A stretch of DNA of 64,000 bases from a virus (taxonomy: Duplodnaviria > Heunggongvirae > Uroviricota > Caudoviricetes): the IMG/VR virus record IMGVR_UViG_3300046642_001000, positions 103,935 through 167,934 of that record. One strand, 5' to 3'. Both the position numbers and the translations under genes were made by a program. This document shows positions 1 through 64,000 of the stretch, one piece after another. Within the stretch, counting starts at the first letter, position 1, and every line of letters begins with the position of its first letter. The notes below the pieces were generated by a model. That model made no database searches. It saw only the letters and a program-made list of their open reading frames with translations, and was not told where the DNA came from.

Positions 1-3
1 CCG

Positions 4-1593
4 GTGGCGCTGGAGAGGGTGGTGGTCAAGCGGGCCCTGACGAAGACGGGTGCGATCCTCCACCGCTTCATCACGCTCACGTTCACCGTCTTCCAGCCCG
101 AACGGGTCTTCGACGAGTCCAACGAAGACTTTGACGAGTGGTGGGCGCTCGTCCGTCCCGGGACGTACTTCATCCTGCGCTACGGCTGGACCGGGCAGTC
201 CAGCAACGACCTGCTCAACGGCAACGGGATCGTCGACAAGAACAACTTCGTCGAGGGCCAGCACGACGTCCTCTTCCAGACCACCACCTGGAACTTCAGC
301 ATCAACCCGGACGGTTCTCTTTCCTTTGTCATCCAGGCGATCGACTCGGGAGACAACATCCTGGCCCAGGTCCACCTGTCGGACCTCGACTACTTCTCTT
401 CCCCCGCCCCGCAGGGACAGGAGAACAGCACTTCCTACACCGTCGGTACGAAGAACACCATCAAGGAGACCAGGTCTCCCGACGGCCAGGCGATCATCAA
501 GAAGCTCCAGAACACCATCCACGACCTGTACAATCCGTCCGGTGGAGGACAGGGAACCCCCGGCGGGAAGGGCGGACGTGCGGTCCCGTTCAGCGAGATC
601 CTGAACAAGGTCTTCGCCCCGCTGATGACGAGCGCCGTGAAGGCCGTCGGCTACGACGACGTGCAGCTCTTCCTCGGGATGTTCAACCACGACATCGGAG
701 CGGCTCGGAAGGACTGCGGCGGCGTGATGCAGGGCAAGAGCATCGGGGACTTCCTGGTCCCCGAGTCCTGGTTCAAGGACCTCCTCGGGTTCAAGCGGGC
801 CAGCGGCCAGCAGCTGAACCTCATGGCCGTCTTCAAGAACCTGCTCAACTACATCCAGCGCCAGGAGAACTGGGCCGGAGCTGGCCTGACGGACGCCGAG
901 AAGCAGCAGGCGGAGAAGGCGGCCACCGAGAACGGGCAGGTCAACAAGAAGCTCCAGGCGACGGAGGAGGCCAGGATCCTCAGGAAGCGCCAGAGCCCGC
1001 CGGAACTCATGGTGAAGACGGCCACCACCCGGGACAAGGGAAAGCTGGTCTACAGCCTGTACATCTACGACATGAAGCAGCTGTCGGCCAGCATCGACTT
1101 CGATGACCGGCTGGACCCGTCCGTCAAGGTCGACGAGATCCACAAGAAGCTCAAGAAGTACAACATCCCGTTGGTCAGCTTCAAGAACGGGCTCTCCTAC
1201 ATCCAGGAAGCCAACTTCAGCATGGAACAAGATGCGAACATGCAACACATCGCCATCGAACGTGCTGTCGATCCCAACCGCTACCAGACCGTCGGCGTGA
1301 CCCACGCCGCCCAGGCTGCCGACGGCATCGATCCCCGTAAGCTCTTCCTCTCGTCGAACATCACGGGCCGGATCACCATGATCGGGAACTTCGTGTGGGA
1401 CACGTTCCTCCGGATCTGGCTCGAGTTCGGAGTCAAGCGTTGGGACGGACCGTTCCACATGATGGAACGGGAAGACACCATCGACGCCTCCAACTTCATC
1501 ACGACCGTCTCTGTCCGCGCCACCGGCACGGATCCGCTCAACACCCAGGGTGTTCTCAAGGACACCCAGCATCGCAACACAAATCCAGTGTAA
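4..1593 (+). CDS. hypothetical protein, possibly truncated at the 5' edge of the window
   Basis: 529-aa ORF open from position 4 with a GTG first codon; GC-rich codon third positions; no motif recognised. Confidence 0.5.
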   Translation: MALERVVVKRALTKTGAILHRFITLTFTVFQPERVFDESNEDFDEWWALVRPGTYFILRYGWTGQSSNDLLNGNGIVDKNNFVEGQHDVLFQTTTWNFSINPDGSLSFVIQAIDSGDNILAQVHLSDLDYFSSPAPQGQENSTSYTVGTKNTIKETRSPDGQAIIKKLQNTIHDLYNPSGGGQGTPGGKGGRAVPFSEILNKVFAPLMTSAVKAVGYDDVQLFLGMFNHDIGAARKDCGGVMQGKSIGDFLVPESWFKDLLGFKRASGQQLNLMAVFKNLLNYIQRQENWAGAGLTDAEKQQAEKAATENGQVNKKLQATEEARILRKRQSPPELMVKTATTRDKGKLVYSLYIYDMKQLSASIDFDDRLDPSVKVDEIHKKLKKYNIPLVSFKNGLSYIQEANFSMEQDANMQHIAIERAVDPNRYQTVGVTHAAQAADGIDPRKLFLSSNITGRITMIGNFVWDTFLRIWLEFGVKRWDGPFHMMEREDTIDASNFITTVSVRATGTDPLNTQGVLKDTQHRNTNPV

Positions 1594-1620
1594 GTTTTCC
1601 TTCCCTTTTCCTCCTGCACA

Positions 1621-1629
1621 TGATATTAT
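1621..1629 (+). promoter_or_regulatory. candidate extended -10 (TGaTATTAT) just upstream of the polymerase start
   Basis: TG-n-TATTAT lies 5 nt before the ATG at 1635, the same pattern as other promoters in this window. Confidence 0.3.
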
Positions 1630-1634
1630 ATGCA

Positions 1635-3074
1635 ATGGAGGAACTCGACCTGAGCTCTGTTCTCGACGCGGTTCACGGGAAGCCGGTCGTCCTGGTTCCT
1701 TTCAAGGATCAGGCCGGAGGGCGCGCCGTGGCCATGTTGGCCGGCACGGTGTTCGAGTTCGTGTTGGATCCGGCAGTCGGCTTCGTGAACGAGGTCGCCC
1801 GGGAAGCCAGCCACGTCGTCTGCTTCGAGCACCGGAACCTCGAGGACATCTGCACCTCGGGCAAGACGGTCTATGACGTGAAGATCCTCTATGGCGGGGA
1901 GCGGAAGCTCTTCGACCTGGCCCGTGACTACCTCGACCCGGACATGGCCCGGAACGTCCTGGACCGGGAACAGAACTACACCGCCCACGTCAAGGCCTGC
2001 AAGACGGCGGGGATCGACGTCACCCGTCACTCCCTTCTCAAGCTGATGCCCGCCAGGGCTGTCCAGTCACTCCTCAAGGTCCGGGCCATAGCAACTATGG
2101 CGTTGTTTGAGAAGGCCCTCCGGGGTGAGTCCTGCGACCTCGGAGAGTATGAGAGGGACACCTGGCCGTTCGCCCTGGCTCTCCGGCAGATCGAGGTCGT
2201 CGGCATCAAGGTCGACGTGGGCTACGCGAAGGAGAAGCTCCGGGAAGACCTCCCGAAGCACGAGCACAAGTTCATCTCTCAGATGGCGCAGTCGGACGGT
2301 TACGTCCGTACCCTCTTCAACCCGGCAGGCGGGAAGACCGGCCGCATCAAGGTCGAAGAGGGGTTCAACTGCATGGGCATCCCGCACGGCACGGTCCGCA
2401 AGGGGATCGTCAGCCGGCACGAGGGCGGGGAGATCGTGGCCTTCGACTACAACGCCATCGACTACCGGAGCATCGTGGCCTCGCTCGACGACAAGGACTT
2501 CCGGAAGATCTACGACGGGGTGGACGACTTCCACGTGAAGACCTGCGAGATGATCCTCTCGGGTCCGCCCGAGAAGCTCCGTCGAGACATCATCAAGTAC
2601 TTCTCCTACGTGTACATCTATGGAGGGTCGGACGAGACCCTCGCTTCGAAGACCAGACTGAGCATGATGAAGGTCCAGCAGGTGAAGCAGGTGATGGACC
2701 GGAAGCTCCGTCCCATCGCGGACTTCCGCCGGAAGCTGGCCGTGCAGGCCCGGGTGGACGGGTTCGTCATGCTGCCGAGCGGTCGGAAGATCCCGGTGGC
2801 CGGGGACGACCACGACGGCAAGATCATCGGGCTCTACGCCCAGGGGTTCAGCTCCTGGGTCTTCGAGCAGGCGTTGGTCCGGGTGGTGGCCTACCTCCGC
2901 GAGAAGCGGAGCAAGGTCATCTTCACGGTCCACGACGAGCTGGACATCGACATGCACCCCGAAGAGGGGAAGGAGATGCTGGTCGTGAAGTCTCTCATGG
3001 AGGCGCCAGTAGAAGGATTCACGTTCAGGGCGAACCTGAAGAGAGGCAGGACGTATGGCGACGCGACCGACTGA
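1635..3074 (+). CDS. family A (PolA-like) DNA polymerase, polymerase domain only
   Basis: motif A FDYNAIDYRSIVASL (like DYSQIELR), motif B RRDIIKYFSYVYIYGGS, motif C TVHDEL; no exonuclease domain; an alternative start is at 1620. Confidence 0.8.
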   Translation: MEELDLSSVLDAVHGKPVVLVPFKDQAGGRAVAMLAGTVFEFVLDPAVGFVNEVAREASHVVCFEHRNLEDICTSGKTVYDVKILYGGERKLFDLARDYLDPDMARNVLDREQNYTAHVKACKTAGIDVTRHSLLKLMPARAVQSLLKVRAIATMALFEKALRGESCDLGEYERDTWPFALALRQIEVVGIKVDVGYAKEKLREDLPKHEHKFISQMAQSDGYVRTLFNPAGGKTGRIKVEEGFNCMGIPHGTVRKGIVSRHEGGEIVAFDYNAIDYRSIVASLDDKDFRKIYDGVDDFHVKTCEMILSGPPEKLRRDIIKYFSYVYIYGGSDETLASKTRLSMMKVQQVKQVMDRKLRPIADFRRKLAVQARVDGFVMLPSGRKIPVAGDDHDGKIIGLYAQGFSSWVFEQALVRVVAYLREKRSKVIFTVHDELDIDMHPEEGKEMLVVKSLMEAPVEGFTFRANLKRGRTYGDATD

Positions 3075-3654
3075 AGAGGAACTCCTCAAGAACCACGAGC
3101 GGGTAGAGAAGCTGATCGAGCTGATGCCGGACGACCGGCGAGACCAGGTCCTGAAGATGATGGACGGGCCGGTCGGACTGACCTACTTCACGGCTCCGGC
3201 CTCCAGCCACGAGGAGTACCACTCCTGCTACCCGGGCGGTCTCGCCCAACACTCTCTCAACGTGGTCCGGAACCTGAAGAAGGTCGCGGACGCCCTCTGC
3301 AAGGGAAGATACCCCGACCACCAGCTCGCCTTCGTCGGTCTCTTCCACGACCTCGGGAAGGTCGGGGACGGGGAAAAGGAATCTTACCTCCCGAACCAGG
3401 ACGCGTGGCAGCGGAACCGGGGCCGTCTCTACGAGATCAACAAGGCCTGCCCGTGGATGCCCACCTCCGAACGTGGCCTGTACATCCTCCAGGACCACGA
3501 AATCAAGGTAACCAGTGACGAATATTTGGCAATCCGTCTGAACGATGGCCAGTACGTAGACGAGAACAAGCCCTACAGGGGGCGAGAACCGGAACTGGCG
3601 TTCCTGCTCCACACGGCGGACTACTGGTCGGCACGTCAGGAAAAGCTCGATTAG
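3055..3654 (+). CDS. HD-domain phosphohydrolase
   Basis: H..H ... LFHDLGK HD signature; its start overlaps the polymerase end. Confidence 0.6.
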   Translation: MATRPTEEELLKNHERVEKLIELMPDDRRDQVLKMMDGPVGLTYFTAPASSHEEYHSCYPGGLAQHSLNVVRNLKKVADALCKGRYPDHQLAFVGLFHDLGKVGDGEKESYLPNQDAWQRNRGRLYEINKACPWMPTSERGLYILQDHEIKVTSDEYLAIRLNDGQYVDENKPYRGREPELAFLLHTADYWSARQEKLD

Positions 3655-3717
3655 GGTCCAAAGACGGAGAGTCTCCTTACTTAATCTGTAGATCTACGCT
3701 CAGATGGAGACGATCCA

Positions 3718-4236
3718 ATGAAGATGAAGAAGGCGCAGCTGGAAAAGATCATCCGCGAGGAGCTCGCTCGCCACGTCGGTGGTCTGCTTCGGGAGAAGGA
3801 AGGGGAGCATCCCGACCTGGAAGACGCCGAAGGTGGCACCGAAGACGACATGTCCTCGGCCTCCGAGAAGCAGCCCGACAACACCGCGGGAAAGCCGCAT
3901 GGCAAGCAGGACGCGGCCCCGGCGGGTGATGACGAAGAGAAGCCCATCGGCGACGAGCCGGCCGACAACGACCTGGAGAAGCAGGCCGTCGGCGACGAGG
4001 GCGCCCCGGACGAGGAAGAGGACGACGAGGCCGGTCCGGAAGACACCGAGAAGGTGTCCGACGAGCTGGTCGGCAAGACCATCCAGTCCATCTCGGCCAA
4101 CCCGAAGTCGAAGATGATGCCCGGCGCCATGGAGATCGTCATCCAGTTCGACCAGATGCCGGACCCCCTGAAGATCCTGGTCACGAAGAGTGGCCAGGTG
4201 AAGTACTATTTCAAGGGTCTGCACAACGAGATCTAG
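3718..4236 (+). CDS. acidic hypothetical protein
   Basis: 172-aa ORF with a Glu/Asp-rich centre; a GGAGA Shine-Dalgarno lies 7 nt upstream; the upstream block ATGGAGACGATCCAATG resembles the cassette at 52582 and 57594. Confidence 0.5.
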   Translation: MKMKKAQLEKIIREELARHVGGLLREKEGEHPDLEDAEGGTEDDMSSASEKQPDNTAGKPHGKQDAAPAGDDEEKPIGDEPADNDLEKQAVGDEGAPDEEEDDEAGPEDTEKVSDELVGKTIQSISANPKSKMMPGAMEIVIQFDQMPDPLKILVTKSGQVKYYFKGLHNEI

Positions 4237-4239
4237 CCG

Positions 4240-4845
4240 ATGCCGTTCAAGAGCCAGGCGCAGCGGCGCTTCATGTACTCCCAGCATCCGAAGATCGCGA
4301 AGCGCTGGGAGAAGGAAACGCCGAAGGGGAAGCTCCCCGACAAGAAGGAGTCAGAGAACATGCCCGAGATGAAGAAGGTCTTCGAGAAGAAGGGTGAGAA
4401 GCACGACGGGCCGGGGACTCCCTCCAAGGTCGACTGCGTTCCGAGCCCCTGCTGGAACGACGAGTACCAGGACAACAACGTCCACGACGACATGACCGAG
4501 ACGGTCGACATGGCCCTCCTCAGGGACCCGGCCAAGTTCGTCCAGGGCGTCGAGAAGTTCATCGGTGACGTGAAGAAGGACGCCGGTCAGATCCAGCACT
4601 TCGCCAGCACCTACAAGCAGTCCACCAAGCTCGACGACACACAGAAGGCGGCGTTCGGCAAGATGGACTTTCCCCTCAAGATGCTCAACAAGTTCGCCGA
4701 CGAGCTCAGCCGGGCAGCCGGAGAGGCGTCGCAACAGTCCGGCACTCAGGGCAAGGGACCGGAGGCCAACAGGCCGACGGCCCAGATGCCGGCACAGAAG
4801 AAGCCCGGGTTCCTGAACCGGGTCTTCGGGAAGAAGGCATCATGA
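4240..4845 (+). CDS. hypothetical protein
   Basis: 201-aa ORF, tightly packed with its neighbours. Confidence 0.5.
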   Translation: MPFKSQAQRRFMYSQHPKIAKRWEKETPKGKLPDKKESENMPEMKKVFEKKGEKHDGPGTPSKVDCVPSPCWNDEYQDNNVHDDMTETVDMALLRDPAKFVQGVEKFIGDVKKDAGQIQHFASTYKQSTKLDDTQKAAFGKMDFPLKMLNKFADELSRAAGEASQQSGTQGKGPEANRPTAQMPAQKKPGFLNRVFGKKAS

Positions 4846-5207
4846 GCTACGATCCGTTCAAGGCATGGCAGGACTTCCAGCTCGGTCAAGAGGAGCGCCT
4901 CAACGGCAAGCTCCTGAAGGAAGACCTGGACGTCGAGAAGATGCACGACCCCGAGGACTACCTCAAGGAAGTCGGGGAGTTCATCACGGAGACCTCGGCA
5001 CACGTCAAGGCGCTCCAGGACTTCTCGCACCACCACGAGGTGCCCCGTACGAACCCCCGGTTCGGCACGGCTCTCGACAAGGTGGCAGCCGCCGTCGAGC
5101 AGCTCAAGAGCGAGCTGGCGAAGGTCAAGCTTCCGCCCGCACCGATGGAGAAGGAGTCCGCGCCGGCCGGTGGTGGCTACGGCGGCGGCGCTCTCTTCAA
5201 GAAGTAG
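4842..5207 (+). CDS. hypothetical protein
   Basis: 121-aa ORF with an ATGA overlap to the upstream gene. Confidence 0.5.
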   Translation: MSYDPFKAWQDFQLGQEERLNGKLLKEDLDVEKMHDPEDYLKEVGEFITETSAHVKALQDFSHHHEVPRTNPRFGTALDKVAAAVEQLKSELAKVKLPPAPMEKESAPAGGGYGGGALFKK

Positions 5208-5603
5208 ATGGAGCCCGGATCCATGAACGCATCAGACCACGCGTTGTTTACGTCCGCCATGGCCATCGCCCTGGTCCTCGTCAAGGTCCTCGAGAAGTGC
5301 TTCGACTGGGTGACCAAGAGGGTCAGCGGCGGCAAGGACGGCGCGACAAAGGTGGAGCTCGGTGACGAGCCGTCGCGCATGATCCGGGAGACCTACGAGC
5401 AGTCCAAGCACACGGACGAGATCGTCAGCATCCGGGACAACGACGGCATCCCCATGGTCTACACACCCCGCTCCTCCCTGGAGAACCAGCTGAAGATGGC
5501 CGAGGCTCTCCGTGACATGAGCAAGGACAACGTCTCCAGCTCCGAAGAGCTCTCCAGGAAGATCGACGAGGTCCTCGCCGAAATCAAGAAGACGCGGGTC
5601 TAA
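5208..5603 (+). CDS. hypothetical protein with an N-terminal hydrophobic segment
   Basis: 131-aa ORF; TSAMAIALVLVKVL is a likely membrane anchor. Confidence 0.45.
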   Translation: MEPGSMNASDHALFTSAMAIALVLVKVLEKCFDWVTKRVSGGKDGATKVELGDEPSRMIRETYEQSKHTDEIVSIRDNDGIPMVYTPRSSLENQLKMAEALRDMSKDNVSSSEELSRKIDEVLAEIKKTRV

Positions 5604-5615
5604 GGAGGGTCTTCC

Positions 5616-8600
5616 TTGTCCCGGCTCGACGACATCATCCGAGAGTCGCTCCGATCAATCTACGGGGCGTCTCAACCAAACTACTCAGGGCGTGCAGCCG
5701 GCGGGACCGGCGACAACCGGCATGGCGGTGGTGCGGGCAAGCCCGGGTACCCGGTGCCGGACGGTCTCGAGGACGACGAAGAGCAGCGGTTCCCCTTCAT
5801 GAAGGAAGGCGAGGCACCCTTGGCCAAGTCCCCCATCCCCGACGATGCCGGCGCCGCACAGGAGCCGACCGTCACCTACTCCGACCAGAGCGATCTCACC
5901 GAAGGCGGCAACGCCATGGGGACCGACCGTGTCCCCCGTGAGAACGTCGGACCGACGATCGAGGCCTACAAGAAGCAGGTCCTCTCCAAGGTCAAGCACA
6001 AGTCCGTGAAGCCCGTGGGTTCCACCGGCAAGAAGGCGTCCAGCGGGGACATCGACCTCGGCCTGGACACCGAACTGTCCCTCGAAGAGATCTCGGCCAT
6101 CCTGAAGAAGCTGGGGATCGAGCACAAGGTCGCCAAGGGACTGGGCGAGATCAACTCCAAGTTCCCGCAGTACACCCCTGATGGCAAGCCCACCAAGCTC
6201 TCCGCCCAGGTCGACCTGATGGTCGGTCCGGAGGCGTGGACCCAGTTCTCCTATTATGGACCTGGCGAGAGCGAGTCTAAGTACAAGGCGCTTCCCCGCA
6301 CAGGTCTCGTCCTCGGTCTCCTCCGGTACGCCACCGAGGAACCGCAGCCGGACGGCTCGGTCAAGTTCTGGTCCATCAGCCCGGCCAAGGGAGTCTTCCA
6401 GAAGGTCGGTCGGAAGGTCAAGAACAAGAAGGGCGAGGAAGAGTTCAAGTCGGACCGTGTGGACGCCACCAGCATCAGTGATCCCGAGGAAGTGGCCAAG
6501 CTCATCTCCAAGGGCACCGGCACGCCGTGGTCCGTGAAGGACCTGGCTGCGCCGTTCGAGCAGGTGTGGGCCAAGGCCAAGTCCACCATGGATCCGAAGA
6601 AGCTGGAGAAGGTCAAGGGCTACCTGAAGGGCTTCCTCAAGGGAGCCAAGCACGACGAGCCGTCGGAGCTCGGTGAAGCGAACGAGCCCGAGGGCGTCGT
6701 CTTCCGCGGTCTCCGTGGTCTCACTCCCCAGGAGCTCGCCAAGCTCGGCGGCAATCCGTCCCAGCCGAACGGCTCGGCGGTGATCAGCAAGGTCGACAAG
6801 AAGGGCTACTGGTCCGCCAATCCGAAGCTGGCCATGGTCTATGCCACCACCGCGGCCACTGCGGAACGGAAGGGCAACATCATGGCGATCCTCCGCGGGC
6901 GTTCGGACGCCGCGACCAAGGGTTCGGCCAAGGCGCTCAACCCCGGCACCCACGAGACCCGGATCGACAAGATCTGGTGGTCGACGGATCCGGGCCAGCT
7001 GAAGGCGGCCAAGCTCGACGAGGGCGGCGGCATCTCTCACCTCGAGGACATGAAGCCCCAGGAGTTCCTGCAGTTCCTGGCGAAGTACAAGGACCTGCCG
7101 CTCAAGGGCGGGCTCGAGGTCTCCGAGAAGGTGGACGGCTCCGCCCGCATGGAGTTCGGTGCCGAGAACGGAAAGCTCTGGACCAAGAGCAAGAACGGGA
7201 CTCCGAAGAAGTCTTCGAAGGAGTGGCCGGACAAGCCGATGTTCGCGGCTCTCAAGAACGCCCACAAGGCGCTCGAGTCCAAGCCGGTGGGACAGAACAT
7301 CCCGCCGAACACCGTCTTCACGGCCGAGGTCCTGTACACCAAGATCCCGAACTCCATCGAGTACGGTCCGAACGTCATCATGATCCACGGCGTCCACAAG
7401 GGCGACGCGGTCCTGTCCGACGAGGCCTCCAAGAAGGTGGCCAACGACCTCATCAAGAAGTCGGGCGGCCAGCTCACGGACGGCAAGGACCCGTGGAAGT
7501 TCGAGTACAAGCGGGTCATCAGCCCGGAAGACGTGATGGTGGACGTCAAGGAGGAGTTCACCTCCCTCGGACAGATCTACCAGGAGCTGAAGAAGCTCGA
7601 GCCGGACAAGCTGAAGGCGGCGGGCAAGGGCCCGTACAAGGCGGCCATGGAGCGCTTCTCGGCGATCCAGAAGGCGGTCAAGGAGAAGCTGGTCGGACAG
7701 CTCCGGAAGCAGAAGTCCTCCTACGGTCCCGAAGGCGGGGACGTGGAAGGCATCGTCTTCCGTGACCTGGAGAACGGCGCGCTCACCAAGCTCGTCGACA
7801 AGGACCTCTTCACGAAGCTCAACCAGTTCAACTGGAAGTACCGCGGTCTCATCGGCAAGGGGACCAAGGTCGACAACATCTGGCGGAACGGCGTCATCTC
7901 CGACTTCAGGAAGCGGGTGGCCACCGACGTCATCGGGAAGCCTGAGGCGGCCAGCACCGCCTTCGGCCGGCAGCTCTCTTCCCTGAACTCCGAGACAGAG
8001 TACCCGAAGGAAGCCGACACCCCCGAGAAGAAGAACGACTACCTGCTCGGACAGTGGGTGAAGAAGAACAAGGCCTTCGGCGGAAAGGACCCGGTCGCGA
8101 CCTTCAAGGCCGAGATCACCAAGGCTCAGAACGAGATGAAGCAGCTCGAGGCCGAGTGGGCCGCCGAGAAGAAGAAGGGGCCGACCGTCCAGCTCAAGGG
8201 GCAGACCCGGAAGATGGACCCGCTCGTGATGCAGCGGACGGACACGGACTTCCAGCAGGCCCACCAGTCGCTGGACGAGCTCCAGAAGGCCGCCGAGGCG
8301 ATCGGTGGGCTCAAGGGCGACCTGACCAAGAAGGTAGCCATCATGAAGCTCTTCCTCGGCCAGCACCGTCTGGAGAGGCTCCAGGGCGGCGGCGAGGAAG
8401 AGGCCGAGGAATCCGTCATGCGTGAAGCACCCGGAGTGGATTCGTACGGGGCCACCCAGCCGCAGACCGGCCAGAAGCCGACCTCGGGGTTCGACAAGAC
8501 CAGCGTCGCCCAGACCAAGACCAAGGGCGCGCCCAAGGCCACCACCGGCGTCACGACCGAGATGGCCCAGCAGATCCTCAAGAAGAACATCCCCCAGCTG

Positions 8601-11600
8601 GCGAAGCGGGGGATCAACGTCCGTGGGGCCCACCCGCTCGGGAAGGGAACACGTGGAGTCGCGTTCGACGTCGGAGGGAAGGTCCTCAAGATCACCAACG
8701 ACGAGCAGGAGGCGGTCGCTTCCTACAAGCTGATGGACGTCAACCTGAAGCACGTCGCCCGCTTCTCGGACGTCTTCCGCTTCCGTGAGGACGAGGAACT
8801 GGTCGGCGCCGTTTACGGCATCCTCCAGGAGAAGCTCGCCCCGTTCCCGGGCATGGGCAAGGACCCCAGCGGTCTGGACGCCAGCGGAGAGGCGGCTGAT
8901 CTGAACCGCGCCATCCTCGCTTTCAACCTTCAGGAGACGATCTACCGTTCGGGCTACAACTGGGACAAGACCAAGGAAGCCTGCCAGGAGGGCGTTTTCA
9001 AGAAGATCGCCGAGAAGTACCCGACCTGGAAGACGGACGAGATCGACAACAAGTACGCCATCGCCTACGCCAAGAAGATGAACGTCCAGTGGGACATCAT
9101 CACGAAGAAGGTGCATATCGACGAGATGGTGCAGGAGCTGAACTCGAAGGGGATCAAGTTCCACGACTACCACGCGGGCAACATCATGGTCCGCCAGGGC
9201 GGGGTCTACGTTCTCATCGACATCGGCTACTCCAAGGTCGCCGGCGGGAAGGAACCGCCCGTCCTGGAGAACAAGGTCCCGTACCTCGACGAAGGTCCGC
9301 CGAACAGGCTGGCCGCCCTCAAGGCCGCTCAGGCCGGTAAGAAGGCCCAGAAGGACCGTCCCATGATGGACGTGGTCCGGGACGTGCTCCCTCTCCTCAA
9401 GAAGAAGGGGATCGTGAAGGGACCGCTCAAGCCGCTCGGACACGGGGCGCACGGCATCGCCTTCGACATCGGAGCAGGTCGGGTCCTGAAGGTGACGGAC
9501 GACATCCTTGAAGCCAAGTCCTCCAACCATCTGAAGGACAAGAAGCTCAAGCACGTGGTCCACATCTTCGACGTCTTCCAGCTCCCTGGGTCGGAGTTCT
9601 ATGGCATCGTCGAGGAAAAGCTCGCCCAGATGTCGGCCTACGACAAGAAGGAGTTCGAGCTGGTGACGGACCTGCTGCAGGCCTGCAAGGCTGGCGAGGC
9701 CATCCTCTCGGGCGACTACGGCAAGGTGATGGACCAGGTCCGGCTCCACATCAAGGACAAGGACGTCCAGAAGCTGATGGACTCCCAGATGAAGGAGTTC
9801 CAGCTTCCGGAGATCATCAAGGAGCTGGCGGGCCAGCGTATCGAGTTCCTCGACTACCACGAGGGGAACCTGATGATGCGGGGCAACGACTACGTCGTCA
9901 TCGACCTCGGTCTCAGCCAGAGCCCGGGCGCGGCTCCCCCTGTCCTCGAGCGGATCGTCCACACCCTGATGCGGGAGTTCTCCGGTACCCAGCGCCTCAA
10001 GGGCCAGGGTCCGGTGGGACGTGCCGACGACCTGGAAGAGCGGAGCAAGCCGGACTACACGGACGACAAGCAGGAGTACGTCGGCGTAGACGGCGGCCTC
10101 GTGAATCACACCGAGGACGGCACGGTCGACAAGTACGCTCGAAACATCGAGGAGGCCCAGGCTGACACGGTGGGCGTGACCATAGGACGTTACCAGCCGT
10201 TCCACCGGGGTCACGCCGAAGTGATTCGGAAGCTCGCCAATACCCACACCAAGACCATCGTCCTGGTGGCCGGCAACACGCCGGACAAGAAGAACCCGTT
10301 CTCCTACGAGACCCGGCTCAAGCTCATGAAGGCGTCCCTCCCGGACGTCTGGAGGAAGCTGGAGGTCTACAAGGCGACCTCGGGCGGCAAGAACAGCGGC
10401 TTCGTCCCGGGCATCCTCTCCGACGTGGCCGGGAAGGGCAGCGCCCTGAAGGGCGACACGGCCTGCGAGATCCTGGTCGGACCCGACCGTTTCGAGCAGA
10501 TGAAGCAGCAGATCGACCGGTCCAAGGAGTACAAGGCCCAGGGGAAGGCGGCAGACAGCAACTTCGATCCCGATCTGGCCGTCGTCAAGATGCTTCCGGG
10601 CGTCAAGAACGACGACGACACCGACCGGATCAGCGGCACCCGTCTACGTCAGGCTCTGGCCAAGGACGACCGGAACGCCGTCAAGAGCATGCTCGACCCG
10701 CATGTCACCTCGAACCAGGCGACCTTCGAGTCCATCTACAAGGATCTGAAGGACGAGCTGGCCAAGAACGAGGGTCCGCTCCGGGAAGACATCGCCGACT
10801 TCGGTGGCGAGAACGCCATCATGGCCGTCATCAAGAACAACGGGGAGAAGCTCCGTGCCAAGGGCATCAACGCCGACCAGCTCCATCGCCTCGGAGCGGG
10901 ACAGGTCGGCGTGGCCTACGACATGGGCAACAACAAGGTCTTCAAGGCGACGACCTCTCCCAACGAGGCGAAGTCCTGCCTCGCCCTCAAGGGAAAGACC
11001 CTTCCGCACGTCGTCAAGATCGATGACGTCTTCCGGATGATCGACCGTCGAAACCCCGACAAGCCCCTCTACGGAATCATCCGGGAGAAGCTACACCCCC
11101 TGTCTCCGGCCGAGAAGACCGAGGTCGATGACCTGGTCGATGACCTCCGCTCCTCCGAAGTCACGGGCGGGGCGCCCCACATCGTGGACTACGACACGGT
11201 CATGAAGAAGATCCGTGACGAGCTCTCTCGCGACCTGGTGTCTGCCGGCGCCAAGAACCGCGAGCGGATCCAGCGGATGATCGACCAGAAGATCGACTAC
11301 ATCGAGCGCGGTCTGAAGAAGTACCAGATCGACCAGATGATGGCGGAGCTCAAGCAGGCCAACATCATGTTCGCCGACTACAAGGGCGACAACATCATGA
11401 AGCGTGGCGGGGAGTACGTGCTCTCTGACCCGGGCGGCCGTACCAACGGCGGCGAACCGCCCGTGCTCGAGAAGATCATGGAGACCATCATCTCCGAGAT
11501 CGGCATCACCATGACCCCGGGAAGCGGCCCCGGCGGAACTCAGGCAGGTCTCAGGGCGGGAAGCTCCGGCTGGTCCAGCCCGCAGAACATGTTCACCGAC

Positions 11601-12521
11601 GAGGACGTCGCGGCCTACCAGGAAGCGCCGGAAGAGTTCGAGCTCTGGTCCGACAAGCTGAAGGGTGTCGACACGGCCAAGGCCATCGGGGAAGAGATCA
11701 TGCGGCTCCTTGAGAAGACTCAGGCCAAGACGTCTGACCGCGCCTCCAACCAGTTCGAGCACCTGGTGGCCAAGTCCCTCCAGAGCCAGGGCATCGACGC
11801 CAAGGCCGTCGGTGGCAACGATCCGAAGAAGGCGGACGTCGAGGTGACCATCGGCGGGAAGAGCGCCTACATCGAGGCCAAGTACACCGAGGCCGGCGGC
11901 GCCAACCTCGTCTCGGCCCGCATGAAGCTGGTGGACGGGAAGTGGCAGGGATCGGGCGAGCAGACCGGCTTCACGGCCGGGATCGCCAAGGACCTGGAGA
12001 CGAACCCCGACGCCCAGAAGTTCCTGAAGGAACTGCACGCCTTCGTGGCCAAGAGCCGCAAGGAGCAGGGTCTTCCGGTGCCCAAGGTCCTCTCCATGCC
12101 GTCGCAGGGGAAGCCCGCCGACATCATGAAGCGTAGTCCGAACGCCGTGACCCCGGACGAGATCAACGCCTTCATCGACAACAAGAAGTCGGCAGGCAAG
12201 GGCAACCGCTACATCTACCTGAACGTCGGGGCGGGGGACGTGCAGCAGCTGGTGGCCGCCCACTACAAGTACAAGAACGCCCCGTACATGCAGTTCGGCA
12301 ACGACTTCTATCTTCTTGGAGACGAGGACCCGTTCGGTCTCTCCAAGCTCAATCCGCCCGTCCCCCAGTTCGAAGTGACCTCGGGACGGAAGGGGGTACG
12401 TGTAGCATCCAGGACCGGTCGTTACGAGATCATCCCCGAGCTGAAGGCCCTGAAGGTCACTCCCTCTCCCTACAGCCTGGTCGATCCGAAGAAGAAGTTC
12501 CCATTCAAGAAGCAGAAGTAA
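5616..12521 (+). CDS. giant multidomain protein of 2301 aa carrying five enzyme-like domain types
   Basis: TTG start 5 nt after an AAGGAGGG Shine-Dalgarno; very high GC3; GS..G....SGDIDL near residue 135; KVDGSAR near residue 504; three G.G..G.A.D.G...K + HDYH.GN + IDIG modules each ending PPVLE; GRYQPFHRGH ... ISGTRLR. Confidence 0.85.
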   Translation: MSRLDDIIRESLRSIYGASQPNYSGRAAGGTGDNRHGGGAGKPGYPVPDGLEDDEEQRFPFMKEGEAPLAKSPIPDDAGAAQEPTVTYSDQSDLTEGGNAMGTDRVPRENVGPTIEAYKKQVLSKVKHKSVKPVGSTGKKASSGDIDLGLDTELSLEEISAILKKLGIEHKVAKGLGEINSKFPQYTPDGKPTKLSAQVDLMVGPEAWTQFSYYGPGESESKYKALPRTGLVLGLLRYATEEPQPDGSVKFWSISPAKGVFQKVGRKVKNKKGEEEFKSDRVDATSISDPEEVAKLISKGTGTPWSVKDLAAPFEQVWAKAKSTMDPKKLEKVKGYLKGFLKGAKHDEPSELGEANEPEGVVFRGLRGLTPQELAKLGGNPSQPNGSAVISKVDKKGYWSANPKLAMVYATTAATAERKGNIMAILRGRSDAATKGSAKALNPGTHETRIDKIWWSTDPGQLKAAKLDEGGGISHLEDMKPQEFLQFLAKYKDLPLKGGLEVSEKVDGSARMEFGAENGKLWTKSKNGTPKKSSKEWPDKPMFAALKNAHKALESKPVGQNIPPNTVFTAEVLYTKIPNSIEYGPNVIMIHGVHKGDAVLSDEASKKVANDLIKKSGGQLTDGKDPWKFEYKRVISPEDVMVDVKEEFTSLGQIYQELKKLEPDKLKAAGKGPYKAAMERFSAIQKAVKEKLVGQLRKQKSSYGPEGGDVEGIVFRDLENGALTKLVDKDLFTKLNQFNWKYRGLIGKGTKVDNIWRNGVISDFRKRVATDVIGKPEAASTAFGRQLSSLNSETEYPKEADTPEKKNDYLLGQWVKKNKAFGGKDPVATFKAEITKAQNEMKQLEAEWAAEKKKGPTVQLKGQTRKMDPLVMQRTDTDFQQAHQSLDELQKAAEAIGGLKGDLTKKVAIMKLFLGQHRLERLQGGGEEEAEESVMREAPGVDSYGATQPQTGQKPTSGFDKTSVAQTKTKGAPKATTGVTTEMAQQILKKNIPQLAKRGINVRGAHPLGKGTRGVAFDVGGKVLKITNDEQEAVASYKLMDVNLKHVARFSDVFRFREDEELVGAVYGILQEKLAPFPGMGKDPSGLDASGEAADLNRAILAFNLQETIYRSGYNWDKTKEACQEGVFKKIAEKYPTWKTDEIDNKYAIAYAKKMNVQWDIITKKVHIDEMVQELNSKGIKFHDYHAGNIMVRQGGVYVLIDIGYSKVAGGKEPPVLENKVPYLDEGPPNRLAALKAAQAGKKAQKDRPMMDVVRDVLPLLKKKGIVKGPLKPLGHGAHGIAFDIGAGRVLKVTDDILEAKSSNHLKDKKLKHVVHIFDVFQLPGSEFYGIVEEKLAQMSAYDKKEFELVTDLLQACKAGEAILSGDYGKVMDQVRLHIKDKDVQKLMDSQMKEFQLPEIIKELAGQRIEFLDYHEGNLMMRGNDYVVIDLGLSQSPGAAPPVLERIVHTLMREFSGTQRLKGQGPVGRADDLEERSKPDYTDDKQEYVGVDGGLVNHTEDGTVDKYARNIEEAQADTVGVTIGRYQPFHRGHAEVIRKLANTHTKTIVLVAGNTPDKKNPFSYETRLKLMKASLPDVWRKLEVYKATSGGKNSGFVPGILSDVAGKGSALKGDTACEILVGPDRFEQMKQQIDRSKEYKAQGKAADSNFDPDLAVVKMLPGVKNDDDTDRISGTRLRQALAKDDRNAVKSMLDPHVTSNQATFESIYKDLKDELAKNEGPLREDIADFGGENAIMAVIKNNGEKLRAKGINADQLHRLGAGQVGVAYDMGNNKVFKATTSPNEAKSCLALKGKTLPHVVKIDDVFRMIDRRNPDKPLYGIIREKLHPLSPAEKTEVDDLVDDLRSSEVTGGAPHIVDYDTVMKKIRDELSRDLVSAGAKNRERIQRMIDQKIDYIERGLKKYQIDQMMAELKQANIMFADYKGDNIMKRGGEYVLSDPGGRTNGGEPPVLEKIMETIISEIGITMTPGSGPGGTQAGLRAGSSGWSSPQNMFTDEDVAAYQEAPEEFELWSDKLKGVDTAKAIGEEIMRLLEKTQAKTSDRASNQFEHLVAKSLQSQGIDAKAVGGNDPKKADVEVTIGGKSAYIEAKYTEAGGANLVSARMKLVDGKWQGSGEQTGFTAGIAKDLETNPDAQKFLKELHAFVAKSRKEQGLPVPKVLSMPSQGKPADIMKRSPNAVTPDEINAFIDNKKSAGKGNRYIYLNVGAGDVQQLVAAHYKYKNAPYMQFGNDFYLLGDEDPFGLSKLNPPVPQFEVTSGRKGVRVASRTGRYEIIPELKALKVTPSPYSLVDPKKKFPFKKQK

Positions 12522-12543
12522 CCAGCAGGGAGGGACTCATGGC

Positions 12544-13068
12544 ATGGAGTCTTGGATCGCTGCCCGGTGCCCCACCGACGAGGGGGACTACATTCTCAAG
12601 AACGCTTCTCGCACCCTCATCAGGTTCAGTGAAAGGTGCCAGCCTGACATCGCCCAGCTCATGTCTGAGATGGAGGAGCTGAACGTCCCGTTCTCCTACG
12701 CCGACAAGGTCAAGGAGATCTACTTCACCCTGATGCCCGACCACGGAGACCACCTCAACGGTCTCATCCGCATCAGCTTCACGAACCAGTCCCGAGAGAT
12801 CCTCGCCCGCATCCTCATCCACGAGCTGGCCCACAACATCGACGATGAAGAAGGTCTGTCTGAACGAGACGACATCATCACCGAGAAGAAGAAGAAGGCC
12901 CGCTACCTCCCCGACACCTACGCCCGGAAGAACGTCGACGAGTACATCGCGATCGGATTCGAGACGTACTACTGCGGCACTCCCGAACAGAAGCGCAAGA
13001 TGAAGCGGTGCAACCCGCGGCTCTTTGGCGCAATTAGATACCTTCACCGAAAGTACCGAGCGCGTTGA
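12544..13068 (+). CDS. putative zinc metallopeptidase (HExxH)
   Basis: ILIHELAHNID motif; an AGGGAGGG Shine-Dalgarno lies upstream. Confidence 0.5.
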   Translation: MESWIAARCPTDEGDYILKNASRTLIRFSERCQPDIAQLMSEMEELNVPFSYADKVKEIYFTLMPDHGDHLNGLIRISFTNQSREILARILIHELAHNIDDEEGLSERDDIITEKKKKARYLPDTYARKNVDEYIAIGFETYYCGTPEQKRKMKRCNPRLFGAIRYLHRKYRAR

Positions 13069-13200
13069 GCTCCTTTTTAGGGTTGACAGCGTCCTGAGAC
13101 GCCTATGTATTAGGTGCACATTTAGAGACCGGTGCACACACGGCGCGCGAAAGGCGCCAACAACTTTAGAGTCTCACAACCGAAAGGAGCAACACCCGCC

Positions 13201-14103
13201 ATGGCATCACTCGCCGAAATGAGAGCCCGTCTCCAGCAACTGAATCAGCGCACGGGCAAGAAGCAAAACGACATCTGGAAGGCAAAGGACGAGCACGACG
13301 TTCGTCTTCTCCCCGATCCGCGTGGACCGGAGCACGACCCGTTCGTGATCCTCGTGTTCCACTACGAGCTCGGTGGGGCCAGCTGTCTCTGCCCGCTGAA
13401 GAACTTCGGCAAGCCCTGCAAGGTTTGCGACTTCTGCGAGAAGCTCCGCGCCTGGAAGGGCCCGGATGGCGAAGACAAGGCCGAGGGAGATCGCAAGGCC
13501 GACTTCGAGATCTTCAAGAAGATCCAGCCGACCGAGAAGGCGTTCGTCCGTCTGGTCGAGCGCATGAAGGACGGCACCCTCTCTCCGGACGGCCCCAAGT
13601 GGTGGTCGCCGGGCTTCACCAACAACAACAAGCTCATCGACCTGATGAGCAACACGGAGCGGATGGAGATGCTCGATCTCGATCCGACCGACGACGCGTC
13701 GGGGTTCAAGGTCCTGTTCGACATGAACAAGGCCTTCGACATCCACATCCGCTTCTCGGACGCCGCGGGCAAGCCGCTGGCGAAGGGCAACAAGAAGAAC
13801 CGCCCGATGACCGAGATCACCGAGGCCAGCATGAAGGGCCGTCCGGTCACGAAGGACAAGGAAGAGCTCAAGAAGCTCCTCACGTCCATCAAGCCGATCG
13901 GTGAGGTCTACCCGGAGCAGAGCTCCGAGGAAGTCGCCATCCTGCTCGACAAGTTCATCGGCGGTGGTTCGGCCGAGGCGAAGTCGGAGGGCGGCACCGA
14001 GAAGTACGAAGCGAACTCCGGCGAGGACACCGGCGGTCTCAAGGGTGGCAAGTCCATCGACGAGGCCTTCGGCGAAACCGTCGACGAGAACGCCGCCTCG
14101 TAA
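13201..14103 (+). CDS. single-strand DNA-binding protein, T4 gp32-like
   Basis: LPDPRGPEHDPFVILVFHYELGG ... C.C....C..C zinc ligands aligning with gp32; acidic Gly-rich C-terminus. Confidence 0.75.
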   Translation: MASLAEMRARLQQLNQRTGKKQNDIWKAKDEHDVRLLPDPRGPEHDPFVILVFHYELGGASCLCPLKNFGKPCKVCDFCEKLRAWKGPDGEDKAEGDRKADFEIFKKIQPTEKAFVRLVERMKDGTLSPDGPKWWSPGFTNNNKLIDLMSNTERMEMLDLDPTDDASGFKVLFDMNKAFDIHIRFSDAAGKPLAKGNKKNRPMTEITEASMKGRPVTKDKEELKKLLTSIKPIGEVYPEQSSEEVAILLDKFIGGGSAEAKSEGGTEKYEANSGEDTGGLKGGKSIDEAFGETVDENAAS

Positions 14104-14199
14104 TCCGACTCCCTAGTTAGCTTGTCCGTCGCTACCGGGTTTGGTCCGGTACGGTCTGTCAACTGTCAGGCCGATGGACTCTTTTTCTAAAGGAGTCAC

Positions 14200-14736
14200 A
14201 TGAGCTCTCTCTATCGTATCAAGGGAATGGGGCGTGGGTTCGATGGCCTCGTCATCGAGTCCAGCCACGTCATCACCAACGGCCTCCACGAGGTCGTCCG
14301 CATCATCAACCACAACGCCGTCTTCGGTGACCGGAATGTCTCGTTCCCGGTGCCGGAGCGCTGTCTCTTCATCAACGAAGAGTGCCTCGAGCCCTACGAC
14401 GAAGAGCTCCGCGAGTACGATTCCACGAACCCGAACGGCAAGTTCGTCTGCGAGAGTCGCCACCGGCGCCACGAGCTCGAAGTCGTGGTCGCAGAGTACG
14501 AGCGTTGCCTGACAGTCTCCGTGCTCGAACACTTGCACGAAGACGGAAAGTACAACGACACCCGCGGGCGGGACATCGTCCACACCCGCTACACCCAGAG
14601 TTTCAAGGATCGGCTCGACACGGTGAAGACCCTGATCGAGAACGAGATCCGCATGGGCGACCTCGACGACCTCATCTTCCATCTCAGGAAGCTGAAGGAG
14701 ATCGAGTTCGTCCCGGACGCTGGGGCAGAGGAATAG
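14200..14736 (+). CDS. hypothetical protein
   Basis: 178-aa ORF between the gp32-like and RecA-like genes; it sits where a recombination mediator would be expected, but this is untested. Confidence 0.5.
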   Translation: MSSLYRIKGMGRGFDGLVIESSHVITNGLHEVVRIINHNAVFGDRNVSFPVPERCLFINEECLEPYDEELREYDSTNPNGKFVCESRHRRHELEVVVAEYERCLTVSVLEHLHEDGKYNDTRGRDIVHTRYTQSFKDRLDTVKTLIENEIRMGDLDDLIFHLRKLKEIEFVPDAGAEE

Positions 14737-14739
14737 ACC

Positions 14740-16032
14740 ATGGCAAAGAAGGACAAGGACGAAGCCCCGTCGACCAAGGACGAGGCGGATTCCCTCAAGC
14801 TCAGCAAGCTCCTCGTCAAGCAGTTCAACGACGGGGAAGACAAGATCGCCTGGAACCTCGGGACCGATCATGACAACCCCACCGAGGTGAAGGAGTTCAT
14901 CTCCTTTGGTTCCACCCTCCTCAACTACATCTGCACCAACCGACGCAACGGGGGTGCACCCGTGGGCAAGATCACGGAGATCGTGGGTGAGGAAGCCTCG
15001 GGCAAGTCGCTCCTGGCGGCCCACCTGATCGCGGAATGCCAGAAGCGGGGCGGCATCGCGGTCTACATCGATACGGAGAACGCGGCCAGTCCGGAGTTCC
15101 TCGTGCAGCTCGGGGTGAACATCAACGAGCTCGTCTACCTCCAGCCCGGCTGCTGCGAGGCGGTGGGCGAGGCGATCGACAAGACCATCCTCACGGCTCG
15201 GGCCAAGGCGCCGAACAAGCTGGTCCTCATCGTCTGGGACTCCATCGCGAACTGCCCGACCAAGGCGGAGCTCGAGGGGAGCTACGACCTGAACATGAAC
15301 CTCCAGCTGGAGAAGTCCAAGGTCCTCAGCAAGATGATGAGGAAGCTGGTGGACACGCTCGGCAAGGAAAGGATCTGCGTCGTCTTCACGAACCAGCTGA
15401 AGACGAAGATCGGCGTCATGTACGGCGACCCGATGACGACCCCCGGAGGAAAGGCGGTCCCCTACGCGGCCAGCCTCCGCATCCGCCTCACTCGCTCCAC
15501 CCAGCTCGTCCAGGGCAAGCCGAAGAAGGGCGAGGAGAAGGAAGAGGGGACGGAGGGCGCGTCGGAGGGAGAAGGCAAGAAGGAGGCCAAGGGCGCGGTC
15601 TACGGCATCAACACAATCGCCAAGGTGATCAAGTGCCGCCTCGGTCCCCCGCTCCGCCAGTGCCGGTTCGACATCACGTTCTCCTCGGGCATCGACGACG
15701 AGGAGAGCTGGTTCACCCTGCTCCATGAGCGGGGCGAGATCGAAAAGCAGAAGGGGTGGTGCTACTACTCGAAGTACCCGTCGGGGAAGATGTCCCTCAA
15801 GGAAGACCCGACCAACCCGAAGAAGGAGGTCGAGTACGATCGCGGCCTCATGTTCCGGGAGAAGGAGTGGAAGAAGGCCCTCAAGGACTTCCCCGACTTC
15901 AAGACCCACGTCCAGAACGACCTCGAGAAGCACCTCATCGTGAAGTACGGCGAGACGCCGGCGGACTTCGGGGGAGACTCCGACAGCCTGCTGGACGTCG
16001 AGGCGGCGCTGGAAGTCGCCCAGGGTGGGTAA
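14740..16032 (+). CDS. recA: RecA/UvsX-like recombinase
   Basis: Walker A GEEASGKS, an IDTENA block, and NQLKTKIGVMYGDPMTTPGGKAVPYAASLRIRL aligning with the RecA core; plus a roughly 130-aa C-terminal extension. Confidence 0.9.
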   Translation: MAKKDKDEAPSTKDEADSLKLSKLLVKQFNDGEDKIAWNLGTDHDNPTEVKEFISFGSTLLNYICTNRRNGGAPVGKITEIVGEEASGKSLLAAHLIAECQKRGGIAVYIDTENAASPEFLVQLGVNINELVYLQPGCCEAVGEAIDKTILTARAKAPNKLVLIVWDSIANCPTKAELEGSYDLNMNLQLEKSKVLSKMMRKLVDTLGKERICVVFTNQLKTKIGVMYGDPMTTPGGKAVPYAASLRIRLTRSTQLVQGKPKKGEEKEEGTEGASEGEGKKEAKGAVYGINTIAKVIKCRLGPPLRQCRFDITFSSGIDDEESWFTLLHERGEIEKQKGWCYYSKYPSGKMSLKEDPTNPKKEVEYDRGLMFREKEWKKALKDFPDFKTHVQNDLEKHLIVKYGETPADFGGDSDSLLDVEAALEVAQGG

Positions 16033-16504
16033 GTACGTCGCAGGATCGAAGAACGCTCTCCTCGGAGACGGCTTCAAGGACCGGGTCCTCTCTCTCCTCC
16101 TAGAGGCGGGAGAGGACGCCCGGGACTTCCGGACGCACCTGCTCGACCGGGGCTACTCCGATCGGGACGCCAACGACATGGAGCAGCTGGAAGGAGACAT
16201 CTTCCTTCCGGCCTACCACGTCTTCCTGGAGTGCAAGACCTCGGACAAGTGGCGGGACAGCGTGGTCATCAAGCCGCGCCCTCTCGCCTGCTTCAGCGGA
16301 CCCCACAAGTTTTACGTGACCTCGTTCTGTGACAATTTCGAGGCCCGCTCCTACGTAGATATCAGGGTCCACACCTCCAAGACCGTGAAGAACGGGGCGG
16401 AGGCGAGGGACGGGGAGTTCGGTCCGTTCTGCACTTTCAGCACGGCGGTCCCCTGTCAGACCCTGGCAGGCTTCCTCGAATCCCTGCGGAGGGCTCCGAA
16501 GTGA
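16025..16504 (+). CDS. hypothetical protein
   Basis: 159-aa ORF with a GTG start overlapping the recA-like end. Confidence 0.4.
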   Translation: MGKYVAGSKNALLGDGFKDRVLSLLLEAGEDARDFRTHLLDRGYSDRDANDMEQLEGDIFLPAYHVFLECKTSDKWRDSVVIKPRPLACFSGPHKFYVTSFCDNFEARSYVDIRVHTSKTVKNGAEARDGEFGPFCTFSTAVPCQTLAGFLESLRRAPK

Positions 16505-17064
16505 TCAAGATCGATCCAGGTGAGATCATAAGGTTCACGTACCAGCACCCGCCAGAGGGAGTGGACGAGGACACGGGTGACCGCTACAAGGAAGTCCTGG
16601 TCCTCCACCCGCACTGGCACGGCCGTCTCCACGGGATCGACCTGAAGAGGCTGACCGAGGCGGAGCGGGACGTCCTCTACGCCATCCTGGACGAGAAGCA
16701 GGTCGCCGCCGCCAAGGCCGGCAAGAAGCCCCACAAGTTCCCGCTGGTGAACGACATCCTCCGGCGCATGGATCCTCTTCAGGAGATCAAGAACCCGGTC
16801 GGATTCTACACCCGGTTCGTGAAGGTCTTCCTCAAGAACAAGGACGCCTACCGGACCTACACGCCGGTCAAGATGTCCGCCGTCACGATCGTCAAGCAAT
16901 CCGACGTCCGTGGCCGGATCACCAACCCGAAGCCGCTCTTTCACGGCGTGGAGTCCAAGCCCTCGCCGCCCAAGCAGCCGACCGCTCCCACCCAGCCGAC
17001 CGCGCCGAAGCAGGGCCAGAGCCGACTGGACCTCATTCGTCAGCGCGCGCAAGCCAAGAAGTAA
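16501..17064 (+). CDS. hypothetical protein
   Basis: 187-aa ORF with a GTG start and a Pro/Gln-rich C-terminal tail. Confidence 0.45.
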   Translation: MIKIDPGEIIRFTYQHPPEGVDEDTGDRYKEVLVLHPHWHGRLHGIDLKRLTEAERDVLYAILDEKQVAAAKAGKKPHKFPLVNDILRRMDPLQEIKNPVGFYTRFVKVFLKNKDAYRTYTPVKMSAVTIVKQSDVRGRITNPKPLFHGVESKPSPPKQPTAPTQPTAPKQGQSRLDLIRQRAQAKK

Positions 17065-17281
17065 CCGTTGGGGATCTGACCCAAAGGATTGGGTACGTAT
17101 CCCACAATGGCTGACGACCGGCTCCACTCCTGCGGCGGAACATTCTCCCAGAGGATCAAGTCTCCTCCTCCGCCCGACCCAGAGAACTGGAGCTGGGGCT
17201 GTACTCCGACAGGCACGTTCAAGTGTGACTGGTGTGGGGTCATGAAGAAGTTCCGCTTGCGGGACGGAGAGAAGAAGGACA

Positions 17282-18274
17282 ATGCCCTCTAGGGTTCTCA
17301 TCATCGACGGGCTCAATACCTTCATCCGGAACTGGTGCGTCAATCCCACCATGGACGGGAACGGCGGTCACGTCGGCGGCATGATCGGCTGTCTGCGTTC
17401 CATCAAGAACCTCGTCAGAGACACCAAGTGCACCAGGGCGGTCATCGCCTGGGACGGCAAGGGCGGGTCCCGAAAGCGCCGTGGCATCTACAAGGAGTAC
17501 AAGGCGGGGCGCAAGCCTCGGGTGAACCGGCACCTCGACATGGACAACGTCGAGGAAAGCCAGAAGAATCTGTGGGAGCAGCACGCTCTTACCCGGAAGT
17601 ATCTCGAAATGCTGGGCGTCTGTCAGGTGGAGGTGGAGGACTGCGAGGCGGATGACGTCATCAGCTACCTCTGCTACAGCATGTACCACGACGTGCAGAA
17701 GGTCATCGTCTCGACGGATCGTGACTTCTGGCAGCTCGTCAACAAGAACACGATCGTGTACTCTCCCACCCGCAAGGTGTACTACAGTCCGGGCGAGATC
17801 AAGGAAGAGACGGGCGTCCTCCCCATCAACTACATCTATATCAAGGCGATCAGCGGCGACAAGTCGGACAACATCCAGGGTATCGCGAACCTGGGTCCCA
17901 AGACGGTCGTCAAATTCTTCCCGTTTTTGGCGGATCACGAGAGCAATCTCGAGGAAATCAAGGCGGCTGCGCAAGCCTTGGTACCGACAGGGAAGCGCGA
18001 GAAAGAGCTCCTGAAGGCGCTTTTGGAGCAGTGGGAGGTAATTATCACCAACGTTCGTCTCATGCAGCTCGCCAACCCGATCATCTCGCCGCAGTCCACG
18101 CACTCGATCCGCCACCAGGTGGGGAAAGACGTGGGGTCGGTGAACGTCAGTGCCATCAAGCTGGCGCTCCTTCGGGACAACATCCAGATACACGACCAAG
18201 ATTTCTTCATGGTCTTCAACGAGTACCGCGGTCGCTTCACGGCGGATACCAGAGAGGATTCCCAGAATGTCTGA
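17282..18274 (+). CDS. 5'-3' exonuclease / flap endonuclease (FEN, RNase H-like)
   Basis: VLIIDGLNTFIRNW, EADDVI and GDKSDNIQGI motifs of the 5'-nuclease family. Confidence 0.85.
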   Translation: MPSRVLIIDGLNTFIRNWCVNPTMDGNGGHVGGMIGCLRSIKNLVRDTKCTRAVIAWDGKGGSRKRRGIYKEYKAGRKPRVNRHLDMDNVEESQKNLWEQHALTRKYLEMLGVCQVEVEDCEADDVISYLCYSMYHDVQKVIVSTDRDFWQLVNKNTIVYSPTRKVYYSPGEIKEETGVLPINYIYIKAISGDKSDNIQGIANLGPKTVVKFFPFLADHESNLEEIKAAAQALVPTGKREKELLKALLEQWEVIITNVRLMQLANPIISPQSTHSIRHQVGKDVGSVNVSAIKLALLRDNIQIHDQDFFMVFNEYRGRFTADTREDSQNV

Positions 18275-19664
18275 CCAGCTACCGGCCAACGACACCTTCG
18301 GACCGATGGGGCGCTCCTATCAAGAGAAGGTGGTTCAGGCCGTCATCCAGGACCCGCTCTTCGCAGAGCAAGTGATCGACGTCCTGGACCCGAAGTTCTT
18401 CGATCTCAAGTACCTGGAAGAGATCGCCAAGCTGGTCTTCCGTCACCGCCTGGAGTTCAAGACCTTCCCGTCGCCGGACCTCATCGAGATCATGGTGCAG
18501 AAGGAGCTGGACAACGACCTGGTCGCCCAGCAGTGCAAGGAGTTCCTGAAGCGTGCCAAGGAGAACCCGCTCGGCGGGGACATCGGCTACGTCGAAGGAA
18601 CGTCCCTGGACTTCTGCCGTCGTCAGACGCTGAAGGAGGCGATGGTCTGTGCGATCGACAAGATCGAACAGAACGACTACGAGTCGATCTCCACCATCAT
18701 CAAGGACGCCCTCAACAAGGGCGCGACCCGTGACCTCGGCCACGAGTACATGGACGACTCGGGATTCGCGGCCCGCTCCAAGGCGAGCATCCGGAAGCCC
18801 ATCCCGACCGGCTGGCAGATCATCGACAAGGAGCTGAACGGCGGCTGGGAGCGCGGCATCCTGGTGACCTTCATCGCTCCCACCGGCGCCGGCAAGTCCA
18901 TGTTCCTGGTGAACTGCGGGGCGGCCGCGGTGGCGCAGGGGCTCAACGTCCTGTACGTCACCTGCGAAATGGCGGACTACAAGATCGGTCTCCGTTTCGA
19001 CTCCTACTACTCGGGCGTCGCCATCAATGACGTGCCCAACGAGCAGGAGAAGGTGCGGGCGGAAGTCAAGGACAAGGCGAAGGGAGGGCTCTTCATCAAG
19101 GAGTTCCCGACCAAGACGGCCACGGTCCAGACCATCAGGGCGTACATCCAGCGCCTGACGGCCACCAAGAACTTCATCCCGGACATGATCATCATCGACT
19201 ACGCCGACCTCCTCCGTTCGAGCCGCGGGTTCGAGCAGAAGCGGTTCGAGCTCGAGGGCGTGTACGAGGAGCTCCGGGCGATGGCCCAGGAGTTCAAGGT
19301 CGTCCTCATCACGGCGGACCAGACGAACCGCGCGGGTCTCGACATGGAGGTCGTCTCCATCGGTCAGATCGGCGAGGCCTACGCCAAGGCCACCGTGTGC
19401 GACGTCATCATGACGATCAGCCGGCGTACGGAGGACAAGCAGATGAACTGCGGACGCCTCTTCATCGCCAAGTCCCGACTCGGCCGTGACGGCGTGGTCT
19501 ATCCCTTCACGCTCAACACGGCGACGGTCAAGGTCTCGGTGCTCAACCAGGGCGAGGATCCGCTCGCGATCTTCCTGGAGAACAACGACAACCTGAAGAA
19601 GAAGACGGCCGAACGCTTCAAGAAGCTCGGCATGGTCGACAACAAGAAGCCCGACTCCAACTAG
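18267..19664 (+). CDS. dnaB: DnaB-family replicative helicase
   Basis: Walker A IAPTGAGKSMF in a RecA-like C-terminal domain and a DnaB-like N-terminal domain; ATGTCTGA overlap with the FEN stop. Confidence 0.8.
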   Translation: MSDQLPANDTFGPMGRSYQEKVVQAVIQDPLFAEQVIDVLDPKFFDLKYLEEIAKLVFRHRLEFKTFPSPDLIEIMVQKELDNDLVAQQCKEFLKRAKENPLGGDIGYVEGTSLDFCRRQTLKEAMVCAIDKIEQNDYESISTIIKDALNKGATRDLGHEYMDDSGFAARSKASIRKPIPTGWQIIDKELNGGWERGILVTFIAPTGAGKSMFLVNCGAAAVAQGLNVLYVTCEMADYKIGLRFDSYYSGVAINDVPNEQEKVRAEVKDKAKGGLFIKEFPTKTATVQTIRAYIQRLTATKNFIPDMIIIDYADLLRSSRGFEQKRFELEGVYEELRAMAQEFKVVLITADQTNRAGLDMEVVSIGQIGEAYAKATVCDVIMTISRRTEDKQMNCGRLFIAKSRLGRDGVVYPFTLNTATVKVSVLNQGEDPLAIFLENNDNLKKKTAERFKKLGMVDNKKPDSN

Positions 19665-19678
19665 GGAGATCCTCAGAC

Positions 19679-21433
19679 ATGAGCGCTTACTACGAGCCCC
19701 AAGGCTTTGCCTTGGAGATCTATAAGGATCGCTATGCCCTTCACGGGGAGGAGACCTTCCACGAGGGCTGCGACCGGCTCGCCACCGTGGTGGCCGGTGC
19801 CGAGACCAACGGCAACGTAGTCAAGTACCGGGCGGAGTTCTCGGAGCTCCTGAAGCACAACTACTTCATGCCGGGTGGCCGCATCTGGTACGGAGCGGGC
19901 CGTCCCAAGGGGCAGCTCCTCAACTGCTTCGTCATCCCCATCACCGACAGCTCGGAAGGCTGGGGCAAGAACGCCAACGACATGATCGTCATCTCCTCCA
20001 AGGGAGGTGGCATCGGGACGAACTTCTCCCCGGTCAGGCCGAACGGCGCCGACATCGCTGGCCACCGCGGTCAGGCCACGGGAGCCTGCAGCCCGATGGA
20101 AGGGCAGAACGCCTGGGGCAATGTCATCAAGGGCGGGGGCGGTCGACGGGTCGCCCTCATGTTCTGCCTCAACCTGAACCACCCGGACATCCTCGAGTTC
20201 CTCGACAAGAAGCTCGACCTCAAGCAGCTCAACAACGCCAACGTCTCGGTGAACTTTAACGAGGACCCGGAGCTCTTCTTCAAGAAGGTGAAGGCCAAGG
20301 AAGACGTCGAGCTCCGTCACGGCGGCAAGCTCTACGGAAAGATCCCGGCCGACAAGCTCTGGGAGCGCCTGATCTCCAACGCTCTCCACGGCGGTGAGCC
20401 CGGCATCCTCAACGGCTACCTCGCCAACAAGATGAGCAACATCGGCTACTACGCCGAGCTGCTCAGCACCAACCCCTGCGGCGAGATCTGGCTGACGGCC
20501 TACGACTGCTGCTGCCTCGGGTCGATGGTCCTCCCCCGGTTCGTGAAGGACGGGAAGGTGGACTGGGACCTGCTGAAGAAGTCGGTGGCCACCTCGGTCC
20601 GCTTCCTGGACAACGTCCTGACGGTGAACAACTACCCGCTCCAGGAGATCAAGGAGATGTGCTCGAACATCCGGCGCATCGGCCTGGGTGTGCTCGGTCT
20701 CCACGACATGCTCCTCCTCCTCGGGCTGAAGTACGCCTCGGCCCATGGGCTGGAGATGATCGACAAGGTCATGAACTTCATCAAGGTCTCCGCCTACGAG
20801 GCCTCGATCGAGCTGGCCAAGGAGAAGGGACCGTTCCCCGCCTTCGACGCGGAGAAGTACCTGAAGGGCGGCTTCGCCAAGACTCTGAAGCCGAGTCTCC
20901 GCGCTCTCATCCGGGAGCACGGGATCCGGAACTGCGCCCTCCTCACCATCCCGCCAACCGGGACCACGGCCCTGGTCTGCGACTGCTCCTCAGGGATCGA
21001 GCCGCTCTTTGCCCCGGCCCACATCCGGAAGTTCCGGAAGGGCGACCTGTTGGCCCAGGAGATCGTCATCCACCCGCTCTTCAAGCAGTTCGTCGAAGAG
21101 GGGAAGAGCACGAAGCACTTCCAAGGAGCGTATGACCTCAAGCTCCGGGACCACTTCGAGGTGCAGCGGGCCTGTCAGAAGCACATCGACAACGCGGTCA
21201 GCAAGACCATCAACGTCATGCCCGGGACCTCGGCAGAGGAGCTCAGTGACCTCTACATGGAGTACTTCCCGGAGCTCAAGGGCGTGACCATCTACCCCGA
21301 GGGGAGCCGAGAAGACCAGCCCCTCACCCCGCTCTCCATCGAGGAAGCCTTGGCGGCCCTCAAGGGGAAGGGGGACAAGATCCTCATGTCATATTCAAAG
21401 GACGCGTGCAAGGACGGTTCGTGTGACATCTAG
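19679..21433 (+). CDS. nrdJ: ribonucleotide reductase, class II (adenosylcobalamin type)
   Basis: active-site STNPCGEIWL; 584 aa, single chain. Confidence 0.8.
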   Translation: MSAYYEPQGFALEIYKDRYALHGEETFHEGCDRLATVVAGAETNGNVVKYRAEFSELLKHNYFMPGGRIWYGAGRPKGQLLNCFVIPITDSSEGWGKNANDMIVISSKGGGIGTNFSPVRPNGADIAGHRGQATGACSPMEGQNAWGNVIKGGGGRRVALMFCLNLNHPDILEFLDKKLDLKQLNNANVSVNFNEDPELFFKKVKAKEDVELRHGGKLYGKIPADKLWERLISNALHGGEPGILNGYLANKMSNIGYYAELLSTNPCGEIWLTAYDCCCLGSMVLPRFVKDGKVDWDLLKKSVATSVRFLDNVLTVNNYPLQEIKEMCSNIRRIGLGVLGLHDMLLLLGLKYASAHGLEMIDKVMNFIKVSAYEASIELAKEKGPFPAFDAEKYLKGGFAKTLKPSLRALIREHGIRNCALLTIPPTGTTALVCDCSSGIEPLFAPAHIRKFRKGDLLAQEIVIHPLFKQFVEEGKSTKHFQGAYDLKLRDHFEVQRACQKHIDNAVSKTINVMPGTSAEELSDLYMEYFPELKGVTIYPEGSREDQPLTPLSIEEALAALKGKGDKILMSYSKDACKDGSCDI

Positions 21434-21453
21434 CCTGTACTCAGGCAGAAAGT

Positions 21454-21464
21454 CGTGGTATAAT
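21454..21464 (+). promoter_or_regulatory. extended -10 promoter CGTGGTATAAT
   Basis: TGGTATAAT; the annotated ATG lies 10 nt after the hexamer, so the leader is near-absent. Confidence 0.45.
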
Positions 21465-21474
21465 GGATTTCACA

Positions 21475-22452
21475 ATGGCACTCCCGGTACCAGAGAATCT
21501 GGAAGACGCTGCCCTCGTGACCCACAAGGGTTGCATGGACGGCGCGGGATGCGCGATCATGTTCATGTTGGCGGGCGGGAAGCGTGAGAACATCCACTAC
21601 GTCGCCGCCGGCATGGTCGAGAGGTTCGTCAAGAAGGATCCCGTCTTCCAGTCGAACAAGTTCCTGATCTTCGCGGACGTCGGGCTCAACACCCCGAAGT
21701 ACGCCGAGGTCCTCGAGCGTCGTGGCAACCTGGTCCTCATCGACCACCACGACACGTCGCTCCACCTGCTGGGCCGTCACTGGGCGGAGATCGAAGAGAA
21801 GAACCAGCGCTGCGGCACGATGATGCTCAGGGACTACCTGATCAGGATCGACGACGAGAACAAGGTCGGATTCGGGCGGCGGCTCAAGAGCACGAGCTAC
21901 CGGATTTTCGCCGAGTCCATCGACGACCACGACCGCTGGCTACGCCAGAAGCTCCCGTTCTCGGAGGACCTGGCGACCTTCATGGTCTTCGTCGGCCAGC
22001 AGGACTTCATCACCCGCTTCGCCGACCCGAAGGACCGGATCTGTCAGAACATCGCGCTCGGTCGTGGCAAGGTCTACTTCACGCAGTTCGAGGACGACAT
22101 CATCAACATCCTCGACAGGCGTCGAGATGAGGCGATCGAGGAGGCCATGAAGAAGGTCACGGTGAAGGAGATCAAGCTCTCCGACGGGACCCAGGTGATC
22201 GGAGGGTTCGTCGTCACCAACGAGCCCAACATCTCTCTCCTCCTCAACCGGCTCCTGGAAGTCTACCCCCAGGTGCAGATGGCTGTCAGCGTCTGCATCG
22301 AGAAGGGGGCGGTCGGGATCCGCTCACGTGCCGGCGAGCTGGACGTTGGCCGGATAGCCGGCCTACTTGGTGGTGGCGGCCACAAAGGCGCCGCGGGGCA
22401 CAGGCTTCCGCAGGATCTGAGCGAAGTAATCCTGGAGCACATCTATGGCTGA
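21475..22452 (+). CDS. DHH-family phosphoesterase
   Basis: LIDHHDTS (DHH motif) and GGGGHKGAAG (DHHA1 GGGH motif); the ORF-table start at 21463 lies inside the -10, so the second ATG at 21475 is used. Confidence 0.7.
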   Translation: MALPVPENLEDAALVTHKGCMDGAGCAIMFMLAGGKRENIHYVAAGMVERFVKKDPVFQSNKFLIFADVGLNTPKYAEVLERRGNLVLIDHHDTSLHLLGRHWAEIEEKNQRCGTMMLRDYLIRIDDENKVGFGRRLKSTSYRIFAESIDDHDRWLRQKLPFSEDLATFMVFVGQQDFITRFADPKDRICQNIALGRGKVYFTQFEDDIINILDRRRDEAIEEAMKKVTVKEIKLSDGTQVIGGFVVTNEPNISLLLNRLLEVYPQVQMAVSVCIEKGAVGIRSRAGELDVGRIAGLLGGGGHKGAAGHRLPQDLSEVILEHIYG

Positions 22453-23398
22453 TATCCTCGGAGTCTCGTTCGACGACATCTTCGTCAAGCTCCTTCGGAA
22501 GCTGAGCCGGAACCCCGACTTCGTCTGCGCCCCGCGTGGACAGAAGATCAAGGAAGACCTGGCCCTCACGCTCGTCCTGACGGACCCGCGGTCCCGCTTC
22601 ATCCACAACCCGGCCCGGAAGTCGAACTACGGGTTCGCGGCCGGGGAGTTCCTCTGGTACTGGCAGGGTCGCCGGGATCTGGAGATGATGCTCTACTACA
22701 ACCGGCGGATGAAGGACTTCTCGGACGACGGCCACACGCTGAACTCGGCGTACGGCTACCGGCTCCGGGCGGGGTCCGACCTGCTGGACATGGACAGCCA
22801 GTGGAACAACTGCATCGCCACCCTGTCGGGGGACTCGGACAGTCGACGGGCGGTCATGACCATCTTCGCCCCGATCGACGCGGACGTGGCGGTGCACCAG
22901 GGATCGAAGGACGTGCCCTGCACCCTCTCGCTCCAGTTCTTCATCCGTGACGGCGCGCTCCACCTGCACGTCCACATGCGGTCCAACGACGCCATCTGGG
23001 GCCTGACGAATGACCTCTTCAGCTTCACGCTCTTCCAGGAGTGCATGTTCCTGGACCTGAAGCGGCAGAACCCGAAGTTCGCGGACCTGCGCCTCGGCCA
23101 GTACTACCACACGGCCGGCTCGCTCCACCTGTACGAGCGCCACTTCGAGATGGCCGAAGAGGTCATCAAGCTCTACGACGAGGGCTTCAGGTGCTACGAC
23201 GCCATGCCGGCCCTCACCAGCCTCGAGTCTCTGGACAAGCTGGGCTACGACGAGGAAGAGCTTCGCAAGCGTTACATCGACCAGATCCAGCTCTCCAAGT
23301 ACGAGGGCGGGGAGCTGTGGCTGGCCGACGAGTTGAATGTACACCGGCAAAAGAGGGACGCCGAAGAGTCCCTCAAGGGAGACAAGAAAGCAGGCTGA
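22445..23398 (+). CDS. thymidylate synthase (ThyA)-family protein, candidate pyrimidine hydroxymethylase
   Basis: VPCTLSLQFFIRDGALHLHVHMRSNDAIWGLTNDLFSFTLFQ aligns with the ThyA PCH..FQFYV...RS.D...G.PFNI core, but carries Thr where ThyA has His; RRAVMTIF matches the ThyA RR motif. Confidence 0.7.
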   Translation: MADILGVSFDDIFVKLLRKLSRNPDFVCAPRGQKIKEDLALTLVLTDPRSRFIHNPARKSNYGFAAGEFLWYWQGRRDLEMMLYYNRRMKDFSDDGHTLNSAYGYRLRAGSDLLDMDSQWNNCIATLSGDSDSRRAVMTIFAPIDADVAVHQGSKDVPCTLSLQFFIRDGALHLHVHMRSNDAIWGLTNDLFSFTLFQECMFLDLKRQNPKFADLRLGQYYHTAGSLHLYERHFEMAEEVIKLYDEGFRCYDAMPALTSLESLDKLGYDEEELRKRYIDQIQLSKYEGGELWLADELNVHRQKRDAEESLKGDKKAG

Positions 23399-23400
23399 AC

Positions 23401-23880
23401 ATGGGACAGAACATCCGCGATCAGATCAAGGACCTCGAGATCGAGGTCGCCCCGAGCTACCCGCCCAAGGAGTACTCGAGGTTCGACGACTTCACCCGGG
23501 TCACCGACCTGCGACGCGGTCAGGATCTGCTCTACATCGGGTCGAACGCGTACTTCCCCTCGGTGAAGCGCAACGTTCGCACCATCACGACCGTCAAGAA
23601 CAAGCGGGAGCTCGAGAAGCTCCTGTCGGCGGAGCGGGTCTTCGACCGCATCTTCATCGCCCGGGAGAACGTCCTGGACGAGCGGTTGGTCACGGCGGCG
23701 GTGCAGCTCACCGCGGCCAACGGACTGGTGTGCTTCTTCTCGGAAGACGAGGGGCTGCGCGCCGGGTTCCACGAGATCGTCGAGAAGAACTACCCGACGG
23801 CCCAGTCGTGGAACTGCAAGTCCAACGTCGGTCCGCTCGTCATGACCGACGCCAAGGGCAATCCGTCCTACCAGGATTGA
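23401..23880 (+). CDS. hypothetical protein
   Basis: 159-aa ORF immediately after the ThyA-like gene. Confidence 0.5.
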   Translation: MGQNIRDQIKDLEIEVAPSYPPKEYSRFDDFTRVTDLRRGQDLLYIGSNAYFPSVKRNVRTITTVKNKRELEKLLSAERVFDRIFIARENVLDERLVTAAVQLTAANGLVCFFSEDEGLRAGFHEIVEKNYPTAQSWNCKSNVGPLVMTDAKGNPSYQD

Positions 23881-23929
23881 TTGTCCCTGTGACCTCCGCT
23901 CCCATATTTAATCAGCGGAGGATCACAGA

Positions 23930-24307
23930 ATGAGCGCACTTCCCCCCGACATGTTGTACGACGTCTTCAAGCGTCAAGAGGAGTTCATGGAACTCCTGCG
24001 CGTGAACGACAAGCTTCCCGAGTGGCCGGTGGACCTCACCACCAAGCCCGGCCAACGCCTCATCAAGGAGACGGCCTTCAACCTCTCCGACGAACTCCAC
24101 GAGGCGATGGCCACCCTCAAGAACAAGATGCACCGGCTGACCGACGATCGCACCCTCGACTTCGGTCACTACAAGGAAGAGCTCGGGGACGCCTTCGCGT
24201 TCTTCCTCGAGATCTGTCTCCTCAGCGGGATCGGGGCGGACGACCTCTACGAGGAGTACTGCCGCAAGAACAAGACCGTCAAGGAAAGACTGGCCAAGGG
24301 CTACTGA
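23930..24307 (+). CDS. MazG-like nucleoside triphosphate pyrophosphohydrolase
   Basis: EELGDAFAFFLEICLL EExGD motif in an all-alpha context. Confidence 0.6.
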   Translation: MSALPPDMLYDVFKRQEEFMELLRVNDKLPEWPVDLTTKPGQRLIKETAFNLSDELHEAMATLKNKMHRLTDDRTLDFGHYKEELGDAFAFFLEICLLSGIGADDLYEEYCRKNKTVKERLAKGY

Positions 24308-24525
24308 TGGGCCGGTTGCCGGGAGACATCTGCGCCAGGTGCCTGACCCGTCAGGGGACGGAGATCTGGACGGAGGGTACGATGGCCTACATCCACGGCG
24401 CGTACCAGATGTACTGCAAGGTCTGCGTCCTGACCTGCCAGATCCAGCACGCCAAGGAACGGGCGGCGGCGATCCCGGAGATGGAGCGGGAACTGGAAGA
24501 GCTGAAGAAGGTGGTGGATGGATAG
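24307..24525 (+). CDS. small Cys-rich protein
   Basis: 72-aa ORF with CxxC ... C...C; ATGA overlap. Confidence 0.4.
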   Translation: MGRLPGDICARCLTRQGTEIWTEGTMAYIHGAYQMYCKVCVLTCQIQHAKERAAAIPEMERELEELKKVVDG

Positions 24526-24784
24526 AGGGTACGAGTGCCACCTGACGTTCGACGCTGAACAGGCGAAGCTCGCCGAGGCGTCGTGTCCCTACGGCTGGAA
24601 GTTCAGCCGGATCGAGGGCGATCCCGTCCTCGGCCAACGACTCTACTGCTACTGGACGGCGTGGCACGGGTCGCAGGGAGTGATCGAAGACGAGATGCGC
24701 GGCGCCATCAGACTGGCCAATCGCAACGGTCTCCCCCTGGTCAGGGCGAAGATCGAACACATCATCTACGACCAGAGGTACTAA
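24518..24784 (+). CDS. hypothetical protein
   Basis: 88-aa ORF. Confidence 0.4.
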   Translation: MDRGYECHLTFDAEQAKLAEASCPYGWKFSRIEGDPVLGQRLYCYWTAWHGSQGVIEDEMRGAIRLANRNGLPLVRAKIEHIIYDQRY

Positions 24785-25338
24785 TGAGCGTAGTCATCAA
24801 TCTCTACGGTGGACCGGGCACCGGCAAGTCCACCTCGGCGGCCTACCTCTTCTACCTGCTGAAGTCGCAGGGGAAGAACGCCGAGCTCGTGCGGGAGTAC
24901 GTCAAGGACTGGGCGTGGGAGGGTCGCACGATCTCCACCTACGACCAGATCTACCTGCTCGGCAAGCAGGTCCGTCGGGAGAGCTTCCTCTACGGGAAGG
25001 TGGACATGATCGTCACCGACGCCCCGATCATGCTGGGCATCTACTACGCCAGCAAGTTCTCTCCCCTCTCGGTCAGTGAGGGAGTCCGGGCCATGACCCT
25101 CGCCTACTACCGGCAGGCGGCCGAGGACGGCCACCAGCACCACCACGTCTTCCTGGAGCGCACCAAGCCGTACAAGCAGGAGGGTCGGTTCCAGAACGAG
25201 GAGCAGGCCAAGCAGATCGACAACGGCGTCTATGGGATGCTGTCCGACCTGCGGATCCCGCTTGTCCGATGCGGGACGCAAAGAGAAGATCTAGACGAGC
25301 TACTTACCACTCTGAAGGTAAACAACCCCAAGGCTTAG
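24784..25338 (+). CDS. P-loop nucleotide or nucleoside kinase-like protein
   Basis: Walker A YGGPGTGKST near the N-terminus; 184 aa. Confidence 0.6.
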   Translation: MSVVINLYGGPGTGKSTSAAYLFYLLKSQGKNAELVREYVKDWAWEGRTISTYDQIYLLGKQVRRESFLYGKVDMIVTDAPIMLGIYYASKFSPLSVSEGVRAMTLAYYRQAAEDGHQHHHVFLERTKPYKQEGRFQNEEQAKQIDNGVYGMLSDLRIPLVRCGTQREDLDELLTTLKVNNPKA

Positions 25339-25354
25339 CCTGGAGACTCTCGCG

Positions 25355-26419
25355 ATGAAGCGCACGACAAAGCTCAGGATCTTCTACAAGTCCAAGTCCT
25401 CAGGACAGGGTCACAATCCCTACCACACGGGCGGACTGGCGGCGAACGCGCTGCACACCGTCGGCGTCCTCCGTCGGGAGGGTGTAGACGTAGACCTCGT
25501 CGCCGTGTCCAGCTTCGACGAGCTGGCGGCCTACCTTCGGGCCAACCCGGACATCACCCACGCCGTCATCGAGGCGGTCTGGGTCAAGGCGTCCGAGGTC
25601 GTCCTCCTGTCCCACGCCCACCCCCACCTCAAGATCGTGGTGCGGGCGCACTCCAAGATCGGGTTCCTCCAGGTCGAGCCCGAGGCCATCCCGGTCATCC
25701 GGGCCCTCATCGACCTCGGGGAAGAGTACCCGAACATCTCTTTCTCCAGCAACAACCAGGAGTTCTGCAACTCTCTCGGGGAAGTCTACGGCGACGTGCT
25801 CTACCTGCCGAACCTCTTCGACTGGGACGGGTCTCCCCCGAAGAAGCACAGCCACGATCGCATCCTCAGGCTGGCTTCTTTCGGTGCCACCCGGCTCCTG
25901 AAGCTCCACTCTTCCGCGGCACTGGCGGCCCTTCAGGTCGCCGTCCGCCTCGACCGGCAGCTGGAGTTCTACGTCAATACCGACAATACCCCGGGAGGTC
26001 ACAGCGTCCGGAACACGATGCGGAACCTCTTCGCTGGTCTCCCCTGGGCGAAGCTGATCGAGGTGAGCTGGCAGGACGCGGCCACCTTCCGGGAGACCAT
26101 CGCTGAGATGGACCTGGTCTTCCAGCTGTCCGCCACCGAGACCTTCTGCCTGGTGGCCGCGGACGCCGTGTCCAGCGGGGTGCCAGTGATCGTCGGAGAG
26201 GCCGTCAGCTGGGTGCCGGAAAGGTACCAGTCCAACATCGACGACACCTCGGAGGCGGCAACCGAGGCCATCCGCGCACTGGAGAGCAGCCACAAGACGG
26301 TCAAGGTGCAGCAGGAAGCCCTGAACGACTTCGTGGAGTCTTCGACTCGGATCTGGCGCACGTTCCTCGGGATGCCGAGCGGACGGGAAAGCCGTAAGAA
26401 CCTCTGGTGGATTTTCTAA
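25355..26419 (+). CDS. GT-B fold glycosyltransferase (GT1/GT4-like)
   Basis: C-terminal SATETFCLVAADAVSSGVPVIVGE resembles the GT4 E..G..EAMA.G.PVI donor-binding block. Confidence 0.55.
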   Translation: MKRTTKLRIFYKSKSSGQGHNPYHTGGLAANALHTVGVLRREGVDVDLVAVSSFDELAAYLRANPDITHAVIEAVWVKASEVVLLSHAHPHLKIVVRAHSKIGFLQVEPEAIPVIRALIDLGEEYPNISFSSNNQEFCNSLGEVYGDVLYLPNLFDWDGSPPKKHSHDRILRLASFGATRLLKLHSSAALAALQVAVRLDRQLEFYVNTDNTPGGHSVRNTMRNLFAGLPWAKLIEVSWQDAATFRETIAEMDLVFQLSATETFCLVAADAVSSGVPVIVGEAVSWVPERYQSNIDDTSEAATEAIRALESSHKTVKVQQEALNDFVESSTRIWRTFLGMPSGRESRKNLWWIF

Positions 26420-26432
26420 AAAGGAGCAGCAC

Positions 26433-26738
26433 ATGGGATTCAATCTCGAACTGAACGGCAACCGCGTCGCCATCGACCTCGACGAGGTGGGTGACCAGAC
26501 GGAGAGCGGCCTCTACGTCCCGCAGACCGTCTCTCAGGAGGGCCCGAAGAAGGGCAAGGTGGTCGCGGTCAGCGAGACCTACCTCGTGAACGGGGCGACG
26601 GTGACCAGCAAGTTCAAGCCCGGAGACGCGGTCCTCATCGACGCCCTCGGCGGCATGAAGGCGACCATCAACCGTCGTGAGTACCTCGTCGTGCGGAACG
26701 AGGACATCCTCGGCCGCTACCTGCCGGAGGAAGCGTGA
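26433..26738 (+). CDS. groES: GroES-like co-chaperonin
   Basis: about 100 aa; the GKVVAVSE ... GDAVLIDALGG ... EYLVVRNEDILG pattern matches Cpn10. Confidence 0.65.
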   Translation: MGFNLELNGNRVAIDLDEVGDQTESGLYVPQTVSQEGPKKGKVVAVSETYLVNGATVTSKFKPGDAVLIDALGGMKATINRREYLVVRNEDILGRYLPEEA

Positions 26739-26935
26739 GCGCCTTCAAGCACCGCGGGGAAGACATCTCGGTCGACGAGGCTCCCCGCTTCAAGGAAGAA
26801 GGCTACACCGTCGACGGGAATGGCAAGGTGGTCTACAAGGCGAGCAGCCGGGTAGGCACGGCGTTCAACACGAGACCGGACAAGGCGGTCGACGACGTCA
26901 AGGAGATGATCGACAGAAACCTGGACGCGAAGTAG
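26735..26935 (+). CDS. small hypothetical protein
   Basis: 66-aa ORF. Confidence 0.4.
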   Translation: MSAFKHRGEDISVDEAPRFKEEGYTVDGNGKVVYKASSRVGTAFNTRPDKAVDDVKEMIDRNLDAK

Positions 26936-26939
26936 CAGC

Positions 26940-26950
26940 TGTGATATAAT
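26940..26950 (+). promoter_or_regulatory. extended -10 promoter TGTGATATAAT
   Basis: lies 6 nt upstream of the dnaE ATG, implying a leaderless transcript. Confidence 0.45.
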
Positions 26951-26956
26951 ACTCCT

Positions 26957-29900
26957 ATGCTCAAGGAGTTCGCCTCCTTTCACAACCATTCTCACTTCTC
27001 GGTCTTCGACGGCCTCTCCCTCCCGGAAGAGCTGCTGAAGGCCGCGAAGGAGAAGGGTCTCAAGTCCATCGCCCTCACCGATCACGGTGTGACACACGGT
27101 CACGCCGACTGGTACCTGATGGGGAAGAAGATGGGCGTGAAGACCGTCTTCGGCGTGGAAGCCTACGTCATCCACGACCTCAAGGAGTGGAAGGCGCTGA
27201 AGGGGGAGATCGACTCCCAGAAGCGGAAGGGCGCCAAGAAGGAAGACAACGAGTACACCGCCGACGGTGACGTCGTCGATCCCAAGGCCCTTCGACGCAA
27301 GGGCCACCTCGTCATCCTCGCCAGCAACCGGGAGGGTCTCAGCAACCTCTACCAGCTCACGTTCAAGGCCCACAAGTTTGGCTTCTACCAGAAGCCACGC
27401 ATGGATAAGGTGATGCTCCAGGAGCACGCCAAGGGCCTGATCGCGACCTCGGCCTGCATGGGCGGCGTCATCTCCAAGCGGCTGTGGGACCTGAAGGAAG
27501 GGTCCTGCACCTGGGAGGACGTCAAGAACGAGGTCCTCGACTACGACCGGATCTTCGGCCGTGGCCGGTTCTACCTCGAGCTCCAGTTCAACGAGATGGA
27601 CAAGGAGCAGAACTACATCAACACCTCCCTCGTCCAGCTCCACAAGGAGACGGGCGTCCCGCTGACGGTGACCACGGACTCACACTACGCCACCCAGGCG
27701 GAGTGGGAGCCACGAGAGCTTCTCCACCTCATGGGCTGGAGCAAGAAGACGGTCGCCGACCTGCCGGAACAGAAGCTCGACTCACAGGTCAAGCAGCTCT
27801 TTGTGAAGTCTCCCGAGGAGATGTGGCTCACCTACGAGAAGCTGGCCGGTCACTGCATCGATCCGAAGACCGCGATGGAGGCGTTCCAGGGGACGCTCCT
27901 CATCGACAGCCTCATCGAGGACTTCGAGCCCGACACTCACCAGCGCCTGCCCACCCTCCCCTTCGCCAATCCCTACAAGGAGATGGGCATGCGGGCCATC
28001 GCCGGCCTGAAGAAGCTGGGACTGGCGGAGAACGAGATCTACAAGGACCGCCTCCTCTTCGAGCTCGGGGTCATCAAGCAGAAGGGGATCTCGAACTACT
28101 TCCTCGTCTGCCAGCAGATCATCGAGGAAGCCAAGAAGTACATGCTTGTCGGTCCAGGCCGCGGCTCAGCCGCCGGCTCCCTCGTGTGCTGGTGCCTGGG
28201 CATCACGGACCTCGACCCGATCAAGAGAGACCTGCTCTTCGAACGCTTCCTCGACATCGACCGCGCCGAGCTCCCCGACATCGACACGGACTTCGAGGAT
28301 CCCAAGGCCGCCAAGCGGATGCTTCAGAAGATGTTCGGGGACGACAACGTCGCCTCCCTCAGCTCGTACGGCACGTTCCAGATCAAGGGACTGCTGAAGG
28401 ACCTGGGGCGTGTGTACGGCGTCGACCACAACCTCATCAACAAGCTCAACCGGCAGATCGACAAGGAGCTCAAGGTCCTCTACGTGGACCAGGACAAGAG
28501 CACCCTCGTGGTCAAGCTGGACGACATCATCCGGGTCAGCCCGTCGTTCAACACCTTCGTGGAAGAGAACCCCGACCTGGGCAGCAAGATCAAGACTCTC
28601 TACGGCCGGATCAGGCACGTCACCCGGCACGCGGCTGGTGTCATCATCGGCGACAACCTGCCGGCGGAGACCAGCTGCTTCGTCGCCAAGGCCAAGGGCA
28701 AGAAGACCAAGGACAACGAAGACGGGGAGGACGACACACTGGCCGAAGAAGGCGAGATGGTCGTCCAGTGCTCGTTCACCGAGGGCATCGTCAACAAGAA
28801 CCTCTCGGCCATGGGCTTCGTCAAGATGGACATCCTCGGGCTGGCCAACCTGCGCGTCATCCGGTGCGCCCTGGAACACATCAGCTCACGGACCGGCAAG
28901 AGCTTCGACGAACTCTACGAGGGACTGCGTTCGCACAACATGGACCTCGATGACATCAAGGTCATGAAGAACATCTTCTGGGACGGGAACTTCGGAGCCA
29001 TCTTCCAGTTCTCGAACCCGGGCATCCGGGCGCTGGCCAAGCGGGTCAAGCCGGACAGCTTCGTCGACGTCTCGGCCATCTGCTCTCTCTACCGCCCCGG
29101 CCCGCTCAAGGGTGGGTATGACAAGGTCTACGTCACGGCGAAGCACGGGGAGATCGCCTCCCTCGGTCACCCGGTGCTGGACGAGATCCTCGGTTCGACC
29201 AAGGGCTGCCTCGTCTTCCAGGAGCAGCTCATGAAGGTCTGCTCCGTCTTCGGCAAGATGACGGGCAAGGAAGTCAACCGCGTCCGCAAGGTCCTGCTGA
29301 AGAAGGACAAGAGCAAGACGGAAGAGTTCTTGAAGCAGGAGAACGACGTCCTCTACGCCAGCTTCCACAAGGGCTGCATGGAGCACGGCTTCCCCGAAGA
29401 CAAGACCCTGAAGCTCTGGGAAGACATCAAGGCCTTCGGCGGCTACGCCTTCAACAAGAGCCACTCGGATGCCTACTCCCTCACCACGATGCAGACGGCG
29501 CACCTGGCGACCTACTACCCGCTGGAGTTCTACACGGCGGCCCTGACGAAGGCGCAGGCCAACGCGATCCAGACTCTGGTGGCAGACATCCAGAAGACGG
29601 GGATCAAGATCCTCCCGGTGGACATCAACAAGAGCCGGGCGGCCAACATCATCGAGGGCCTGTGCATCCGGCTGGCCCTCGGACGTGTCCTCGGCGTGGG
29701 TCCGTCCGTGATCGAAAAGATCGTGGCCAACCAACCATACACCTCGTTCCAGGACTTCCTCGACAGGTCCAAGGCCAACAAGACGGCGGTCGAGGCGCTC
29801 ATCCAGGTGGGAGCCTTCGGGTCTCTCCCCGGCTGCGGCAACATCAAGCGGCTCTGGGAGGCATACCGGAAGTGGACCGACAACGTCCTCGTCACCCTCG

Positions 29901-30484
29901 ACGGGGAGCTGAAGATCGTCGACGAGAAGGTGTCAGGCGGTCCGAAGCTGGCCCGAGTCCAGTCGGTCAAGGGCCGTCCACGCTGGGACGAGCTCTACTC
30001 CCGGATCATGACGGATGAGAAGATCGAAGACTTCAAGCTCCACGAGAAGGTCTTCCTCGAGAACGAGCTCATGGAGTTCAGCCTCGCGGGTACTCCCTTC
30101 GAGATCCTCGACCGGAAGAAGAAGATCACCGCCATGTTCGATGGGGTGGTCTCCACGATGGAGGAGTTCCTCGGCGGCGAGGAAGAGATGACGATGCTCC
30201 CGGTCGTGGTGAAGGAGTGGAAGGAGAAGCCCCAGCGCAACGGGCAGATGTTCGCCTTCATCAAGTTCGCCACGGAAGACGGGGAGACGTTCGACGTCCC
30301 GGCCTTCGCGAACATGTGGAAGTGGATCTCACCCGTCATCCGCAAAGGCTCGGTCTACATCGCCACCTTCAACAGAGACATCGACGATGACCCCGAGCGC
30401 CTGAAGCTCGGCCGGCCGGGGTGGGCGCAGAGCCAGCATTCGACGATGCAGGCCTTCATCAATGTGGACGACATAAGTCTCTAG
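26957..30484 (+). CDS. dnaE: DNA polymerase III alpha subunit (DnaE-type)
   Basis: N-terminal PHP domain HNHSHFSVFDG ... ALTDHG; 1175 aa. Confidence 0.85.
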   Translation: MLKEFASFHNHSHFSVFDGLSLPEELLKAAKEKGLKSIALTDHGVTHGHADWYLMGKKMGVKTVFGVEAYVIHDLKEWKALKGEIDSQKRKGAKKEDNEYTADGDVVDPKALRRKGHLVILASNREGLSNLYQLTFKAHKFGFYQKPRMDKVMLQEHAKGLIATSACMGGVISKRLWDLKEGSCTWEDVKNEVLDYDRIFGRGRFYLELQFNEMDKEQNYINTSLVQLHKETGVPLTVTTDSHYATQAEWEPRELLHLMGWSKKTVADLPEQKLDSQVKQLFVKSPEEMWLTYEKLAGHCIDPKTAMEAFQGTLLIDSLIEDFEPDTHQRLPTLPFANPYKEMGMRAIAGLKKLGLAENEIYKDRLLFELGVIKQKGISNYFLVCQQIIEEAKKYMLVGPGRGSAAGSLVCWCLGITDLDPIKRDLLFERFLDIDRAELPDIDTDFEDPKAAKRMLQKMFGDDNVASLSSYGTFQIKGLLKDLGRVYGVDHNLINKLNRQIDKELKVLYVDQDKSTLVVKLDDIIRVSPSFNTFVEENPDLGSKIKTLYGRIRHVTRHAAGVIIGDNLPAETSCFVAKAKGKKTKDNEDGEDDTLAEEGEMVVQCSFTEGIVNKNLSAMGFVKMDILGLANLRVIRCALEHISSRTGKSFDELYEGLRSHNMDLDDIKVMKNIFWDGNFGAIFQFSNPGIRALAKRVKPDSFVDVSAICSLYRPGPLKGGYDKVYVTAKHGEIASLGHPVLDEILGSTKGCLVFQEQLMKVCSVFGKMTGKEVNRVRKVLLKKDKSKTEEFLKQENDVLYASFHKGCMEHGFPEDKTLKLWEDIKAFGGYAFNKSHSDAYSLTTMQTAHLATYYPLEFYTAALTKAQANAIQTLVADIQKTGIKILPVDINKSRAANIIEGLCIRLALGRVLGVGPSVIEKIVANQPYTSFQDFLDRSKANKTAVEALIQVGAFGSLPGCGNIKRLWEAYRKWTDNVLVTLDGELKIVDEKVSGGPKLARVQSVKGRPRWDELYSRIMTDEKIEDFKLHEKVFLENELMEFSLAGTPFEILDRKKKITAMFDGVVSTMEEFLGGEEEMTMLPVVVKEWKEKPQRNGQMFAFIKFATEDGETFDVPAFANMWKWISPVIRKGSVYIATFNRDIDDDPERLKLGRPGWAQSQHSTMQAFINVDDISL

Positions 30485-30496
30485 GGAGAAAACACC

Positions 30497-30793
30497 ATGA
30501 AGATCTTCATCGCACTCCTCGCCTCGATCCTCGCCGTGAGCGGCGTCACCCTCAAGCTCAAGCCGAAGGAAGAGCCGACGATCATCTCGGAGAAGCAGGT
30601 CGCCTCCTGCTCCCAGTTCGTGATCGAGAACCGCGTCCCGGCCAAGGTCACTCTCACCTTCAGCTGTGGTGCCGACGTCGATGCCCCCGAGCTGGACATG
30701 GACCCGCACACCCGCCTTCAGGTGGACATCTGCGACCCTCGGGAGTACGCCTCCGCGCCTCACTGTTTCATCATGACCTGGTCGAGGAAGTAG
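30497..30793 (+). CDS. small secreted protein
   Basis: signal peptide MKIFIALLASILAVSG; 98 aa with four Cys. Confidence 0.5.
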   Translation: MKIFIALLASILAVSGVTLKLKPKEEPTIISEKQVASCSQFVIENRVPAKVTLTFSCGADVDAPELDMDPHTRLQVDICDPREYASAPHCFIMTWSRK

Positions 30794-31096
30794 ATGACCA
30801 AGGACAACAACGGCCCGTACAGCATCGGGTCGACGTTCTGGCCTGGGCTCTCGAAGCTCGTCGAGGAGTGCGGCGAGGTCGTCCAGGTGGTGGGCAAGTT
30901 GCTTGGCACCGGGGGAGAGACCAAGCACTGGAACGTCCCCGACCTCAAACGCGCCCTAGAGGAGGAGATCGCCGACGTGATGGCGGCCTGCTCTTTCGTG
31001 ATCGAGGAGTGCCAGCTGGACGCGGGGTTCGTGTACACCCGCTACCAGATGAAGAAGGAACGCTTCAAAGAATGGCACAACGGCAGCAAACTGTGA
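30794..31096 (+). CDS. MazG-like NTP pyrophosphohydrolase, second paralogue
   Basis: LVEECGEVVQ and LEEEIADVMA motifs. Confidence 0.6.
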   Translation: MTKDNNGPYSIGSTFWPGLSKLVEECGEVVQVVGKLLGTGGETKHWNVPDLKRALEEEIADVMAACSFVIEECQLDAGFVYTRYQMKKERFKEWHNGSKL

Positions 31097-31102
31097 TACA
31101 AT
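31092..31102 (+). promoter_or_regulatory. extended -10 promoter TGTGATACAAT with the upstream gene's stop codon embedded
   Basis: the TGA of the MazG-like gene supplies the TG-n; a GGAGG Shine-Dalgarno-containing leader follows. Confidence 0.4.
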
Positions 31103-31121
31103 AACAATCCTGGAGGCAACA

Positions 31122-32951
31122 ATGACCATCGCAACCGTGCTCGCGTTCTGGTGGGTCGTACCCATCGTCCTGACCCTCGTGCTCTACAAGTTCGTGCTCC
31201 GGCTCTGCTTCGGGATGGTCTCCGTCTCGAAGGACGAGGTCGGCATCGTCGACAAGAAGTTCGCCCTCTTCGGCGCGAAGACCCTGCCCGACGGTGCCGT
31301 CATCGCCCTGAAGGGTGAGGCCGGCTTCCAGGCGGACACGCTGGCCCCTGGCGTCCACTTCGGCCTCTGGCCGTGGCAGTACGCGGTCACCCTCCAGAAG
31401 TTCGTGAACATCCCGGAGAACCACGTCGGGCTCATCGAGTCGCGAGGTGGCCAGGTTCCGGTGAACGGTCGAGTCCTCGCGCGAAAGGTCGAGTGTGACT
31501 CGTTCCAGAACGCCCGCGCCTTCCTCGAGGCAGGCGGAGAACGTGGTCCCCAGATCGCCATCATCACCCCCGGCACCTACCGCATCAACACGGTCCTCTT
31601 CTCCCTGAGGATCGTGGAGGCTCTCGAGATCCCCGACAACATGGTCGGCGTGGTCACCACCAAGGACGGCAAGCCCCTCTCGACCGGTGACATCGCCGGC
31701 GGAGAGTTCCCCGGCCACAACATGTACCAGGACGGCGAGGCCTTCATCACCGCCGGTGGCTACAAGGGCCTGCAGGAGCAGGTCATCCTGGCCGGCCTGT
31801 ACTACATCAACCCGCTCTTCGCCACCGTGGAAGTGAAGCCGATGACCGAGGTGCCCATCGCCAATGCTGGCGTGGTCATCGCCTACGTCGGTGGGGTCGG
31901 TGTGGACGTCACGGGTGAGTCCTTCAAGCACGGCAACCTCGTGGTCCGTGGGCAGAAGGGTGTGTGGGTCGAGCCGCTGGACCCGGGCAAGTACCCGATC
32001 AACCCGTACACCCACAAGGTCGAGGTCGTGCCGACGGCCAACGTCGTCCTCAACTGGGCGACCGGCAAGACCGAGGCGCACAAGCTGGACGCCAACCTGT
32101 CCACCATCACGGTGCGTAGCTCCGACGGCTTCAAGTTCAATCTGGACGTGAGCCAGATCATCCACATCCCCCGGACCGACGCCCCCAAGGTCATCGCCCG
32201 CTTTGGCAGCGTGGCCAACCTGGTCACCCAGGTCCTGGAGCCGACCATCGGCAACTACTTCAGGAACGCGGCCCAGGGCTCGGACGCCATCGCCTTCCTC
32301 AAGGAGCGCGAGAAGCGCCAGCAGGACGCCCGGGCTTCCATCAACAACGCCCTGAAGGAGTACAACGTCGGAGCGGTGGACACCCTCATCGGTGACATCA
32401 CCCCGCCGGACGCCCTCATGGAGACCCTGACGAAGCGGAAGATCGCCGAGCAGGAGAAGATCACGTTCGACACCCAGCGCATGGCCGAGGAGACCCGCAA
32501 GGAGTTCGAGCAGGCCAAGGCGATGGCGGCCACCCAGGCCAACGTCGTCGAGTCCCAGCGGAAGGTCCAGATCGCCGAGTTCGACGCCCAGTCGGCGGTC
32601 AAGAAGGCGGAAGGCGACGCCCAGTCCAAGACCATCAACGCCAAGGCGGATGCCGAGGTGCTCGTGGCCATCGGTGACGCCGAGGGCAAGAAGATCACGG
32701 CGGTCGGCACGGCCGAGGCCGAGGTCATCCAGAAGAAGACCGACGCGAACGGCAAGGCCAACTACGCCCTCATCGAGGTGGCACGCGCCCTCTCCTCGTC
32801 CGGTCACGCCCTGGTCCCGGAGATCATGGCCGGTGGCGGTCTCGACGGCAACAACCAGGGCGGCCTGGTGAACGTCCTCCTGGCCGGCCTCATCAAGGAC
32901 GGCCTCTCGAAGAACGGCAGCAACGGCGGCGGCACTCCCGAGTCCCACTAA
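31122..32951 (+). CDS. flotillin/SPFH (band 7) family membrane protein
   Basis: N-terminal transmembrane segment, an SPFH-like domain, and a long Ala/Glu-rich coiled coil (EAEVIQKKTDANGKANYALIEVARAL). Confidence 0.65.
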   Translation: MTIATVLAFWWVVPIVLTLVLYKFVLRLCFGMVSVSKDEVGIVDKKFALFGAKTLPDGAVIALKGEAGFQADTLAPGVHFGLWPWQYAVTLQKFVNIPENHVGLIESRGGQVPVNGRVLARKVECDSFQNARAFLEAGGERGPQIAIITPGTYRINTVLFSLRIVEALEIPDNMVGVVTTKDGKPLSTGDIAGGEFPGHNMYQDGEAFITAGGYKGLQEQVILAGLYYINPLFATVEVKPMTEVPIANAGVVIAYVGGVGVDVTGESFKHGNLVVRGQKGVWVEPLDPGKYPINPYTHKVEVVPTANVVLNWATGKTEAHKLDANLSTITVRSSDGFKFNLDVSQIIHIPRTDAPKVIARFGSVANLVTQVLEPTIGNYFRNAAQGSDAIAFLKEREKRQQDARASINNALKEYNVGAVDTLIGDITPPDALMETLTKRKIAEQEKITFDTQRMAEETRKEFEQAKAMAATQANVVESQRKVQIAEFDAQSAVKKAEGDAQSKTINAKADAEVLVAIGDAEGKKITAVGTAEAEVIQKKTDANGKANYALIEVARALSSSGHALVPEIMAGGGLDGNNQGGLVNVLLAGLIKDGLSKNGSNGGGTPESH

Positions 32952-32960
32952 GGAGCCAAC

Positions 32961-33185
32961 ATGGCCAAGATCAAGATCACCTGGATGAGTGACGGAGCAG
33001 GCGTCGATAGCATCCACGAGAACGGTCCCAAGATGGCCAAGGACAGTTATCTTGGCCACATCACCCGCATCGAGGACGAGTGGTTCTTCGTCCAGGCGGG
33101 AGTCCAGAAGCCGCACGGTCCCTACGGTTCGATGGCGGAAGTTCGCCGAGCAGCTCTCAAGATCGTCGATGGGGAGTACATCTAG
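32961..33185 (+). CDS. small hypothetical protein
   Basis: 74-aa ORF. Confidence 0.45.
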   Translation: MAKIKITWMSDGAGVDSIHENGPKMAKDSYLGHITRIEDEWFFVQAGVQKPHGPYGSMAEVRRAALKIVDGEYI

Positions 33186-33187
33186 GT

Positions 33188-34321
33188 ATGTCCATGCGCG
33201 TCGCTCTCGTCATTCCGACCATCCGGGAGAACTCCTTCAAGGACTTCATCTCCCGGTGGGAAGCCCTCGGTCTCTATCAGGCAGTCGACCTGATCGTGAT
33301 GGAGGACAACCCGAAGAAGACCTTCGACGTTTCCAGCGTCGACAAGCGGTGGGGAGCGGTCCACCTCTGCTGGGAAGACATCGAGGCTGACCTCGGGAAA
33401 GACAGCTGGATCATCCCCCGGCGTTCGGACACGGTCAGGAGCTACGCGTACTACTACGCCTGGAAGATGGGTTACGATTTCATCCTCACCCTCGACGACG
33501 ACTGCTACCCGCCGTCGAGGGATGTGGATGGACTTCAGTACGAGGACGGGGAGTCGTTCGTCGCCTCCCACCTCCAGTACCTGGAGAAGCGGACCCGGTG
33601 GTTCAACACCCTGAACAAGGTGAAGCCACGTGGCATCCCGTTCTACAACCTCGGTCGCAACGACAAGGTGATCGTCAATCACGGGCTCTGGACCAACGTG
33701 CTGGACTACGACGCCCCGTTCCAGCTGGCCAACCCGATCCCCGAGGAGTTCAGCTTCGACAACCGGATCGTGCCCAACGGCTCGTACTTCCCGATGTGCG
33801 GCATGAACGTCATGTGGCGCCGGGACGCGACGGTCCTCATGTACCACCTGCTCATGGGCCAGGTCCTCCACTCCAGAGAGAACAGCAAGATCTACACCCC
33901 GCCCCTGGGGACTCTCCTCACGGTCCCGGACTCTCCGGGCCTGGCGCTGGAGAAGTTGGCCTTCGACAGGTTCGGCGACATCTGGTGCGGCATCCTGATG
34001 AAGAAGATCGCGGACGTGAAGCGTCTTCAGGTCTCGACAGGCATGCCCTACATCCGGCACGAACGGGCCAGCAACCCGTTCGCCAACCTGAAGAAGGAAG
34101 CGAACGGCATCGAGGTCAACGAGAAGTTCTGGGAGCACGTCGACAAGGCTCAGATCTCTCCGGGGCTCGACCTGGATGGCTGCTATGGCGAGATGGGGCA
34201 ACACATCGGAGCCTATTCGGAGTACCCAGAACACGCCCAGTACTTCAGGCGGCTGGGGGAAGCGATGGTCATCTGGTCCAAGCTCTTCCGGCGCCACGGC
34301 GGCGGAACTTCGGGAGTCTGA
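33188..34321 (+). CDS. GT75-like glycosyltransferase (reversibly glycosylated polypeptide / UDP-arabinopyranose mutase family)
   Basis: IPTIR, TLDDDCYP (DxD), HGLWTNVLDYDAPFQL, PMCGMN, and STGMPYIRHERASNPFANLKKE aligning with plant RGP blocks. Confidence 0.7.
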   Translation: MSMRVALVIPTIRENSFKDFISRWEALGLYQAVDLIVMEDNPKKTFDVSSVDKRWGAVHLCWEDIEADLGKDSWIIPRRSDTVRSYAYYYAWKMGYDFILTLDDDCYPPSRDVDGLQYEDGESFVASHLQYLEKRTRWFNTLNKVKPRGIPFYNLGRNDKVIVNHGLWTNVLDYDAPFQLANPIPEEFSFDNRIVPNGSYFPMCGMNVMWRRDATVLMYHLLMGQVLHSRENSKIYTPPLGTLLTVPDSPGLALEKLAFDRFGDIWCGILMKKIADVKRLQVSTGMPYIRHERASNPFANLKKEANGIEVNEKFWEHVDKAQISPGLDLDGCYGEMGQHIGAYSEYPEHAQYFRRLGEAMVIWSKLFRRHGGGTSGV

Positions 34322-34322
34322 C

Positions 34323-34841
34323 ATGAAGCAAGACATCATCCTCTTCGAAGGACCGGACGGCGTGGGGAAGACCACCATCGCCAAGGCTCTCTCCAAAGAG
34401 ATCGGCGTCCCGTACTTCAAGATGAACTCGGAGCACGACAACTGGCGCAAGGGGAAGTTCAAGGAGGCGCTGGAGTTCGACCAGACGTACCTCACCCAAT
34501 TCCTCAAGCAGACCGGGTGCTCGGTCATCATCGACCGCGCCTGGCCGAGCGAGTGGGTATACTCCATGGTCTTCAAGAGGGAGACGAACTTCTCGGTCCT
34601 CTCTCAGCTGGACCGGGAGTGGAGTGAGCTCGGCGCCCGCATCATCATCCCGTGGCGTGAAGACTACACGAAGAACCGGGAGGACGAGCTGGTCCCGAAG
34701 AACAAGCTCAAAGAGATCCACGACGCCTACTTCGACTTCATGGAGTGGACGAACTGCGACGTCGTTCCAGTGAACGTGGACTACTACAAGAACGACACCA
34801 AGTCGGAGCTGGACTACATCATCCCGCTCCTCATGAGATAG
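34323..34841 (+). CDS. thymidylate/nucleotide-monophosphate kinase-like protein
   Basis: P-loop FEGPDGVGKTT typical of dTMP kinases. Confidence 0.65.
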   Translation: MKQDIILFEGPDGVGKTTIAKALSKEIGVPYFKMNSEHDNWRKGKFKEALEFDQTYLTQFLKQTGCSVIIDRAWPSEWVYSMVFKRETNFSVLSQLDREWSELGARIIIPWREDYTKNREDELVPKNKLKEIHDAYFDFMEWTNCDVVPVNVDYYKNDTKSELDYIIPLLMR

Positions 34842-34846
34842 GAGAC

Positions 34847-35326
34847 ATGATGAAGCGTCTAAGACTGGTCATCGTCGAGTCACCGTTCGCGGCCCGCAAG
34901 CCGGACGGCAGCTGGGATCCCGAGGGGGTGGAGGAGAACCTCCGCTACCTGCGGGCTGCCATGCACGACTGCCTGATCAAGGGAGAAGCGCCGTACGCCA
35001 GCCACGCCCTCTACACCCAGCCCGGCGTCCTCGACGACCAGGTCCCCGCGGAGCGGACCCTCGGCATCGAGGCAGGGTTCGCCTGGAACACCCAGGCCTC
35101 GGCTTCGATCTTCTTCGTCGACAAGGGCATCTCGTCAGGCATGAAGCTCGGGATCAAGAACGCCGTCGTCGACGGGCGGCCCATCGAGGTTCGCTCTCTC
35201 GCGGACTTCCGCACGGAAAGGTCGGAGGAAAATGAGGAAGAACTCAAGCGGCTCATCGGTGAGGCAGCGCTTGCGTACGCTCTTGAACGACGCAAAGCAG
35301 AAGAGGAGTGGCAAAATGACTTCTAG
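34847..35326 (+). CDS. hypothetical protein
   Basis: 159-aa ORF. Confidence 0.5.
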   Translation: MMKRLRLVIVESPFAARKPDGSWDPEGVEENLRYLRAAMHDCLIKGEAPYASHALYTQPGVLDDQVPAERTLGIEAGFAWNTQASASIFFVDKGISSGMKLGIKNAVVDGRPIEVRSLADFRTERSEENEEELKRLIGEAALAYALERRKAEEEWQNDF

Positions 35327-35528
35327 GGATTTCTGTTTCTGGCTGCAGGGGTTCTTCGAGATCCAGGATCCCAAGACCCTGGACGAGAAGCAGCTCGAGG
35401 CCGTGAAGAAGCATCTCTCTCTCGTGTTCATCCACGAGATCGACCCGTCCATGGGCGGCAAGAAGGAGCAGGACAAGCTCAACCAGGCGCACCACGGTCC
35501 TGGCAAAGACCTTCTCATGCGCTGCTAA
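35316..35528 (+). CDS. small hypothetical protein
   Basis: 70-aa ORF; GAGGAG Shine-Dalgarno 7 nt upstream. Confidence 0.4.
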   Translation: MTSRDFCFWLQGFFEIQDPKTLDEKQLEAVKKHLSLVFIHEIDPSMGGKKEQDKLNQAHHGPGKDLLMRC

Positions 35529-35540
35529 CTGTGGTATAAT
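35508..35540 (+). promoter_or_regulatory. promoter with a GACCTTCTC upstream element at the fixed 27-nt spacing to GTGGTATAAT
   Basis: same architecture as the GTCCTT-type promoters further downstream; the ATG follows 6 nt after the hexamer. Confidence 0.4.
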
Positions 35541-35546
35541 AGGTCT

Positions 35547-36758
35547 ATGCGAATCGGATATTCCTACTGGGGCTTCCTCGGAGATCACAAACGCGAGGGC
35601 GGTGAGGCCGTCTCCACACCGGACGGGAACGCCGCATACTCCTGGAGCATCATCTGGGAGCTTCTGCAACGGGACTACACGGTCTACACGATGCAGAAGG
35701 ATCGCGACCGCGAGGGCTGGATGAAGTATGGCCGGGACCTCTTCGCCTCGTTCAGTGAGGAGAAGCGGACCGAGGCCTACCTCGGCATCGAGCGGACCAA
35801 CGGGGTGGACCTCCCCGAGCTGGACGTCCTGCTGGTCGAGTGGAGGTTCCCGATCTTCGGACGGAACTGCTGCTCGTGGGAGGGCGCGCCCTGCTTCCCC
35901 AGCGACGCGAAGAGCGGCCAGCCCATGATGGCCTCGGGGTACGCCGACAAGAAGATCGAGCTCCAGCCCGACCTCTTCAGGCAGTACGAGATCCTGCGGT
36001 ACTATAAGGAGCGGGGCACCAAGCTCATCTTCTGGGACCTGGACCACAAGCTCCTGGGCCACGACGAGATCACCTGGTCTCCAGACGCGGTCTTCGAGAC
36101 TTCGAAGAAGCCGCTGCACCTGGTCACCAGGCGGACCAGCGTGGAGTTCCCCACCATCGTGGCGGACCTCATGCAGCACCCGACCCTCGAGGCGGACGAG
36201 AACCGGAAGCTGGTCTACATCGGCAGCCGGTACGAGCGGGACGACGTCATCACCAAGTGGCTGAAGCCCGTCTCGGACTCTTTCCCGGGGCAGGTGGAGT
36301 TCTGGGGCAACTGGATGCGGACGGTCGAAGAGTGCAAGAAGCTCTGGCCGAACGTGAGCTACAACGACCGGATCACCATGGCGGACTTCCGCCGGGTCTA
36401 CGGGTCGGCGGTGGCCTGTCCGATCCTGGCGAAGCAGAGCTACCTCGAGACAGGGTTCATCACCCCGCGTCCGTGGGAGGCGCTCATGTTCGGTACGATC
36501 CCGGTGGGGCTCGGCTCTCACCTCGGCATCTCTTCCTACGTCCAGCCGGGCCTCATCGCCGGCGACGGGTGGGACATGATCGAGGTGGTGAAGACCCTGA
36601 CCGGACTTCCCCTCAAGGAGCGGGACCGCATCCGCAGAGAGAACGTCGAACAGATCGAGCACATGGACGCCCGGTACTTCGTCGACAGAATCGAGGACGT
36701 GGCCAATGATGTGGTGGACATGGGTGAAGACCTACTTATCGAGAAAGAAGGAGCCTGA
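35547..36758 (+). CDS. putative glycosyltransferase
   Basis: 403 aa; position and size fit a nucleic-acid sugar transferase; no decisive motif, so the fold assignment is tentative. Confidence 0.4.
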   Translation: MRIGYSYWGFLGDHKREGGEAVSTPDGNAAYSWSIIWELLQRDYTVYTMQKDRDREGWMKYGRDLFASFSEEKRTEAYLGIERTNGVDLPELDVLLVEWRFPIFGRNCCSWEGAPCFPSDAKSGQPMMASGYADKKIELQPDLFRQYEILRYYKERGTKLIFWDLDHKLLGHDEITWSPDAVFETSKKPLHLVTRRTSVEFPTIVADLMQHPTLEADENRKLVYIGSRYERDDVITKWLKPVSDSFPGQVEFWGNWMRTVEECKKLWPNVSYNDRITMADFRRVYGSAVACPILAKQSYLETGFITPRPWEALMFGTIPVGLGSHLGISSYVQPGLIAGDGWDMIEVVKTLTGLPLKERDRIRRENVEQIEHMDARYFVDRIEDVANDVVDMGEDLLIEKEGA

Positions 36759-36759
36759 C

Positions 36760-37116
36760 ATGGCACGTAAGAAAGAATCCGTTCGCTTCCTCGTCACCGA
36801 CGGTGTGAAGCCGAACCGCGTAGGACCCGCCCGCGTCTTCAATCTGAAGGCGCCCATCGTCCTGAACATCCCTGCGGGGGCGTCGGTGAGGGTCCCTCTC
36901 GGGGTAAGCTGCAACTACCCCCTCCAGGTCTTCGGGACCCGTGGGTGTCTGCAGAGGGGTCTGACGGTGCTGGAGCCGAACGGTCCGACGTTGGACGCCG
37001 ACACGGACCTGGTCCTCATCGTGAAGAACACGGGCAAGGAGACCCAGCTCATCGAGCAGAGCGACGTCCTGGCCCGCGCCTTCGTGCTGGACAACAACGA
37101 CCTCGAGCTGGAGTGA
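36760..37116 (+). CDS. dUTPase/dCTP-deaminase-fold protein (tentative)
   Basis: PTLDADTDLVLIVKNTG resembles the dUTPase G.IDADYRGE..V.L.N motif; short at 118 aa. Confidence 0.4.
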   Translation: MARKKESVRFLVTDGVKPNRVGPARVFNLKAPIVLNIPAGASVRVPLGVSCNYPLQVFGTRGCLQRGLTVLEPNGPTLDADTDLVLIVKNTGKETQLIEQSDVLARAFVLDNNDLELE

Positions 37117-37280
37117 TGCCGACCTGGGCAGTCGTCGTGCTGCTGATCGTCTGGCTACTGGCGATCAACTACAGACAGTGGAGACCCTGATGGAGTTCTT
37201 CGTGATCATGGCCCTCATCGCCCTGCCCATCGCCGGTACCTTCTACGTTCGTAGACGGACCCGGAGACAGGTTCGCTTCT

Positions 37281-37700
37281 ATGAGTCCAACTGATCGGCC
37301 CACCTGGGACGACGTCTGGATGGGGCTGGCTCTCACGCTGTCCCAGCGGTCCACCTGCTCCCGGCTTCAGGTCGGCTGCGTGATCGTCACCGAGGACAAC
37401 CAGCAGGTCCTCGGGGTCGGCTACAACGGAGGTCCCAAGGGGATCTCCAACGACTGCCTCAGCCTGGAACCCGGCCTCTGTGGCCATCTCCACGCCGAGG
37501 TGAACGCCCTCATCAAGGCCAACTACACCAGCGTCGCGAAGAAGAAGATGTACGTGACCACCCAGCCCTGCTACCAGTGCGCCGTGGCCATCGTCAACGC
37601 GAACATCTCCGAGGTCGTCTACCAGAAGCCGTACCGGCTGACGGACGGTCTGGAACTGCTTGCCACAGCAGGTATCAAAATCCGTAAGCTGGACGGGTAA
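37281..37700 (+). CDS. dCMP deaminase
   Basis: zinc ligands HAEVNAL ... PCYQCA of the cytidine/dCMP deaminase family. Confidence 0.8.
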   Translation: MSPTDRPTWDDVWMGLALTLSQRSTCSRLQVGCVIVTEDNQQVLGVGYNGGPKGISNDCLSLEPGLCGHLHAEVNALIKANYTSVAKKKMYVTTQPCYQCAVAIVNANISEVVYQKPYRLTDGLELLATAGIKIRKLDG

Positions 37701-37745
37701 AACCGGCTGCAGCTTCCTATTTAGACCTGAGGAGCATCGCAAGCC

Positions 37746-38222
37746 ATGAAGAAGACAATCACTCTCCCCGACGGATCCGTAGAGGTAGTCGAGGGAACCG
37801 CCGAAGAGATCGCCAGCTACGAGAAGGCCAGGAAGCACGACACGGCCAACGAGTCCCCGGCCCCGAAGTCCAAGAGGAAGATCCTCCTGACCGAGGAGCA
37901 GAAGGAGCAGTTCCGCCAGCTGATGCGGGACGAGATCCAGAAGCAGCCGGTCCGGTACGAGTTCCACAGCATGTGCGTGGGATGCGCCGTCTGCCAGCCG
38001 TGGCGCTACACCCACCCGATCTGGATCGCCCCGGTCCAGCCGTGGATCGATCCCATCCTGCCGTACGTCGGTGACCCGCTCCCCGGCCAGCACACCATCA
38101 GCTGGACCTCGGACAAGGTCGACCTGCAGCCCATGCTCGACGCCGGCATCAAGCCGTCGGTCGTGGCGGGCGGCGGCATCGGGAACCTTCCCTTCCTCGG
38201 AACCTACTCAAGCCAGGCGTAA
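37746..38222 (+). CDS. hypothetical protein
   Basis: 158-aa ORF. Confidence 0.45.
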   Translation: MKKTITLPDGSVEVVEGTAEEIASYEKARKHDTANESPAPKSKRKILLTEEQKEQFRQLMRDEIQKQPVRYEFHSMCVGCAVCQPWRYTHPIWIAPVQPWIDPILPYVGDPLPGQHTISWTSDKVDLQPMLDAGIKPSVVAGGGIGNLPFLGTYSSQA

Positions 38223-38231
38223 GAGGGATCC

Positions 38232-38570
38232 GTGGACGACAAGAACAAGGATCTCGAACGCCTCAAGAACCCGGTGGCCCTCTCCGAGAAGGAGAAGAAC
38301 ATCCAGCAGGTCCCGTTCCGGATCCATAGGAACGACTACCAGGCGCTGAAGAAGCTGTTGAAGGGGGACAACTGGAAGCTCCAGACCCTGTTCACCGCGG
38401 TGGTCGACGCCTACATGAACCGGGACCCGCTGCTCATCAAGATCCTCGCCGACTGGAAGGAAGAGAACTCCATCCCCAAGCGGGCCAAGGAGAACTACAA
38501 CCTCTCCACCAGAGAGCGCAAGGGAATCCTCGACGAGCTCGAGGACATGGGTGATCTGGAGCACGAGTGA
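38232..38570 (+). CDS. hypothetical protein
   Basis: 112-aa ORF with a GTG start. Confidence 0.45.
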   Translation: MDDKNKDLERLKNPVALSEKEKNIQQVPFRIHRNDYQALKKLLKGDNWKLQTLFTAVVDAYMNRDPLLIKILADWKEENSIPKRAKENYNLSTRERKGILDELEDMGDLEHE

Positions 38571-39154
38571 AGCTGCTAGCTCTCACCTTCTCTCTCCTCC
38601 TCGTCCTGGGATCCTGCGCCTGGGCCGAAGGCACCACCCTTCGGAAGAACAAGTTCGGTCACGATCAAGTCTTCGTCTCTTTCCCCGTCAAGTGGAACTT
38701 CACCTGCGACTTCCCTGAGAAGTTCAAGGCCGACGTCCGCGACGGGTTCCGCTACTGGGACGACATGACGAAGAAGGATCTCTTTCAGGAGGTCCCCTGC
38801 GGCACGATCAAGAAGCCAGACCAGGGGATCGCGGTCGGTTGGTCCATGAAAGAGTACCTCGAAGATGGGGAGAAGGAGAAGGTCGCCGGGACCGCCTACA
38901 TCTTCCCCGGACTCGAGGTCCCCACCGGCGGGGCGATCATGTTCTGGAAGGACTGGCTCACGGAGCGGAACGGGAACATCCGGCGCTCCGTGTCCCGTCA
39001 CGAGGTAGGTCACCTGCTCGGGTTCGAACACAACACCCGCTGGGACTCGTGCCTGATGTACCCGTACGTCAGCACCGATCGCGTCAGCTACGAGGGACAC
39101 GAGAAGCAAGCCTGCTGGTCGGAGTACCGCGCATTCATTCGCAACTATCGCTAA
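38567..39154 (+). CDS. secreted metzincin-type zinc metalloprotease
   Basis: signal peptide / lipobox LLVLGSC; HEVGHLLGFEH (HExxHxxGxxH). Confidence 0.7.
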   Translation: MKLLALTFSLLLVLGSCAWAEGTTLRKNKFGHDQVFVSFPVKWNFTCDFPEKFKADVRDGFRYWDDMTKKDLFQEVPCGTIKKPDQGIAVGWSMKEYLEDGEKEKVAGTAYIFPGLEVPTGGAIMFWKDWLTERNGNIRRSVSRHEVGHLLGFEHNTRWDSCLMYPYVSTDRVSYEGHEKQACWSEYRAFIRNYR

Positions 39155-39170
39155 CACCTGGAACCACTAT

Positions 39171-39181
39171 TTTGGTATAAT
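39171..39181 (+). promoter_or_regulatory. extended -10 promoter TTGGTATAAT
   Basis: 13-nt leader to the ATG at 39195. Confidence 0.4.
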
Positions 39182-39194
39182 AGGACAGGTGAGC

Positions 39195-40019
39195 ATGGAC
39201 ATCAACATCGAAATCTTGGCGCAGCTGAAGCTGTTCAACGAGAACCTGGCGAAGCTGACCGAGGCGTTCAACAAGCACTGCAACCAGACCCACTACGGCC
39301 CGACGTCTCCGCCGCCGGCGAATGTGAAGCCGGTCGCCCAGTTCAAGGAGAAGAAGTACTCCGAGCTAACCGACCAGTTCTCCGAGGCGCTGAACAAGGT
39401 CTATCGGGACAAGTACCTGGTGGACGACAACGCTTTCTTCTCGGCGCTCGGGTTCCCGATGATGGGAGACCAGCTCGACCAGACCCGGATGCAGAAGCTC
39501 GCGGGCATCAAGCCCAGGAAGCCGATGGACATCGACGGAGTCATCCTCGAGTACAAGTACACACCGCCCAAGAACCTCGACCACGTTCCGCTCGATGCTC
39601 AGTTCGGCTACCAAGCGAAGGGCTACGGCTGCAAGGACGCGAAGCAGTGCATGAAGCCGCACCCCCACTACGAGCAGGACTGCGAGTTCCGCTTGCCCTA
39701 CGGCTCCTTCAGCTACGGAGCGGCCATGGAGATCTACCAGTCCAAGGGGATGGAGGGCCTGAAGAAGTACGCCCCGGCCGGTCTCGACGTGGAAGGCTAC
39801 GTCAAGAAGTACGGCACTCACTGGATCGCCCCGTCGATGCCGTACGTCGATCCCGGCGAGTTCGACGACGAAGAGAAGACGGACCCGATGATCAAGCCGG
39901 CCACCACGGACCTCAAGCTCCAGCGGAAGAAGGACGGACTCTGCCCCGAGTGCGGAAAGGCCGGCGAGTGGAAGGCGATGGCGTGTGTCTGCCCCGAGCA
40001 CGGCCGGTACATGGGATGA
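39195..40019 (+). CDS. hypothetical protein
   Basis: 275-aa ORF; an alternative GTG start at 39189. Confidence 0.5.
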   Translation: MDINIEILAQLKLFNENLAKLTEAFNKHCNQTHYGPTSPPPANVKPVAQFKEKKYSELTDQFSEALNKVYRDKYLVDDNAFFSALGFPMMGDQLDQTRMQKLAGIKPRKPMDIDGVILEYKYTPPKNLDHVPLDAQFGYQAKGYGCKDAKQCMKPHPHYEQDCEFRLPYGSFSYGAAMEIYQSKGMEGLKKYAPAGLDVEGYVKKYGTHWIAPSMPYVDPGEFDDEEKTDPMIKPATTDLKLQRKKDGLCPECGKAGEWKAMACVCPEHGRYMG

Positions 40020-40186
40020 GCTGGATCGGCGACTGTTGGTGCTGTCCCGCTCCTCCGCGGGACGAGGGACCTCAAGAGAACGGATCGAACGTCGTGAAGC
40101 ACCGGACCCGCGGTGGTCGTGGGGTGGTCGCTCAGGCGAACTCCAAGGGGAAGCGAGAGCTTCCGAAGAAGAAGAGGAAGCGATGA
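40016..40186 (+). CDS. small basic protein
   Basis: 56-aa Arg/Lys-rich ORF with an ATGA overlap on both sides. Confidence 0.35.
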   Translation: MSWIGDCWCCPAPPRDEGPQENGSNVVKHRTRGGRGVVAQANSKGKRELPKKKRKR

Positions 40187-40494
40187 GAAGCCTGCAGCGG
40201 AACCAGCAGAAGCTGGCCTACGAGAAGTTCAAGAAGCTCTGGCGTGCCGAGAAGCGCTACCAGGCAGGCATCATCGCGAAGCAGGGGAAGCTGCCCGAGG
40301 GAGTCACTCCTCTCAAGCGGCGCCCCACGTTCAAGATGTGGGTCGACATCACCAAGACCTACAAGGCTCAGCAGACGGCAGAGCCGATCGAGGTTCAGGA
40401 GTTCGTCGATGAGACGAGCCTGGAATGGGACGAAGAGGAGGCGTTGCCTCCGGGAGATCCGCCGAGTGATAAAGAGGCCGAGGTTCAAGAGTAG
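40183..40494 (+). CDS. hypothetical protein
   Basis: 103-aa ORF. Confidence 0.45.
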   Translation: MRSLQRNQQKLAYEKFKKLWRAEKRYQAGIIAKQGKLPEGVTPLKRRPTFKMWVDITKTYKAQQTAEPIEVQEFVDETSLEWDEEEALPPGDPPSDKEAEVQE

Positions 40495-40653
40495 CCACAG
40501 CACAAGAAGGATCAAGCTGCGGGCGAGCTGTTCAAGTCGCCAGGACGAAGCGGTAAGCAATGAGGACCGCGACGGACACTACCAGATACCGGGCAAGAAG
40601 TCGAAGAAGGAGCGCAGGCGGATCAGGCGCCGCTTCGAGGGAACGGGGGATGA

Positions 40654-41442
40654 ATGAGAGTATGTCACTTCAGCGACTGGCACAGCGACCGGAACAAGCT
40701 TCCGGCGGCTGACCTGTACGTCTGCACAGGGGACATGTTCCCGAACTTCCCTCTCCTGCAGCTGGAGAACAAGTGGGGGCGTGACAAGAAGCTGTGGCGC
40801 GCCAACATGCACCTCTTCAAAGAGGGGGATGTCGCTCCTCCGGGATGGCCCGTCGGTCGGGAGTTCGATCCCGAGTTCGAGGCGGTGCACCAGAAGCGGT
40901 GGGTCAAGGAGGTTCTCAATTCCTACCGTGACCTCATGCCGGCGGAAAGCCGGGACAACCCGGTCATCTGCGTCCGTGGCAACCACGACTTCGCAGACCT
41001 CTCTGATGCGTTCGGAGGGGACGTGTGGGAGGTCAACCTAGATCCATCCCGGACCACCGTTGTTCACGGCCTGAAGGTCGGTGGGTGCCGTGGCATACCT
41101 CAGATCGTTGGGGAGTGGAGCGACGAGTTCGAGGAGAGCGGGAAGCCGCCGGAGGGTCTCATGATCCGTCCGAACCAGGGGAACTTCGATGAGGTGGTCA
41201 CTCACCTGCCCACCGACATCGAGCTCCTCCTGACCCATGCGCCGCCGTACGGGATGCTGGATGCTGAGGGAAACCACTACGGTTCCCGCGCCGTCCGGAG
41301 CTACATCAACGAGCGGCTCTACGTCTGGGGCAAGGTGCGTGCCCACTTCTTCGGACACGTTCACATGTCCCGAGGGAACCGGAGCGAGGCAGGGATCCTC
41401 TTCAGCAATGCAGCTCGTGGACACTTTGTGTACGAGTTGTGA
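40654..41442 (+). CDS. calcineurin-like metallophosphoesterase
   Basis: GDMF, GNHD and GHVH motifs. Confidence 0.7.
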   Translation: MRVCHFSDWHSDRNKLPAADLYVCTGDMFPNFPLLQLENKWGRDKKLWRANMHLFKEGDVAPPGWPVGREFDPEFEAVHQKRWVKEVLNSYRDLMPAESRDNPVICVRGNHDFADLSDAFGGDVWEVNLDPSRTTVVHGLKVGGCRGIPQIVGEWSDEFEESGKPPEGLMIRPNQGNFDEVVTHLPTDIELLLTHAPPYGMLDAEGNHYGSRAVRSYINERLYVWGKVRAHFFGHVHMSRGNRSEAGILFSNAARGHFVYEL

Positions 41443-41448
41443 TAGAAT
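41438..41448 (+). promoter_or_regulatory. extended -10 promoter TGTGATAGAAT with an embedded stop codon
   Basis: the TGA stop of the phosphoesterase gene forms the TG-n of the motif. Confidence 0.4.
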
Positions 41449-41502
41449 GGTATGTATAGGCACATCTGTTTCCCGGACTCCGGGAAGAAAGGACTGAAGT
41501 AC

Positions 41503-42063
41503 ATGAGAACGATTCTGGCACTGGGGGTCGCCATGCTGATGCTGGCCGGCTGCCCGAACTACGGGGAGGTCAGCTGGGAGCACTGGCCGCCGACTCAGTC
41601 GGAGCCCACTCCGACCGCGACGGTCGCCGATATGTCCACCCCGCAAGCGCCGGGACCGGACATGACGACAGCCCCGACTCCTCCGGACATGGCCGTGGCT
41701 TCGAGCCCCGACATGTCCACCGCACCCGCCGACATGGCCACCACTCCGCCGGACATGACGACCGGTGGGCAGTGCGACCTCGGCCACGCCCCGCCGCCCG
41801 ACATGGCGAAGCGTGACTGCGACGGCGACTGCGACGACTGCAAGCTGAAGTGTCACAAGGATCACGACGACCGAGACAAGGACAACGACGACCACCACAA
41901 GCAGTGCATCGACGGCACCCCCAAGCTCCACGATCCGAACAAGGGGCGGGACTTCTGTGACAGAGAAGACCACGACCGGCGCAAGCACTGCCAGGACCAG
42001 GACAACGACTGCGTCCTGAAGTGCAAGAAGGACAAGGACGACTGCCACAAGGGGGGCAACTAA
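41503..42063 (+). CDS. lipoprotein with PDM repeats and a Cys/His/Asp-rich C-terminus
   Basis: lipobox LAGC; PDMTTAPTP-PDMAVASS-PDMSTAPA-DMATTP-PDMTT repeats; the C-terminal 90 aa is rich in Cys, Asp, His and Lys. Confidence 0.55.
   Translation: MRTILALGVAMLMLAGCPNYGEVSWEHWPPTQSEPTPTATVADMSTPQAPGPDMTTAPTPPDMAVASSPDMSTAPADMATTPPDMTTGGQCDLGHAPPPDMAKRDCDGDCDDCKLKCHKDHDDRDKDNDDHHKQCIDGTPKLHDPNKGRDFCDREDHDRRKHCQDQDNDCVLKCKKDKDDCHKGGN
41645..41765 (+). repeat. imperfect tandem repeat encoding PDM(S/T)TAP units
   Basis: CCGGACATG / CCCGACATG recurs five times at a 21-27 nt period. Confidence 0.45.
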
Positions 42064-42064
42064 C

Positions 42065-42871
42065 ATGATCCGCCATATCCTCATCGCAGCACTGCTGGTG
42101 TGCGTGCCCACCCTCGGCCTGACCGCGGAGCACAAGCCCGGCGAGTGCTACCAGAAGACCATCACGGTCTGCGTCCCGAAGAAGAAGAAGGTCATCAAGG
42201 CCCCCGAGGTCGTGGTCACCCCCACGCCCGAGACGGTCATCGTCGCCCCGGCCCCTGAGCCGGTGGTCGTGGAGCGGACCGTCATCAAAACCGTCCCCGG
42301 CCCGACCAAGGTCGTCGAGAAGCCCTGCACCCGGCCCCACGTGACCGAGTGCGAAGCCAAGGACAGCGACCCCCGTTTCGGCATCTACGGCGCCGCAGGC
42401 GTCGGGGTACGTGACCAGTACTACTCGGTGAACCTCGGCATCCAGGTCCGCGTCCCGAAGGCTCACCTCGGCTTCCGGATCTTCAGCGCGATCGATCGTG
42501 GCATCGGGGCCCAGGGCCTGATCTATGTCTACCAGGGCAAGAGGGTCCTGGTCCACGTCGTCGACCCCGGCATCCAGGCGACGGGCACGGTGTTCAGCTA
42601 CAACAACAACACCGACGTCCCCCGCAGCCTGGACATGATCCTCGGCGCCGGTGTGCAGGTCAAGCTCAAGTGCGACCTGGCCCTGCTCATCGACTGGCGT
42701 GTGAACCTCGCCGACCCGGTCTACCTGGCCCAGAACAACGGGGTCCTGGTGTCCACCGGCCCGAACAGCGCCAGGTACCTCGACGCCCCGCACGTGGTCG
42801 GGAACTCGTTCTCCAGCTCCCAGCTGATGCTCGGTCTGCTCTGGGACCTGCCCGTCGGCAAGGGACGGTAG
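42065..42871 (+). CDS. secreted protein, possibly beta-rich
   Basis: signal peptide MIRHILIAALLVCVPTLGLTA; Pro/Val/Thr-rich linker, then alternating hydrophobic pattern. Confidence 0.5.
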   Translation: MIRHILIAALLVCVPTLGLTAEHKPGECYQKTITVCVPKKKKVIKAPEVVVTPTPETVIVAPAPEPVVVERTVIKTVPGPTKVVEKPCTRPHVTECEAKDSDPRFGIYGAAGVGVRDQYYSVNLGIQVRVPKAHLGFRIFSAIDRGIGAQGLIYVYQGKRVLVHVVDPGIQATGTVFSYNNNTDVPRSLDMILGAGVQVKLKCDLALLIDWRVNLADPVYLAQNNGVLVSTGPNSARYLDAPHVVGNSFSSSQLMLGLLWDLPVGKGR

Positions 42872-42875
42872 AGCC

Positions 42876-43139
42876 ATGATGCGCCTACTGGCACTGGTCG
42901 TTCTTCTCGTTGGCTGTGGTGACATGCAGGCGGCACCCCAAGGTGTGGACCTGGCTCGGACGGCTGACCTCTCGGAGCCCTACTCGGGTGACGACTGGCA
43001 GCCGGACGGTGGAGATGTTCCGCAGGGCGGTGGGTATGACCCGTGCCAGTACGCCATCTGCAACAACCCCGACGACCGGGTGAAGTACTCCGACCCGGCT
43101 CCCTTCGTTCCTTCCCTCCCGCTCCCCTTCACTCCTTAG
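42876..43139 (+). CDS. small lipoprotein
   Basis: lipobox LVGC after MMRLLALVVLL. Confidence 0.5.
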   Translation: MMRLLALVVLLVGCGDMQAAPQGVDLARTADLSEPYSGDDWQPDGGDVPQGGGYDPCQYAICNNPDDRVKYSDPAPFVPSLPLPFTP

Positions 43140-43161
43140 CTCCCGACATCAGGAGTTTTCC

Positions 43162-44028
43162 ATGGATCGCGTCGATGACATCTACGGCGACGGTATCGGA
43201 TACGTGCACCTTCTGGACAGCATGGGGGACGAGTTCACTCCCGCCGAGGACGCCCGCACCAGCACCAACAAGGGGCGCCTCGGTCCGGAGAAGGACGCGG
43301 CTCTCCAGGAACGTCTGACCAAGGACGCTCACACCTCCCCGTTCGAGGGGGTGGTGGTCAAGGTGGAGATCATGACCCCGCTCTTCGTCCTCAGGGAGCT
43401 GGACCGCCACCGCACGGTATCGAAGGTCGCCGACGAAGATGTGGAGATCATCACCCCTGAGGAGTCTGGCCGGAAGTGGTTCGCTCGCAACGAGATGAGC
43501 GGCCGCTACGTCCAAATGCCGAACCTCTACTACCACCCGGTCCAGGTTCGCGCCCAGAGCAAGACGAACATGCAGGGCGGCGGACCGATCCAACTGGTGG
43601 ACGACGCGGTGGCTCGGGAGTTCAAGGAGTCTGGCCAGGTTCTCTGTATGATGGCCCGGGACCTCTATGACCGGGCAGTCGCTGCCGGAGTCGAGAAGGG
43701 GATCGCCCGCATCTACAACACCCAGAACCAGTACACCAAGATCAGACTCACAGGAAGCCTCAAGAACTTCTGTGACTTCCTGTACCTCCGGCTACCAGGG
43801 GTGGTGCTGTGGGAGTGTCGGAGAGTCGCCGAGGCGCTCGAGGAGCTGCTGAAGGAAGCTTTCCCCTCTCCCATGGAGCAGTGGCGCAGGAACATCTACG
43901 AAACTGTCCGACTGACCAAGGCCGATCGAGCGGCGCTGGTCGAGATGATGGACGCCTTGGGAGAGTTCGGAGACGAGTCACTGCTTCCGGCAGAGTGGCA
44001 GTCGGCCCTAGCAAAGGTGAGGGGATAG
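43162..44028 (+). CDS. thyX: flavin-dependent thymidylate synthase (ThyX)
   Basis: ThyX signature LDRHRTVSKVADEDVE ... SGRY (RHR-x7-8-S ... SxRY). Confidence 0.75.
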   Translation: MDRVDDIYGDGIGYVHLLDSMGDEFTPAEDARTSTNKGRLGPEKDAALQERLTKDAHTSPFEGVVVKVEIMTPLFVLRELDRHRTVSKVADEDVEIITPEESGRKWFARNEMSGRYVQMPNLYYHPVQVRAQSKTNMQGGGPIQLVDDAVAREFKESGQVLCMMARDLYDRAVAAGVEKGIARIYNTQNQYTKIRLTGSLKNFCDFLYLRLPGVVLWECRRVAEALEELLKEAFPSPMEQWRRNIYETVRLTKADRAALVEMMDALGEFGDESLLPAEWQSALAKVRG

Positions 44029-44036
44029 GTATCGCC

Positions 44037-44696
44037 ATGAATGACAACCTGAACGGCAGTCACCGCAACGGTCCGCAGAACGCTGAGGATGGAGACATCC
44101 TCCCCGAGATCCGGCCCGAGCTGGTGGAAGCTGCCACACAAGCACCGCAGTTCGACAGCACGAACTACATGGCCGAGAACAAGTCTCGGTTCCCGCCGGC
44201 CCCGGGCAAGATCCCGAAGGACGCCCGGCCGGAGGAGCGGATGGCGATGATCGCCACCGGCGCCCCGATCGAACGGGTACGAGAGCTCCAGAGCCTGCCC
44301 AATCCTGGTCTGATCCAGGAGTCGATCGAGAAGCTGGGCACCGCCTTCCTGACGGGGGATCCGGAGATCGACCAGCTCTACGCGGAGTGCATCAAGTGCT
44401 TCGCCGAGAAGGGCGCCGAGTACACGGTCGGTAGCAAGGATCGCCTCGCCAACTTCAGGGGTGTCGCCCAGGACGTGGACGTCCCGATGGAGAAGGTCTG
44501 GTACACCTTCTTCAACAAGCACCTTCGCGCCCTCCAGTCGTACATCAAGAACGGCTGCACCGTGAAGAGCAACGAGCCGATCCGGAGCCGCATCATGGAC
44601 CTGATCGTCTACCTCACCCTCTTCCACAAGATGAGCCTCGAGATCGAGCGGAAGCGCGAAGAGGCGCTCCGGGCAGAACACGGTGTCATCTCGTAG
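44037..44696 (+). CDS. hypothetical protein
   Basis: 219-aa ORF. Confidence 0.5.
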   Translation: MNDNLNGSHRNGPQNAEDGDILPEIRPELVEAATQAPQFDSTNYMAENKSRFPPAPGKIPKDARPEERMAMIATGAPIERVRELQSLPNPGLIQESIEKLGTAFLTGDPEIDQLYAECIKCFAEKGAEYTVGSKDRLANFRGVAQDVDVPMEKVWYTFFNKHLRALQSYIKNGCTVKSNEPIRSRIMDLIVYLTLFHKMSLEIERKREEALRAEHGVIS

Positions 44697-44712
44697 GATC
44701 CTGTAGTATAAT
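44680..44712 (+). promoter_or_regulatory. promoter: TCTCGTAGG element then TGTAGTATAAT
   Basis: shares the TCTCGTAG core with the promoter at 60159; ATG follows 8 nt after the hexamer. Confidence 0.4.
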
Positions 44713-44720
44713 AGGATCAG

Positions 44721-45242
44721 ATGGCACACGCTTGCATGGAGGGTTCGATGGAAGAGACCGAGAAGAAGTGGGAACGACAGCACCGGGAGCAGACCGAGTT
44801 CCTGGCGTCCATCGGGCAGAAGTACCCGCCCTGTGGCTTCTCCATCGGTGACGGCTGGAAAGAGCCGGTCTTCGAAGCCCTACGGAAGGTGGCTGCGATC
44901 GCCAAGGAAGCCGGGCTGGAATGGGAGCTCGCCCAGGTGAAGCAGAAGTTCTGCCAGCTCCGCATCTACATCGACGTGGAGACCCCGGGCGTCACCCGTG
45001 AGAACCACAACTCGGAGACCAATCCCTGGCTCTTCGAGGAGAACCATCCCCTCCACGCCAAGTACGACGAGATCCACGCGGCCATCGGCGTGGCCGAGAG
45101 CGCCTGCAACGTCCGCTGCGAATCATGCGGTGGAGACACCAAGGGCGGCGCGGCCTCGGGCTGGAAGGGCTGCACGGCCTGCAAGGCGGCGGAGAAGCGG
45201 GAGTACGAGAAGAAGTACCCCGGCGAGAAGTGGGAGGACTAG
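44721..45242 (+). CDS. hypothetical protein
   Basis: 173-aa ORF, leaderless-type start. Confidence 0.5.
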   Translation: MAHACMEGSMEETEKKWERQHREQTEFLASIGQKYPPCGFSIGDGWKEPVFEALRKVAAIAKEAGLEWELAQVKQKFCQLRIYIDVETPGVTRENHNSETNPWLFEENHPLHAKYDEIHAAIGVAESACNVRCESCGGDTKGGAASGWKGCTACKAAEKREYEKKYPGEKWED

Positions 45243-45668
45243 ATGCCCTGTCGTGACGACTGGCCTTCGCCCACCGGGGCACAGGCACGCAGCCAAAGAG
45301 CGGCCCAGCTCCTCGTCTCTCTCTACGAGAAGATGGGGAAGCCGGTCACCAGCTCCCTGAAGAACGACGCCAAGGACTGCTACTGCAACACGGACCACGT
45401 GAAGGTCCTGTGCGCGATCCTGAAGGCGATGAGTGAAGGGGAGCGGGACGTCTACCTCTACGATCCACGGGACCGCAAGGCCCGGGCGTTGGCCGACTGG
45501 TGGGAGGACCACCTGGAGTCCGACCGGCAGCGGGAACAGGCGGAGAAGAAGAAGACCCAGCTCAAGAAGCTCCGCCTCAGCGCCTTGAAGAAGCTGACCA
45601 AGGCCGAGATCGTGGCACTGGACATCTCGGAGTACAAGATCATCCAGTGGGAGAAAGAAGAGGAGTAA
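45243..45668 (+). CDS. hypothetical protein
   Basis: 141-aa ORF with a Lys/Glu-rich C-terminus. Confidence 0.5.
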   Translation: MPCRDDWPSPTGAQARSQRAAQLLVSLYEKMGKPVTSSLKNDAKDCYCNTDHVKVLCAILKAMSEGERDVYLYDPRDRKARALADWWEDHLESDRQREQAEKKKTQLKKLRLSALKKLTKAEIVALDISEYKIIQWEKEEE

Positions 45669-45669
45669 C

Positions 45670-46155
45670 ATGGACCCGCTCCGTTGGGCAAAGTTCTTCG
45701 CCGTAGTGAAGCACGGCAACCAGACGTACTCAGGTTGTCTCCCCTACAGCCACCACCTGGCCGCCGTGGAAGCGGTGCTCCGCCGCTTCGGAGTGGACAT
45801 GCAGTACTTCTTGGAAGCCGCCTGGCTCCACGACGTGGTGGAAGACACCAACACGAAGCTCAAGGAGATCTACGAGTTCTTCGGCCCCGAGGTTGCAGAC
45901 TTGGTCGGAGCCGTGACCAACGAGCCCGGGGCAAACAGGAAGATCAGAGGGATGCTGACGTACCCGAAGATCCGTGCCGTGAAGGGCGCCACTCGGCTGA
46001 AGCTGGCGGACCGCATCGCCAACGTCGAGCAGGGCGGGAAGCTCGTCGACATGTACCGCAAGGAGTACGAGGACTTCAAGAGGAACCTCTTCGTCGCCGG
46101 CGAGAACGAGGACATGTGGAACCACCTCGACGGGATTATGAAGGAGGAAGCATGA
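45670..46155 (+). CDS. RelA/SpoT-type HD-domain hydrolase (small alarmone hydrolase-like)
   Basis: HH ... AAWLHDVVEDT, matching the (p)ppGpp hydrolase signature AALLHDVIEDT. Confidence 0.6.
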   Translation: MDPLRWAKFFAVVKHGNQTYSGCLPYSHHLAAVEAVLRRFGVDMQYFLEAAWLHDVVEDTNTKLKEIYEFFGPEVADLVGAVTNEPGANRKIRGMLTYPKIRAVKGATRLKLADRIANVEQGGKLVDMYRKEYEDFKRNLFVAGENEDMWNHLDGIMKEEA

Positions 46156-46751
46156 AGATTCTCGTCGACCAGGACGAGGTGCTCGCCGAGTGGGGCAAGC
46201 GCATCCTCGAGTGGTACAACCTCGACAAGGCCATTGAAGCCAGGGAACAGAACCTCCCAGCCCCGCGGGTCTTCACCCTCGAGGACATGAAGCACTGGGA
46301 GCTGAAGATGAACCTCGGCCCCGGCAGTGAGGTCTACCTCAGGAACTACATGAGGTACCCGAACTTCTACCAGGACCTGGAGCCCGTCGAGGGAGCCATC
46401 GAAGGGATGAAGGCCCTCATCGACGCTGGCCACGAGGTCAAGATCGTGACCTCCATTCCCAAGTGCGCCGGCCTGGCGTACGAGGGGAAGCTGCAGTGGC
46501 TGCGTGAGTACATGCCCTTCTTCCCCCTGAAGAAGTTCTACGCCGTCAGTGAGAAGTATGAGGTGAAGGGCGACCTCCTTCTCGACGACGGTCTCCACAA
46601 CCTCACTCCTTTCCAAAGTGTGGGTGTCGCCGTCGCCTTCGACCGGCCGTGGAACCAGAGCTGGACCGGACCGCGCGTCAAGAGCTGGCCGGAGTTCGTT
46701 AAGTTCGTAGAGTTTGCCAAGAGCATCCGCTCTCACGGTGAACCTACTTAA
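46152..46751 (+). CDS. 5'(3')-deoxyribonucleotidase, HAD superfamily
   Basis: N-terminal ILVDQDEV (DxDxV) motif. Confidence 0.6.
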   Translation: MKILVDQDEVLAEWGKRILEWYNLDKAIEAREQNLPAPRVFTLEDMKHWELKMNLGPGSEVYLRNYMRYPNFYQDLEPVEGAIEGMKALIDAGHEVKIVTSIPKCAGLAYEGKLQWLREYMPFFPLKKFYAVSEKYEVKGDLLLDDGLHNLTPFQSVGVAVAFDRPWNQSWTGPRVKSWPEFVKFVEFAKSIRSHGEPT

Positions 46752-46784
46752 ATCTCCAACGCCACAACATTCCAGGAGGAAACC

Positions 46785-47117
46785 ATGGCGAAGCGCCGCA
46801 CGACCAAGACCGAGAAGCTGCTCCGAGAGATCCAGAAGGCCGGCAAGACCGGGCTCTCCCACAAGGAGATCGTCAAGTTCCTGCTTCGTGGCACCGGCCG
46901 CAAGTACGGCCCCGAGACGCGTCGGCTCTTCGACTCGCGCCTCTACGGCACGAACAGCCGCAGCGGCGTCCTCGAGCGTTGCGACCGCAACTTCAAGAAC
47001 GGCAACTACACCCTCTCGAAGAAGGCCACGACCGAGGGTCCCTTCACCGAGTCGCTGGCCCAGCCGGTGTTCTCCGCCTACGAGCCGTCCTACACGGACG
47101 AGGACTACACCTACTAG
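46785..47117 (+). CDS. hypothetical protein
   Basis: 110-aa ORF; AGGAGGA Shine-Dalgarno upstream. Confidence 0.5.
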   Translation: MAKRRTTKTEKLLREIQKAGKTGLSHKEIVKFLLRGTGRKYGPETRRLFDSRLYGTNSRSGVLERCDRNFKNGNYTLSKKATTEGPFTESLAQPVFSAYEPSYTDEDYTY

Positions 47118-47149
47118 TCCTTCCCAAGGAGGAGGTTCCGTGGTATAAT
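47117..47149 (+). promoter_or_regulatory. class A promoter: GTCCTTCCC then 21 nt then GTGGTATAAT
   Basis: the upstream element starts at the G of the preceding TAG stop; fixed 27-nt spacing; ATG follows 6 nt after the hexamer. Confidence 0.5.
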
Positions 47150-47155
47150 GTAACC

Positions 47156-47833
47156 ATGGGCCTCCAACCTTCCCAGCTCAGAGCTTATCACAAGCTCTCC
47201 TCTCACCACCGAGCGGACGTCCTCCGGGTCGCCTACGTCTCGTGCTTCTACTGCCTCCGCCACTTCTCCCCCAAGAAGAAGAAGATCAAGGAATGGTGTG
47301 ACGATGACCAGACGGCGATCTGCCCGTACTGTGGCATCGACGCCATCCTACCAACCCACATGGGAACGGAAGCGCTGCAGGACATGCACGACTACTGGTT
47401 CTCTGTCGTGACAGGAAAGGGCTACCAGATGAGAAAAGGAAGAGCACTGGCCAAGATCAAGGCCGTCATCCTCGAAGAGGACAAGATCGACATCAACGAC
47501 CTCGCCTACAAGGCGCACAACATGGCCTGTGAGAAGGGCTTCTGGGACGACCTGAAGGAGGAGCCGGGCAGGCTTACCAGCATCGGGGCCAAGATCGCCC
47601 TGATCCACTCCGAGGTCTCCGAGGCGATCGAGGAGTACCGCAACGGTCATCCCCTGGACGAGACCAGGATCGAGGACGGGAAGCCGGAGGGCTTCGGTGT
47701 GGAGCTCGCCGACGTGATCATCAGGGTGTGCGATCTCGCCGCCCGAGCGGGCGTCAATCTCGGCGCCTGCATCAACCTCAAGATGAGGTACAACGAGACC
47801 CGACCCACGAGGCACGGGGGAAAGCTGATCTGA
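47156..47833 (+). CDS. zinc-ribbon + MazG-like NTP pyrophosphohydrolase fusion
   Basis: N-terminal CFYC ... CPYC; C-terminal LIHSEVSEAIEEYR ... ELADVIIRV MazG motifs. Confidence 0.55.
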   Translation: MGLQPSQLRAYHKLSSHHRADVLRVAYVSCFYCLRHFSPKKKKIKEWCDDDQTAICPYCGIDAILPTHMGTEALQDMHDYWFSVVTGKGYQMRKGRALAKIKAVILEEDKIDINDLAYKAHNMACEKGFWDDLKEEPGRLTSIGAKIALIHSEVSEAIEEYRNGHPLDETRIEDGKPEGFGVELADVIIRVCDLAARAGVNLGACINLKMRYNETRPTRHGGKLI

Positions 47834-48075
47834 TGGCCAAGAAGAGCTACAAGACCAGACCCTTCAAGGGACCAAGCGACTTCATCTGCCCGATCCACAA
47901 GGAGACGGTCACGATGAAGAACCGGACCAGGATCGACGAGGACACAGGCAGGGCGAAGAGCGCCGGCTCCTACCTCTCATGCCCCAAGTATGGCGAGTGC
48001 CACTACTGGGTCTCTCCCTTCAACAGCCAGGGAGCCATGGTCGCCGTGATCGAAGAACAAGGAGAAGGACGATGA
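47833..48075 (+). CDS. hypothetical protein
   Basis: 80-aa ORF. Confidence 0.45.
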   Translation: MAKKSYKTRPFKGPSDFICPIHKETVTMKNRTRIDEDTGRAKSAGSYLSCPKYGECHYWVSPFNSQGAMVAVIEEQGEGR

Positions 48076-48647
48076 AGAAGCTCTTGCTCATGCTCTGTGC
48101 CCTGCTCGCCCTGTCGGGCGTGGCCGAGGCGAAGAAGAAGAACTGGCTCTTCAGGGGCTACAACAAGCTGGGTGCCCAGCTGAACGTGGGGGCGCCTGAC
48201 GGGGCGGGCGTGGACGCCGTCATCCGTCCGCTGAAGTTCCTCCGGTTCAACGTCGGCGGGACCACGGACATCGCCAGCGGCGGCATCCGGGCCGGGGTGA
48301 CCGTCGCCCCTTTCTACTACGTGTCGCCCTCGGCGACGATCGAGGGTGGCTACCAGTTCCCGGGGAACTTCAACCGGGTGGTGGCGATGTTCGCCTCGGA
48401 CCCGAAGAACCCGCTGCTGAACTCGGTGGGCTACGGCTACGTGAACTTCCACGGTGGGCTGGAGTTCGGCCACCCGAACTGGTTCATGTTCGGGATCAGG
48501 GCGGGATACAGCTACATCGGGACGCAGACCTCGGGGCTGCAGACGTACATCAACCAGAACTCCAAGGGAGTGGACCTGAAGGTGCAGGAGGTCGGACTGG
48601 GCGTCTGGACCCCCAGCGCGAAGATCAACTTCCTTGTGTGGTTCTAA
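48072..48647 (+). CDS. outer-membrane beta-barrel-like protein
   Basis: signal peptide MKKLLLMLCALLALSGVAEA; alternating strand pattern; C-terminal ...NFLVWF with a terminal Phe. Confidence 0.5.
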   Translation: MKKLLLMLCALLALSGVAEAKKKNWLFRGYNKLGAQLNVGAPDGAGVDAVIRPLKFLRFNVGGTTDIASGGIRAGVTVAPFYYVSPSATIEGGYQFPGNFNRVVAMFASDPKNPLLNSVGYGYVNFHGGLEFGHPNWFMFGIRAGYSYIGTQTSGLQTYINQNSKGVDLKVQEVGLGVWTPSAKINFLVWF

Positions 48648-48659
48648 AGGAGTGGAGTC

Positions 48660-49166
48660 ATGAAAACAATCCTTTCGACGATCCTCGTTCTTTCGACGTG
48701 CTTTGCGGTGGGTGGATGCGTGGTAATCCAGGCGACGGAGCCGAGCGCCTGCCTGAGCCAGAGCGTCAGCATCCCCGGAGCTCCAAGCCAGGTCGGCAAC
48801 GCGGTCGGCACCGTCAGTGAAAGCAAGACCTTCGAGCAGGACCTGAGCGGGGCACCGACGGACCTGGTCACCAGCCTGAAGCTGACGGGCGGCCAGATCT
48901 CCCTCCAGGGCTCCAGCCTGGACTTCCTCGACGAGGTCAAGGTCACTCTCCTCGGTGACAACCCGGTGGTCCTGGTGGACGTGAAGCCGGCGCCTGGAGC
49001 CACCTCGGTCGCCATCCCCGCCCTTCAGGAGAACATCGTGAAGTACCTCCAGGGGGGCAAGGTGGAGCTGCAGTTGGACGTCACCGGACGTCTGCCGACG
49101 CAGGACTTCGATCTGGAAGTGGGCCTGTGCGTTTCGGCCGAGGTCGACAAACAGATCGGTCTCTGA
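48660..49166 (+). CDS. lipoprotein
   Basis: lipobox AVGGC after the signal peptide. Confidence 0.5.
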   Translation: MKTILSTILVLSTCFAVGGCVVIQATEPSACLSQSVSIPGAPSQVGNAVGTVSESKTFEQDLSGAPTDLVTSLKLTGGQISLQGSSLDFLDEVKVTLLGDNPVVLVDVKPAPGATSVAIPALQENIVKYLQGGKVELQLDVTGRLPTQDFDLEVGLCVSAEVDKQIGL

Positions 49167-49182
49167 TCCGCTATTTACCTTC

Positions 49183-49551
49183 ATGCCCTCGAAGTACACC
49201 CGCCCCACGCCGGCAGACATCGCCCGTCGGATCTACGGGACCTTCACCTCCATTCTCCATACCGATCACGGGATAGACGAAGAGGAATGGGACCACATGC
49301 CCGATGAGCTCAGGTCGGCCTTCATCGAGGCGGTGGACATGGTGGTCAAGGAAGAGCTGGAGACCATCGCCAACGTGTTCGACCGAGAGGTCAACGAGGT
49401 AGCAGGACGGAAGGCGCAGGCCATCGCCGACGAGATCGTGGCCTCCACGCCCCCGCCCCAGCCATCAAACGCCCCGCCCATCCCATGCTACTACTGCGGG
49501 AAGAGGCGGGCGATCAAGTGGAACGCCTGCGCGGAGTGTCTAAGACCATGA
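49183..49551 (+). CDS. hypothetical protein
   Basis: 122-aa ORF. Confidence 0.45.
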   Translation: MPSKYTRPTPADIARRIYGTFTSILHTDHGIDEEEWDHMPDELRSAFIEAVDMVVKEELETIANVFDREVNEVAGRKAQAIADEIVASTPPPQPSNAPPIPCYYCGKRRAIKWNACAECLRP

Positions 49552-49889
49552 GCGAAGAGACGAAAGTCCCTACCCAGTACATCCTGATCCGGAAGGACCT
49601 GCCCATCGAGAAGCAGATGGTGAACGTGGGGCACGCCGCCGGAGAGTCCATCCTGAAGGCTCCCATCGACAAGAGGACCCGCATCCGGCTCCTGTGGGTG
49701 GAGAACGAAGAGGAGCTGATCTCCTACTTCAACAAGCTGAAGGAGAAGGGCTTCCCTGTGGACATCGTCTACGAGCCAGACCCGCCCTACAACGGGGCGG
49801 CTATGGCGGTCGGCACCGATCCCATGCTCGAACGGGTCAGCGCCCTCTCCAAGGTCGTCTACCACCTGAAGTCTGTGAGGTTCGAATGA
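49548..49889 (+). CDS. PTH2-like peptidyl-tRNA hydrolase (tentative)
   Basis: YILIRKDLPIEKQMVNVGHAAGE resembles the PTH2 N-terminal block. Confidence 0.35.
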   Translation: MSEETKVPTQYILIRKDLPIEKQMVNVGHAAGESILKAPIDKRTRIRLLWVENEEELISYFNKLKEKGFPVDIVYEPDPPYNGAAMAVGTDPMLERVSALSKVVYHLKSVRFE

Positions 49890-50179
49890 GCGAAGACACC
49901 AAGACTCCCGAAGAAGAGAAGCCGCTGGACATTGACGGCTTCAGGTACTTCTACTCCCGTGCCTATCTGCTCCCGATCGACAAGGAGCTCTTCGGTCTCT
50001 ACCGCAGCATGATCGCCGAAGAGGTGGCGACCGGCAAGCGGGAGAAGACCGGGAAGCCCGTCGGTCCGATCAAGATCCTCAGGAAGAAGCTGCCCTCGGA
50101 CAAAGAGGAAGCGGTCCGCGTCCGGACGGTACACCCGAAGACGGGCGAGAGTCTGGAGCTGGTGGAGTGGGAAGGATAG
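49886..50179 (+). CDS. hypothetical protein
   Basis: 97-aa ORF. Confidence 0.45.
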   Translation: MSEDTKTPEEEKPLDIDGFRYFYSRAYLLPIDKELFGLYRSMIAEEVATGKREKTGKPVGPIKILRKKLPSDKEEAVRVRTVHPKTGESLELVEWEG

Positions 50180-50393
50180 AGGAAGCCGAGAGGGTCCTCG
50201 AAGAGTGTGAATGTCGTCAGCCACCCTACCTCGACTGCTGCGAGGGGGAGGGCCCGACGACCACGCAGCTCTGCCACTGTCTTCCGCTTAGACGGGCAGT
50301 CCTAGAACATAGATGGGAGGAGCGGTATGGGTCTCATAGTCTTCGCCGTGATGGCGTTCGTCTGGCTGGTCTGCGTCCCGAAGGGAGGCGACC

Positions 50394-50699
50394 ATGAGTA
50401 AGAAGGTCCACGAGGTCAAGGTCTACTCCGAGAGCGGGGACGACATCCCTCCCCAGGAGCTCGCCAGGCTCCTCGGAGACCTCCGGTACGACGCCATGGC
50501 CGAATACCTGGACGCCCTGGCAAAGAAGCTCTCAGACGACTCCAGGAGCGACGGCGGCCGTGGCAGAGGCCAACTGGCAGAGAGGCTGCAAAGAGCGGCA
50601 TTCGCGCTCGATGAGGCACGTCTGGAAATCAAAGAGGCATGGGCGATCTGCGCTCCCTACATGGTATCAAAAGTGCCGGATGAAAAGGAGAAGAAGTAG
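50394..50699 (+). CDS. hypothetical protein
   Basis: 101-aa ORF. Confidence 0.5.
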   Translation: MSKKVHEVKVYSESGDDIPPQELARLLGDLRYDAMAEYLDALAKKLSDDSRSDGGRGRGQLAERLQRAAFALDEARLEIKEAWAICAPYMVSKVPDEKEKK

Positions 50700-50753
50700 A
50701 TTCCTTTTCTCGTCTAGACTTTCTATTTGATACCACACACGAAAGGAACTCCA

Positions 50754-51095
50754 ATGAATACAAGGGCTAGGGACAGGCGCGGGGGCCAAGGTATCGCTCT
50801 CGCGCAGGAGTATTTCCGCGCCATCGAGAACACCAACCGGCTGGAAGAGCTGCTGTCTGAGCGGGTCGTGGAGCTCGTGGGGGCCATCGACGTGCACAAC
50901 GTAGACTTCGCCCCGTACGACGACGCGGTCCTCATCCAGTTCGCGCCGAACAGCCTGGCGGTCACGGAGACGGGGCAGCAGGAGATCTACGCCCTCGGCT
51001 TCAAGCGGATCCTCGTGCACCACCAGAACGGGCTGGAGACCGTGTACTACACCGGCGGTCCGACCAAGGGGCGCACCGGGCCCCGCACCAAGTAG
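50754..51095 (+). CDS. hypothetical protein
   Basis: 113-aa ORF; AAAGGA Shine-Dalgarno 7 nt upstream. Confidence 0.45.
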   Translation: MNTRARDRRGGQGIALAQEYFRAIENTNRLEELLSERVVELVGAIDVHNVDFAPYDDAVLIQFAPNSLAVTETGQQEIYALGFKRILVHHQNGLETVYYTGGPTKGRTGPRTK

Positions 51096-51217
51096 AAGCA
51101 TCTCAGCTTAGACTGTCCCGTCACCTCATTTTCCTTCCTATAATAAAGGAAAAAAAGAGGTCCCCAGAGTGAAAAAAGACTACGTCTTAGCATTTTTTGT
51201 TTCACTTTGGTGGAGAC

Positions 51218-51228
51218 TGTGATATAAT
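51218..51228 (+). promoter_or_regulatory. extended -10 promoter TGTGATATAAT in an AT-rich intergenic island
   Basis: followed by a 58-nt leader with an AAAGGA Shine-Dalgarno; preceded by a hairpin and a T-run. Confidence 0.45.
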
Positions 51229-51286
51229 CTTCTTATTGGTTGACAACGGATCGGCAGGGAAGCCGACCACTGAAAGGACAACGAAC

Positions 51287-51748
51287 ATGGCGAACGAGAA
51301 CGAGACGATCGAGACCGCGACCGAAGGCACCGAGGACATGGGCCAGAAGCTCAAGAAGGCGGGCAAGAAGGCCGAGGCGCAGAAGGCGGCCCGCCGGGAG
51401 CGCACCGTCAAGGGCAGCCACCTCCTGCCGCAGCTGACCTCCGCGGAGCGCATCAACGGCCTCGCCACCGAGGACAAGAGCGGCTTCACCAAGATCGTCG
51501 GCAAGATCAAGGGCCGCGCGATCTACGTGGCCAAGAAGGGCGGCCGCGTGGACCTCTCGGGGTTCACGGTCGAGTCCCCGGCGGTCGCGCAGATCACCGA
51601 GGAAGAGGCTCGCCAGAAGCACCTCGGCAAGGTGCGCGGTCAGCTGGACTTCAACGCGGCGGACGACGCGGTCCTCGCGGCCTACGACTCGGCCCTGGCG
51701 GTCCTCGCCGAGGAGCCGGCCCCGGCCCCCGAGGCGGAGAGCAAGTAG
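51287..51748 (+). CDS. hypothetical protein, paralogue of the gene at 56041..56427
   Basis: GRAIYVAKKGGRVDLSGFT...QITEEEARQKHLGKVRGQLDF matches GKIVYIAKSADVRRIDISGFT...QISDEDAKARKLGKVRAQVDF. Confidence 0.55.
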   Translation: MANENETIETATEGTEDMGQKLKKAGKKAEAQKAARRERTVKGSHLLPQLTSAERINGLATEDKSGFTKIVGKIKGRAIYVAKKGGRVDLSGFTVESPAVAQITEEEARQKHLGKVRGQLDFNAADDAVLAAYDSALAVLAEEPAPAPEAESK

Positions 51749-51814
51749 TCCTGGCGGCTTCCCGAGGGGGGAGGGGGTCACGGCTCCCTCCCCCACCGCA
51801 GCCTACCTATCCCC

Positions 51815-52081
51815 ATGAACTGGGACAAAGCAAATCTCTACACCAAGGTCGGCGCCCTCTTTCTCCTGCAGGGGCTCTTGCTCTTCGGGATCTGCGCGGC
51901 CGCGCTCTCCGTGGGCGCCCTCACCCTCATGCTCCTGAAGATGGGGCAGAGCCGGTTGGCTGGCATCGCAGCCCTCCTCTCCGGAGTGTCCACCTATCTC
52001 GGGCTCCTTCCCGGCCGGACCAACGCCATGGCTCGGCTCACCATCTGGCTCTTCTCCGCGCCCGCCGAACCGCCCAAGTAA
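51815..52081 (+). CDS. small membrane protein
   Basis: 88 aa with two or three predicted transmembrane helices. Confidence 0.5.
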   Translation: MNWDKANLYTKVGALFLLQGLLLFGICAAALSVGALTLMLLKMGQSRLAGIAALLSGVSTYLGLLPGRTNAMARLTIWLFSAPAEPPK

Positions 52082-52114
52082 CCTCACTCTTTTTCCTTTC
52101 TTCTTCATTCTCTC

Positions 52115-52125
52115 TGTGGTATGAT
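52115..52125 (+). promoter_or_regulatory. extended -10 promoter TGTGGTATGAT
   Basis: ATG at 52133 lies 7 nt after the hexamer (leaderless); the ORF-table start at 52121 falls inside the hexamer. Confidence 0.4.
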
Positions 52126-52132
52126 TGTACCT

Positions 52133-52387
52133 ATGAGAGACCCCAATAGGATTCCGCGCATCATCGCCCTCCTCACGGAGTACTGGCAGCGAGCGCCAGA
52201 CCTCAGGCTCGGGCAGATCATCATGAACTTCACCCCGTCCCGTGGGGTGTGCGACTGCCCCACGTTCTCGAAGCGGGGCTTCCACGACATCGAGTGCTCC
52301 ACCTTCGACCGAGACCCCTACAACTGGGAGGACGACCACTGGGAAAAAGCGCTGCAGCAGGCATTGGCCGAGATCGGCCACCCGTGA
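52133..52387 (+). CDS. hypothetical protein
   Basis: 84-aa ORF. Confidence 0.45.
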   Translation: MRDPNRIPRIIALLTEYWQRAPDLRLGQIIMNFTPSRGVCDCPTFSKRGFHDIECSTFDRDPYNWEDDHWEKALQQALAEIGHP

Positions 52388-52535
52388 GGACGGAGCCGTG
52401 GTGGGTGTGCAGATGTGGAGTCGCGGTGGCGAAGGTGGGCAAGAGCATCCGCTCTGCCCACGTGACGCATGCCAAGACCTGCTCGCAGCCTGGCTACGCG
52501 ATCAAGCAGCTGCCCCAGAAACGTAGAACAAAGTA

Positions 52536-52596
52536 GTGTACACCTGAAGGATCTTGGGATAGAATGTAATTTCAATTGGATATGGAGAACCCAATG
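52536..52596 (+). promoter_or_regulatory. class B promoter (GTGTACACC, then 15 nt, then TAGAAT) plus a conserved leader/ribosome-binding cassette
   Basis: 24-nt fixed spacing from GTGTAC to the hexamer; CAATTGGATATGGAGAACCCAATG is 22/24 identical to 57585..57608. Confidence 0.5.
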
Positions 52597-53571
52597 ACAC
52601 TGTCACTGGTCAAGCCCGACGAGAAGACGGAACTCCTCTCCTCGGTCCGCGTCCCCGAGAAGTTCTACACTCGGCTCAAGTCCGGCAACGACATCATCGA
52701 TGCCATGTTCGGCGGGGACGACATGCCCGGAGTTCTGCCTGGGGCCTGCGTCATGTGCACGGGCACCCCGGGAGCCGGCAAGACCACGTTCATGCTCCAG
52801 CTGGCGGACTCCCTCTCCATCCACGAGGGGCGGGTGTTGCTCTACAACGCCAACGAAGAGAGCAAGCCGATGGTCAAGCTGGCCGCGGACCGCATCAAGA
52901 TCAAGGGGGCGTTCCAGATCAAGCAGCTCCACGACGTGGACCAGCTGGTCAAGTATGTCCTGGACGAGGGCATCGAGGTGCTGGTCCAGGACTCGCTCCA
53001 GACCCTCTCGGACGGCCAGCTCTCGGGGCAGCGGCTCCTGAAGTCCGTCTGCCGCAAGCTGGTCCGGCTCTCGAAGGACCACGATGTGACCGTCTTCGTG
53101 GTCGGCCAGGTCACCAAGTCCGGCCACGCGGCCGGCCCGATGGCGCTGGTCCACGAGGTGGACGTCCACATGCACCTGAGCCGGGACAAGGAGAGCGGCA
53201 ACCGGGTGCTCTCCCTCGAGAAGAACCGCTTCGGTCCGGCCGGCATCCCGTACGAGTTCATGCTCTCGGCCCACGGTCTGGACTTCAAGCCGGCGGAGAA
53301 CCCGACCGCGGGTCAGTCCAGCTCAGAGCCGACGGTCAGCCGGCAGGTGGAGCGGAAGCAGGAGGTCATGAAGATCATCCGCTCGAAGCTCGAGGCCGGA
53401 GAGATGCTGTCGGGCTACTGCTTCGAGAGGCTCGGGGTGGACTGCTCGGGCGGCTACTGGAGGGGGATGCTCCGTCTGGTGGTCGAGCAGATGAAGAAGG
53501 AAGGACGCGCGGTGGGCGAGGCCCGCGTGGACGGACGGCTGCACAACTTCCTCGAGAAGGCGGTGGCCTGA
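52594..53571 (+). CDS. RecA-superfamily ATPase (RadA/Sms- or KaiC-like)
   Basis: Walker A CTGTPGAGKTTFMLQLA; Walker B-like VLVQDSLQ; alternative in-frame starts at 52576 (TTG) and 52582. Confidence 0.65.
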   Translation: MTLSLVKPDEKTELLSSVRVPEKFYTRLKSGNDIIDAMFGGDDMPGVLPGACVMCTGTPGAGKTTFMLQLADSLSIHEGRVLLYNANEESKPMVKLAADRIKIKGAFQIKQLHDVDQLVKYVLDEGIEVLVQDSLQTLSDGQLSGQRLLKSVCRKLVRLSKDHDVTVFVVGQVTKSGHAAGPMALVHEVDVHMHLSRDKESGNRVLSLEKNRFGPAGIPYEFMLSAHGLDFKPAENPTAGQSSSEPTVSRQVERKQEVMKIIRSKLEAGEMLSGYCFERLGVDCSGGYWRGMLRLVVEQMKKEGRAVGEARVDGRLHNFLEKAVA

Positions 53572-53780
53572 TGTTCAATCTCATCCTGCTCGGAGTGTTC
53601 GTCTGGGGAGTCGTGGAGGTCCTGACGGGGCTCCGCATCCTGATGTACGTCCCCCTCATCCTGCTGGCCAAGTGCTTCGCCAAGCCCATCCAGATCGGGT
53701 ACACGCCCGAGGTCCTGAAGCGGATGGACCGGGAGGCCAAGCGGCGGGACAAGGACGAACACGGCATCCCCTACCTCTAG
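53571..53780 (+). CDS. small membrane protein
   Basis: 69 aa with two hydrophobic helices; TGATG overlap. Confidence 0.45.
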   Translation: MFNLILLGVFVWGVVEVLTGLRILMYVPLILLAKCFAKPIQIGYTPEVLKRMDREAKRRDKDEHGIPYL

Positions 53781-54130
53781 ATCACCCGCCGTCCCTTGCC
53801 GTCATACACGAGCACCAACATGGTGTAGCCACTCATCCGCGCCCAGGACCACTTGGCGGTGTTCTTGCGCTTGTTCCGGGCCATGGTGTAGGGGGACTTG
53901 ATCTCGACCATCGTGTTGGTCTTCGGGATGTAGAAGTCGGGGTAGTACGTGTGCCAGCGCTTGCCGATCTTGTACCTGATGGGCGGGGCGGGGACCACCA
54001 CGTCGTGGACCGTCAGCCCGAAGCGTTCCAGGTCCTTCAGGAAGAAGGGTTCGTAGCCCTGTACCCGGAACTTCTTGCCTTCGACGACGACGTTCTTGAA
54101 CCTATACTTGTAGCGGCGCTTCTTCTTCAC
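53777..54130 (-). CDS. PD-(D/E)xK-type nuclease-like protein
   Basis: a reverse-strand gene with native GC3 codon bias; GTG start; the E..ER ... YYPDFYIP ... VEIKSPY pattern fits a restriction-endonuclease-fold catalytic core. Confidence 0.55.
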   Translation of the reverse strand: MKKKRRYKYRFKNVVVEGKKFRVQGYEPFFLKDLERFGLTVHDVVVPAPPIRYKIGKRWHTYYPDFYIPKTNTMVEIKSPYTMARNKRKNTAKWSWARMSGYTMLVLVYDGKGRRVI

Positions 54131-54141
54131 AGCAATAAGTA

Positions 54142-54171
54142 GTGTACTTCAGGTAGACTCCGTGATAGATT
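54142..54171 (+). promoter_or_regulatory. class B promoter: GTGTACTTC, then 15 nt, then TAGATT
   Basis: 24-nt spacing; ATG at 54178 lies 6 nt after the hexamer; diverges from the reverse-strand nuclease gene. Confidence 0.45.
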
Positions 54172-54177
54172 AGAACC

Positions 54178-54489
54178 ATGGAAAAAAAGGAAGTGGTGAT
54201 CGAGGTTGGAATGGGCGCGACGCTGTGCGGCTGGACGGACAAGACTCCGGCCACGGTGATCGAGGTCCATGACACCTGGTTCAGGGTGCGTGAGGACAGC
54301 TACAAGCGCATCGACAAGAACGGGATGAGCGAGTCCCAGGAGTACGAGTACTCGCCGAACCCGGAGGGGGCGACGTACACCTTCACCAAGCGCAAGAACG
54401 GGCGCTGGGTCCAGAAGGGGTGCGCCATGGGCAAGGGCACGAAGGTCTCCGTCGGAGTCCGTCGGGCCTGGTACGACTTCAGCTTCTAA
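54178..54489 (+). CDS. hypothetical protein
   Basis: 103-aa ORF. Confidence 0.5.
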   Translation: MEKKEVVIEVGMGATLCGWTDKTPATVIEVHDTWFRVREDSYKRIDKNGMSESQEYEYSPNPEGATYTFTKRKNGRWVQKGCAMGKGTKVSVGVRRAWYDFSF

Positions 54490-54499
54490 AGGAGACCAC

Positions 54500-54709
54500 A
54501 TGGCGAAGCTCTGGATGGGGACGCGTCCCTGCACCTGCGACATCTGCGGGGGACGGATCACGAAGACGTTCATCGACGGCAAGACCAAGATGGGTCCCTG
54601 GGGGATCATGTGCAAGGCCTGCCACAAGTCCAAGGGCGTCGGCCTGGGGACTGGCCTGGGCCAACGGTACGAGCTCAAGGAAGCCGAGTTCGTCAAGGTG
54701 GAGGGCTAG
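54500..54709 (+). CDS. zinc-ribbon protein
   Basis: CTCDICGG ... CKACHK. Confidence 0.45.
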   Translation: MAKLWMGTRPCTCDICGGRITKTFIDGKTKMGPWGIMCKACHKSKGVGLGTGLGQRYELKEAEFVKVEG

Positions 54710-55300
54710 ATGGAACGCAAGGTCCCGAAGGGTGAGGTGCCCGCCGTGGTCCTCATCAACCCGAACTTCAGCCACAACGTGGGTGCCGCCCTCCGTGGCT
54801 GCTCCTGCTTCGACGCCAAGCAGCTCTGGTGGACGGGGAAGCGGGTCCAGATCGACCTGAACTCGGGCGAGCGCCTGAAGCGGGAAGAGCGGATGAAGGG
54901 CTACAAGAACGTGGTCTGGACGAACCACGACCGTCCGCTGGACCAGTTCCCGGCGGGTGTGGTACCGGTGGTCGTGGAGCTCCTGGCCACCAGCGAGCCG
55001 CTGACCACGTTCGTCCACCCTGAGAACGCAGTCTACATCTTCGGGCCCGAGGACGGGGACGTGCCGGTCTCTATCCGGACGCTGGCCCACCGCTTCGTCT
55101 TCATCCCCAGCCGCCACTGCCTGAACCTCTCGGCGGCGGTGAACGTGGTGCTGGCCGACCGCATGATGAAGCGGCAGCTGGCCGGGCTGGAGCCCATCGT
55201 CCCGGTCGGGGAGATGCTGTGGGAGGACCGGGACCAGGCGCGGCCGCCCCGTGGCTTCTTCTCTCCGGAGCTGGACAAGTTCGGCCTGGACGGGAGGTAG
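54710..55300 (+). CDS. SpoU/TrmH-family (SPOUT) RNA 2'-O-methyltransferase
   Basis: NVGAALR, YIFGPEDGDVP, and IP....CLNLSAAVNVVL motifs. Confidence 0.6.
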   Translation: MERKVPKGEVPAVVLINPNFSHNVGAALRGCSCFDAKQLWWTGKRVQIDLNSGERLKREERMKGYKNVVWTNHDRPLDQFPAGVVPVVVELLATSEPLTTFVHPENAVYIFGPEDGDVPVSIRTLAHRFVFIPSRHCLNLSAAVNVVLADRMMKRQLAGLEPIVPVGEMLWEDRDQARPPRGFFSPELDKFGLDGR

Positions 55301-55303
55301 ACC

Positions 55304-55603
55304 ATGCAGACCAGAAAGCGTGGCAAGAGCGGGACCAGGATCCCGGTCAGCTCCCTCTCCAGCATGCTCCTCGCCTCGGTGCGGGCCTACGCCGCGTTGG
55401 CCAAGTGGATCAACCGGCGCCCGAACCTCGGCAAGTACAAGGACCACTACATGGCTCAGACCGAGGTGAGCCGGGAAGTCCTCGAGCACCTGCAGCGGGA
55501 CCTCGACGGGGTGTGCCGACCTGAGGACATGCAGGCGGTGGCGGACGCGATCCACCGACTCTGCGCCCACTCGGTCTGGGCCAACGAACCCATCGACAAA
55601 TAG
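55304..55603 (+). CDS. hypothetical protein
   Basis: 99-aa ORF. Confidence 0.45.
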   Translation: MQTRKRGKSGTRIPVSSLSSMLLASVRAYAALAKWINRRPNLGKYKDHYMAQTEVSREVLEHLQRDLDGVCRPEDMQAVADAIHRLCAHSVWANEPIDK

Positions 55604-55635
55604 TCCTTTACATCTCGTTCGTCTTGTAGTAAAGT
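55603..55635 (+). promoter_or_regulatory. class A-like promoter: GTCCTTTAC then 18 nt then TAGTAAAGT
   Basis: same 27-nt spacing from GTCCTT, with a weaker -10. Confidence 0.35.
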
Positions 55636-55644
55636 GGTTCTATC

Positions 55645-55821
55645 ATGGCCAAGGGGAAGGTGATAGACACGATCAAGATCCCCAGGGACAAGGCCAAGGA
55701 GTGCCGGACCCGCTCACGTGCCACGTTCGGCAAGCCTGGTCTCGGCCGGAAGACGAGCTTCAAGGACCGGAAGAAGGACGGCAACCGCAAGGCCTGCCGT
55801 CAACCACCAGAGGAGGAGTGA
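55645..55821 (+). CDS. small basic protein
   Basis: 58 aa, Lys/Arg-rich. Confidence 0.4.
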   Translation: MAKGKVIDTIKIPRDKAKECRTRSRATFGKPGLGRKTSFKDRKKDGNRKACRQPPEEE

Positions 55822-56027
55822 TGCCCAAGGTAAGCTTCAGGGAATGGAAGGACCAGCTGCGCGCCATCATGCGGGAGGAGGGGGACGACGAGACGGACTT
55901 CGACGCCGCTCTCTCCAGCAACTACTGGCGCGAGGGGTACTCGCCCCGAGCTTTCTACAAGGAGATCCTGGCGGGCGACGCGGCCGACCGTCAGACCGAA
56001 GACTTCGACATCCGCTACGACCTCTAA
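55821..56027 (+). CDS. hypothetical protein
   Basis: 68-aa ORF with a TGATG overlap. Confidence 0.45.
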   Translation: MPKVSFREWKDQLRAIMREEGDDETDFDAALSSNYWREGYSPRAFYKEILAGDAADRQTEDFDIRYDL

Positions 56028-56040
56028 CCAAGGAGACCAC

Positions 56041-56427
56041 GTGAAGAAGGAAATCGTACTGGGGATCGTCAAGGAGCTCGGGCTGGAGATCAAGGAGCAG
56101 GCGGCCTTCTACAAGATCCAGGGCGGGGGCAAGATCGTCTACATCGCCAAGTCCGCCGACGTCCGACGCATCGACATCTCGGGATTCACCCCGACGGAGA
56201 ACCACCCGGGCATCCTGCAGATCTCGGACGAGGACGCCAAGGCGCGGAAGCTCGGCAAGGTCCGGGCGCAGGTGGACTTCTCGGCGCCCGAGGAGCACAT
56301 CATCTACGCCATCCGGCTCGTGCTGACGGAGGTGCGGGTCGAGGTCGTCCGCAAGGACCGCCTCCCTTTGCTCATCCGCCGGGCGAAGGCGCTGAAGGCG
56401 CAGAAGTCCACCATCGCCACCGCCTAG
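56041..56427 (+). CDS. hypothetical protein, paralogue of the gene at 51287..51748
   Basis: GTG start 7 nt after AAGGAGA; shared GKVRAQVDF / ISGFT blocks. Confidence 0.5.
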   Translation: MKKEIVLGIVKELGLEIKEQAAFYKIQGGGKIVYIAKSADVRRIDISGFTPTENHPGILQISDEDAKARKLGKVRAQVDFSAPEEHIIYAIRLVLTEVRVEVVRKDRLPLLIRRAKALKAQKSTIATA

Positions 56428-56438
56428 CTACTTACCCC

Positions 56439-56747
56439 ATGAGCGCAATCGACTGCATCAAGGGGCGGGAGTTCAAGAAGTACCGCTTCCACGATGCGAC
56501 ATGGAACGTCTCGGGATCCACGGTCACCATGAACGGGCAGCAGGAGTCTGGCTCCCTGGACTGGGGAAAGAGCCGCTACCTGAAGACGGGGAAGAACAAC
56601 GAGTTCTGGGCCTTCCTCTCAGGGTCGGGGGTGACGCCCCACTACAAGGTCTTCCTCGACGAGAAGCGGGAGGGCTACGTGCCGCCCAAGGACTTCAAGT
56701 GGGTGCTCCCCATCTCGAGCGGGGAAGACGACGAGGACGACGAATGA
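56439..56747 (+). CDS. hypothetical protein
   Basis: 102-aa ORF with an acidic tail. Confidence 0.45.
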   Translation: MSAIDCIKGREFKKYRFHDATWNVSGSTVTMNGQQESGSLDWGKSRYLKTGKNNEFWAFLSGSGVTPHYKVFLDEKREGYVPPKDFKWVLPISSGEDDEDDE

Positions 56748-56950
56748 GCCATCGGTGGAGCGGCTGGCCTGGCGCCTGGTGCCTGGACTGCGGGATGGAA
56801 GACCCGAACGAGATCTGTCTGGCGGACCACGACCACGACACGTCTCCGACGACCTGTCCCGTGGACTGGAGCAAGGTGCCGGCCGACTGTCCGGAGCCCG
56901 GGTCCAAGCGGTGTGACCCGTACGAAAGGCAAAGAGAGAAAGCCAAATGA
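56744..56950 (+). CDS. small Cys-rich protein
   Basis: 68-aa ORF. Confidence 0.4.
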   Translation: MSHRWSGWPGAWCLDCGMEDPNEICLADHDHDTSPTTCPVDWSKVPADCPEPGSKRCDPYERQREKAK

Positions 56951-57531
56951 TCTGGTTCACGAGCGACATGCACTACGGGCACACCAACATCATCAAGTAC
57001 GCCAACCGTCCCTTCAAGCACGTGGACGAGATGGACCAGACGATGGAGGACAGCTGGCGCGCCTGTGTCCGACCCGCCGACACGGTCTATGTGCTGGGCG
57101 ACTGCGCCTTCTACAAGGACCAGACCAAGACCATCAGGCTCTTCAGCCGGCTGCCCGGCACCAAGTACCTGGTCTGGGGCAACCACGACAAACACATCCG
57201 GAAGAACGCCGAGTTCCGGAAGCTCTTCGTGAAGACCGAGGACCTGCTCGACATCAAGGTTCCTGACCAGACGGCCGACGGCGGGGAGCGGAGGATCGTG
57301 CTCTGCCACTACGCCATGCGGGTCTGGAACAAGTCGCACTTCGGGTCCTACCAGCTGTACGGACACAGCCACGGATCCCTGCCCGATGACCCGCACTCCC
57401 TCTCCCTGGACGTAGGGGTAGACTGCTGGGGCTTTCAGCCCGTCACTTTCGAGCAGGTCCGGGAGCGGATGGCGAGGAAGACCTTCAAGCCGATCGACCA
57501 CCACGACCGGGACCGCTACGGAAAGCAGTAG
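56947..57531 (+). CDS. calcineurin-like metallophosphoesterase
   Basis: SDMHYGH, GNHD and GHSHG motifs. Confidence 0.65.
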   Translation: MIWFTSDMHYGHTNIIKYANRPFKHVDEMDQTMEDSWRACVRPADTVYVLGDCAFYKDQTKTIRLFSRLPGTKYLVWGNHDKHIRKNAEFRKLFVKTEDLLDIKVPDQTADGGERRIVLCHYAMRVWNKSHFGSYQLYGHSHGSLPDDPHSLSLDVGVDCWGFQPVTFEQVRERMARKTFKPIDHHDRDRYGKQ

Positions 57532-57546
57532 TCTTCGCTCAAAGTT

Positions 57547-57608
57547 GTGTACTCCAGATAGATCTGGTGTTAGAATGGATCTATCAATTGGATATGGAGA
57601 CCACAATG
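57547..57608 (+). promoter_or_regulatory. class B promoter (GTGTACTCC, then 15 nt, then TAGAAT) plus the second copy of the conserved leader cassette
   Basis: CAATTGGATATGGAGACCACAATG carries a GGAGA Shine-Dalgarno 5 nt before the ATG at 57606. Confidence 0.5.
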
Positions 57609-58409
57609 TCGACCCTCTTTCTCCGGAACATCGAGCAGGTCGCCCTCTTCAAGATGGAGCTCTCGGGCCAGATCAGCGACGGTCACTGGGAGAACTCGCG
57701 CCCGCACGATCACTGGCAGGTCTGGTGCCGGGCGAAGGTCGTGGTCGCCCCCAAGGGCACCGCGCCGGGTCGGAACTTCTGGGCCAAGCGTGACCGCTAC
57801 GGCCTGACCAGCTCCATGCTGCTCTCGATCGTCGGTGGCCGCATGCTCGGCCAGGTCCGCCTCGCCCAGCAGTTCGGGCTGGCCGGAGCCGAGGAGCTGG
57901 AAAGCTGCCTGGGCTGCGGGGAGGAAGGCGCGTTCACCCCGACCTTCGACGACCCGGCCAAGTACGCGGCGGACGGGAACGAGTACTGGGCCGAGAAGGT
58001 CTGGCGCCTCAAGAAGTTCGACCTGAAGGTCGCCGAGACCCACGCCCTCCACGGGAACTACGGGAAGCGTGAGCTCCTGAAGGACCTGCGGGAGATCGCG
58101 GAGGCGATGCGGACCTGGTCGGACGCGAAGGACCTGCCCGAGGAGCCCGAGGCCAAGGAGAAGCCCCGGTTCTTCGGACACCGCGGCCTGGCCAACGCCG
58201 TCGCCACGCTGACCGGCCTGAAGGTCGAGGCGTGTGATCCTCCGGCGACTCCCCGGAACGCCTGGTACGAGCTCAAGACCTCGACGGGCATGGTGGTCAC
58301 GAACTTCCAGACCCAGCCCGGGTCGGACGGCGGGTGGGTGGTCATGGGCAAGAGCCTGCCCTTCCCCGACTCGGAGATGTGGGAAAAGGTCCAGCGGCTG
58401 GGGGCGTAA
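57606..58409 (+). CDS. hypothetical protein
   Basis: 267 aa; the ORF-table start at 57567 lies inside the -10, so the conserved cassette ATG is used. Confidence 0.5.
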   Translation: MSTLFLRNIEQVALFKMELSGQISDGHWENSRPHDHWQVWCRAKVVVAPKGTAPGRNFWAKRDRYGLTSSMLLSIVGGRMLGQVRLAQQFGLAGAEELESCLGCGEEGAFTPTFDDPAKYAADGNEYWAEKVWRLKKFDLKVAETHALHGNYGKRELLKDLREIAEAMRTWSDAKDLPEEPEAKEKPRFFGHRGLANAVATLTGLKVEACDPPATPRNAWYELKTSTGMVVTNFQTQPGSDGGWVVMGKSLPFPDSEMWEKVQRLGA

Positions 58410-58526
58410 TCCAATCATGTTCGCTAGCTATCTCATGGGGGCGCAGTTGTATCACTCGTTCATGTTCCACTTCATCCGCTGGTGGCCCCTCATCCAGCGC
58501 TTCCTGCCGGGCGCCTGAAACTTTCC

Positions 58527-58556
58527 TGTGTACTCCTGGTTTTCTTTGTAGTATAA
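58527..58556 (+). promoter_or_regulatory. class B promoter: GTGTACTCC, then 15 nt, then TATAAT
   Basis: 24-nt spacing; followed by the GGATCTATAAG initial transcribed sequence. Confidence 0.45.
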
Positions 58557-58586
58557 TGGATCTATAAGTTGCCAAGGAGTGCCAAA

Positions 58587-58847
58587 GTGGCCCTGTCCTG
58601 CACCGACTGTGGACTGGAACATGACTTCGACGACGCCCCGGACATCGGGGAATGCATCGCTTGCGGCGGGGAGCTGGTGGAAGACGACCAGCCTCCCGTG
58701 GACCGGGCGGCCCGTTGCCGGGAGATCATGAGCCGAACCATCGACAATCTCGCCTCAGCCCGAGGCACCACCCGGGAGGCCGTCTTGGCCACCATGGCAG
58801 CGAGGGGATACACCCAGCCCCGCAAGCCGACGGGTGGAGCCAACTAG
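58587..58847 (+). CDS. zinc-ribbon protein
   Basis: GTG start 8 nt after AAGGAG; CTDCG ... CIACGG. Confidence 0.45.
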   Translation: MALSCTDCGLEHDFDDAPDIGECIACGGELVEDDQPPVDRAARCREIMSRTIDNLASARGTTREAVLATMAARGYTQPRKPTGGAN

Positions 58848-59009
58848 CTACATCACCGCCCTCTGCGCCTGCTGTCAGCCGGTGCAGTTTGCCATCCCGC
58901 AGGGGATGCACCACAAGATCGTGGCGAAGGTTCGCTGCGGCTGTGGGAAGACGGTGACCTACACTTTCCCTGCAAAGCTGAGCAGGTTCTTCCTGCTGGA
59001 GGTGGACTG

Positions 59010-59384
59010 ATGGGGTACTACACGCGCTTCGAGCTCGAGGTCAAGCTGCCGGACGGGAAGAAGGCCCAGAAAAAGCAGCCGCCCTGCGTGACCTGCAAGC
59101 GGCCGTTCGAGTTCGACAAGACGATGGACCTGATCCGCGCCACTGATACCACCTACGGCAACCTGGGCGAGCTGATGGACCAGCGGTGGGACAGCGTCAA
59201 GTGGTACGACCACGAGACGGAGATGAAGGCCATCTCGCTGACCTACCCCGGCGTGCTCTTCACCATGAAGGGCGAGGGCGAGGAAGCCGGCGACATCTGG
59301 ACGAAGTACTTCATCGACGGGAAGATGCAGGTCTCCCGCGCCGAGATCAAGATCGACGGGTTCGATCCCGGGAAGCTCAAGTAA
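59010..59384 (+). CDS. hypothetical protein
   Basis: 124-aa ORF. Confidence 0.5.
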   Translation: MGYYTRFELEVKLPDGKKAQKKQPPCVTCKRPFEFDKTMDLIRATDTTYGNLGELMDQRWDSVKWYDHETEMKAISLTYPGVLFTMKGEGEEAGDIWTKYFIDGKMQVSRAEIKIDGFDPGKLK

Positions 59385-59397
59385 CCAAGGAGAGATC

Positions 59398-59739
59398 ATG
59401 TCCACCGAGAAGAAGGAACGCAAGGTCATCAAGATCGGCACCCACGGGCGTACGAACACGAACACGTACAACCGTGCCCCGCTGGCCTATGCCGAGGGGT
59501 CGGGGGAGAAGCCGAAGGAGACCCTCCAGCAGAAGGACAAGCAGGAGTGGAAGGCGCGCAAGGTCAAGCGTCAGGCCCGCAAGGACCGCGCCCGTGCGGC
59601 GGGCAAGCGTGCCGGTGTGAAGATCGGCCGGTGGCAGGGCTCGGTGGCCTACGCCAAGGACGGCAGCAAGAACTGCATCACGGTCGGCAGCCCGGAGATC
59701 GCCAATGGCTACCAGGTCGTCAGCGGAGGTGACCAGTGA
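59398..59739 (+). CDS. hypothetical basic protein
   Basis: 113-aa ORF; AAGGAGAG upstream. Confidence 0.5.
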   Translation: MSTEKKERKVIKIGTHGRTNTNTYNRAPLAYAEGSGEKPKETLQQKDKQEWKARKVKRQARKDRARAAGKRAGVKIGRWQGSVAYAKDGSKNCITVGSPEIANGYQVVSGGDQ

Positions 59740-60152
59740 ACCGCAAGAAGAACTACCGCCAGCAGGCGGCCGAGGGTCCGGCGCCGAAGGAAGCGCGTCC
59801 GGCCCGGATCGTGCAGACGCGGGGCAGCCTCACCTTCGACAGCTACTTGTGCTGCGGGCACAAGTGGATCTCGGTGAAGGCGGCGCAGGAGGACGAGCGC
59901 TCGCTCATCAACAAGGTCATCCTGAAGCCCGGCGTGAAGTTCGAGTTCGAGTTCGTCTGCGCCGACTGCGGTGCCGGCTCGACCTTCGGTGAGGTCTACG
60001 GGCGCCGCAAGATCGTGTCCTACGACCGCGACTGGAACTTCGGCATCGCTCCCCCTCCTCCCTCCCGGGACGAGCGTGACGAACGTGAGGGTGCCAAGAA
60101 AGTCGGGCAGACCAACGCGCCGGTCACCTGGGAAGATGGCCTTCAGTCGTAG
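59736..60152 (+). CDS. hypothetical protein
   Basis: 138-aa ORF with a GTG start overlapping the upstream stop. Confidence 0.45.
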   Translation: MNRKKNYRQQAAEGPAPKEARPARIVQTRGSLTFDSYLCCGHKWISVKAAQEDERSLINKVILKPGVKFEFEFVCADCGAGSTFGEVYGRRKIVSYDRDWNFGIAPPPPSRDERDEREGAKKVGQTNAPVTWEDGLQS

Positions 60153-60158
60153 CATTTA

Positions 60159-60191
60159 GTCCTTCCCCTCTCGTAGGTTCCGTGGTATAAT
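60159..60191 (+). promoter_or_regulatory. class A promoter: GTCCTTCCCC TCTCGTAG GTTCC GTGGTATAAT
   Basis: 27-nt spacing; ATG at 60199 lies 7 nt after the hexamer. Confidence 0.5.
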
Positions 60192-60198
60192 CTTCTTA

Positions 60199-60372
60199 AT
60201 GATGAAGATGATATACGACCGTCCGTCTCCCCGGCTTCGGAAGGAGCTGGGCACGGACACCCCATCCCTCGTCATCCGCAAGAAGTACATCCCGCAGGAG
60301 GGCCGGCGTCCGTACCGGCTCCTCCTGAAGGTGATCTGCACCAGCGGGCAGGTCGGCTGGATCGACCCATGA
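60199..60372 (+). CDS. small hypothetical protein
   Basis: 57 aa, leaderless-type start, with an ATGA overlap to the next gene. Confidence 0.4.
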   Translation: MMKMIYDRPSPRLRKELGTDTPSLVIRKKYIPQEGRRPYRLLLKVICTSGQVGWIDP

Positions 60373-60575
60373 CGCCCCTCACCCGTTTCCACCTGGAGGC
60401 CGTGGCCGAGATCATCGGCCCGAACTCCGCCTCTCAGAAGGCGCTGGACGAAGCGGACGCGTTCCTCGCTCTCTACAAGATGGACGGCCGCTACCGCCAC
60501 GTGAACTTCTACAAGGACGGAGCCGACATCGTGATCGAGAAGATCGACCTCGGTCCCGAGGGGATGGGGAGCTGA
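60369..60575 (+). CDS. hypothetical protein
   Basis: 68-aa ORF. Confidence 0.45.
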   Translation: MTPLTRFHLEAVAEIIGPNSASQKALDEADAFLALYKMDGRYRHVNFYKDGADIVIEKIDLGPEGMGS

Positions 60576-60696
60576 TGCACTTCTGCGGCGGGTTGGACGA
60601 CCTAATTTATCTGTTGATGTTCATCCCCGGACTGAGCTTTGCGATCGCTTGGTTGCGTGCGAAGCTCCACCACAAGCACGACCACAAGGACTGCAA

Positions 60697-60897
60697 ATGA
60701 GCAAGGTCAACGTTTCCGTCAATCTCGCGCCCCCGATGTTCCTCCTCTTCCTGGTGTTCCTCGTCCTCAAGTTGACGGGCAACATCGCCTGGAGCTGGCT
60801 CTGGGTGACCGCCCCGCTCTGGGGTGGCCTGGCGATCTGGGCCATCTTCTTCGTCTTCATCCTCATCATCGCGGCAATCGCAGCCATCTTCGGCTGA
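60697..60897 (+). CDS. small membrane protein
   Basis: 66 aa with two strongly hydrophobic helices. Confidence 0.5.
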   Translation: MSKVNVSVNLAPPMFLLFLVFLVLKLTGNIAWSWLWVTAPLWGGLAIWAIFFVFILIIAAIAAIFG

Positions 60898-60904
60898 GCC
60901 TATT

Positions 60905-60937
60905 GTCCTTCCCTTCTTGGGAGGGAGAGGGTATAAT
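60905..60937 (+). promoter_or_regulatory. class A promoter: GTCCTTCCC, then 18 nt, then GGGTATAAT
   Basis: 27-nt spacing; ATG at 60944 lies 6 nt after the hexamer. Confidence 0.45.
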
Positions 60938-60943
60938 ACCTAT

Positions 60944-62116
60944 ATGACGACCACCAATGACCTCCAGTTGCCTCGGCCCAACACGGGCGCACGGGCTGTC
61001 ATCGACCAGCTGCGTCAGCGCCCGTTGACGTACTCCGACGCGGTAGGCATCTACCGCATTGCCCGACGGAACCTCTCCGGCGTCTATCCGAGCCTGAGCC
61101 ACGTCGGCCTGACCCTCACCCGCATCCTCAAGAAGTACGGCTACAAGGGCGGGAAGCCCGGCAGCCGCGCGCCCTGGCATTTCCGCCCGCAGTCGGTCAG
61201 CGGGATCATCTCGGGCGTCCCCCTCCCGGACATCGACACGGACCTGGACGAGGGGACCGAGGTGGCCGACTTCGTCAGCGACCGCTTCAGCCTGCCCGAG
61301 GACGAGGCTCCGAAGACCAAGACCTACGAGGTGGCCAGCTACAAGGTCGACGGCCTCGTGAAGTACTCGGGCCCCCTGGAGCAGGACCGCAACATCCTGG
61401 GCCGCATCATGGGGGTCGACCTCATGGCCGAGACCTGCGACGTCATGTGGGCCACGACCACGGAGCGGGAGTACAACGTCCCGATGGAGGACCTGACGGT
61501 CTACAAGGACTCCATCTCCCGCAAGTCCTCCGGCTCCGACGACGTCGGCGGCGCCTACACTCGCCAGATCGTTCCCGGCTTCGAGATCGGGGACGAGGTC
61601 ACCTACGACGGGTCGGAGTACGGCATCAAGGGAAAGCGCGGCAAGGTGGTCGGCATCTACCGCTCGCGCCGCCAGGTGCAGTGGGAGGGGAACCACGGCC
61701 AGTCGTCCGAGATCCTCGCCGACCTGAAGGCGGTTCCCAAGGCGCCCGAGCCGGAGCCCCTGAAGGTCGGACAGTACGTCGAGTGCAAGAAGGACCGCCT
61801 CACCTTCCCGGCGAAGGTCCTGCTCGGTCCCATGAGCAACGGGCTCTACAAGGTCGTCTGCCCGAACGGCACGTTCGAGTGGGTCGGTCGTGACCAGATG
61901 ACCCCGAAGGAGGAACGCGAAGTGTATCAAGCCACCCCCGAGAAGCCCCAGTACGAGGGCCAGCCCGAGGAATCGGAGCGCACCCGCTCCCTCCGCGCCC
62001 AGCTCGCCGCCAGCCAGCACCGCGACCAGCTGACCCACTGGGCCCGCTTGGCCGTCCGGGCCATGAGCCCCGAACAGAAGGACGTGCTCCTCGAAGTCCT
62101 GAAGCAGGAGGTCTAA
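60944..62116 (+). CDS. hypothetical protein
   Basis: 390 aa; the longer ORF-table start at 60824 would precede the promoter. Confidence 0.5.
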   Translation: MTTTNDLQLPRPNTGARAVIDQLRQRPLTYSDAVGIYRIARRNLSGVYPSLSHVGLTLTRILKKYGYKGGKPGSRAPWHFRPQSVSGIISGVPLPDIDTDLDEGTEVADFVSDRFSLPEDEAPKTKTYEVASYKVDGLVKYSGPLEQDRNILGRIMGVDLMAETCDVMWATTTEREYNVPMEDLTVYKDSISRKSSGSDDVGGAYTRQIVPGFEIGDEVTYDGSEYGIKGKRGKVVGIYRSRRQVQWEGNHGQSSEILADLKAVPKAPEPEPLKVGQYVECKKDRLTFPAKVLLGPMSNGLYKVVCPNGTFEWVGRDQMTPKEEREVYQATPEKPQYEGQPEESERTRSLRAQLAASQHRDQLTHWARLAVRAMSPEQKDVLLEVLKQEV

Positions 62117-62117
62117 G

Positions 62118-62711
62118 ATGCCCACCGGCTACACGTGCAACGTGCAGGACGGCAAGATCACGGAGTTCCGTGACTACGCCAAGGCATGCGCCCGGGCCTT
62201 CGGCGCGAACATCCTGATGCGGGACGACCCGGCGGACGCTCCCATCGAGGAGTACAAGCCCGCCTCGTACCACTTCGAGTGGCTGGAGTCGGCCAAGGAG
62301 AAGCTGGAGACCGCCCGCAAGATGACGGTCGCCGAGGCCAAGACCGAGATCGCCCGGCGGAACCGTGACACGGCGTCCAGCCTCCTGAAGAGCCAGGAAG
62401 AGAACCGCGTGACCCGGGAGCGCTACGAGACCATGCTCAGCAAGGTCCGGGCGTGGAGCCCGCCGACTCCGGACCACACCGAGTTCAAGAACTTCATGAT
62501 CAGCCAGCTCGAGGACTCGCTCCGCCACGACTGCCACGACATGACGAGCTACTACTGCCCCATCACGGAGACCCCCGAGGAGTTCATCGCCTCAGAGATC
62601 CTGGACGGGATCGAGGAAGTGCTGCGGTACGAGCAGTCCCTGGCCGAGGAGATCGATCGGACCAAGGGCCGGAACAGCTGGAACCAGGCGCTGTTCCAAA
62701 GCCTGAAGTAA
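62118..62711 (+). CDS. hypothetical protein
   Basis: 197-aa ORF. Confidence 0.5.
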   Translation: MPTGYTCNVQDGKITEFRDYAKACARAFGANILMRDDPADAPIEEYKPASYHFEWLESAKEKLETARKMTVAEAKTEIARRNRDTASSLLKSQEENRVTRERYETMLSKVRAWSPPTPDHTEFKNFMISQLEDSLRHDCHDMTSYYCPITETPEEFIASEILDGIEEVLRYEQSLAEEIDRTKGRNSWNQALFQSLK

Positions 62712-62712
62712 A

Positions 62713-62745
62713 GTCCTTCTCTTCTCGTAGAAATTGTGGTATGAT
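62713..62745 (+). promoter_or_regulatory. class A promoter: GTCCTTCTC TTCTCGTAG AAATT GTGGTATGAT
   Basis: 27-nt spacing. Confidence 0.45.
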
Positions 62746-62754
62746 TATTCTATC

Positions 62755-63003
62755 ATGCCATACAGATCCCTCCCCTCAGTCCCCAAAGGCGCACCCTGCC
62801 GTTGCACCCACTGGCTGAGATTCACTCAGACGGAGTCTGGTCGCATCTGGCGGTGCTGCTCCTGCCGGTCAGACAACCACTTCCCCGTCCAGTTCTGCCA
62901 GGCCTGCGGTCATGCACGGGACCTCACCAGCGGGGAGACGGACGTGTGCCTGGTGGATCTAGGCCTGGCGCAGTTCGGCACCCACTCGAAGGGGCCGAGG
63001 TGA
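62755..63003 (+). CDS. Cys-rich zinc-finger protein
   Basis: CRC ... CCSC ... CQAC. Confidence 0.45.
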   Translation: MPYRSLPSVPKGAPCRCTHWLRFTQTESGRIWRCCSCRSDNHFPVQFCQACGHARDLTSGETDVCLVDLGLAQFGTHSKGPR

Positions 63004-63015
63004 TCGGAGCATTTT

Positions 63016-63048
63016 GTCCTTTCTATCTTGTAGATTCCGTGGTAGAAT
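63016..63048 (+). promoter_or_regulatory. class A promoter: GTCCTTTCT ATCTTGTAG ATTCC GTGGTAGAAT
   Basis: 27-nt spacing; the GGATCTATAAG initial sequence and a GGTGGAGGG Shine-Dalgarno precede the ATG at 63071. Confidence 0.5.
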
Positions 63049-63070
63049 GGATCTATAAGGTGGAGGGAAG

Positions 63071-63346
63071 ATGATCACGACGCTGAAGATCAAGGACGAG
63101 CCGGACGTTCTCATCGGGAGCAAGGTAGTCTGGTCCGAGGGCTGCAAGCCGTACCGGGTCGTCCTGCGGAAGCTGGAGCCCGGGCAGTACGTCACCCACA
63201 AGGAGACGCTGGGCATCGAGGGCGACACCTTCATGCACGACAGCTGGTTCTCGGGGAACTACTTCTCGGAGTTCCCGACCAAGGACGACGCGAAGTCCTA
63301 CGAGAAGGCGCTGGACGACTACCGCACTCGCGTGGAGAAACTCTAA
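63071..63346 (+). CDS. hypothetical protein
   Basis: 91-aa ORF. Confidence 0.5.
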   Translation: MITTLKIKDEPDVLIGSKVVWSEGCKPYRVVLRKLEPGQYVTHKETLGIEGDTFMHDSWFSGNYFSEFPTKDDAKSYEKALDDYRTRVEKL

Positions 63347-63918
63347 TGGACGTGACCAAGTTCCTGAATGATCTCGCCACCCCCGAAGGCTTCGTCAAGA
63401 CGTTCGGCACGGAAGACTACTCGTGGGGCAAGGAGAAGATCCTGCATCCCTCGGTGATCTTCACGAAGGGCACGGACATCGAGATCAAGATCGTCATCTC
63501 CAGCCCCACCGACAAGTACATGGCGGGCTCCGGCCACACCAGCTTCGCCACCAAGCTCGGGCGTCGGACGTTCGACCGCCGCGGGGTCGAGGACAGCTTC
63601 TACGTGGAGCCGGGTCTGGACGTGGAGAAGACGAACGCGCAGGTCCTCCGCCAGATCGAGAAGGTGGCCGAGTCCGTGGCGCGGATGGAACGTTCCGTGG
63701 CCGTCCCCATCTGGGGCTTCACCGTCACCCCCGAGACCCTCGAGGAGATCAAGGGGAAGCTGACCAAGGGCAAGACCCACACGTTCACGCCGGCAGGCTT
63801 CGGCACCGGCTACGTCCTCAGCAAGAAGCGCAGCCGCTGGAGCCGCCTGGCGGACCCGAAGATCAACGCGTTCTTCGGAGTCGGGGCGCTCTATTTCGAC
63901 ACCCTGGACTGCGACTAA
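63346..63918 (+). CDS. hypothetical protein
   Basis: 190-aa ORF with an ATGA overlap to the upstream gene. Confidence 0.5.
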   Translation: MDVTKFLNDLATPEGFVKTFGTEDYSWGKEKILHPSVIFTKGTDIEIKIVISSPTDKYMAGSGHTSFATKLGRRTFDRRGVEDSFYVEPGLDVEKTNAQVLRQIEKVAESVARMERSVAVPIWGFTVTPETLEEIKGKLTKGKTHTFTPAGFGTGYVLSKKRSRWSRLADPKINAFFGVGALYFDTLDCD

Positions 63919-63954
63919 AAAAGAAAAAAGTACTTCCACCTTCGGGCGTCTTGT

Positions 63955-63965
63955 GGTAGTATAAA
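63955..63965 (+). promoter_or_regulatory. candidate extended -10 (GTGGTAGTATAAA)
   Basis: similar GTGGTA core; a strong AGGAGGAG Shine-Dalgarno follows. Confidence 0.3.
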
Positions 63966-63979
63966 AATAGGAGGAGAAA

Positions 63980-64000
63980 ATGAAGCCGAACGAGATCGTG
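63980..64000 (+). CDS. hypothetical protein, 3'-truncated at the window edge
   Basis: ATG 7 nt after AGGAGGAGAAA; the ORF runs off the window. Confidence 0.4.

Follow-up and report, generated by a model that had tools for sequence, protein, structure and literature searches.

What does a tailed phage do with a gene of the reversibly glycosylated polypeptide (RGP) family, and where does the sugar that it handles end up? The gene lies in the 64-kb stretch of viral DNA analyzed here (the window) and encodes a homologue of the GT75 enzymes, a family that includes plant RGPs and UDP-arabinopyranose mutases (UAMs) and the bacterial enzyme MtdL. Glycosylating their cytosines is one of the main ways in which phages evade restriction, CRISPR, and other nuclease-based defences, and whether a given type IV enzyme, glycosylase, or tool for sequencing or engineering can handle such DNA depends on the chemistry of the sugar. 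We examined the gene, its active site, and its surroundings in this and other genomes by computational analysis.

The GT75 gene and its active site

The gene is one intact open reading frame ending at TGA 34319-34321, with two possible starts: ATG 33188, which has GGGGAG 11 nt upstream, and ATG 33194, at which an identical database protein (P0001) begins. The third-position GC content (GC3) of this plus-strand frame was 0.81, and an antisense ORF of 464 aa (33182-34576) was rejected as a high-GC artefact. The assignment to GT75, as originally proposed, was borne out by a match of the protein to the Pfam RGP model PF03214 (E=2.5e-35, 122.7 bits; gathering cutoff, 23.8), and a profile built from 31 homologues found only GT75 structures in the PDB, namely rice UAM2 (8cid, 1e-24) and MtdL (5e-21). 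In an AF2 model (pLDDT 85.7), a GT-A N-terminal domain is followed by the GT75-specific core and C-terminal helical domains. The best seven PDB matches to this model in Foldseek were MtdL and OsUAM2 (E ~1e-17 to 5e-19, TM 0.67-0.76), and generic GT-A folds came next with E>7e-6, about 11-12 orders weaker. The protein is a member of GT75 in sequence and fold, and its active site is complete.

The residues that matter in this family are known from OsUAM1 and MtdL, in which a nucleophilic Arg (R158 and R159, respectively) is reversibly glycosylated. The MtdL mutations D109N, R159K, D195N, D260N, and R257K abolish mutase activity, and inactive plant RGPs lack the residues equivalent to H287 and R257 of MtdL. 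D101-D102-D103, R146, D171, R259, D262, and H289 of the phage protein were invariant in 31 homologues. D101-D103 align with D109-111 of MtdL and H289 aligns with H287, giving the Asp triad and His of the metal site, while R146, which sits in the motif PRGIPF, is the counterpart of the nucleophilic R159; D171, R259, and D262 correspond to D195, R257, and D260, and all four positions also align with the plant enzymes. Judged from these alignments, the protein has every residue that the Mn-dependent pyranose-furanose mutase reaction requires, including the autoglycosylation site. In the predicted reaction, R146 would attack the anomeric carbon of an NDP-sugar, and the sugar ring would open and reclose as a furanose with the help of D262 (as the base), D171, and R259, while the DDD motif and H289 would hold Mn2+ and the diphosphate.

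A nucleotide-metabolism cassette around GT75

The gene adjoins nucleotide kinases and other glycosyltransferases, as originally noted (Table 1). Its stop codon is separated by 1 nt from the start of a P-loop kinase gene, whose SD sequence lies inside the 3' end of GT75; a GT-B gene, orf403, follows 1.2 kb downstream of GT75, and 7-8 kb upstream of GT75 are genes for a second kinase and a GT4-like enzyme. Both P-loop kinases are only weakly similar to thymidylate kinase, and the two pyrophosphatase candidates matched their Pfam models at 1e-4 (dUTPase_2-like) and 2.5e-5 (MazG-like). Neither PHROGs nor NCBIfam holds a model for GT75 or orf403.

Table 1. GT75 and genes of nucleotide or sugar metabolism in the window (all on the plus strand)
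Feature	Position	Strand	Length	Basis or remark
ThyA homologue, predicted 5-hm-dCMP synthase	22445..23398	+		cytosine-nucleotide 5-hydroxymethylase signature
All-alpha NTP pyrophosphohydrolase, dUTPase_2-like, candidate dCTPase/dUTPase	23930..24307	+	125 aa	Pfam dUTPase_2 1e-4 (at cutoff); PHROG 12184 (nucleotide pyrophosphohydrolase) 5e-13
Second P-loop kinase (AAA_28)	24784..25338	+	184 aa	Pfam AAA_28 8.6e-10; PHROG 2107 'thymidylate kinase' 4.4e-10
GT4-like glycosyltransferase	25355..26419	+	354 aa	Pfam GT4-conflict 2.5e-6, Glycos_transf_1 1e-3; PHROG 2170 glycosyltransferase
MazG-like NTP pyrophosphohydrolase	30794..31096	+	100 aa	Pfam MazG 2.5e-5
GT75 (RGP/UAM/MtdL family) NDP-sugar pyranose-furanose mutase homologue	33188..34321	+	377 aa; 375 aa from ATG 33194	PF03214, PDB profile, Foldseek
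P-loop kinase, thymidylate/dNMP-kinase-like	34323..34841	+	172 aa	PHROG 761 'thymidylate kinase' 3.9e-13; weak Pfam dNK, Thymidylate_kin
orf403, GT-B fold glycosyltransferase	35547..36758	+	403 aa	candidate DNA glycosyltransferase using furanose donor
dCMP deaminase	37281..37700	+		Pfam dCMP_cyt_deam_1
ThyX flavin-dependent thymidylate synthase	43162..44028	+		Pfam Thy1

The ThyA homologue carries the signature of a cytosine-nucleotide 5-hydroxymethylase. Its best PDB matches were MilA CMP 5-hydroxymethylase (1e-41) and T4 dCMP hydroxymethylase (gp42; 7e-15), with thymidylate synthases behind. Published criteria for the ThyA family are the catalytic Cys, N177D, L143D/E, and retention of D169 as opposed to D169N (PMC13326640). 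Relative to E. coli ThyA, the window protein keeps C146 and D169 and has L143D and N177D, and the same holds for seven homologues; from this sequence pattern it is predicted to be a dCMP hydroxymethylase. The retained D169 predicts 5-hydroxymethylcytosine (5hmC) as the product, and an RB69-type 5-hydroxycytosine synthase was ruled out because D169 is kept in all eight ThyA-like proteins. Since ThyX supplies dTMP, the ThyA homologue is free for another reaction. The GT-B fold of orf403 resembles those of the T4 beta- and alpha-glucosyltransferases, and the non-DNA enzymes PimA, WlaC, and BshA (GT4) score equal to T4 BGT, so that this fold does not separate DNA from other acceptors; its linkage in the genomes described below is strong. 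No homologue of orf403 was found among GenBank phages.

The PolIIIalpha of this phage is at most 30% identical to that of any GenBank phage, and a scan with its single sequence recovered no other phage, so that an alignment was used for scanning. Ten related ~200-kb phage contigs with GC contents of 34-65% form a clade. The order PolIIIalpha-GT75-P-loop kinase-GT-B, with a ThyA-like gene upstream, is kept in nine of them; the kinase is adjacent to GT75 at all nine loci, and a dCMP deaminase gene is within reach downstream of the cassette in six of the ten contigs. The tenth contig (L108; IMGVR_UViG_3300045970_000175) lacks exactly GT75, the kinase, and the GT-B gene; dCMP deaminase and the ThyA-like gene are still there. 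The cassette is conserved, and it is separable from its surroundings. Because the kinase was lost together with GT75 and GT-B in L108, its role as an hm-dCMP kinase is uncertain. The GT4-like gene has a counterpart only in the closest relative (L008/L105). The same parts recur within 5 kb beside the DNA polymerase gene of an unrelated 53-kb Pol-I phage (L026), whose cassette opens with dCMP deaminase and comprises genes for a ThyA-like protein, an NTP-PPase, a kinase, GT75, a UDG-family protein, and an orf403-like GT-B; the homologue of the dUTPase_2-like protein lies there between the ThyA-like gene and the kinase.

Bacterial GT75 homologues, known from metagenome-assembled genomes (MAGs), lie among the GT2, GT4, SDR, aminotransferase, and flippase genes of surface-glycan clusters, in which none of the nucleotide-metabolism genes occurs; this makes the nucleotide-metabolism context specific to phages. 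This conserved context (the ThyA homologue, dCMP deaminase, NTP pyrophosphatases, ThyX, and the T4-BGT-like GT-B) points to glycosylation of DNA bases, and on balance we consider that the GT75 enzyme most likely provides the NDP-furanose for a DNA glycosyltransferase that has 5hmC as its target. It is unlikely, though worth weighing first among the alternatives, that an active GT75 mutase instead supplies furanose for a non-DNA target. This could be a small molecule, proteins of the virion, or glycans of the host envelope, the gene in the last case serving auxiliary metabolism or the exclusion of superinfecting phages, and its nearness to nucleotide-metabolism genes would then reflect shared early or middle expression only. 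Phage GT75s clearly serve non-DNA glycosylation too. Most other viral contigs with a GT75 homologue have no ThyA neighbour and carry genes for a 4,6-dehydratase (RmlB-like), GT-A, methyltransferases, or sulfotransferase-like proteins instead, with the dehydratase, GT-A, and methyltransferase genes lying beside terminase and portal genes. In the unannotated 595-kb metagenomic phage LR756511, the sole protein match in a tblastn search of GenBank phages (37% identity, unrelated context), GT75 lies beside sulfotransferase-like genes and a gene for a Ser/Thr/Gly-rich 456-aa protein. The surface-glycan setting of the bacterial homologues fits a non-DNA target as well, and in soil-virome papers the GT75 genes of viruses are counted among cell-wall auxiliary metabolic genes. 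However, the clade cassette is embedded in a replication and nucleotide module rather than a structural one, the pairing of GT75 with orf403 recurs in the compact L026 cassette, and a homologue of orf403 was present at none of 60 bacterial GT75 loci. Protein glycosylation is, in our judgment, a minority alternative to DNA as the acceptor.

Origin of the gene and candidate sugars

Every plant RGP motif listed in the original prediction was recovered when the window protein was aligned with plant UAMs, to which it is 33-35% identical over the full length. LVIPTIREN in the window protein corresponds to IVIPTIRN in plants, TLDDDCYP to TIDDDCFV, NHGLWTNVLDYDAPFQLA to SHGLWLNIPDYDAPTQLV, and FPMCGMNVMW to FPMCGMNLAF, and VSTGMPYIRHERASNPFANLKKEANGI pairs with a 27-residue plant stretch. 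The nearest non-phage relatives are bacterial MAG proteins (36-43% identity), and in a rough NJ tree the phage clade was nested among prokaryotic GT75s with plants set apart. These identity levels and the tree rule out a plant origin or horizontal transfer from plants; by these sequence comparisons, the plant resemblance is a family resemblance. As part of the overall explanation that we favour, the phages probably took up their GT75 gene from the prokaryotic side of the family. A megablast search found no DNA match in GenBank phages.

The protein shares features with both characterized groups. With the plant class-1 RGPs/UAMs (OsUAM1, AtRGP1-3; EC 5.4.99.30), which make UDP-Galf too, it has in common the Pfam RGP domain, long motifs, the self-glycosylated Arg, and DDD, but the plant enzymes have D-S at MtdL positions 86/87 where the phage has S-D, and their D42 is replaced by N in a loop one residue shorter. 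The plant enzymes act in the synthesis of cell-wall arabinans, whereas DNA decoration is the role that we infer in the phage. With MtdL/Hyg20, the bacterial GT75 mutases for GDP-L-galactose and GDP-L-fucose (7XPR, 7YUA), it shares the fold (Foldseek E ~5e-19, TM 0.67-0.69), the catalytic set DDD, R159, D195, R257, D260, and H287, a prokaryotic origin, S-D at 86/87, N at 42, R at 289 (MtdL numbering), and, by prediction, the role of NDP-furanose supplier for a separate transferase. It differs from them in that identity is only ~28% over the aligned part, P replaces T13 and G-M replaces S228-Q229, about 30 additional residues are inserted in the phage clade (residues ~225-255), and the MtdL/Hyg20 context is an antibiotic biosynthesis cluster while that of the phage gene is nucleotide metabolism. 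Of the UDP-selective plant pocket (P13, D42, D86, and S87; MtdL numbering), the phage enzyme has only the P, and at the other three positions it carries the residues of MtdL, a GDP-sugar enzyme (N, S, and D); the N-terminal equivalences come from a MAFFT alignment with plant sequences only. The pocket appears to be a plant/MtdL hybrid and is not decisive for nucleotide or sugar specificity.

A search for NDP-sugar precursor genes (epimerase, dehydratase, or pyrophosphorylase) found none in the 64-kb window. A 2301-aa neighbour with kinase-like and nucleotidyltransferase domains was considered as a sugar activator and rejected, its nucleotidyltransferase domain matching NMN adenylyltransferases. 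A host-supplied NDP-pyranose would be converted into the NDP-furanose: UDP-D-Gal as the most parsimonious case, UDP-L-Ara, or GDP-L-Fuc/GDP-L-Gal, with Galf, L-Araf, or L-Fucf as candidate sugars. Since S91D in AtRGP2 abolishes UDP-Galf formation and the phage enzyme carries Asp at this position, UDP-Gal is not a safe guess.

The original prediction had taken the enzyme for a UDP-L-arabinopyranose mutase like the plant UAMs, with DNA or protein carrying an arabinosyl or other pentosyl group. We regard this version as rather improbable, less so for its acceptor than for its sugar: the gene context favours DNA-base glycosylation, but the pentose is unproven given the hybrid pocket and the lack of a UDP-Xyl synthase or a 4-epimerase for UDP-L-Ara in the 64-kb window, in which no SDR, epimerase, or NTP-transferase family matches were found. 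The motif-by-motif likeness to plant class-1 UAMs, which extends to P at 13 and G-M at 228/229, speaks for arabinose, and phages RB69 and DLP3 do have arabinofuranosylated cytosine. These two phages, however, make UDP-D-Araf from ribulose-5-P without any GT75 and attach it to 5-hydroxycytosine made by D169N ThyA homologues, whereas D169 is kept here and neither an arabinose-5-P isomerase nor a pyrophosphorylase was found in the window. The MtdL-like residues at positions 42 and 86/87 and the activity of GT75 enzymes on UDP-Gal, GDP-L-Fuc, and GDP-L-Gal argue in the same direction. Least probable of all is that GT75 is mainly a glycosyltransferase, active in self-glycosylation, in Arg glycosylation of a protein target as with EarP and NleB, or in direct sugar transfer to DNA: GT75 proteins do autoglycosylate the conserved Arg with several UDP-sugars, AtRGP2 gives only a transferase/hydrolysis reaction with UDP-Glc, and the N-terminal domain has the GT-A fold, but the full mutase residue set is strictly conserved and a dedicated GT-B is always co-inherited with GT75, as fits a donor supplier. 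We know of no GT75 member that glycosylates another macromolecule.

Proposed route to furanosylated phage DNA

In the route that we favour, GT75 would act as the donor-supplying mutase of a DNA-modification pathway in which, as in T4, synthesis of 5hmC would precede replication. 5hm-dCMP would come from the ThyA homologue, one or both P-loop kinases would phosphorylate it, the dUTPase_2-like and MazG-like pyrophosphatases would deplete dCTP, and dCMP deaminase and ThyX would supply dTMP. orf403 would then transfer the furanose to the hydroxyl of 5hmC in phage DNA, and the GT4-like enzyme may add a further sugar in this phage. The product would be furanosyl-hmC DNA resistant to host nucleases.

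Known systems share much of this logic. T4 (gp42, gp1, gp56, cd, td, and alpha-gt/beta-gt), RB69, and DLP3 likewise make a modified dCMP before replication, exclude dCTP, and transfer the sugar by a GT-B enzyme after replication, and none of the three uses GT75. T4 differs in drawing directly on host UDP-glucose, with no need for a mutase. RB69 and DLP3 show that furanose sugars on DNA are already known, but their UDP-D-Araf is formed through an isomerase, a kinase/pyrophosphorylase, and a phosphatase, and no SIS isomerase or NTP-transferase matches were found in the window. The Rhizobium phage RL38J1 (Pootjesviridae) has an FAD-type UDP-galactopyranose mutase (Glf) in its cytosine-glycosylation cluster (Lee et al., NAR 2026, PMC13326640). 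In this cytosine-hexosylation cluster, as here, an NDP-sugar pyranose-furanose mutase occurs together with a ThyA homologue that yields a hydroxylated cytosine nucleotide, a kinase resembling thymidylate kinase, and DNA glycosyltransferases of GT-B/GT4-like type (PMC13326640), and one of its DNA glycosyltransferases matches tll1591/7fg9, like orf403. Its Glf, however, is FAD-dependent with a fold unrelated to GT75, and its ThyA homologue is of the D169N type, giving 5-hydroxycytosine and an ether-linked sugar. Our literature search found no paper that connects DNA modification in phages with GT75/RGP, which is mentioned solely among auxiliary metabolic genes.

Taking these comparisons together, we tentatively propose, with a little less confidence than for the donor role of GT75, that an undescribed hypermodification, 5hmC O-glycosylated with a furanose (Galf, L-Araf, or L-Fucf), is made by uncultured ~200-kb phages that form a widespread clade, and by at least one small phage unrelated to them, with a donor that comes from the metal-dependent GT75 mutase. 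If true, GT75 would be a new enzyme family in the catalogue of phage DNA modification, probably together with a new furanosyl-hmC base, and the RGP family would be seen at work in nucleic-acid modification for the first time. Furanosylated phage DNA would then have three independent routes, the earlier two being that from Ru5P to UDP-Araf in RB69/DLP3 and that through the FAD-dependent Glf in Pootjesviridae. The sugar step would be a portable three-gene cassette, which one natural relative lacks, placed on an hmC-synthesis core that is conserved, and the four to five genes involved would be a defined set for reconstitution in E. coli without phage culture. GT75 mutases are wanted as biocatalysts for NDP-furanoses, and the large and diverse phage clade would enlarge the pool of enzymes. 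The habit in virome studies of scoring viral GT75 as a 'cell-wall/carbon-cycling' auxiliary metabolic gene would likewise be corrected.

The GT75 gene and its relatives

The GT75 gene is an intact open reading frame on the + strand that runs from ATG 33188 or ATG 33194, the latter being the start of an identical database protein (P0001), to the TGA at 34319-34321. This frame is backed by a third-position GC of 0.81 and by hundreds of homologues, and an overlapping antisense ORF of 464 aa was rejected as a high-GC artefact. The plant RGP motifs named in the original prediction (VIPTIR, DDDC, HGLW.N..DYDAP.QL, FPMCGMN, and TG.PYI.H.(K/R)ASNPF.NLKKE) were all present in an alignment with fetched plant sequences, in which overall identity to UDP-arabinopyranose mutases was 33-35%. 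Pfam PF03214 (RGP) matched the protein (E=2.5e-35, 122.7 bits; cutoff 23.8), and a PDB search with a profile of 31 homologues returned GT75 structures only (rice UAM2, 1e-24; MtdL, 5e-21). In a Foldseek search with the AlphaFold2 model (pLDDT 85.7), the best seven matches were MtdL and OsUAM2 (TM 0.67-0.76), and generic GT-A enzymes gave far weaker E-values. An insertion of about 30 residues (~225-255), partly modelled at low confidence (pLDDT <50 at residues 234-238), occurs in the clade of related ~200-kb phages and is absent from the GT75 proteins of plants, MtdL, and the small phage L026.

The metagenomic family comprises more than 1100 proteins, many on contigs of 185-207 kb, some of which were mis-binned into bacterial or archaeal MAGs. 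No close cultured phage was found, PolIIIalpha being at most 30% identical to that of any GenBank phage. Homologues at 28-43% identity (mostly 36-43%) were located on 60 MAG contigs, Mb-sized ones included, assigned to numerous bacterial phyla and a single archaeal lineage. Their neighbours (GT2, GT4, SDR epimerase/dehydratase, DegT aminotransferase, and flippase) are those of surface-glycan clusters, and none of the 60 loci contained phage-type nucleotide-metabolism genes or orf403, the GT-B glycosyltransferase gene described below. A rough neighbor-joining tree placed the ~200-kb phage clade as a single group within the prokaryotic radiation and the plants apart. The plant-like appearance is one of family resemblance; a plant origin was rejected on this tree and the identity levels. 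On the Planctomycetota contigs L045, L047, L059, L060, L063, L066, L067, and L073, an ORF of 1100-1430 aa with several GT2-like modules and one GT4-like module lies beside or overlaps the GT75 match, and GT75 may be fused to or translationally linked with this multi-glycosyltransferase ORF.

A cassette beside a hydroxymethylase-like gene

All genes of the GT75 region are on the + strand.

Genes of the GT75 region and two further genes of the window (window coordinates)
Feature	Position	Strand	Remarks
Family-A DNA polymerase domain protein	1395-3074	+	Pfam DNA_pol_A 5e-22; in addition to PolIIIalpha
Giant 2301-aa ORF	5616-12521	+	
RNR large subunit		+	first in order of the GT75 region
DHH phosphoesterase		+	after RNR large subunit
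ThyA homologue	22445-23398	+	after DHH phosphoesterase
dUTPase_2-like NTP pyrophosphatase	23930-24307	+	after ThyA homologue
AAA_28 kinase, then GT4-like glycosyltransferase	24784-26419	+	Pfam 'GT4-conflict' match for the latter
GroES (Cpn10) homologue	26433-26738	+	after GT4-like glycosyltransferase
PolIIIalpha		+	after GroES
MazG-like pyrophosphatase	30794-31096	+	between PolIIIalpha and GT75
SPFH/Band-7 protein, 609 aa, membrane-anchored	31122-32951	+	between PolIIIalpha and GT75
GT75	33188-34321	+	after Band-7 protein
P-loop kinase	34323-34841	+	starts 1 nt past GT75 stop
DUF7768 protein	34847-35326	+	Pfam 1.8e-23; PHROG 355 nucleoside 2-deoxyribosyltransferase 4e-14
orf403	35547-36758	+	after DUF7768
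dCMP deaminase		+	after orf403
ThyX, HD protein, NT5C		+	farther downstream of dCMP deaminase

The order PolIIIalpha-GT75-kinase-orf403 was kept in nine of ten clade contigs from IMG/VR (GT75 48-100% identical, PolIIIalpha 45-100%). A ThyA-like gene lay upstream in all loci extending far enough, and six of the ten had dCMP deaminase within reach on the downstream side. GT75 in most relatives comes directly after PolIIIalpha or within ~1.5 kb of it, whereas the MazG-like and Band-7 genes intervene in the window. The DUF7768 gene was seen only on contigs identical to the window phage and not in related clade members (10-kb flanks), and the AAA_28 kinase and GT4-like pair, which mirrors the kinase and GT-B pairing of the GT75 cassette, is common only to the window phage and its closest relative (L008/L105).

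The ThyA homologue combines L143D and N177D with a conserved catalytic Cys and D169, a pattern also found in seven ThyA-like homologues. Judged by the criteria in Lee et al. 2026 (PMC13326640), this pattern marks the protein as a predicted cytosine-nucleotide hydroxymethylase rather than a 5-hydroxycytosine synthase or thymidylate synthase. Its best PDB matches were MilA (1e-41) and T4 gp42 (7e-15), and dTMP synthesis is covered by the separate ThyX. No sequence-level annotation was found for orf403. Its model (pLDDT 87.8) has a GT-B fold resembling T4 beta- and alpha-glucosyltransferases, tll1591, PimA, BshA, and the phage HY126 glycosyltransferase.

GT75, the kinase, and orf403 behave as one separable cassette, because the clade contig L108 (IMGVR_UViG_3300045970_000175), a natural cassette-minus variant, lacks exactly these three genes (L108 13390-14302 versus window 30484-37700). 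It retains PolIIIalpha, dCMP deaminase, and a ThyA-like gene whose signature is unchanged; directly after PolIIIalpha comes a short ORF at the position of orf118 in the window, and then dCMP deaminase. No replacement glycosyltransferase was seen among its upstream ORFs of at least 100 aa. Given the joint loss, the P-loop kinase is a tentative candidate for the hm-dCMP kinase. In L026 (IMGVR_UViG_3300020198_000024), an unrelated small Pol-I phage with a GC of 36%, a contiguous set within 5 kb (7740-12796), immediately before the DNA polymerase, encodes dCMP deaminase, a ThyA-like protein with the same signature, NTP pyrophosphatase, P-loop kinase, GT75, a UDG-superfamily protein, and an orf403 homologue (39% identity). 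The UDG-superfamily protein (Pfam UDG 1.3e-15) is a puzzling member of such a putative DNA-modification cassette. That the same parts recur in two phage backbones argues more strongly than anything else that GT75 and orf403 act on what the ThyA homologue produces, which would be a modified cytosine in DNA.

Proposed pathway and acceptor

We modelled a scheme on the hmC pathway of T4. The ThyA homologue would form 5hm-dCMP, which kinases and host NDK would raise to the triphosphate while pyrophosphatases deplete dCTP, and the DNA polymerase would place 5hmC into DNA. GT75 would convert a host NDP-pyranose to the NDP-furanose, and orf403 would transfer the furanose to the hydroxyl of 5hmC; in the window phage and its closest relative only, the GT4-like enzyme may extend the glycan. 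Beyond the intact GT75 active site and the conserved cassette, we infer this mechanism. As precedents, RB69 and DLP3 DNA carries arabinofuranose, and Rhizobium phage RL38J1 has an NDP-sugar mutase in its cytosine-glycosylation cluster (PMC13326640), although that mutase is an FAD-type Glf unrelated to GT75.

Some phage GT75 genes occur without any tie to DNA modification, and transfer of the furanose to a virion protein or envelope glycan is therefore a real, if unlikely, alternative here. In a group of small phages (L034-L038 and L041 from IMG/VR; GC 36-40%; ~9000-16000 of each locus), GT75 comes after an RmlB-like NDP-hexose 4,6-dehydratase and before genes for a GT-A-like protein and two methyltransferase-like proteins, and the terminase and portal genes follow immediately; this arrangement suggests a putative 6-deoxyhexofuranose pathway. 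A 595-kb metagenomic phage (LR756511.1 193984-218910; L103) has a GT75 homologue at 37% identity flanked by sulfotransferase-like P-loop proteins, a methyltransferase-like protein, and a 456-aa Ser/Thr/Gly-rich protein; at this locus, modification of a glycan or a protein seems more likely than that of DNA.

Active site and sugar of the phage GT75

In MtdL, the DDD motif and H287 bind Mn2+ and diphosphate, R159 is the nucleophile and autoglycosylation site, and the catalytic set also includes D195, D260 (base), and R257; mutation of D109, R159, D195, D260, or R257 abolishes mutase activity, and inactive plant RGPs have lost H287 and R257 (PMC9937993). The phage equivalents (D101-D103, H289, R146, D171, D262, and R259) did not vary in 31 homologues of 56-83% identity, and this invariance points to a functional enzyme. 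The residues at positions reported to tune the nucleotide base and the sugar are mixed: those resembling the plant enzymes are P at MtdL position 13 and G-M at 228/229, and those resembling MtdL are N at position 42 and the pair S-D at 86/87. The N-terminal equivalences come from aligning the protein with plant sequences alone.

Characterised GT75 enzymes use UDP-L-Ara and UDP-D-Gal in plants and GDP-L-Fuc and GDP-L-Gal in actinomycetes (PMC9937993). The 64-kb window yielded no gene for an epimerase, a dehydratase, or a sugar-nucleotidyltransferase. Its sole nucleotidyltransferase domain, in the 2301-aa ORF (aa ~1503-1725), is NMN-adenylyltransferase-like (PHROG cytidyltransferase 2e-18; PDB NMNAT 7e-7); with weak kinase-like matches at aa ~1142-1433, this multidomain protein may function in NAD+ salvage or counter-defence. 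Since GC in the clade spans 34-65%, its hosts are probably diverse, which favours a ubiquitous donor and makes UDP-Gal the most parsimonious guess. Against this guess, the phage protein has Asp at the position of AtRGP2 S91, where S91D abolished Galf formation (PMC9937993). Thus, while the mutase family in the original prediction was borne out far beyond chance by Pfam, structures, and motifs, its arabinosyl or pentosyl sugar was not established, given the mixed pocket residues and the lack of precursor genes in the 64 kb; the arabinosyl version in particular is possible but unsupported, and we consider it quite unlikely. A role of GT75 as a direct transferase or in arginine glycosylation is improbable, and less likely than a non-DNA acceptor.

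Our literature searches turned up no paper that ties GT75/RGP to the modification of phage DNA; in the papers found, viral GT75 genes are mentioned only as cell-wall auxiliary metabolic genes of soil viromes. Neither the GT75 family nor the general scheme by which phages glycosylate cytosine is new; the novelty lies in combining, as a portable cassette, a GT75 mutase with a hydroxymethylase core and a GT-B family previously unannotated.

Follow-up and report, generated by a model that had tools for sequence, protein, structure and literature searches.

What does a phage do with the gene run at positions 33188 to 37700 of the window, the whole stretch of 64,000 nucleotides that was analysed: does it make modified nucleotides, or only more of the ordinary ones? 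The run contains nine ORFs, all on the plus strand and closely packed: a GT75 gene, a Tmk-like P-loop kinase, a DUF7768 protein, a 70-aa ORF, a 403-aa GT-B protein, a 118-aa dUTPase-fold protein, two tiny hydrophobic ORFs and a dCMP deaminase. Starts and stops overlap or nearly abut, with two TGATG overlaps at 37114-37118 and 37188-37192, and the edges fit exactly, 33188 being the start of the GT75 gene and 37700 the stop of the deaminase gene. A preliminary description had listed a contiguous run with a GT75-like gene, a dTMP-kinase-like P-loop protein, a putative 403-aa glycosyltransferase and a dCMP deaminase, all of which are borne out; its single "hypothetical" gene is actually two ORFs, DUF7768 (34847-35326) and the overlooked 70-aa ORF (35316-35528). 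It had also suggested that the run, with the block at 22445..26419, makes up a multi-step pathway for modified nucleotides and not a plain dNTP supply. The genes support that proposal through a hydroxymethylase-type ThyA homolog, linkage in relatives and the likeness of the GT-B protein to T4 β-glucosyltransferase. We read the run, with a probability of about 0.62, as the later half of a predicted pathway that replaces cytosine with glycosylated 5-hydroxymethylcytosine (hmC), with a furanose donor supplied by GT75. The source phage is uncultured and has a genome of about 200 kb, with a second gene block 10 kb upstream of the run.

The first committed step of this pathway is assigned to a thymidylate-synthase (ThyA) homolog of 317 aa (22445..23398, plus strand). 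The solved structures closest to it are those of two cytidylate hydroxymethylases, MilA (PDB match, 1.1e-41) and T4 gp42 (dCMP hydroxymethylase, 6.8e-15). The motif KDVPC...MRSNDAIWGLTND contains the ThyA-numbered residues Asp143, Cys146, Ser167, Asp169 (retained) and Asp177, a signature also present in 12/12 transferase-linked ThyA homologs of related loci. Ser and Arg occupy the MilA Ala176 and Lys133 positions. Interpreted with published work (PMC13326640; PMC5175136), these signature residues identify the protein, at the level of sequence, as a cytosine- and deoxyribose-specific enzyme of the hydroxymethylase type, and it is predicted to be a dCMP 5-hydroxymethylase. The window also encodes a ThyX flavin-dependent thymidylate synthase (43162..44028, plus strand; Pfam Thy1 6.1e-23), which is likewise present in the related loci L001, L030 and L056. 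ThyX covers ordinary dTMP synthesis, so the ThyA homolog is redundant for that purpose and free for cytosine modification. The dCMP deaminase (139 aa, 37281..37700, plus strand; Pfam dCMP_cyt_deam_1 1.8e-22, PHROG dCMP deaminase 5e-47) carries HAE and PCxxC zinc motifs in its translation, is co-located with the transferase in most relatives and would supply dUMP for the ThyX route to dTMP. Two NTP pyrophosphatases complete this group. An all-alpha enzyme of the dUTPase_2/MazG-like type (125 aa, 23930..24307, plus strand; Pfam dUTPase_2 1e-4, PHROG nucleotide pyrophosphohydrolase 4.9e-13) has counterparts adjoining the hydroxymethylase in L001, L004-L007, L009, L013 and L039, and is predicted to be a dCTPase, the functional analogue of T4 gp56. 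The second has a MazG domain (100 aa, 30794..31096, plus strand; Pfam MazG 2.5e-5, PHROG 4856 NTP pyrophosphohydrolase 3.3e-11).

The 403-aa protein (35547..36758, plus strand) has no family match in Pfam, PHROG or NCBIfam. Its 329 homologs are all metagenomic, and no match was found in about 50,000 deposited phage genomes. An AlphaFold (AF2) model with a pLDDT of 90.3 adopts a GT-B fold, and its best PDB match is T4 DNA β-glucosyltransferase (1bgu; E = 1.6e-8, TM 0.55/0.66, 13% identity), with many non-DNA GT-B enzymes, including lipid and small-molecule transferases, matching only marginally worse. Published phage DNA GT-B enzymes match T4 β-glucosyltransferase with E-values of similar size and often accompany thymidylate synthases (bioRxiv 10.1101/2023.12.21.572611). 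The protein is predicted to glycosylate 5-hydroxymethylcytosine in DNA. A GT4-type glycosyltransferase (354 aa, 25355..26419, plus strand; Pfam GT4-conflict 2.5e-6, 27.2 bits against a cutoff of 26, and Glycos_transf_1) is a candidate second DNA sugar transferase. It has a homolog in L018, is limited to the source sub-clade among the loci examined, and shows about 30% identity to proteins of the Ralstonia jumbo phages phiRSL1 and RsoM2USA.

The conserved-synteny check that the preliminary description had called for was run on 63 unique related loci, and it was positive: the 403-aa transferase is linked to the kinase, a cytosine-type hydroxymethylase, a MazG-like pyrophosphatase and the deaminase. 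Relatives with as little as about 40% protein identity keep the order GT75, kinase, transferase, deaminase; the small ORFs that separate kinase and transferase vary. The clustering of these four genes is not due to chance. In low-GC phages, components of both window blocks are merged into one contiguous cassette. The cassette of L073 reads dUTPase-GLF-kinase-transferase-hydroxymethylase-deaminase. Its part from GLF onward is also seen in L070, and L014, L015 and L077 have a compact cassette that reads kinase-transferase-(UDG)-hydroxymethylase-Pol III alpha. These data bear on the possibility that the nucleotide genes (kinase, deaminase, dUTPase-like gene, ThyA homolog, MazG) only boost dNTPs, while GT75, GT-B and GT4 glycosylate virion proteins, host envelope glycans or other non-DNA targets. 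Phage-encoded glycosyltransferases for non-DNA targets do exist, the close fit of the GT-B model to non-DNA transferases would suit such a role, and the megaphage LR756511 carries a GT75 gene in an unrelated context, not beside nucleotide genes. However, the transferase stays beside the kinase and the hydroxymethylase in lineages from 21% to 66% GC despite shuffled gene order, none of the virion or envelope genes shows a consistent linkage with it in the related loci, and the ThyA homolog combines a cytosine-hydroxymethylase signature with the coexistence of ThyX, which makes a non-DNA target unlikely.

The GT75 protein (RGP/UAM/MtdL family, 377 aa, 33188..34321, plus strand) matches Pfam RGP with E = 2.5e-35 (122.7 bits; cutoff 23.8). 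Among PDB sequences it matches the UDP-arabinopyranose mutase 8cid (1.3e-14) and the GDP-sugar mutase MtdL (7xpr, 5e-11). Residues D81, R84, D103-D105 and R148 of the phage protein align with MtdL D87, R90, D109-111 and R159, and D173, R261, D264 and H291 align with MtdL D195, R257, D260 and H287. Mutagenesis has established that most of these MtdL residues are required for mutase activity (PMC9937993). Every residue shown to be essential for GT75 mutase activity is kept in the phage protein, including the DDD motif and the nucleophilic Arg, and the aligned positions are invariant or nearly so among 37 phage GT75 homologs. The protein thus resembles the plant RGP/UAM and bacterial MtdL and Hyg20 mutases (PMC9937993) in its Pfam domain and catalytic residues; unlike them, it is viral and lies inside a predicted DNA-modification cluster. 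It also combines a bacterial-type Asp at the MtdL Asp87 position, as in GDP-sugar mutases (the plant UDP-sugar enzymes have Ser), with a plant-type Gly at the MtdL Ser228 position. Plant GT75 enzymes convert UDP-Galp to UDP-Galf (PMC9937993). From its sequence, the phage protein is predicted to be a Mn2+-dependent mutase that turns NDP-sugars from the pyranose into the furanose form and provides the DNA glycosyltransferase with its donor; our literature search found no report of a GT75 role in DNA modification.

GT75 members have a GT-A fold and a genuine arginine autoglycosylation activity (PMC9937993), and phage hypermodification clusters commonly include GT-A DNA glycosyltransferases (bioRxiv 10.1101/2023.12.21.572611). 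GT75 could on these grounds itself be the transferase, acting on hmC-DNA or on protein, with GT-B adding a further sugar and no furanose involved. The distribution of the gene speaks against this. Near the transferase, GT75 occurs in 24 and GLF in 11 of the 63 unique loci, and the two are never found together. GLF, the flavin (FAD-dependent) UDP-galactopyranose mutase (Pfam 6e-30 and 3e-68 in the two cases tested), acts purely as a mutase and lacks transferase activity. Neither mutase lies within 6 kb of the transferase in 4/26 well-flanked loci; the conserved core pair is kinase and GT-B, and some lineages do without GT75. Together with the near-invariance of the mutagenesis-defined residue set, this renders the transferase role improbable, and a nucleotide-sugar mutase is the more likely identity of the protein. 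In four lineages, a sugar O-methyltransferase-like gene is located between GT75 and the kinase.

The pathway might instead proceed via 5-hydroxycytosine and join the sugar to C5 by a direct ether bond. RB69, DLP3 and Rhizobium phage RL38J1 have clusters for glycosylated 5-hydroxycytosine of this kind (Lee et al., NAR 2026, PMC13326640). The source phage shares with these phages the clustered trio of a Tmk-like kinase, a GT-B transferase and a MilA-like ThyA homolog, and its kinase is homologous to RB69 gp45. A phage-supplied furanose donor is a further likeness (D-Araf in RB69 and DLP3; a phage-encoded UDP-galactopyranose mutase in RL38J1), the mutase of the source phage being predicted. In contrast to these clusters, its mutase belongs to GT75 and not GLF, the route through arabinose-5-P isomerase, kinase and uridylyltransferase is missing, and the 403-aa transferase belongs to a family unrelated in sequence, with no detectable similarity to RB69 gp46:47. 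D169N, the published mark of 5-hydroxycytosine synthases, is absent from the ThyA homolog, and the window protein and 12/12 linked homologs read R-S-x-D where RB69 gp48 reads R-S-Q-N. The lack of D169N predicts hmC rather than 5-hydroxycytosine, and we regard the latter as very unlikely.

The P-loop nucleotide kinase of the block (172 aa, 34323..34841, plus strand; PHROG thymidylate kinase 3.9e-13) is Tmk-like and YorR-like, matching the YorR structure 2axp over residues 5-96, and shows 30% identity to the RB69 gp45 "nucleotide kinase" (E = 4.6e-7). Its gene ends no more than 1.3 kb upstream of the transferase in 28/37 loci. A second P-loop kinase (AAA_28, 184 aa, 24784..25338, plus strand; Pfam AAA_28 2.1e-9, PHROG 2107 thymidylate kinase 4.4e-10) lies directly upstream of the GT4 gene and is found only in the source phage, with no counterpart in the syntenic region of any other locus examined. 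That the block kinase acts after replication on DNA or sugar to give an activated intermediate, like the 5-hmdU DNA kinases of thymidine hypermodification, would suit its tight coupling to the transferase, the second kinase-like gene and the separate gp1-type dNMP kinase that phosphorylates modified dCMP in RB69 and DLP3, but is highly improbable given that its homologs adjoin pyrimidine hydroxymethylases in the transferase-less phages MW202510.1 and HTVC119P, that relatives conserve no further candidate dNMP kinase in their syntenic regions, and that its fold family comprises mononucleotide kinases. The block kinase is best read as a predicted hm-dCMP kinase.

Homology and gene context suggest the following order for the hmC pathway. 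The MazG-like pyrophosphatases would convert dCTP to dCMP, which the ThyA homolog (22445-23398), whose sequence signatures were checked, would hydroxymethylate. The Tmk/YorR-like kinase (34323-34841) would phosphorylate hm-dCMP, and a host NDP kinase followed by the phage Pol III alpha would bring hm-dC into DNA. The 403-aa GT-B enzyme (35547-36758) would then move a sugar onto the hydroxymethyl group, using an NDP-furanose that GT75 (33188-34321) would form from its NDP-pyranose counterpart; the most economical guess for this donor is UDP-galactofuranose, with UDP-arabinofuranose as the alternative. GT4 (25355-26419) may add a second sugar in the source sub-clade only, and the dCMP deaminase and ThyX would maintain dTTP synthesis. 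The dUTPase-fold protein, DUF7768, the 70-aa ORF and the tiny peptides would be accessory or have no assigned step. Judged by gene content, the most likely outcome is a T4-style DNA camouflage with a ring-contracted (furanose) sugar on hmC.

The T4 glucosyl-hmC pathway comprises the gp56 dCTPase, the gp42 dCMP hydroxymethylase, the gp1 dNMP kinase, α- and β-glucosyltransferases and the Cd deaminase. Its logic and the predicted base chemistry are the same as those of the source phage, which has a ThyA homolog with the hydroxymethylase signature, an all-alpha NTP pyrophosphatase, a nucleotide kinase, a dCMP deaminase and a GT-B enzyme whose best fold match is the T4 β-glucosyltransferase. However, the parts other than the ThyA homolog and the deaminase are non-orthologous. 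The kinase is Tmk/YorR-like instead of gp1-like, the replicase is Pol III alpha, and the transferase lacks sequence similarity to GT63 or GT72. T4 takes host UDP-glucose directly, whereas the source phage encodes a predicted nucleotide-sugar mutase. ThyS-associated metavirome clusters (bioRxiv 10.1101/2023.12.21.572611) similarly pair a T4 β-glucosyltransferase-like GT-B with a thymidylate-synthase homolog on metagenomic phage contigs, but mutases, furanoses and GT75 are unmentioned in that study.

The preliminary description had presented the block as a run of likely base-modification genes. Lineage-specific extras outside the pathway core are DUF7768, the 70-aa ORF and the tiny peptides. The DUF7768 protein (159 aa, 34847..35326, plus strand; Pfam DUF7768 1.8e-23) resembles nucleoside 2-deoxyribosyltransferases (PHROG 355, 4.1e-14). 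Only the closest relatives, L017, L022 and L023, have it in this position, which in other lineages is taken by a UDG-family gene or by small ORFs unrelated to it; it is a lineage-specific accessory gene. The 70-aa ORF (35316..35528, plus strand), a conserved small phage protein (PHROG 28500, 2.8e-8), is present in L017, L018 and L022. It alone in the block resembles cultured phages at the DNA level (77% identity, Caulobacter phage CcrSC). The two tiny ORFs each have one hydrophobic stretch and a GGAG before the start codon, and are plausible candidate genes, read from the sequence. The first putative gene (24 aa, 37116..37190, plus strand) is translationally coupled through TGATG, with GGAG shortly before its start codon, and has no homolog among related loci beyond an identical contig. 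The second (34 aa, 37190..37294, plus strand) shows a basic tail after its hydrophobic segment, a GGAG 6 nt upstream and a TGATG overlap; its only homolog is in the closest relative, L017 (72% identity). For the 118-aa protein (36760..37116, plus strand), the proposed dUTPase fold stands. Its AF2 model (pLDDT 88.1) retrieves trimeric dUTPases as all top 50 Foldseek matches in PDB (best E = 3.3e-7, TM ≤0.77), and its family profile matches only dUTPases among PDB entries (best E = 0.024). The protein is degenerate and probably not a canonical, working dUTPase: motif V is absent, it has no Pfam dUTPase match, and the acidic residues of motif III are not conserved among homologs. The cassette of low-GC relatives includes a true Pfam dUTPase, which takes the slot of the 118-aa protein in L010 and precedes the mutase or kinase in L073, L076 and L079.

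The block at 33188-37700, which opens with the start codon of the GT75 gene and closes with the stop codon of the dCMP deaminase gene, is real and contains nine closely packed ORFs. The single hypothetical gene placed there by the preliminary description is present, but it is in fact two ORFs, which encode a DUF7768 protein and a 70-aa product. The window has 62% G+C, and its plausible genes are all on the + strand. Over the proteins compared it is 100% identical to an IMG/VR viral contig (L003), and its GT75 protein is 100% identical to one encoded on a 204,762-bp contig, which points to an uncultured phage of ~205 kb as the source. The earlier proposal that this main block and the first block (22445-26419) modify a base, rather than plainly supply dNTPs, is supported and refined by sequence signatures, folds and synteny; what is said of the pathway beyond these is what we infer. 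With a probability of roughly 0.45, an abundant clade of uncultured environmental phages of ~195-207 kb, together with smaller low-GC relatives, carries an undescribed base, 5-hydroxymethylcytosine (hmC) O-linked to a furanose (galactofuranose or arabinofuranose), in some lineages maybe extended by another sugar or by O-methylation. The donor would be made via a metal-dependent GT75 enzyme or an interchangeable flavin-dependent UDP-galactopyranose mutase (GLF). GT75 would thereby gain its first role in a virus and its first connected with DNA.

The ThyA homolog of the first block (22445-23398) determines which base is proposed. Its best PDB match is the CMP hydroxymethylase MilA (1.1e-41), followed by T4 dCMP hydroxymethylase (6.8e-15) and then by true thymidylate synthases. 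The residues were judged by published criteria (PMC13326640; PMC5175136) in E. coli ThyA numbering. Cys146 is the catalytic cysteine, Asp177 indicates cytosine and not uracil, and Asp143 is the acidic residue, linked to water access, that separates hydroxymethylating from methylating enzymes. The motifs 'KDVPCTL...MRSNDAIWGLTND' and 'SRRAV' are present, and all features expected of a hydroxymethylase are found. The closest described architecture groups a kinase, a transferase and a ThyA homolog in RB69, DLP3 and RL38J1, which use 5-hydroxycytosine; RL38J1 additionally has a gene for a UDP-galactopyranose mutase (PMC13326640). A 5-hydroxycytosine pathway was rejected for the window, however, because D169N, the published diagnostic of the newly described 5-hydroxy-dCMP synthases (PMC13326640), is absent. 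Position 169 is Asp in the window protein and in 12 of 12 linked homologs, and the window protein reads RSND versus RSQN in RB69 gp48. A MilA-like hydroxymethylase of the ribonucleotide CMP was rejected on the deoxyribose signature, Ser167 with Arg126´ (Ala176 and Lys133 in MilA). The retained Asp169 thus predicts hm-dCMP, not 5ho-dCMP, as the product. The Asp177/Asp169 pattern is found in all 12 linked homologs and Asp143 in most of them. Normal dTMP synthesis is covered by a ThyX gene (43162-44028).

Loci with relatives of the 403-aa transferase were collected from IMG/VR (13), JGI/ENA metagenomes (62) and Logan/JGI assemblies, which gave 63 unique loci after deduplication, spanning 21%-72% G+C with protein identity down to 25%. 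Across these loci, referred to by L-numbers, the components are linked and the block arrangement recurs, which answers the synteny check called for by the preliminary description. In 28 of the 37 loci whose upstream sequence is long enough, the kinase gene ends at most 1.3 kb upstream of the transferase gene, and a cytosine-type ThyA homolog, MazG and deaminase lie near the transferase in every sufficiently long contig. The large-genome relatives share the order of the window: RNR, DHH, ThyA homolog, MazG, further genes, Pol III alpha, GT75, kinase, transferase, dUTPase-like protein and deaminase. Low-GC phages carry single cassettes, namely dUTPase-GLF-kinase-transferase-ThyA homolog-deaminase (L073), GLF-kinase-transferase-ThyA homolog-deaminase (L070) and kinase-transferase-UDG-ThyA homolog-Pol III alpha (L015). 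Taken with the shared order, these cassettes indicate that both blocks of the window belong to a single functional module. A 4.8-kb insert between kinase and transferase in L030 (5448-9820) carries genes for an RNA ligase, for a protein with a NADAR domain and for a 707-aa HATPase_c_3 protein; it was set aside as unrelated to the pathway and looks like an accessory island in the module.

The 403-aa protein (35547-36758) is assigned by fold and by gene linkage. An AlphaFold model based on 43 sequences (pLDDT 90.3) exhibits a GT-B fold of two Rossmann domains, and the best PDB match is T4 DNA beta-glucosyltransferase (1bgu, E = 1.6e-8, TM 0.55/0.66), with 13% identity in the structural alignment. 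The protein has no Pfam, PHROG or NCBIfam match and is thus not a member of the T4 beta-glucosyltransferase family by sequence. The family profile detected no glycosyltransferase among PDB sequences, only two marginal matches to glutathione synthetase (E ~0.9), and a BFVD fold search returned generic viral GT-B matches only. The linkage to hydroxymethylase, kinase and deaminase genes leads us to infer that this enzyme adds a sugar to hmC in duplex DNA.

The GT75 protein scores 122.7 bits on Pfam RGP (E = 2.5e-35), well above the gathering cutoff of 23.8, and its PDB sequence matches are UDP-arabinopyranose mutase (8cid) and the bacterial mutase MtdL (7xpr). GT75 enzymes are Mn2+-dependent mutases that interconvert NDP-pyranoses and NDP-furanoses and also autoglycosylate an arginine; MtdL loses mutase activity when Asp87, Asp109, Arg159, Asp195, Arg257 or Asp260 is mutated (PMC9937993). 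In the sequence alignment with MtdL, Asp81 corresponds to Asp87, Arg84 to Arg90, and Asp103-Asp105 to the metal-binding DXD motif (DDD) at Asp109-Asp111. Arg148 corresponds to Arg159, the autoglycosylated or nucleophilic arginine (Arg158 in OsUAM1), and Arg261 to Arg257. Asp173 and Asp264 correspond to the catalytic Asp195 and Asp260, and His291 to the Mn-coordinating His287. Among 37 phage homologs, Asp103-Asp105, His291, Arg148, Asp264 and Asp173 are invariant, Asp81 is at least 90% conserved, and each of the remaining residues falls into one of these two classes. The substrate residues are mixed, with a bacterial-type Asp at MtdL position 87 and a plant-type Gly at position 228, and therefore do not commit the enzyme to one nucleotide or sugar.

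In low-GC relatives, a GLF-family UDP-galactopyranose mutase (Pfam E = 6e-30 and 3e-68 for the two tested) occupies the place of GT75 near the transferase. Among the unique loci, 24 carry GT75 near the transferase, 11 carry GLF and none carries both; the 26 adequately flanked loci divide into 18 with GT75, four with GLF and four with neither. To our knowledge, GLF has no transferase activity. This alternation, the decisive genomic observation, is a non-orthologous replacement, and it argues that GT75, a predicted mutase, here supplies the GT-B enzyme with a furanose nucleotide sugar. Since plant GT75 enzymes convert UDP-Galp to UDP-Galf (PMC9937993), UDP-galactofuranose is the simplest common donor; arabinofuranose is possible. 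Literature searches found no role of GT75 or RGP in phage DNA modification.

A GT75 homolog with 37% identity lies at 11995-12930 of L019 (LR756511.1, 193984-218910), a locus of a 595-kb megaphage. It is flanked by two ORFs whose N-terminal G/CxRSGTT motifs look like those of sulfotransferases, and no hydroxymethylase, kinase or 403-aa transferase is encoded within 12 kb of GT75. The locus is uninformative for the pathway because the neighbours are unrelated to nucleotide metabolism, and its arrangement indicates that GT75 has at least one other viral context. In four lineages, a 243-aa SAM methyltransferase gene is located between GT75 and the kinase (L005 8504-9187; L007 8353-9081; L037 30-722; L048 223-864). 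The product matches Methyltransf_24 (3.9e-18) and, weakly, the rhamnosyl O-methyltransferase CmcI and the macrocin O-methyltransferase TylF. Such a gene fits sugar tailoring and hints that the DNA-linked sugar may be O-methylated in those four lineages. In L006, a MazG-like 109-aa ORF (8076-8405) precedes GT75, and a 350-aa ORF (11088-12140), similar to IMP dehydrogenase/GMP reductase on its N-terminal sequence only, follows the transferase.

The Tmk-like kinase matches PHROG 761 (thymidylate kinase, 3.9e-13) over residues 1-99 and YorR (2axp, E = 0.006) over residues 5-96; the Pfam Thymidylate_kin and dNK matches are below cutoff and cover the P-loop alone. It is 30% identical to RB69 gp45. 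Its homologs directly adjoin pyrimidine hydroxymethylases in phages without the transferase, as in MW202510.1 (NTP-PPase, kinase, hydroxymethylase, deaminase and polymerase in a row) and in Pelagibacter phage HTVC119P, where a kinase homolog and a hydroxymethylase are paired as gp15 and gp16. The syntenic regions of the related loci contain no other conserved dNMP kinase. For these two reasons, the protein is read as a predicted hm-dCMP kinase. As a caveat, RB69 and DLP3 have, besides a homolog of the Tmk-like kinase whose role is unstated, a kinase of the gp1 type for which phosphorylation of the modified nucleotide has been demonstrated (PMC13326640).

The dCMP deaminase is unambiguously assigned by Pfam (79.6 bits; cutoff 25), PHROG 174 (5e-47) and the zinc motifs 'HLHAE' (H-A-E) and 'PCYQC' (P-C-x-x-C) in its translation. 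The 118-aa protein adopts the jelly-roll dUTPase fold (model pLDDT 88); its top 50 PDB matches are all trimeric dUTPases (TM at most 0.77), and its family profile detects only dUTPases in the PDB. It has no Pfam dUTPase match, ends before the C-terminal P-loop-like motif V, and belongs to a family in which the acidic residues of motif III, the catalytic Asp site, are not conserved, so the five dUTPase motifs are incomplete. Two tiny ORFs (37116-37190 and 37190-37294) encode one hydrophobic stretch each and have TGATG overlaps with their neighbours. The latter has a homolog in L017, and none was detectable for the former.

The DUF7768 protein also matches the PHROG nucleoside 2-deoxyribosyltransferase family, and one might speculate that it is a MilB-like N-glycosidase of hm-(d)CMP. 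A PDB sequence search, however, returned no solved structure similar to it, and the gene is restricted to the closest relatives, with only L017, L022 and L023 carrying it in the kinase-transferase slot. Other lineages have unrelated small ORFs or a UDG-superfamily gene beside the transferase. The UDG gene (Pfam UDG, best 1.6e-19) adjoins the transferase gene in several distant lineages (L012 9289-9990; L013 9252-10004; L015 11070-11663; L062 133-543; L063 1424-2041) and, where it is 5´ of the transferase, holds the place that DUF7768 has in the window.

The rest of the first block was identified by domain matches to a MazG/dUTPase_2-like pyrophosphatase and a GT4 'conflict-system' glycosyltransferase (25355-26419). 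A second MazG, also a domain match, is located at 30794-31096; the PDB sequence search for MazG was empty. A GT4 homolog directly follows MazG in L018, and homologs with ~30% identity are found in Ralstonia jumbo phages. RB69, DLP3 and RL38J1 have several transferases, and by analogy GT4 could be an enzyme that attaches a second sugar. Directly 5´ of it, a second kinase-like gene (24784-25338; AAA_28/PHROG thymidylate kinase) mirrors the kinase-transferase pair of the main block. This gene was found in no other locus examined.

Sugar-modified cytosines are a main phage escape from restriction enzymes and CRISPR, and they are in turn targeted by type IV restriction systems and DNA-glycosylase defences. 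The logic proposed for furanosyl-hmC is that of T4 (dCTPase, dCMP hydroxymethylase, kinase, DNA glycosyltransferase and deaminase), although most parts in the window are non-orthologous to those of T4 and the window phage adds its own donor-sugar enzyme. If correct, furanosyl-hmC would be a new sugar chemistry among natural DNA bases, two unrelated mutase families would have been recruited to one job, and the roles of GT75 would extend beyond plant cell walls and antibiotic biosynthesis. The combination of Tmk-like kinase, 403-aa transferase, cytosine-type ThyA homolog and GT75 or GLF would then serve as a metagenome signature. DNA of this clade may be under-represented or mis-called by sequencing and cloning methods that are sensitive to bulky cytosine adducts. 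A metavirome survey has associated GT-B DNA transferases with thymidylate synthases and makes no mention of a mutase, furanose or GT75 (bioRxiv 10.1101/2023.12.21.572611). New here are the prediction of furanosyl-hmC as a DNA base and the use, in such a pathway, of a GT75 mutase that is interchangeable with GLF.

No cultured relative was detected. In a DNA-level search of the block against 50,697 phage records, the sole match comprises 116 nt (35328-35443) inside the 70-aa ORF (35316-35528), with 77% identity to a hypothetical gene of the Caulobacter jumbo phages CcrSC and CcrBL9; this ORF is conserved in L017, L018 and L022. Among the same records, the 403-aa protein had no tblastn match and the GT75 protein had a single match, in the megaphage of L019. 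Matches of Pol III alpha are all below 34% identity and do not place the phage. Promoter and terminator scans gave counts not above shuffled expectation. The best sigma-70-like site in the region, one of a class whose total is likewise not above that expectation, lies just 5´ of the transferase gene (35512-35540; TTCTCA, 17-nt spacer with extended TG, TATAAT; 10/12).

The largest gene of the window is a 2301-aa ORF (5616-12521). Pol III alpha is separated from the GT75 block by the gene of a 609-aa SPFH/Band-7 membrane protein (31122-32951), which occurs in L017 and L018, both close relatives, and is absent from L001 and L004-L009. In the window, the Pol III alpha gene (26957-30484) is uninterrupted. 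Insertions of 0.8-2 kb split it in several relatives, namely L008 (1645-4125 and 5655-6638), L043 (1473-7102, three pieces), L056 (1814-4324 and 5591-6607) and L011 (3205-5544 and 7613-8029), which suggests inteins or homing-endonuclease insertions.

Follow-up and report, generated by a model that had tools for sequence, protein, structure and literature searches.

The open reading frame at positions 45670-46155 of a 64,000-nucleotide stretch of phage DNA (the whole of which we call the window) raises the question of whether a large virus carries its own enzyme for dismantling alarmones, and what it would gain from one. The initial annotation called the product a RelA/SpoT-type HD hydrolase, and the sequence profile, the fold and the active-site residues all bear this out. 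Pfam HD_4 matches the protein with 37.9 bits (E = 1.8e-9) against a gathering score of 27.2, whereas the generic HD family PF01966 stays under its threshold of 22, at 15 bits. This was the comparison of profiles by which the annotation had proposed to check the assignment. The NCBIfam model TIGR00691 (spoT_relA) matches with E = 4.5e-15, aligning residues 10-120 to model positions 4-120 and thus covering the hydrolase part only, and phrog_990, "metal-dependent phosphohydrolase", is the PHROGs match (E = 3e-29). A single-sequence search of the PDB found fly and human Mesh1 (E = 1e-9), and all of its matches were hydrolases of RelA/SpoT homologues (RSH): Mesh1, a Pseudomonas aeruginosa SAH, Corynebacterium glutamicum RelH, Lmo0812 and the hydrolase domains of Rel and SpoT. 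When the search was repeated with a clade profile built from 42 homologues, Mesh1 improved to E = 3e-18 and 22 of 22 matches were RSH hydrolase domains. Because HD_4, TIGR00691, phrog_990 and both Mesh1 searches return E-values of this order, the similarity lies far above chance. The 161 residues form a single domain and contain no synthetase, TGS or ACT domain. Likewise, the domains carried by the best 120 of 2,606 homologues are all of HD type: HD_4, and in a few proteins PF01966 as well. Judged by its sequence and modelled fold, we conclude that the product is a single-domain RSH hydrolase, a small alarmone hydrolase (SAH). The features discussed below are collected in Table 1.

Table 1. 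Features of the SAH locus, in positions of the window.
Feature	Position	Strand	Basis or remark
ThyX thymidylate synthase gene	43162..44028	+	PF02511, E = 6e-23
Promoter-like site GTGTCA-18-TATAAT	44683..44712	+	consensus match only
Two closely packed upstream genes, function unassigned (173 aa; 141 aa, phrog_11759)	44721..45668	+	
GAGGAG, Shine-Dalgarno-like	45660..45665	+	read from the sequence; 4 nt 5' of the SAH ATG
SAH gene, 161 aa, stand-alone RSH-type HD hydrolase	45670..46155	+	ORF, HD_4, PDB, AF2
HD1/HD2 region, H15-G-N-Q18-T-Y20-S-G-C-L-P25-Y26-S-H-H29	45712..45756	+	HMMER and profile-anchored alignments
HD3 motif AAWLHDVVEDT, residues 50-60	45817..45849	+	H54-D55 predicted metal ligands, E58-D59 predicted catalytic pair
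HD6 motif KLADRIAN	46000..46023	+	D114 predicted metal ligand; N118, ribose contact in TtRel
NT5C-type 5'(3')-deoxyribonucleotidase gene	46152..46751	+	PF06941, E = 2.9e-25
Gene whose product combines a Cys-rich N-terminal segment with a C-terminal domain of the MazG-like pyrophosphatase type	47156..47833	+	phrog_3301 "pyrophosphatase", E = 1e-31

The reading frame opens with an ATG at 45670 and closes with a TGA at 46153-46155 on the + strand. Most homologues share the identical N-terminus, MDPLR, which supports this choice of start codon. The Shine-Dalgarno-like GAGGAG also forms the end of the upstream gene, directly before the TAA stop of that gene (45666-45668). At the other end, the SAH stop overlaps the start of the NT5C-type gene as ATGA, and this overlap suggests that the two genes may be translationally coupled. 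Both belong to a co-directional, closely packed run of genes. Two promoter-like sites, which are matches to the consensus only, flank a five-gene unit at 44721-47117 that contains SAH; against 0.5 expected, these two sites were found, one at 44683-44712 and the other at 47121-47149, each with a perfect TATAAT box.

The predicted structure places the protein in the same family. AlphaFold2, run on the 42-sequence alignment, returned a model of ten helices with a pLDDT of 94.5 and a pTM of 0.90. In a Foldseek search of the PDB with this model, the top match was Mesh1 (3nqw, TMq 0.85), and Mesh1 structures superposed with a root-mean-square deviation of 2.6-2.9 Å. Human MESH1 bound to NADPH (5vxa) or PAPS (9chy) matched with TMq 0.84-0.85, P. 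aeruginosa SAH with 0.74-0.78, the range also given for 6yvc, 6z3o and 6z3n, and the next ranks were taken by C. glutamicum RelH, a Leptospira SAH and the catalytic domains of Rel and SpoT. The (p)ppApp hydrolase Aph1 (7smg) was a weaker match (TMq 0.57-0.66, E about 2e-4). Among the predicted viral structures of BFVD, 21 match the SAH fold at E <= 1e-3, including proteins of Caulobacter, Tenacibaculum, Klebsiella, Providencia and Vibrio phages and of some giant viruses. In the model, then, the protein adopts an all-alpha HD fold and can be superposed on solved SAH and Mesh1 structures.

Within this fold, the catalytic motifs can be read residue by residue. The annotation had pointed to the near identity of AAWLHDVVEDT with the AALLHDVIEDT of Rel, SpoT and Mesh1; these are residues 50-60, and 9 of the 11 are identical in Escherichia coli SpoT. 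The first metal ligand is H29, which completes a predicted tetrad of H29, H54, D55 and D114. All four are invariant in the 42 close homologues, as are H15, Y20, Y26, W52, E58, D59, T83, R90, R93, K111, R115 and N118. Across 149 more diverse representatives, taken from clusters at 50% identity, each of H29, H54, D55, D114, E58, D59 and N118 is retained in at least 147. In HD3, the H, D, E and D are present in 147/149, 148/149, 148/149 and 147/149, respectively; in HD6, K111, D114 and R115 are universal (149/149) and N118 is found in 147/149. The HD6 asparagine contacts the ribose in TtRel (PMC10083569). The active-site positions align with H35, H61, D62, E65, D66, D122 and N126 of Mesh1 and with the equivalent residues of SpoT, and because of this correspondence the enzyme looks catalytically intact.

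The HD motif is shared with many other phosphohydrolases, and phage homologues of the protein often carry the labels "metal-dependent phosphohydrolase" or "HD/PDEase-like", so we considered whether it might instead be a generic HD enzyme, such as a dNTP triphosphohydrolase, a 5'-nucleotidase or a cyclic-nucleotide phosphodiesterase, or a degrader of cyclic oligonucleotides. Several results argue against this. The combination of HDxxED and KLADRxxN is specific to RSH hydrolases, and neither the PDB sequence matches nor the top 50 fold matches include a dNTPase, a YfbR-type enzyme or a PDEase. Since HD_4 passes where PF01966 fails, and since every match of the clade profile in the PDB is an RSH hydrolase domain, the best matches are not generic HD phosphohydrolases. 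For cyclic oligonucleotides in particular, PADLOC gave no convincing match, and we found no report in the literature of their cleavage by the RSH hydrolase family. We consider a generic HD activity highly improbable.

One active-site position of the RSH hydrolase differs from Rel, SpoT and Mesh1. Y20 sits where these enzymes have a guanine-stacking arginine (TtRel R43, Mesh1 R24), and a tyrosine occupies this position in 138 of the 149 diverse representatives as well as in every close homologue. An HMMER alignment of the clade profile with Acinetobacter baumannii SpoT sets Y-G-S opposite R-K-S without a gap, and profile-anchored alignment places Y20 opposite the R of QTRSS in E. coli SpoT and the second R of QRRK in MESH1. 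The following residue is Ser or Gly in the clade and R or K in Rel. In TtRel, R43 and R44 stack on the guanine and S45 hydrogen-bonds to it (PMC10083569); this recognition triad corresponds to Y20-S21-G22 here. The proteins of phiCbK-like and Nodularia phages belong to this clade with Tyr in place of Arg.

The loss of this arginine is no argument against activity. Active SAH and Aph enzymes also lack it, with D24 in Aph1 and QKDKG at HD1 of the PVP-SE1 protein. SSU5 PaSpo has RKYTG, the Tyr of which aligns with Y20, but only by means of an insertion that makes the alignment less certain. The HD1 arginine bears on base specificity rather than on catalysis. Indeed, the (p)ppApp-specific Aph1 has D-K-A at the triad positions, and its D24R/R119A double mutant gains ppGpp hydrolysis (PMC10083569). 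Characterized relatives differ in this respect: Mesh1 accepts (p)ppGpp and (p)ppApp alike, whereas hydrolysis by SAH(Mex) is confined to (p)ppApp and that by RelSeq to (p)ppGpp (PMC7644958). A genome paper on Pakpunavirus, in which the same kind of gene was annotated, called the preference for G or A unpredictable (PMC12846349). Because the residues that set the base are changed throughout the clade, a preference for (p)ppGpp over (p)ppApp or a tRNA 3'-pyrophosphate is not one that the sequence allows us to infer, and (p)ppGpp should not be taken for granted as the favored substrate.

These substitutions raise the possibility that the enzyme acts mainly on (pp)pApp and/or on the 3'-pyrophosphorylated CCA end of tRNA, with little activity toward (p)ppGpp, and that it serves as a counter-defense against toxSAS toxins of the CapRel, FaRel and PhRel types or against Tas1-like toxins. 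The replacement of the guanine triad by Y20-S21-G22, with its tyrosine invariant among the 42 close homologues, is consistent with such a specialization, as is the switch between A and G specificity that changes at equivalent positions bring about in Aph1 (PMC10083569). SAH(Mex) shows that a (p)ppApp-specific SAH can exist (PMC7644958), and, as described below, phage SAHs neutralize toxSAS toxins and SSU5 PaSpo reverses a tRNA modification. However, the aromatic ring of a tyrosine may stack against both adenine and guanine, and the substitution alone therefore predicts no preference for adenine. Genes for RtcB or an RNA ligase near some relatives would also fit an RNA substrate: RtcB lies near the SAH copies of phiCbK and of one further locus (L011), an RNA ligase near another (L013), and an Rnl2 ligase directly upstream of a relative in a Flavobacterium. 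This association does not generalize, since a tblastn search with these ligases, run over every fetched locus, found one among the 73 bacterial loci, the Flavobacterium itself, and none in the window, and we rejected a link to RNA repair as a general pattern. We regard adenosine specialization of this enzyme as a tentative reading, less likely than not. Extended to the whole Tyr-for-Arg clade, from our protein through the phiCbK-like and Nodularia proteins to thousands of metagenomic relatives, the corresponding proposal would be that it forms a distinct SAH subfamily with a pocket tuned to adenosine substrates, whether (pp)pApp or tRNA 3'-pyrophosphorylated at A76; this is conceivable but less likely than not.

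The family is very large. A word-indexed search returned the 2,606 matches mentioned above, with identities of 62-100% and lengths of 157-242 aa among the best 120, and an exhaustive search of clusters at 50% identity gave 9,112 at E <= 1e-3, 2,297 at E <= 1e-10 and 66 at E <= 1e-30. Homologues occur in 189 deposited phage genomes, mainly of Pseudomonas, Vibrio, phiCbK-like Caulobacter and Nodularia phages. Relatives 40-51% identical are encoded on bacterial chromosomes, including those of Sorangium, Chondromyces, Labilithrix, Nocardia, Sphingomonas and Flavobacteriia, and the bacterial copies that we checked were orphans with unrelated neighbors. The clade profile scores the Nodularia protein at 178 bits, phiCbK at 156, human MESH1 at 90, SSU5 PaSpo at 82 and PVP-SE1 PbcSpo at 54. 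By these scores, the protein is a member of a distinct clade that appears about equally far from Mesh1 and PaSpo. The spread of the bacterial relatives over delta- and alpha-proteobacteria, Acidobacteria and Flavobacteria resembles the published list for paSpo (PMC3153485), a likeness that is suggestive only. SSU5_099 scores 82 bits, close to the 90 of Mesh1 and far below the 156-178 of clade members.

We also asked what the genes around SAH say about its role. The protein is of phage origin: metagenomic contigs, the longest of 204,762 bp, carry identical copies, pointing to a phage of about 200 kb, and the near-identical contigs are IMG/VR UViGs. A nucleotide-level search found no related cultured phage, and the DnaE-like polymerase shares only about 30% identity with that of any deposited phage. 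The window has a GC content of 0.62 and contains no tRNA genes. It encodes, by PHROG matches, a DnaE-like polymerase, Pol I, DnaB, UvsX and RNR, as well as ThyX, the NT5C nucleotidase and a metallophosphoesterase, and SAH is located in this replication and nucleotide-metabolism module. The MazG-like label of the gene downstream comes from PHROG only, its product having no Pfam or PDB sequence match, and this gene may be no more than context, with no functional link to SAH. The contigs that keep NT5C, ThyX and the MazG-like gene next to SAH are all at least 93% identical. Different genes surround SAH in relatives at about 70% identity, as they do in phiCbK and the Nodularia phage. A conserved gene partner was accordingly rejected, as distant relatives have unrelated neighbors. 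With no partner gene nearby and no neighbors conserved beyond close relatives, the context gives no pointer to function.

The same survey bears on whether SAH is a type IV antitoxin within a phage-borne toxSAS pair, comparable to ATfaRel of C. marina. SAHs of the PbcSpo subfamily do act as antitoxins beside FaRel (PMC7229694), and SAH does lie in a closely packed operon with small ORFs of unassigned function. Yet Pfam searches, both scanned and precomputed, identified no toxSAS or RelA_SpoT synthetase domain (PF04607) among the neighbors within ±6 kb, the two upstream genes included, and PADLOC defense models gave no convincing match among the neighbors. In addition, the upstream 141-aa gene is missing from a relative (L090) that is 93% identical. 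For want of a RelA_SpoT domain within ±6 kb and of a convincing PADLOC match, we take SAH to be an orphan and not the antitoxin of a local toxSAS; in this neighborhood, the antitoxin reading is very unlikely.

The surrounding nucleotide-metabolism genes suggest a further alternative, in which the enzyme is a phosphatase of the nucleotide pool, acting on NADPH as a 2'-phosphatase, as has been reported for metazoan MESH1, or on 3'-phosphorylated nucleotides such as PAPS. The closest structures include human MESH1 with NADPH (5vxa) and with PAPS (9chy), the gene is apparently coupled to NT5C, and ThyX, a MazG-like pyrophosphatase and RNR are encoded nearby. The weight of this neighborhood is reduced by its conservation only in near-identical phages. 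Furthermore, in the assays of PMC7644958 and under the conditions used there, Mesh1 and SAH(Mex) hydrolyzed NADPH weakly or not detectably, and the characterized bacterial and phage SAHs act on alarmones. We consider a role as a pool phosphatase unlikely.

Taken together, we favor the reading that the protein is probably a catalytically competent SAH, a 3'-pyrophosphohydrolase that lowers alarmones and/or reverses the products of toxSAS toxins in the infected cell. Its chemistry, substrate range and benefit to the phage we infer as follows. By homology, H29, H54, D55 and D114 would hold a divalent metal, which is Mn2+ in characterized relatives, and the E58-D59 pair would activate a water. Its substrate would be (p)ppGpp and/or (p)ppApp, purine nucleotides whose 3'-pyrophosphate the enzyme would cleave off, and possibly also tRNA 3'-pyrophosphorylated at A76. 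It would be expressed from the replication and nucleotide-metabolism module together with the genes for replication and nucleotide supply. By keeping alarmone levels low during infection, it could leave the stringent response unable to halt transcription, replication and purine supply, and/or it could undo the products of abortive-infection toxins of the toxSAS type.

The initial annotation had suggested that a stand-alone phage copy could dismantle the host stringent response or degrade the signaling nucleotides of defense systems, cyclic oligonucleotides among them. Cyclic oligonucleotides gain no support, but interference with alarmone signaling or with alarmone-based defense, a predicted function here, fits the published experiments on phage SAHs (PMC7229694, PMC11245113). 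SAHs are common in phages and prophages, and incoming phages have been proposed to use them to bypass alarmone-mediated defense (Jimmy et al. 2020, PMC7229694). Two stand-alone SAHs of Salmonella phages, PbcSpo of PVP-SE1 and PaSpo of SSU5, neutralize five of five tested toxSAS toxins (PMC7229694); SSU5 PaSpo also strips the tRNA modification installed by FaRel2 (PMC11245113) and is in routine use to detoxify CapRel (PMC9712102).

As stand-alone phage SAHs are already known, the assignment is a sound but ordinary annotation, and the known carriers of SAH grow by one large, uncultivated phage. Phage alarmone hydrolases are nevertheless a recognized, thinly characterized route to disturbing alarmone signaling and toxSAS-type abortive infection. 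The useful lead is the clade, which is abundant at both of the stricter cutoffs (66 clusters and 2,297 clusters) and has an invariant Tyr for the guanine-stacking Arg. Knowledge of its substrate preference would carry over to the annotation of thousands of proteins in phages and bacteria. If the clade did prove to be tuned to adenosine, it would represent a widespread, dedicated phage counter-defense against toxSAS immunity and not a modulator of the stringent response.

Several known systems can be set beside this protein. Aph1, from a Bacteroides caccae prophage (7smg), is likewise a phage-linked alarmone 3'-pyrophosphohydrolase with an HD fold and likewise lacks the HD1 arginine (D24), but the match is weaker and confined to the fold, 7smg being absent from the sequence searches. 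Aph1 is also an immunity protein encoded beside a MuF-fused toxin, whereas SAH has no such partner. The hydrolase domain of long RSH enzymes such as SpoT and Rel (7qpr, 1vj7, 6s2t) is likewise an HD_4 domain; its HD3 motif in E. coli SpoT is the one with 9 of 11 identical residues, and its HD1-HD2 region in SpoT aligns without gaps, although the guanine contacts are R-R/K-S there and Y-S-G here. Because SAH has no synthetase, TGS or ACT domain, the allosteric regulation for which the long enzymes rely on these domains is impossible in it. Mesh1/MESH1 (3nqw, 3nr1, 5vxa) is the best match in both sequence and structure among solved proteins. The two are of similar size (about 160-180 aa) and have the metal ligands, the ED pair and KLADxxxN in common; they differ in that Mesh1 has R24 where SAH has Tyr, has an HD1 loop two residues longer, and is a eukaryotic, cellular protein.

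Among phage proteins, SSU5 PaSpo (SSU5_099) and PVP-SE1 PbcSpo (gp220) are likewise single-domain RSH hydrolases, and their genes, in lytic or plasmid-like phages, have no synthetase gene beside them. Both share the HDxxED and KLAD motifs with SAH, to which SSU5_099 is 36% identical over 130 aa (E = 1.5e-11) and gp220 30% identical (E = 3e-5). Moreover, gp220 adjoins a thymidylate kinase gene, much as SAH lies beside a nucleotide-metabolism gene. The activity of these two enzymes has been demonstrated by experiment, whereas that of SAH is predicted from its sequence, and both belong to another clade, lacking the AAW/YLHD and TYPK signatures of this one. Closer still are the clade mates, gp249 of phiCbK-like phages and gp156 of Nodularia phages, at 40-47% identity, together with proteins encoded in Myxococcota, Nocardia, Sphingomonas and Flavobacteriia genomes at 40-51%. 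Their labels vary between "metal-dependent phosphohydrolase", "GTP pyrophosphokinase" and "HD/PDEase-like"; the phage and bacterial mates share one signature with SAH: HxxQxYG, AAWLHD and KLADRIANVE.

The five-gene unit that contains the small alarmone hydrolase (SAH) gene is flanked by two sigma-70-like sites that each have a perfect TATAAT -10 box; 2 such sites were observed, compared to an expectation of 0.5. The MazG-like gene encodes a fusion of a Cys-rich N-terminal segment (CxxC...CxxC, phrog_30788) with a MazG-like pyrophosphatase domain (phrog_3301, 1e-31), and Pfam and PDB sequence searches with this protein gave no match. Phage MazG-type enzymes have been proposed to be alarmone or dNTP hydrolases (discussed in PMC12846349).

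The window also encodes a GT4 "conflict systems" glycosyltransferase and a protein of the "reversibly glycosylated polypeptide" family, whose best-known source is plants. Considered alongside ThyX, NT5C and the MazG-like protein, the PF20706 and PF03214 proteins might indicate sugar modification of DNA bases. In the giant ORF, the cytidylyltransferase-like segment (residues 1522-1679, with phrog_395/3041 also matched) is the sole recognisable domain, and the remaining ~2,100 residues have no family match.

Features of the window and of loci carrying SAH relatives
Feature	Location	Strand	Basis or source
Giant ORF, 2,301 aa	window 5616-12521	+	cytidylyltransferase-like segment PF01467
GT4 "conflict systems" glycosyltransferase	window 25355-26419	+	PF20706, marginally over threshold
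SPFH/Band_7 protein	window 31122-32951	+	PF01145, E=2e-29
"Reversibly glycosylated polypeptide" family protein	window 33080-34321	+	PF03214, E=3.6e-35
Sigma-70-like site, perfect TATAAT -10 box	window 44683-44712	+	consensus match
Sigma-70-like site, perfect TATAAT -10 box	window 47121-47149	+	consensus match
Cys-rich, MazG-like pyrophosphatase protein, 225 aa	window 47156-47833	+	phrog_30788, phrog_3301
RtcB near SAH-clade gene	L006 2192-6519		phiCbK
RtcB near SAH-clade gene	L011 2431-6489		314 kb contig
RNA ligase near SAH-clade gene	L013 1750-6489		178 kb contig
Rnl2 directly upstream of SAH-clade gene	L042:3841-5501		Flavobacterium sp. RHBU_3

RNA-repair ligases occur near several SAH relatives, with RtcB lying 2.5-3.5 kb upstream of the SAH homologue in both phiCbK and the 314 kb contig. 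Because a systematic check found such a ligase near an SAH-clade gene in only 1 of 73 bacterial loci, a general association was ruled out.

Besides the SPFH/Band_7 protein of the window phage, there is a band-7 lipoprotein in phiCbK (L006:1032-1862), encoded a few kilobases away from the SAH homologue of that phage. In PbcSpo, the experimentally validated SAH of Salmonella phage PVP-SE1 (gp220, L014:40783-41292), the HD1 base-contact position is occupied by Asp (QKDKG). This residue, which may bear on the substrate preference of PbcSpo, is likewise found in the (p)ppApp-specific enzyme Aph1, as D24.
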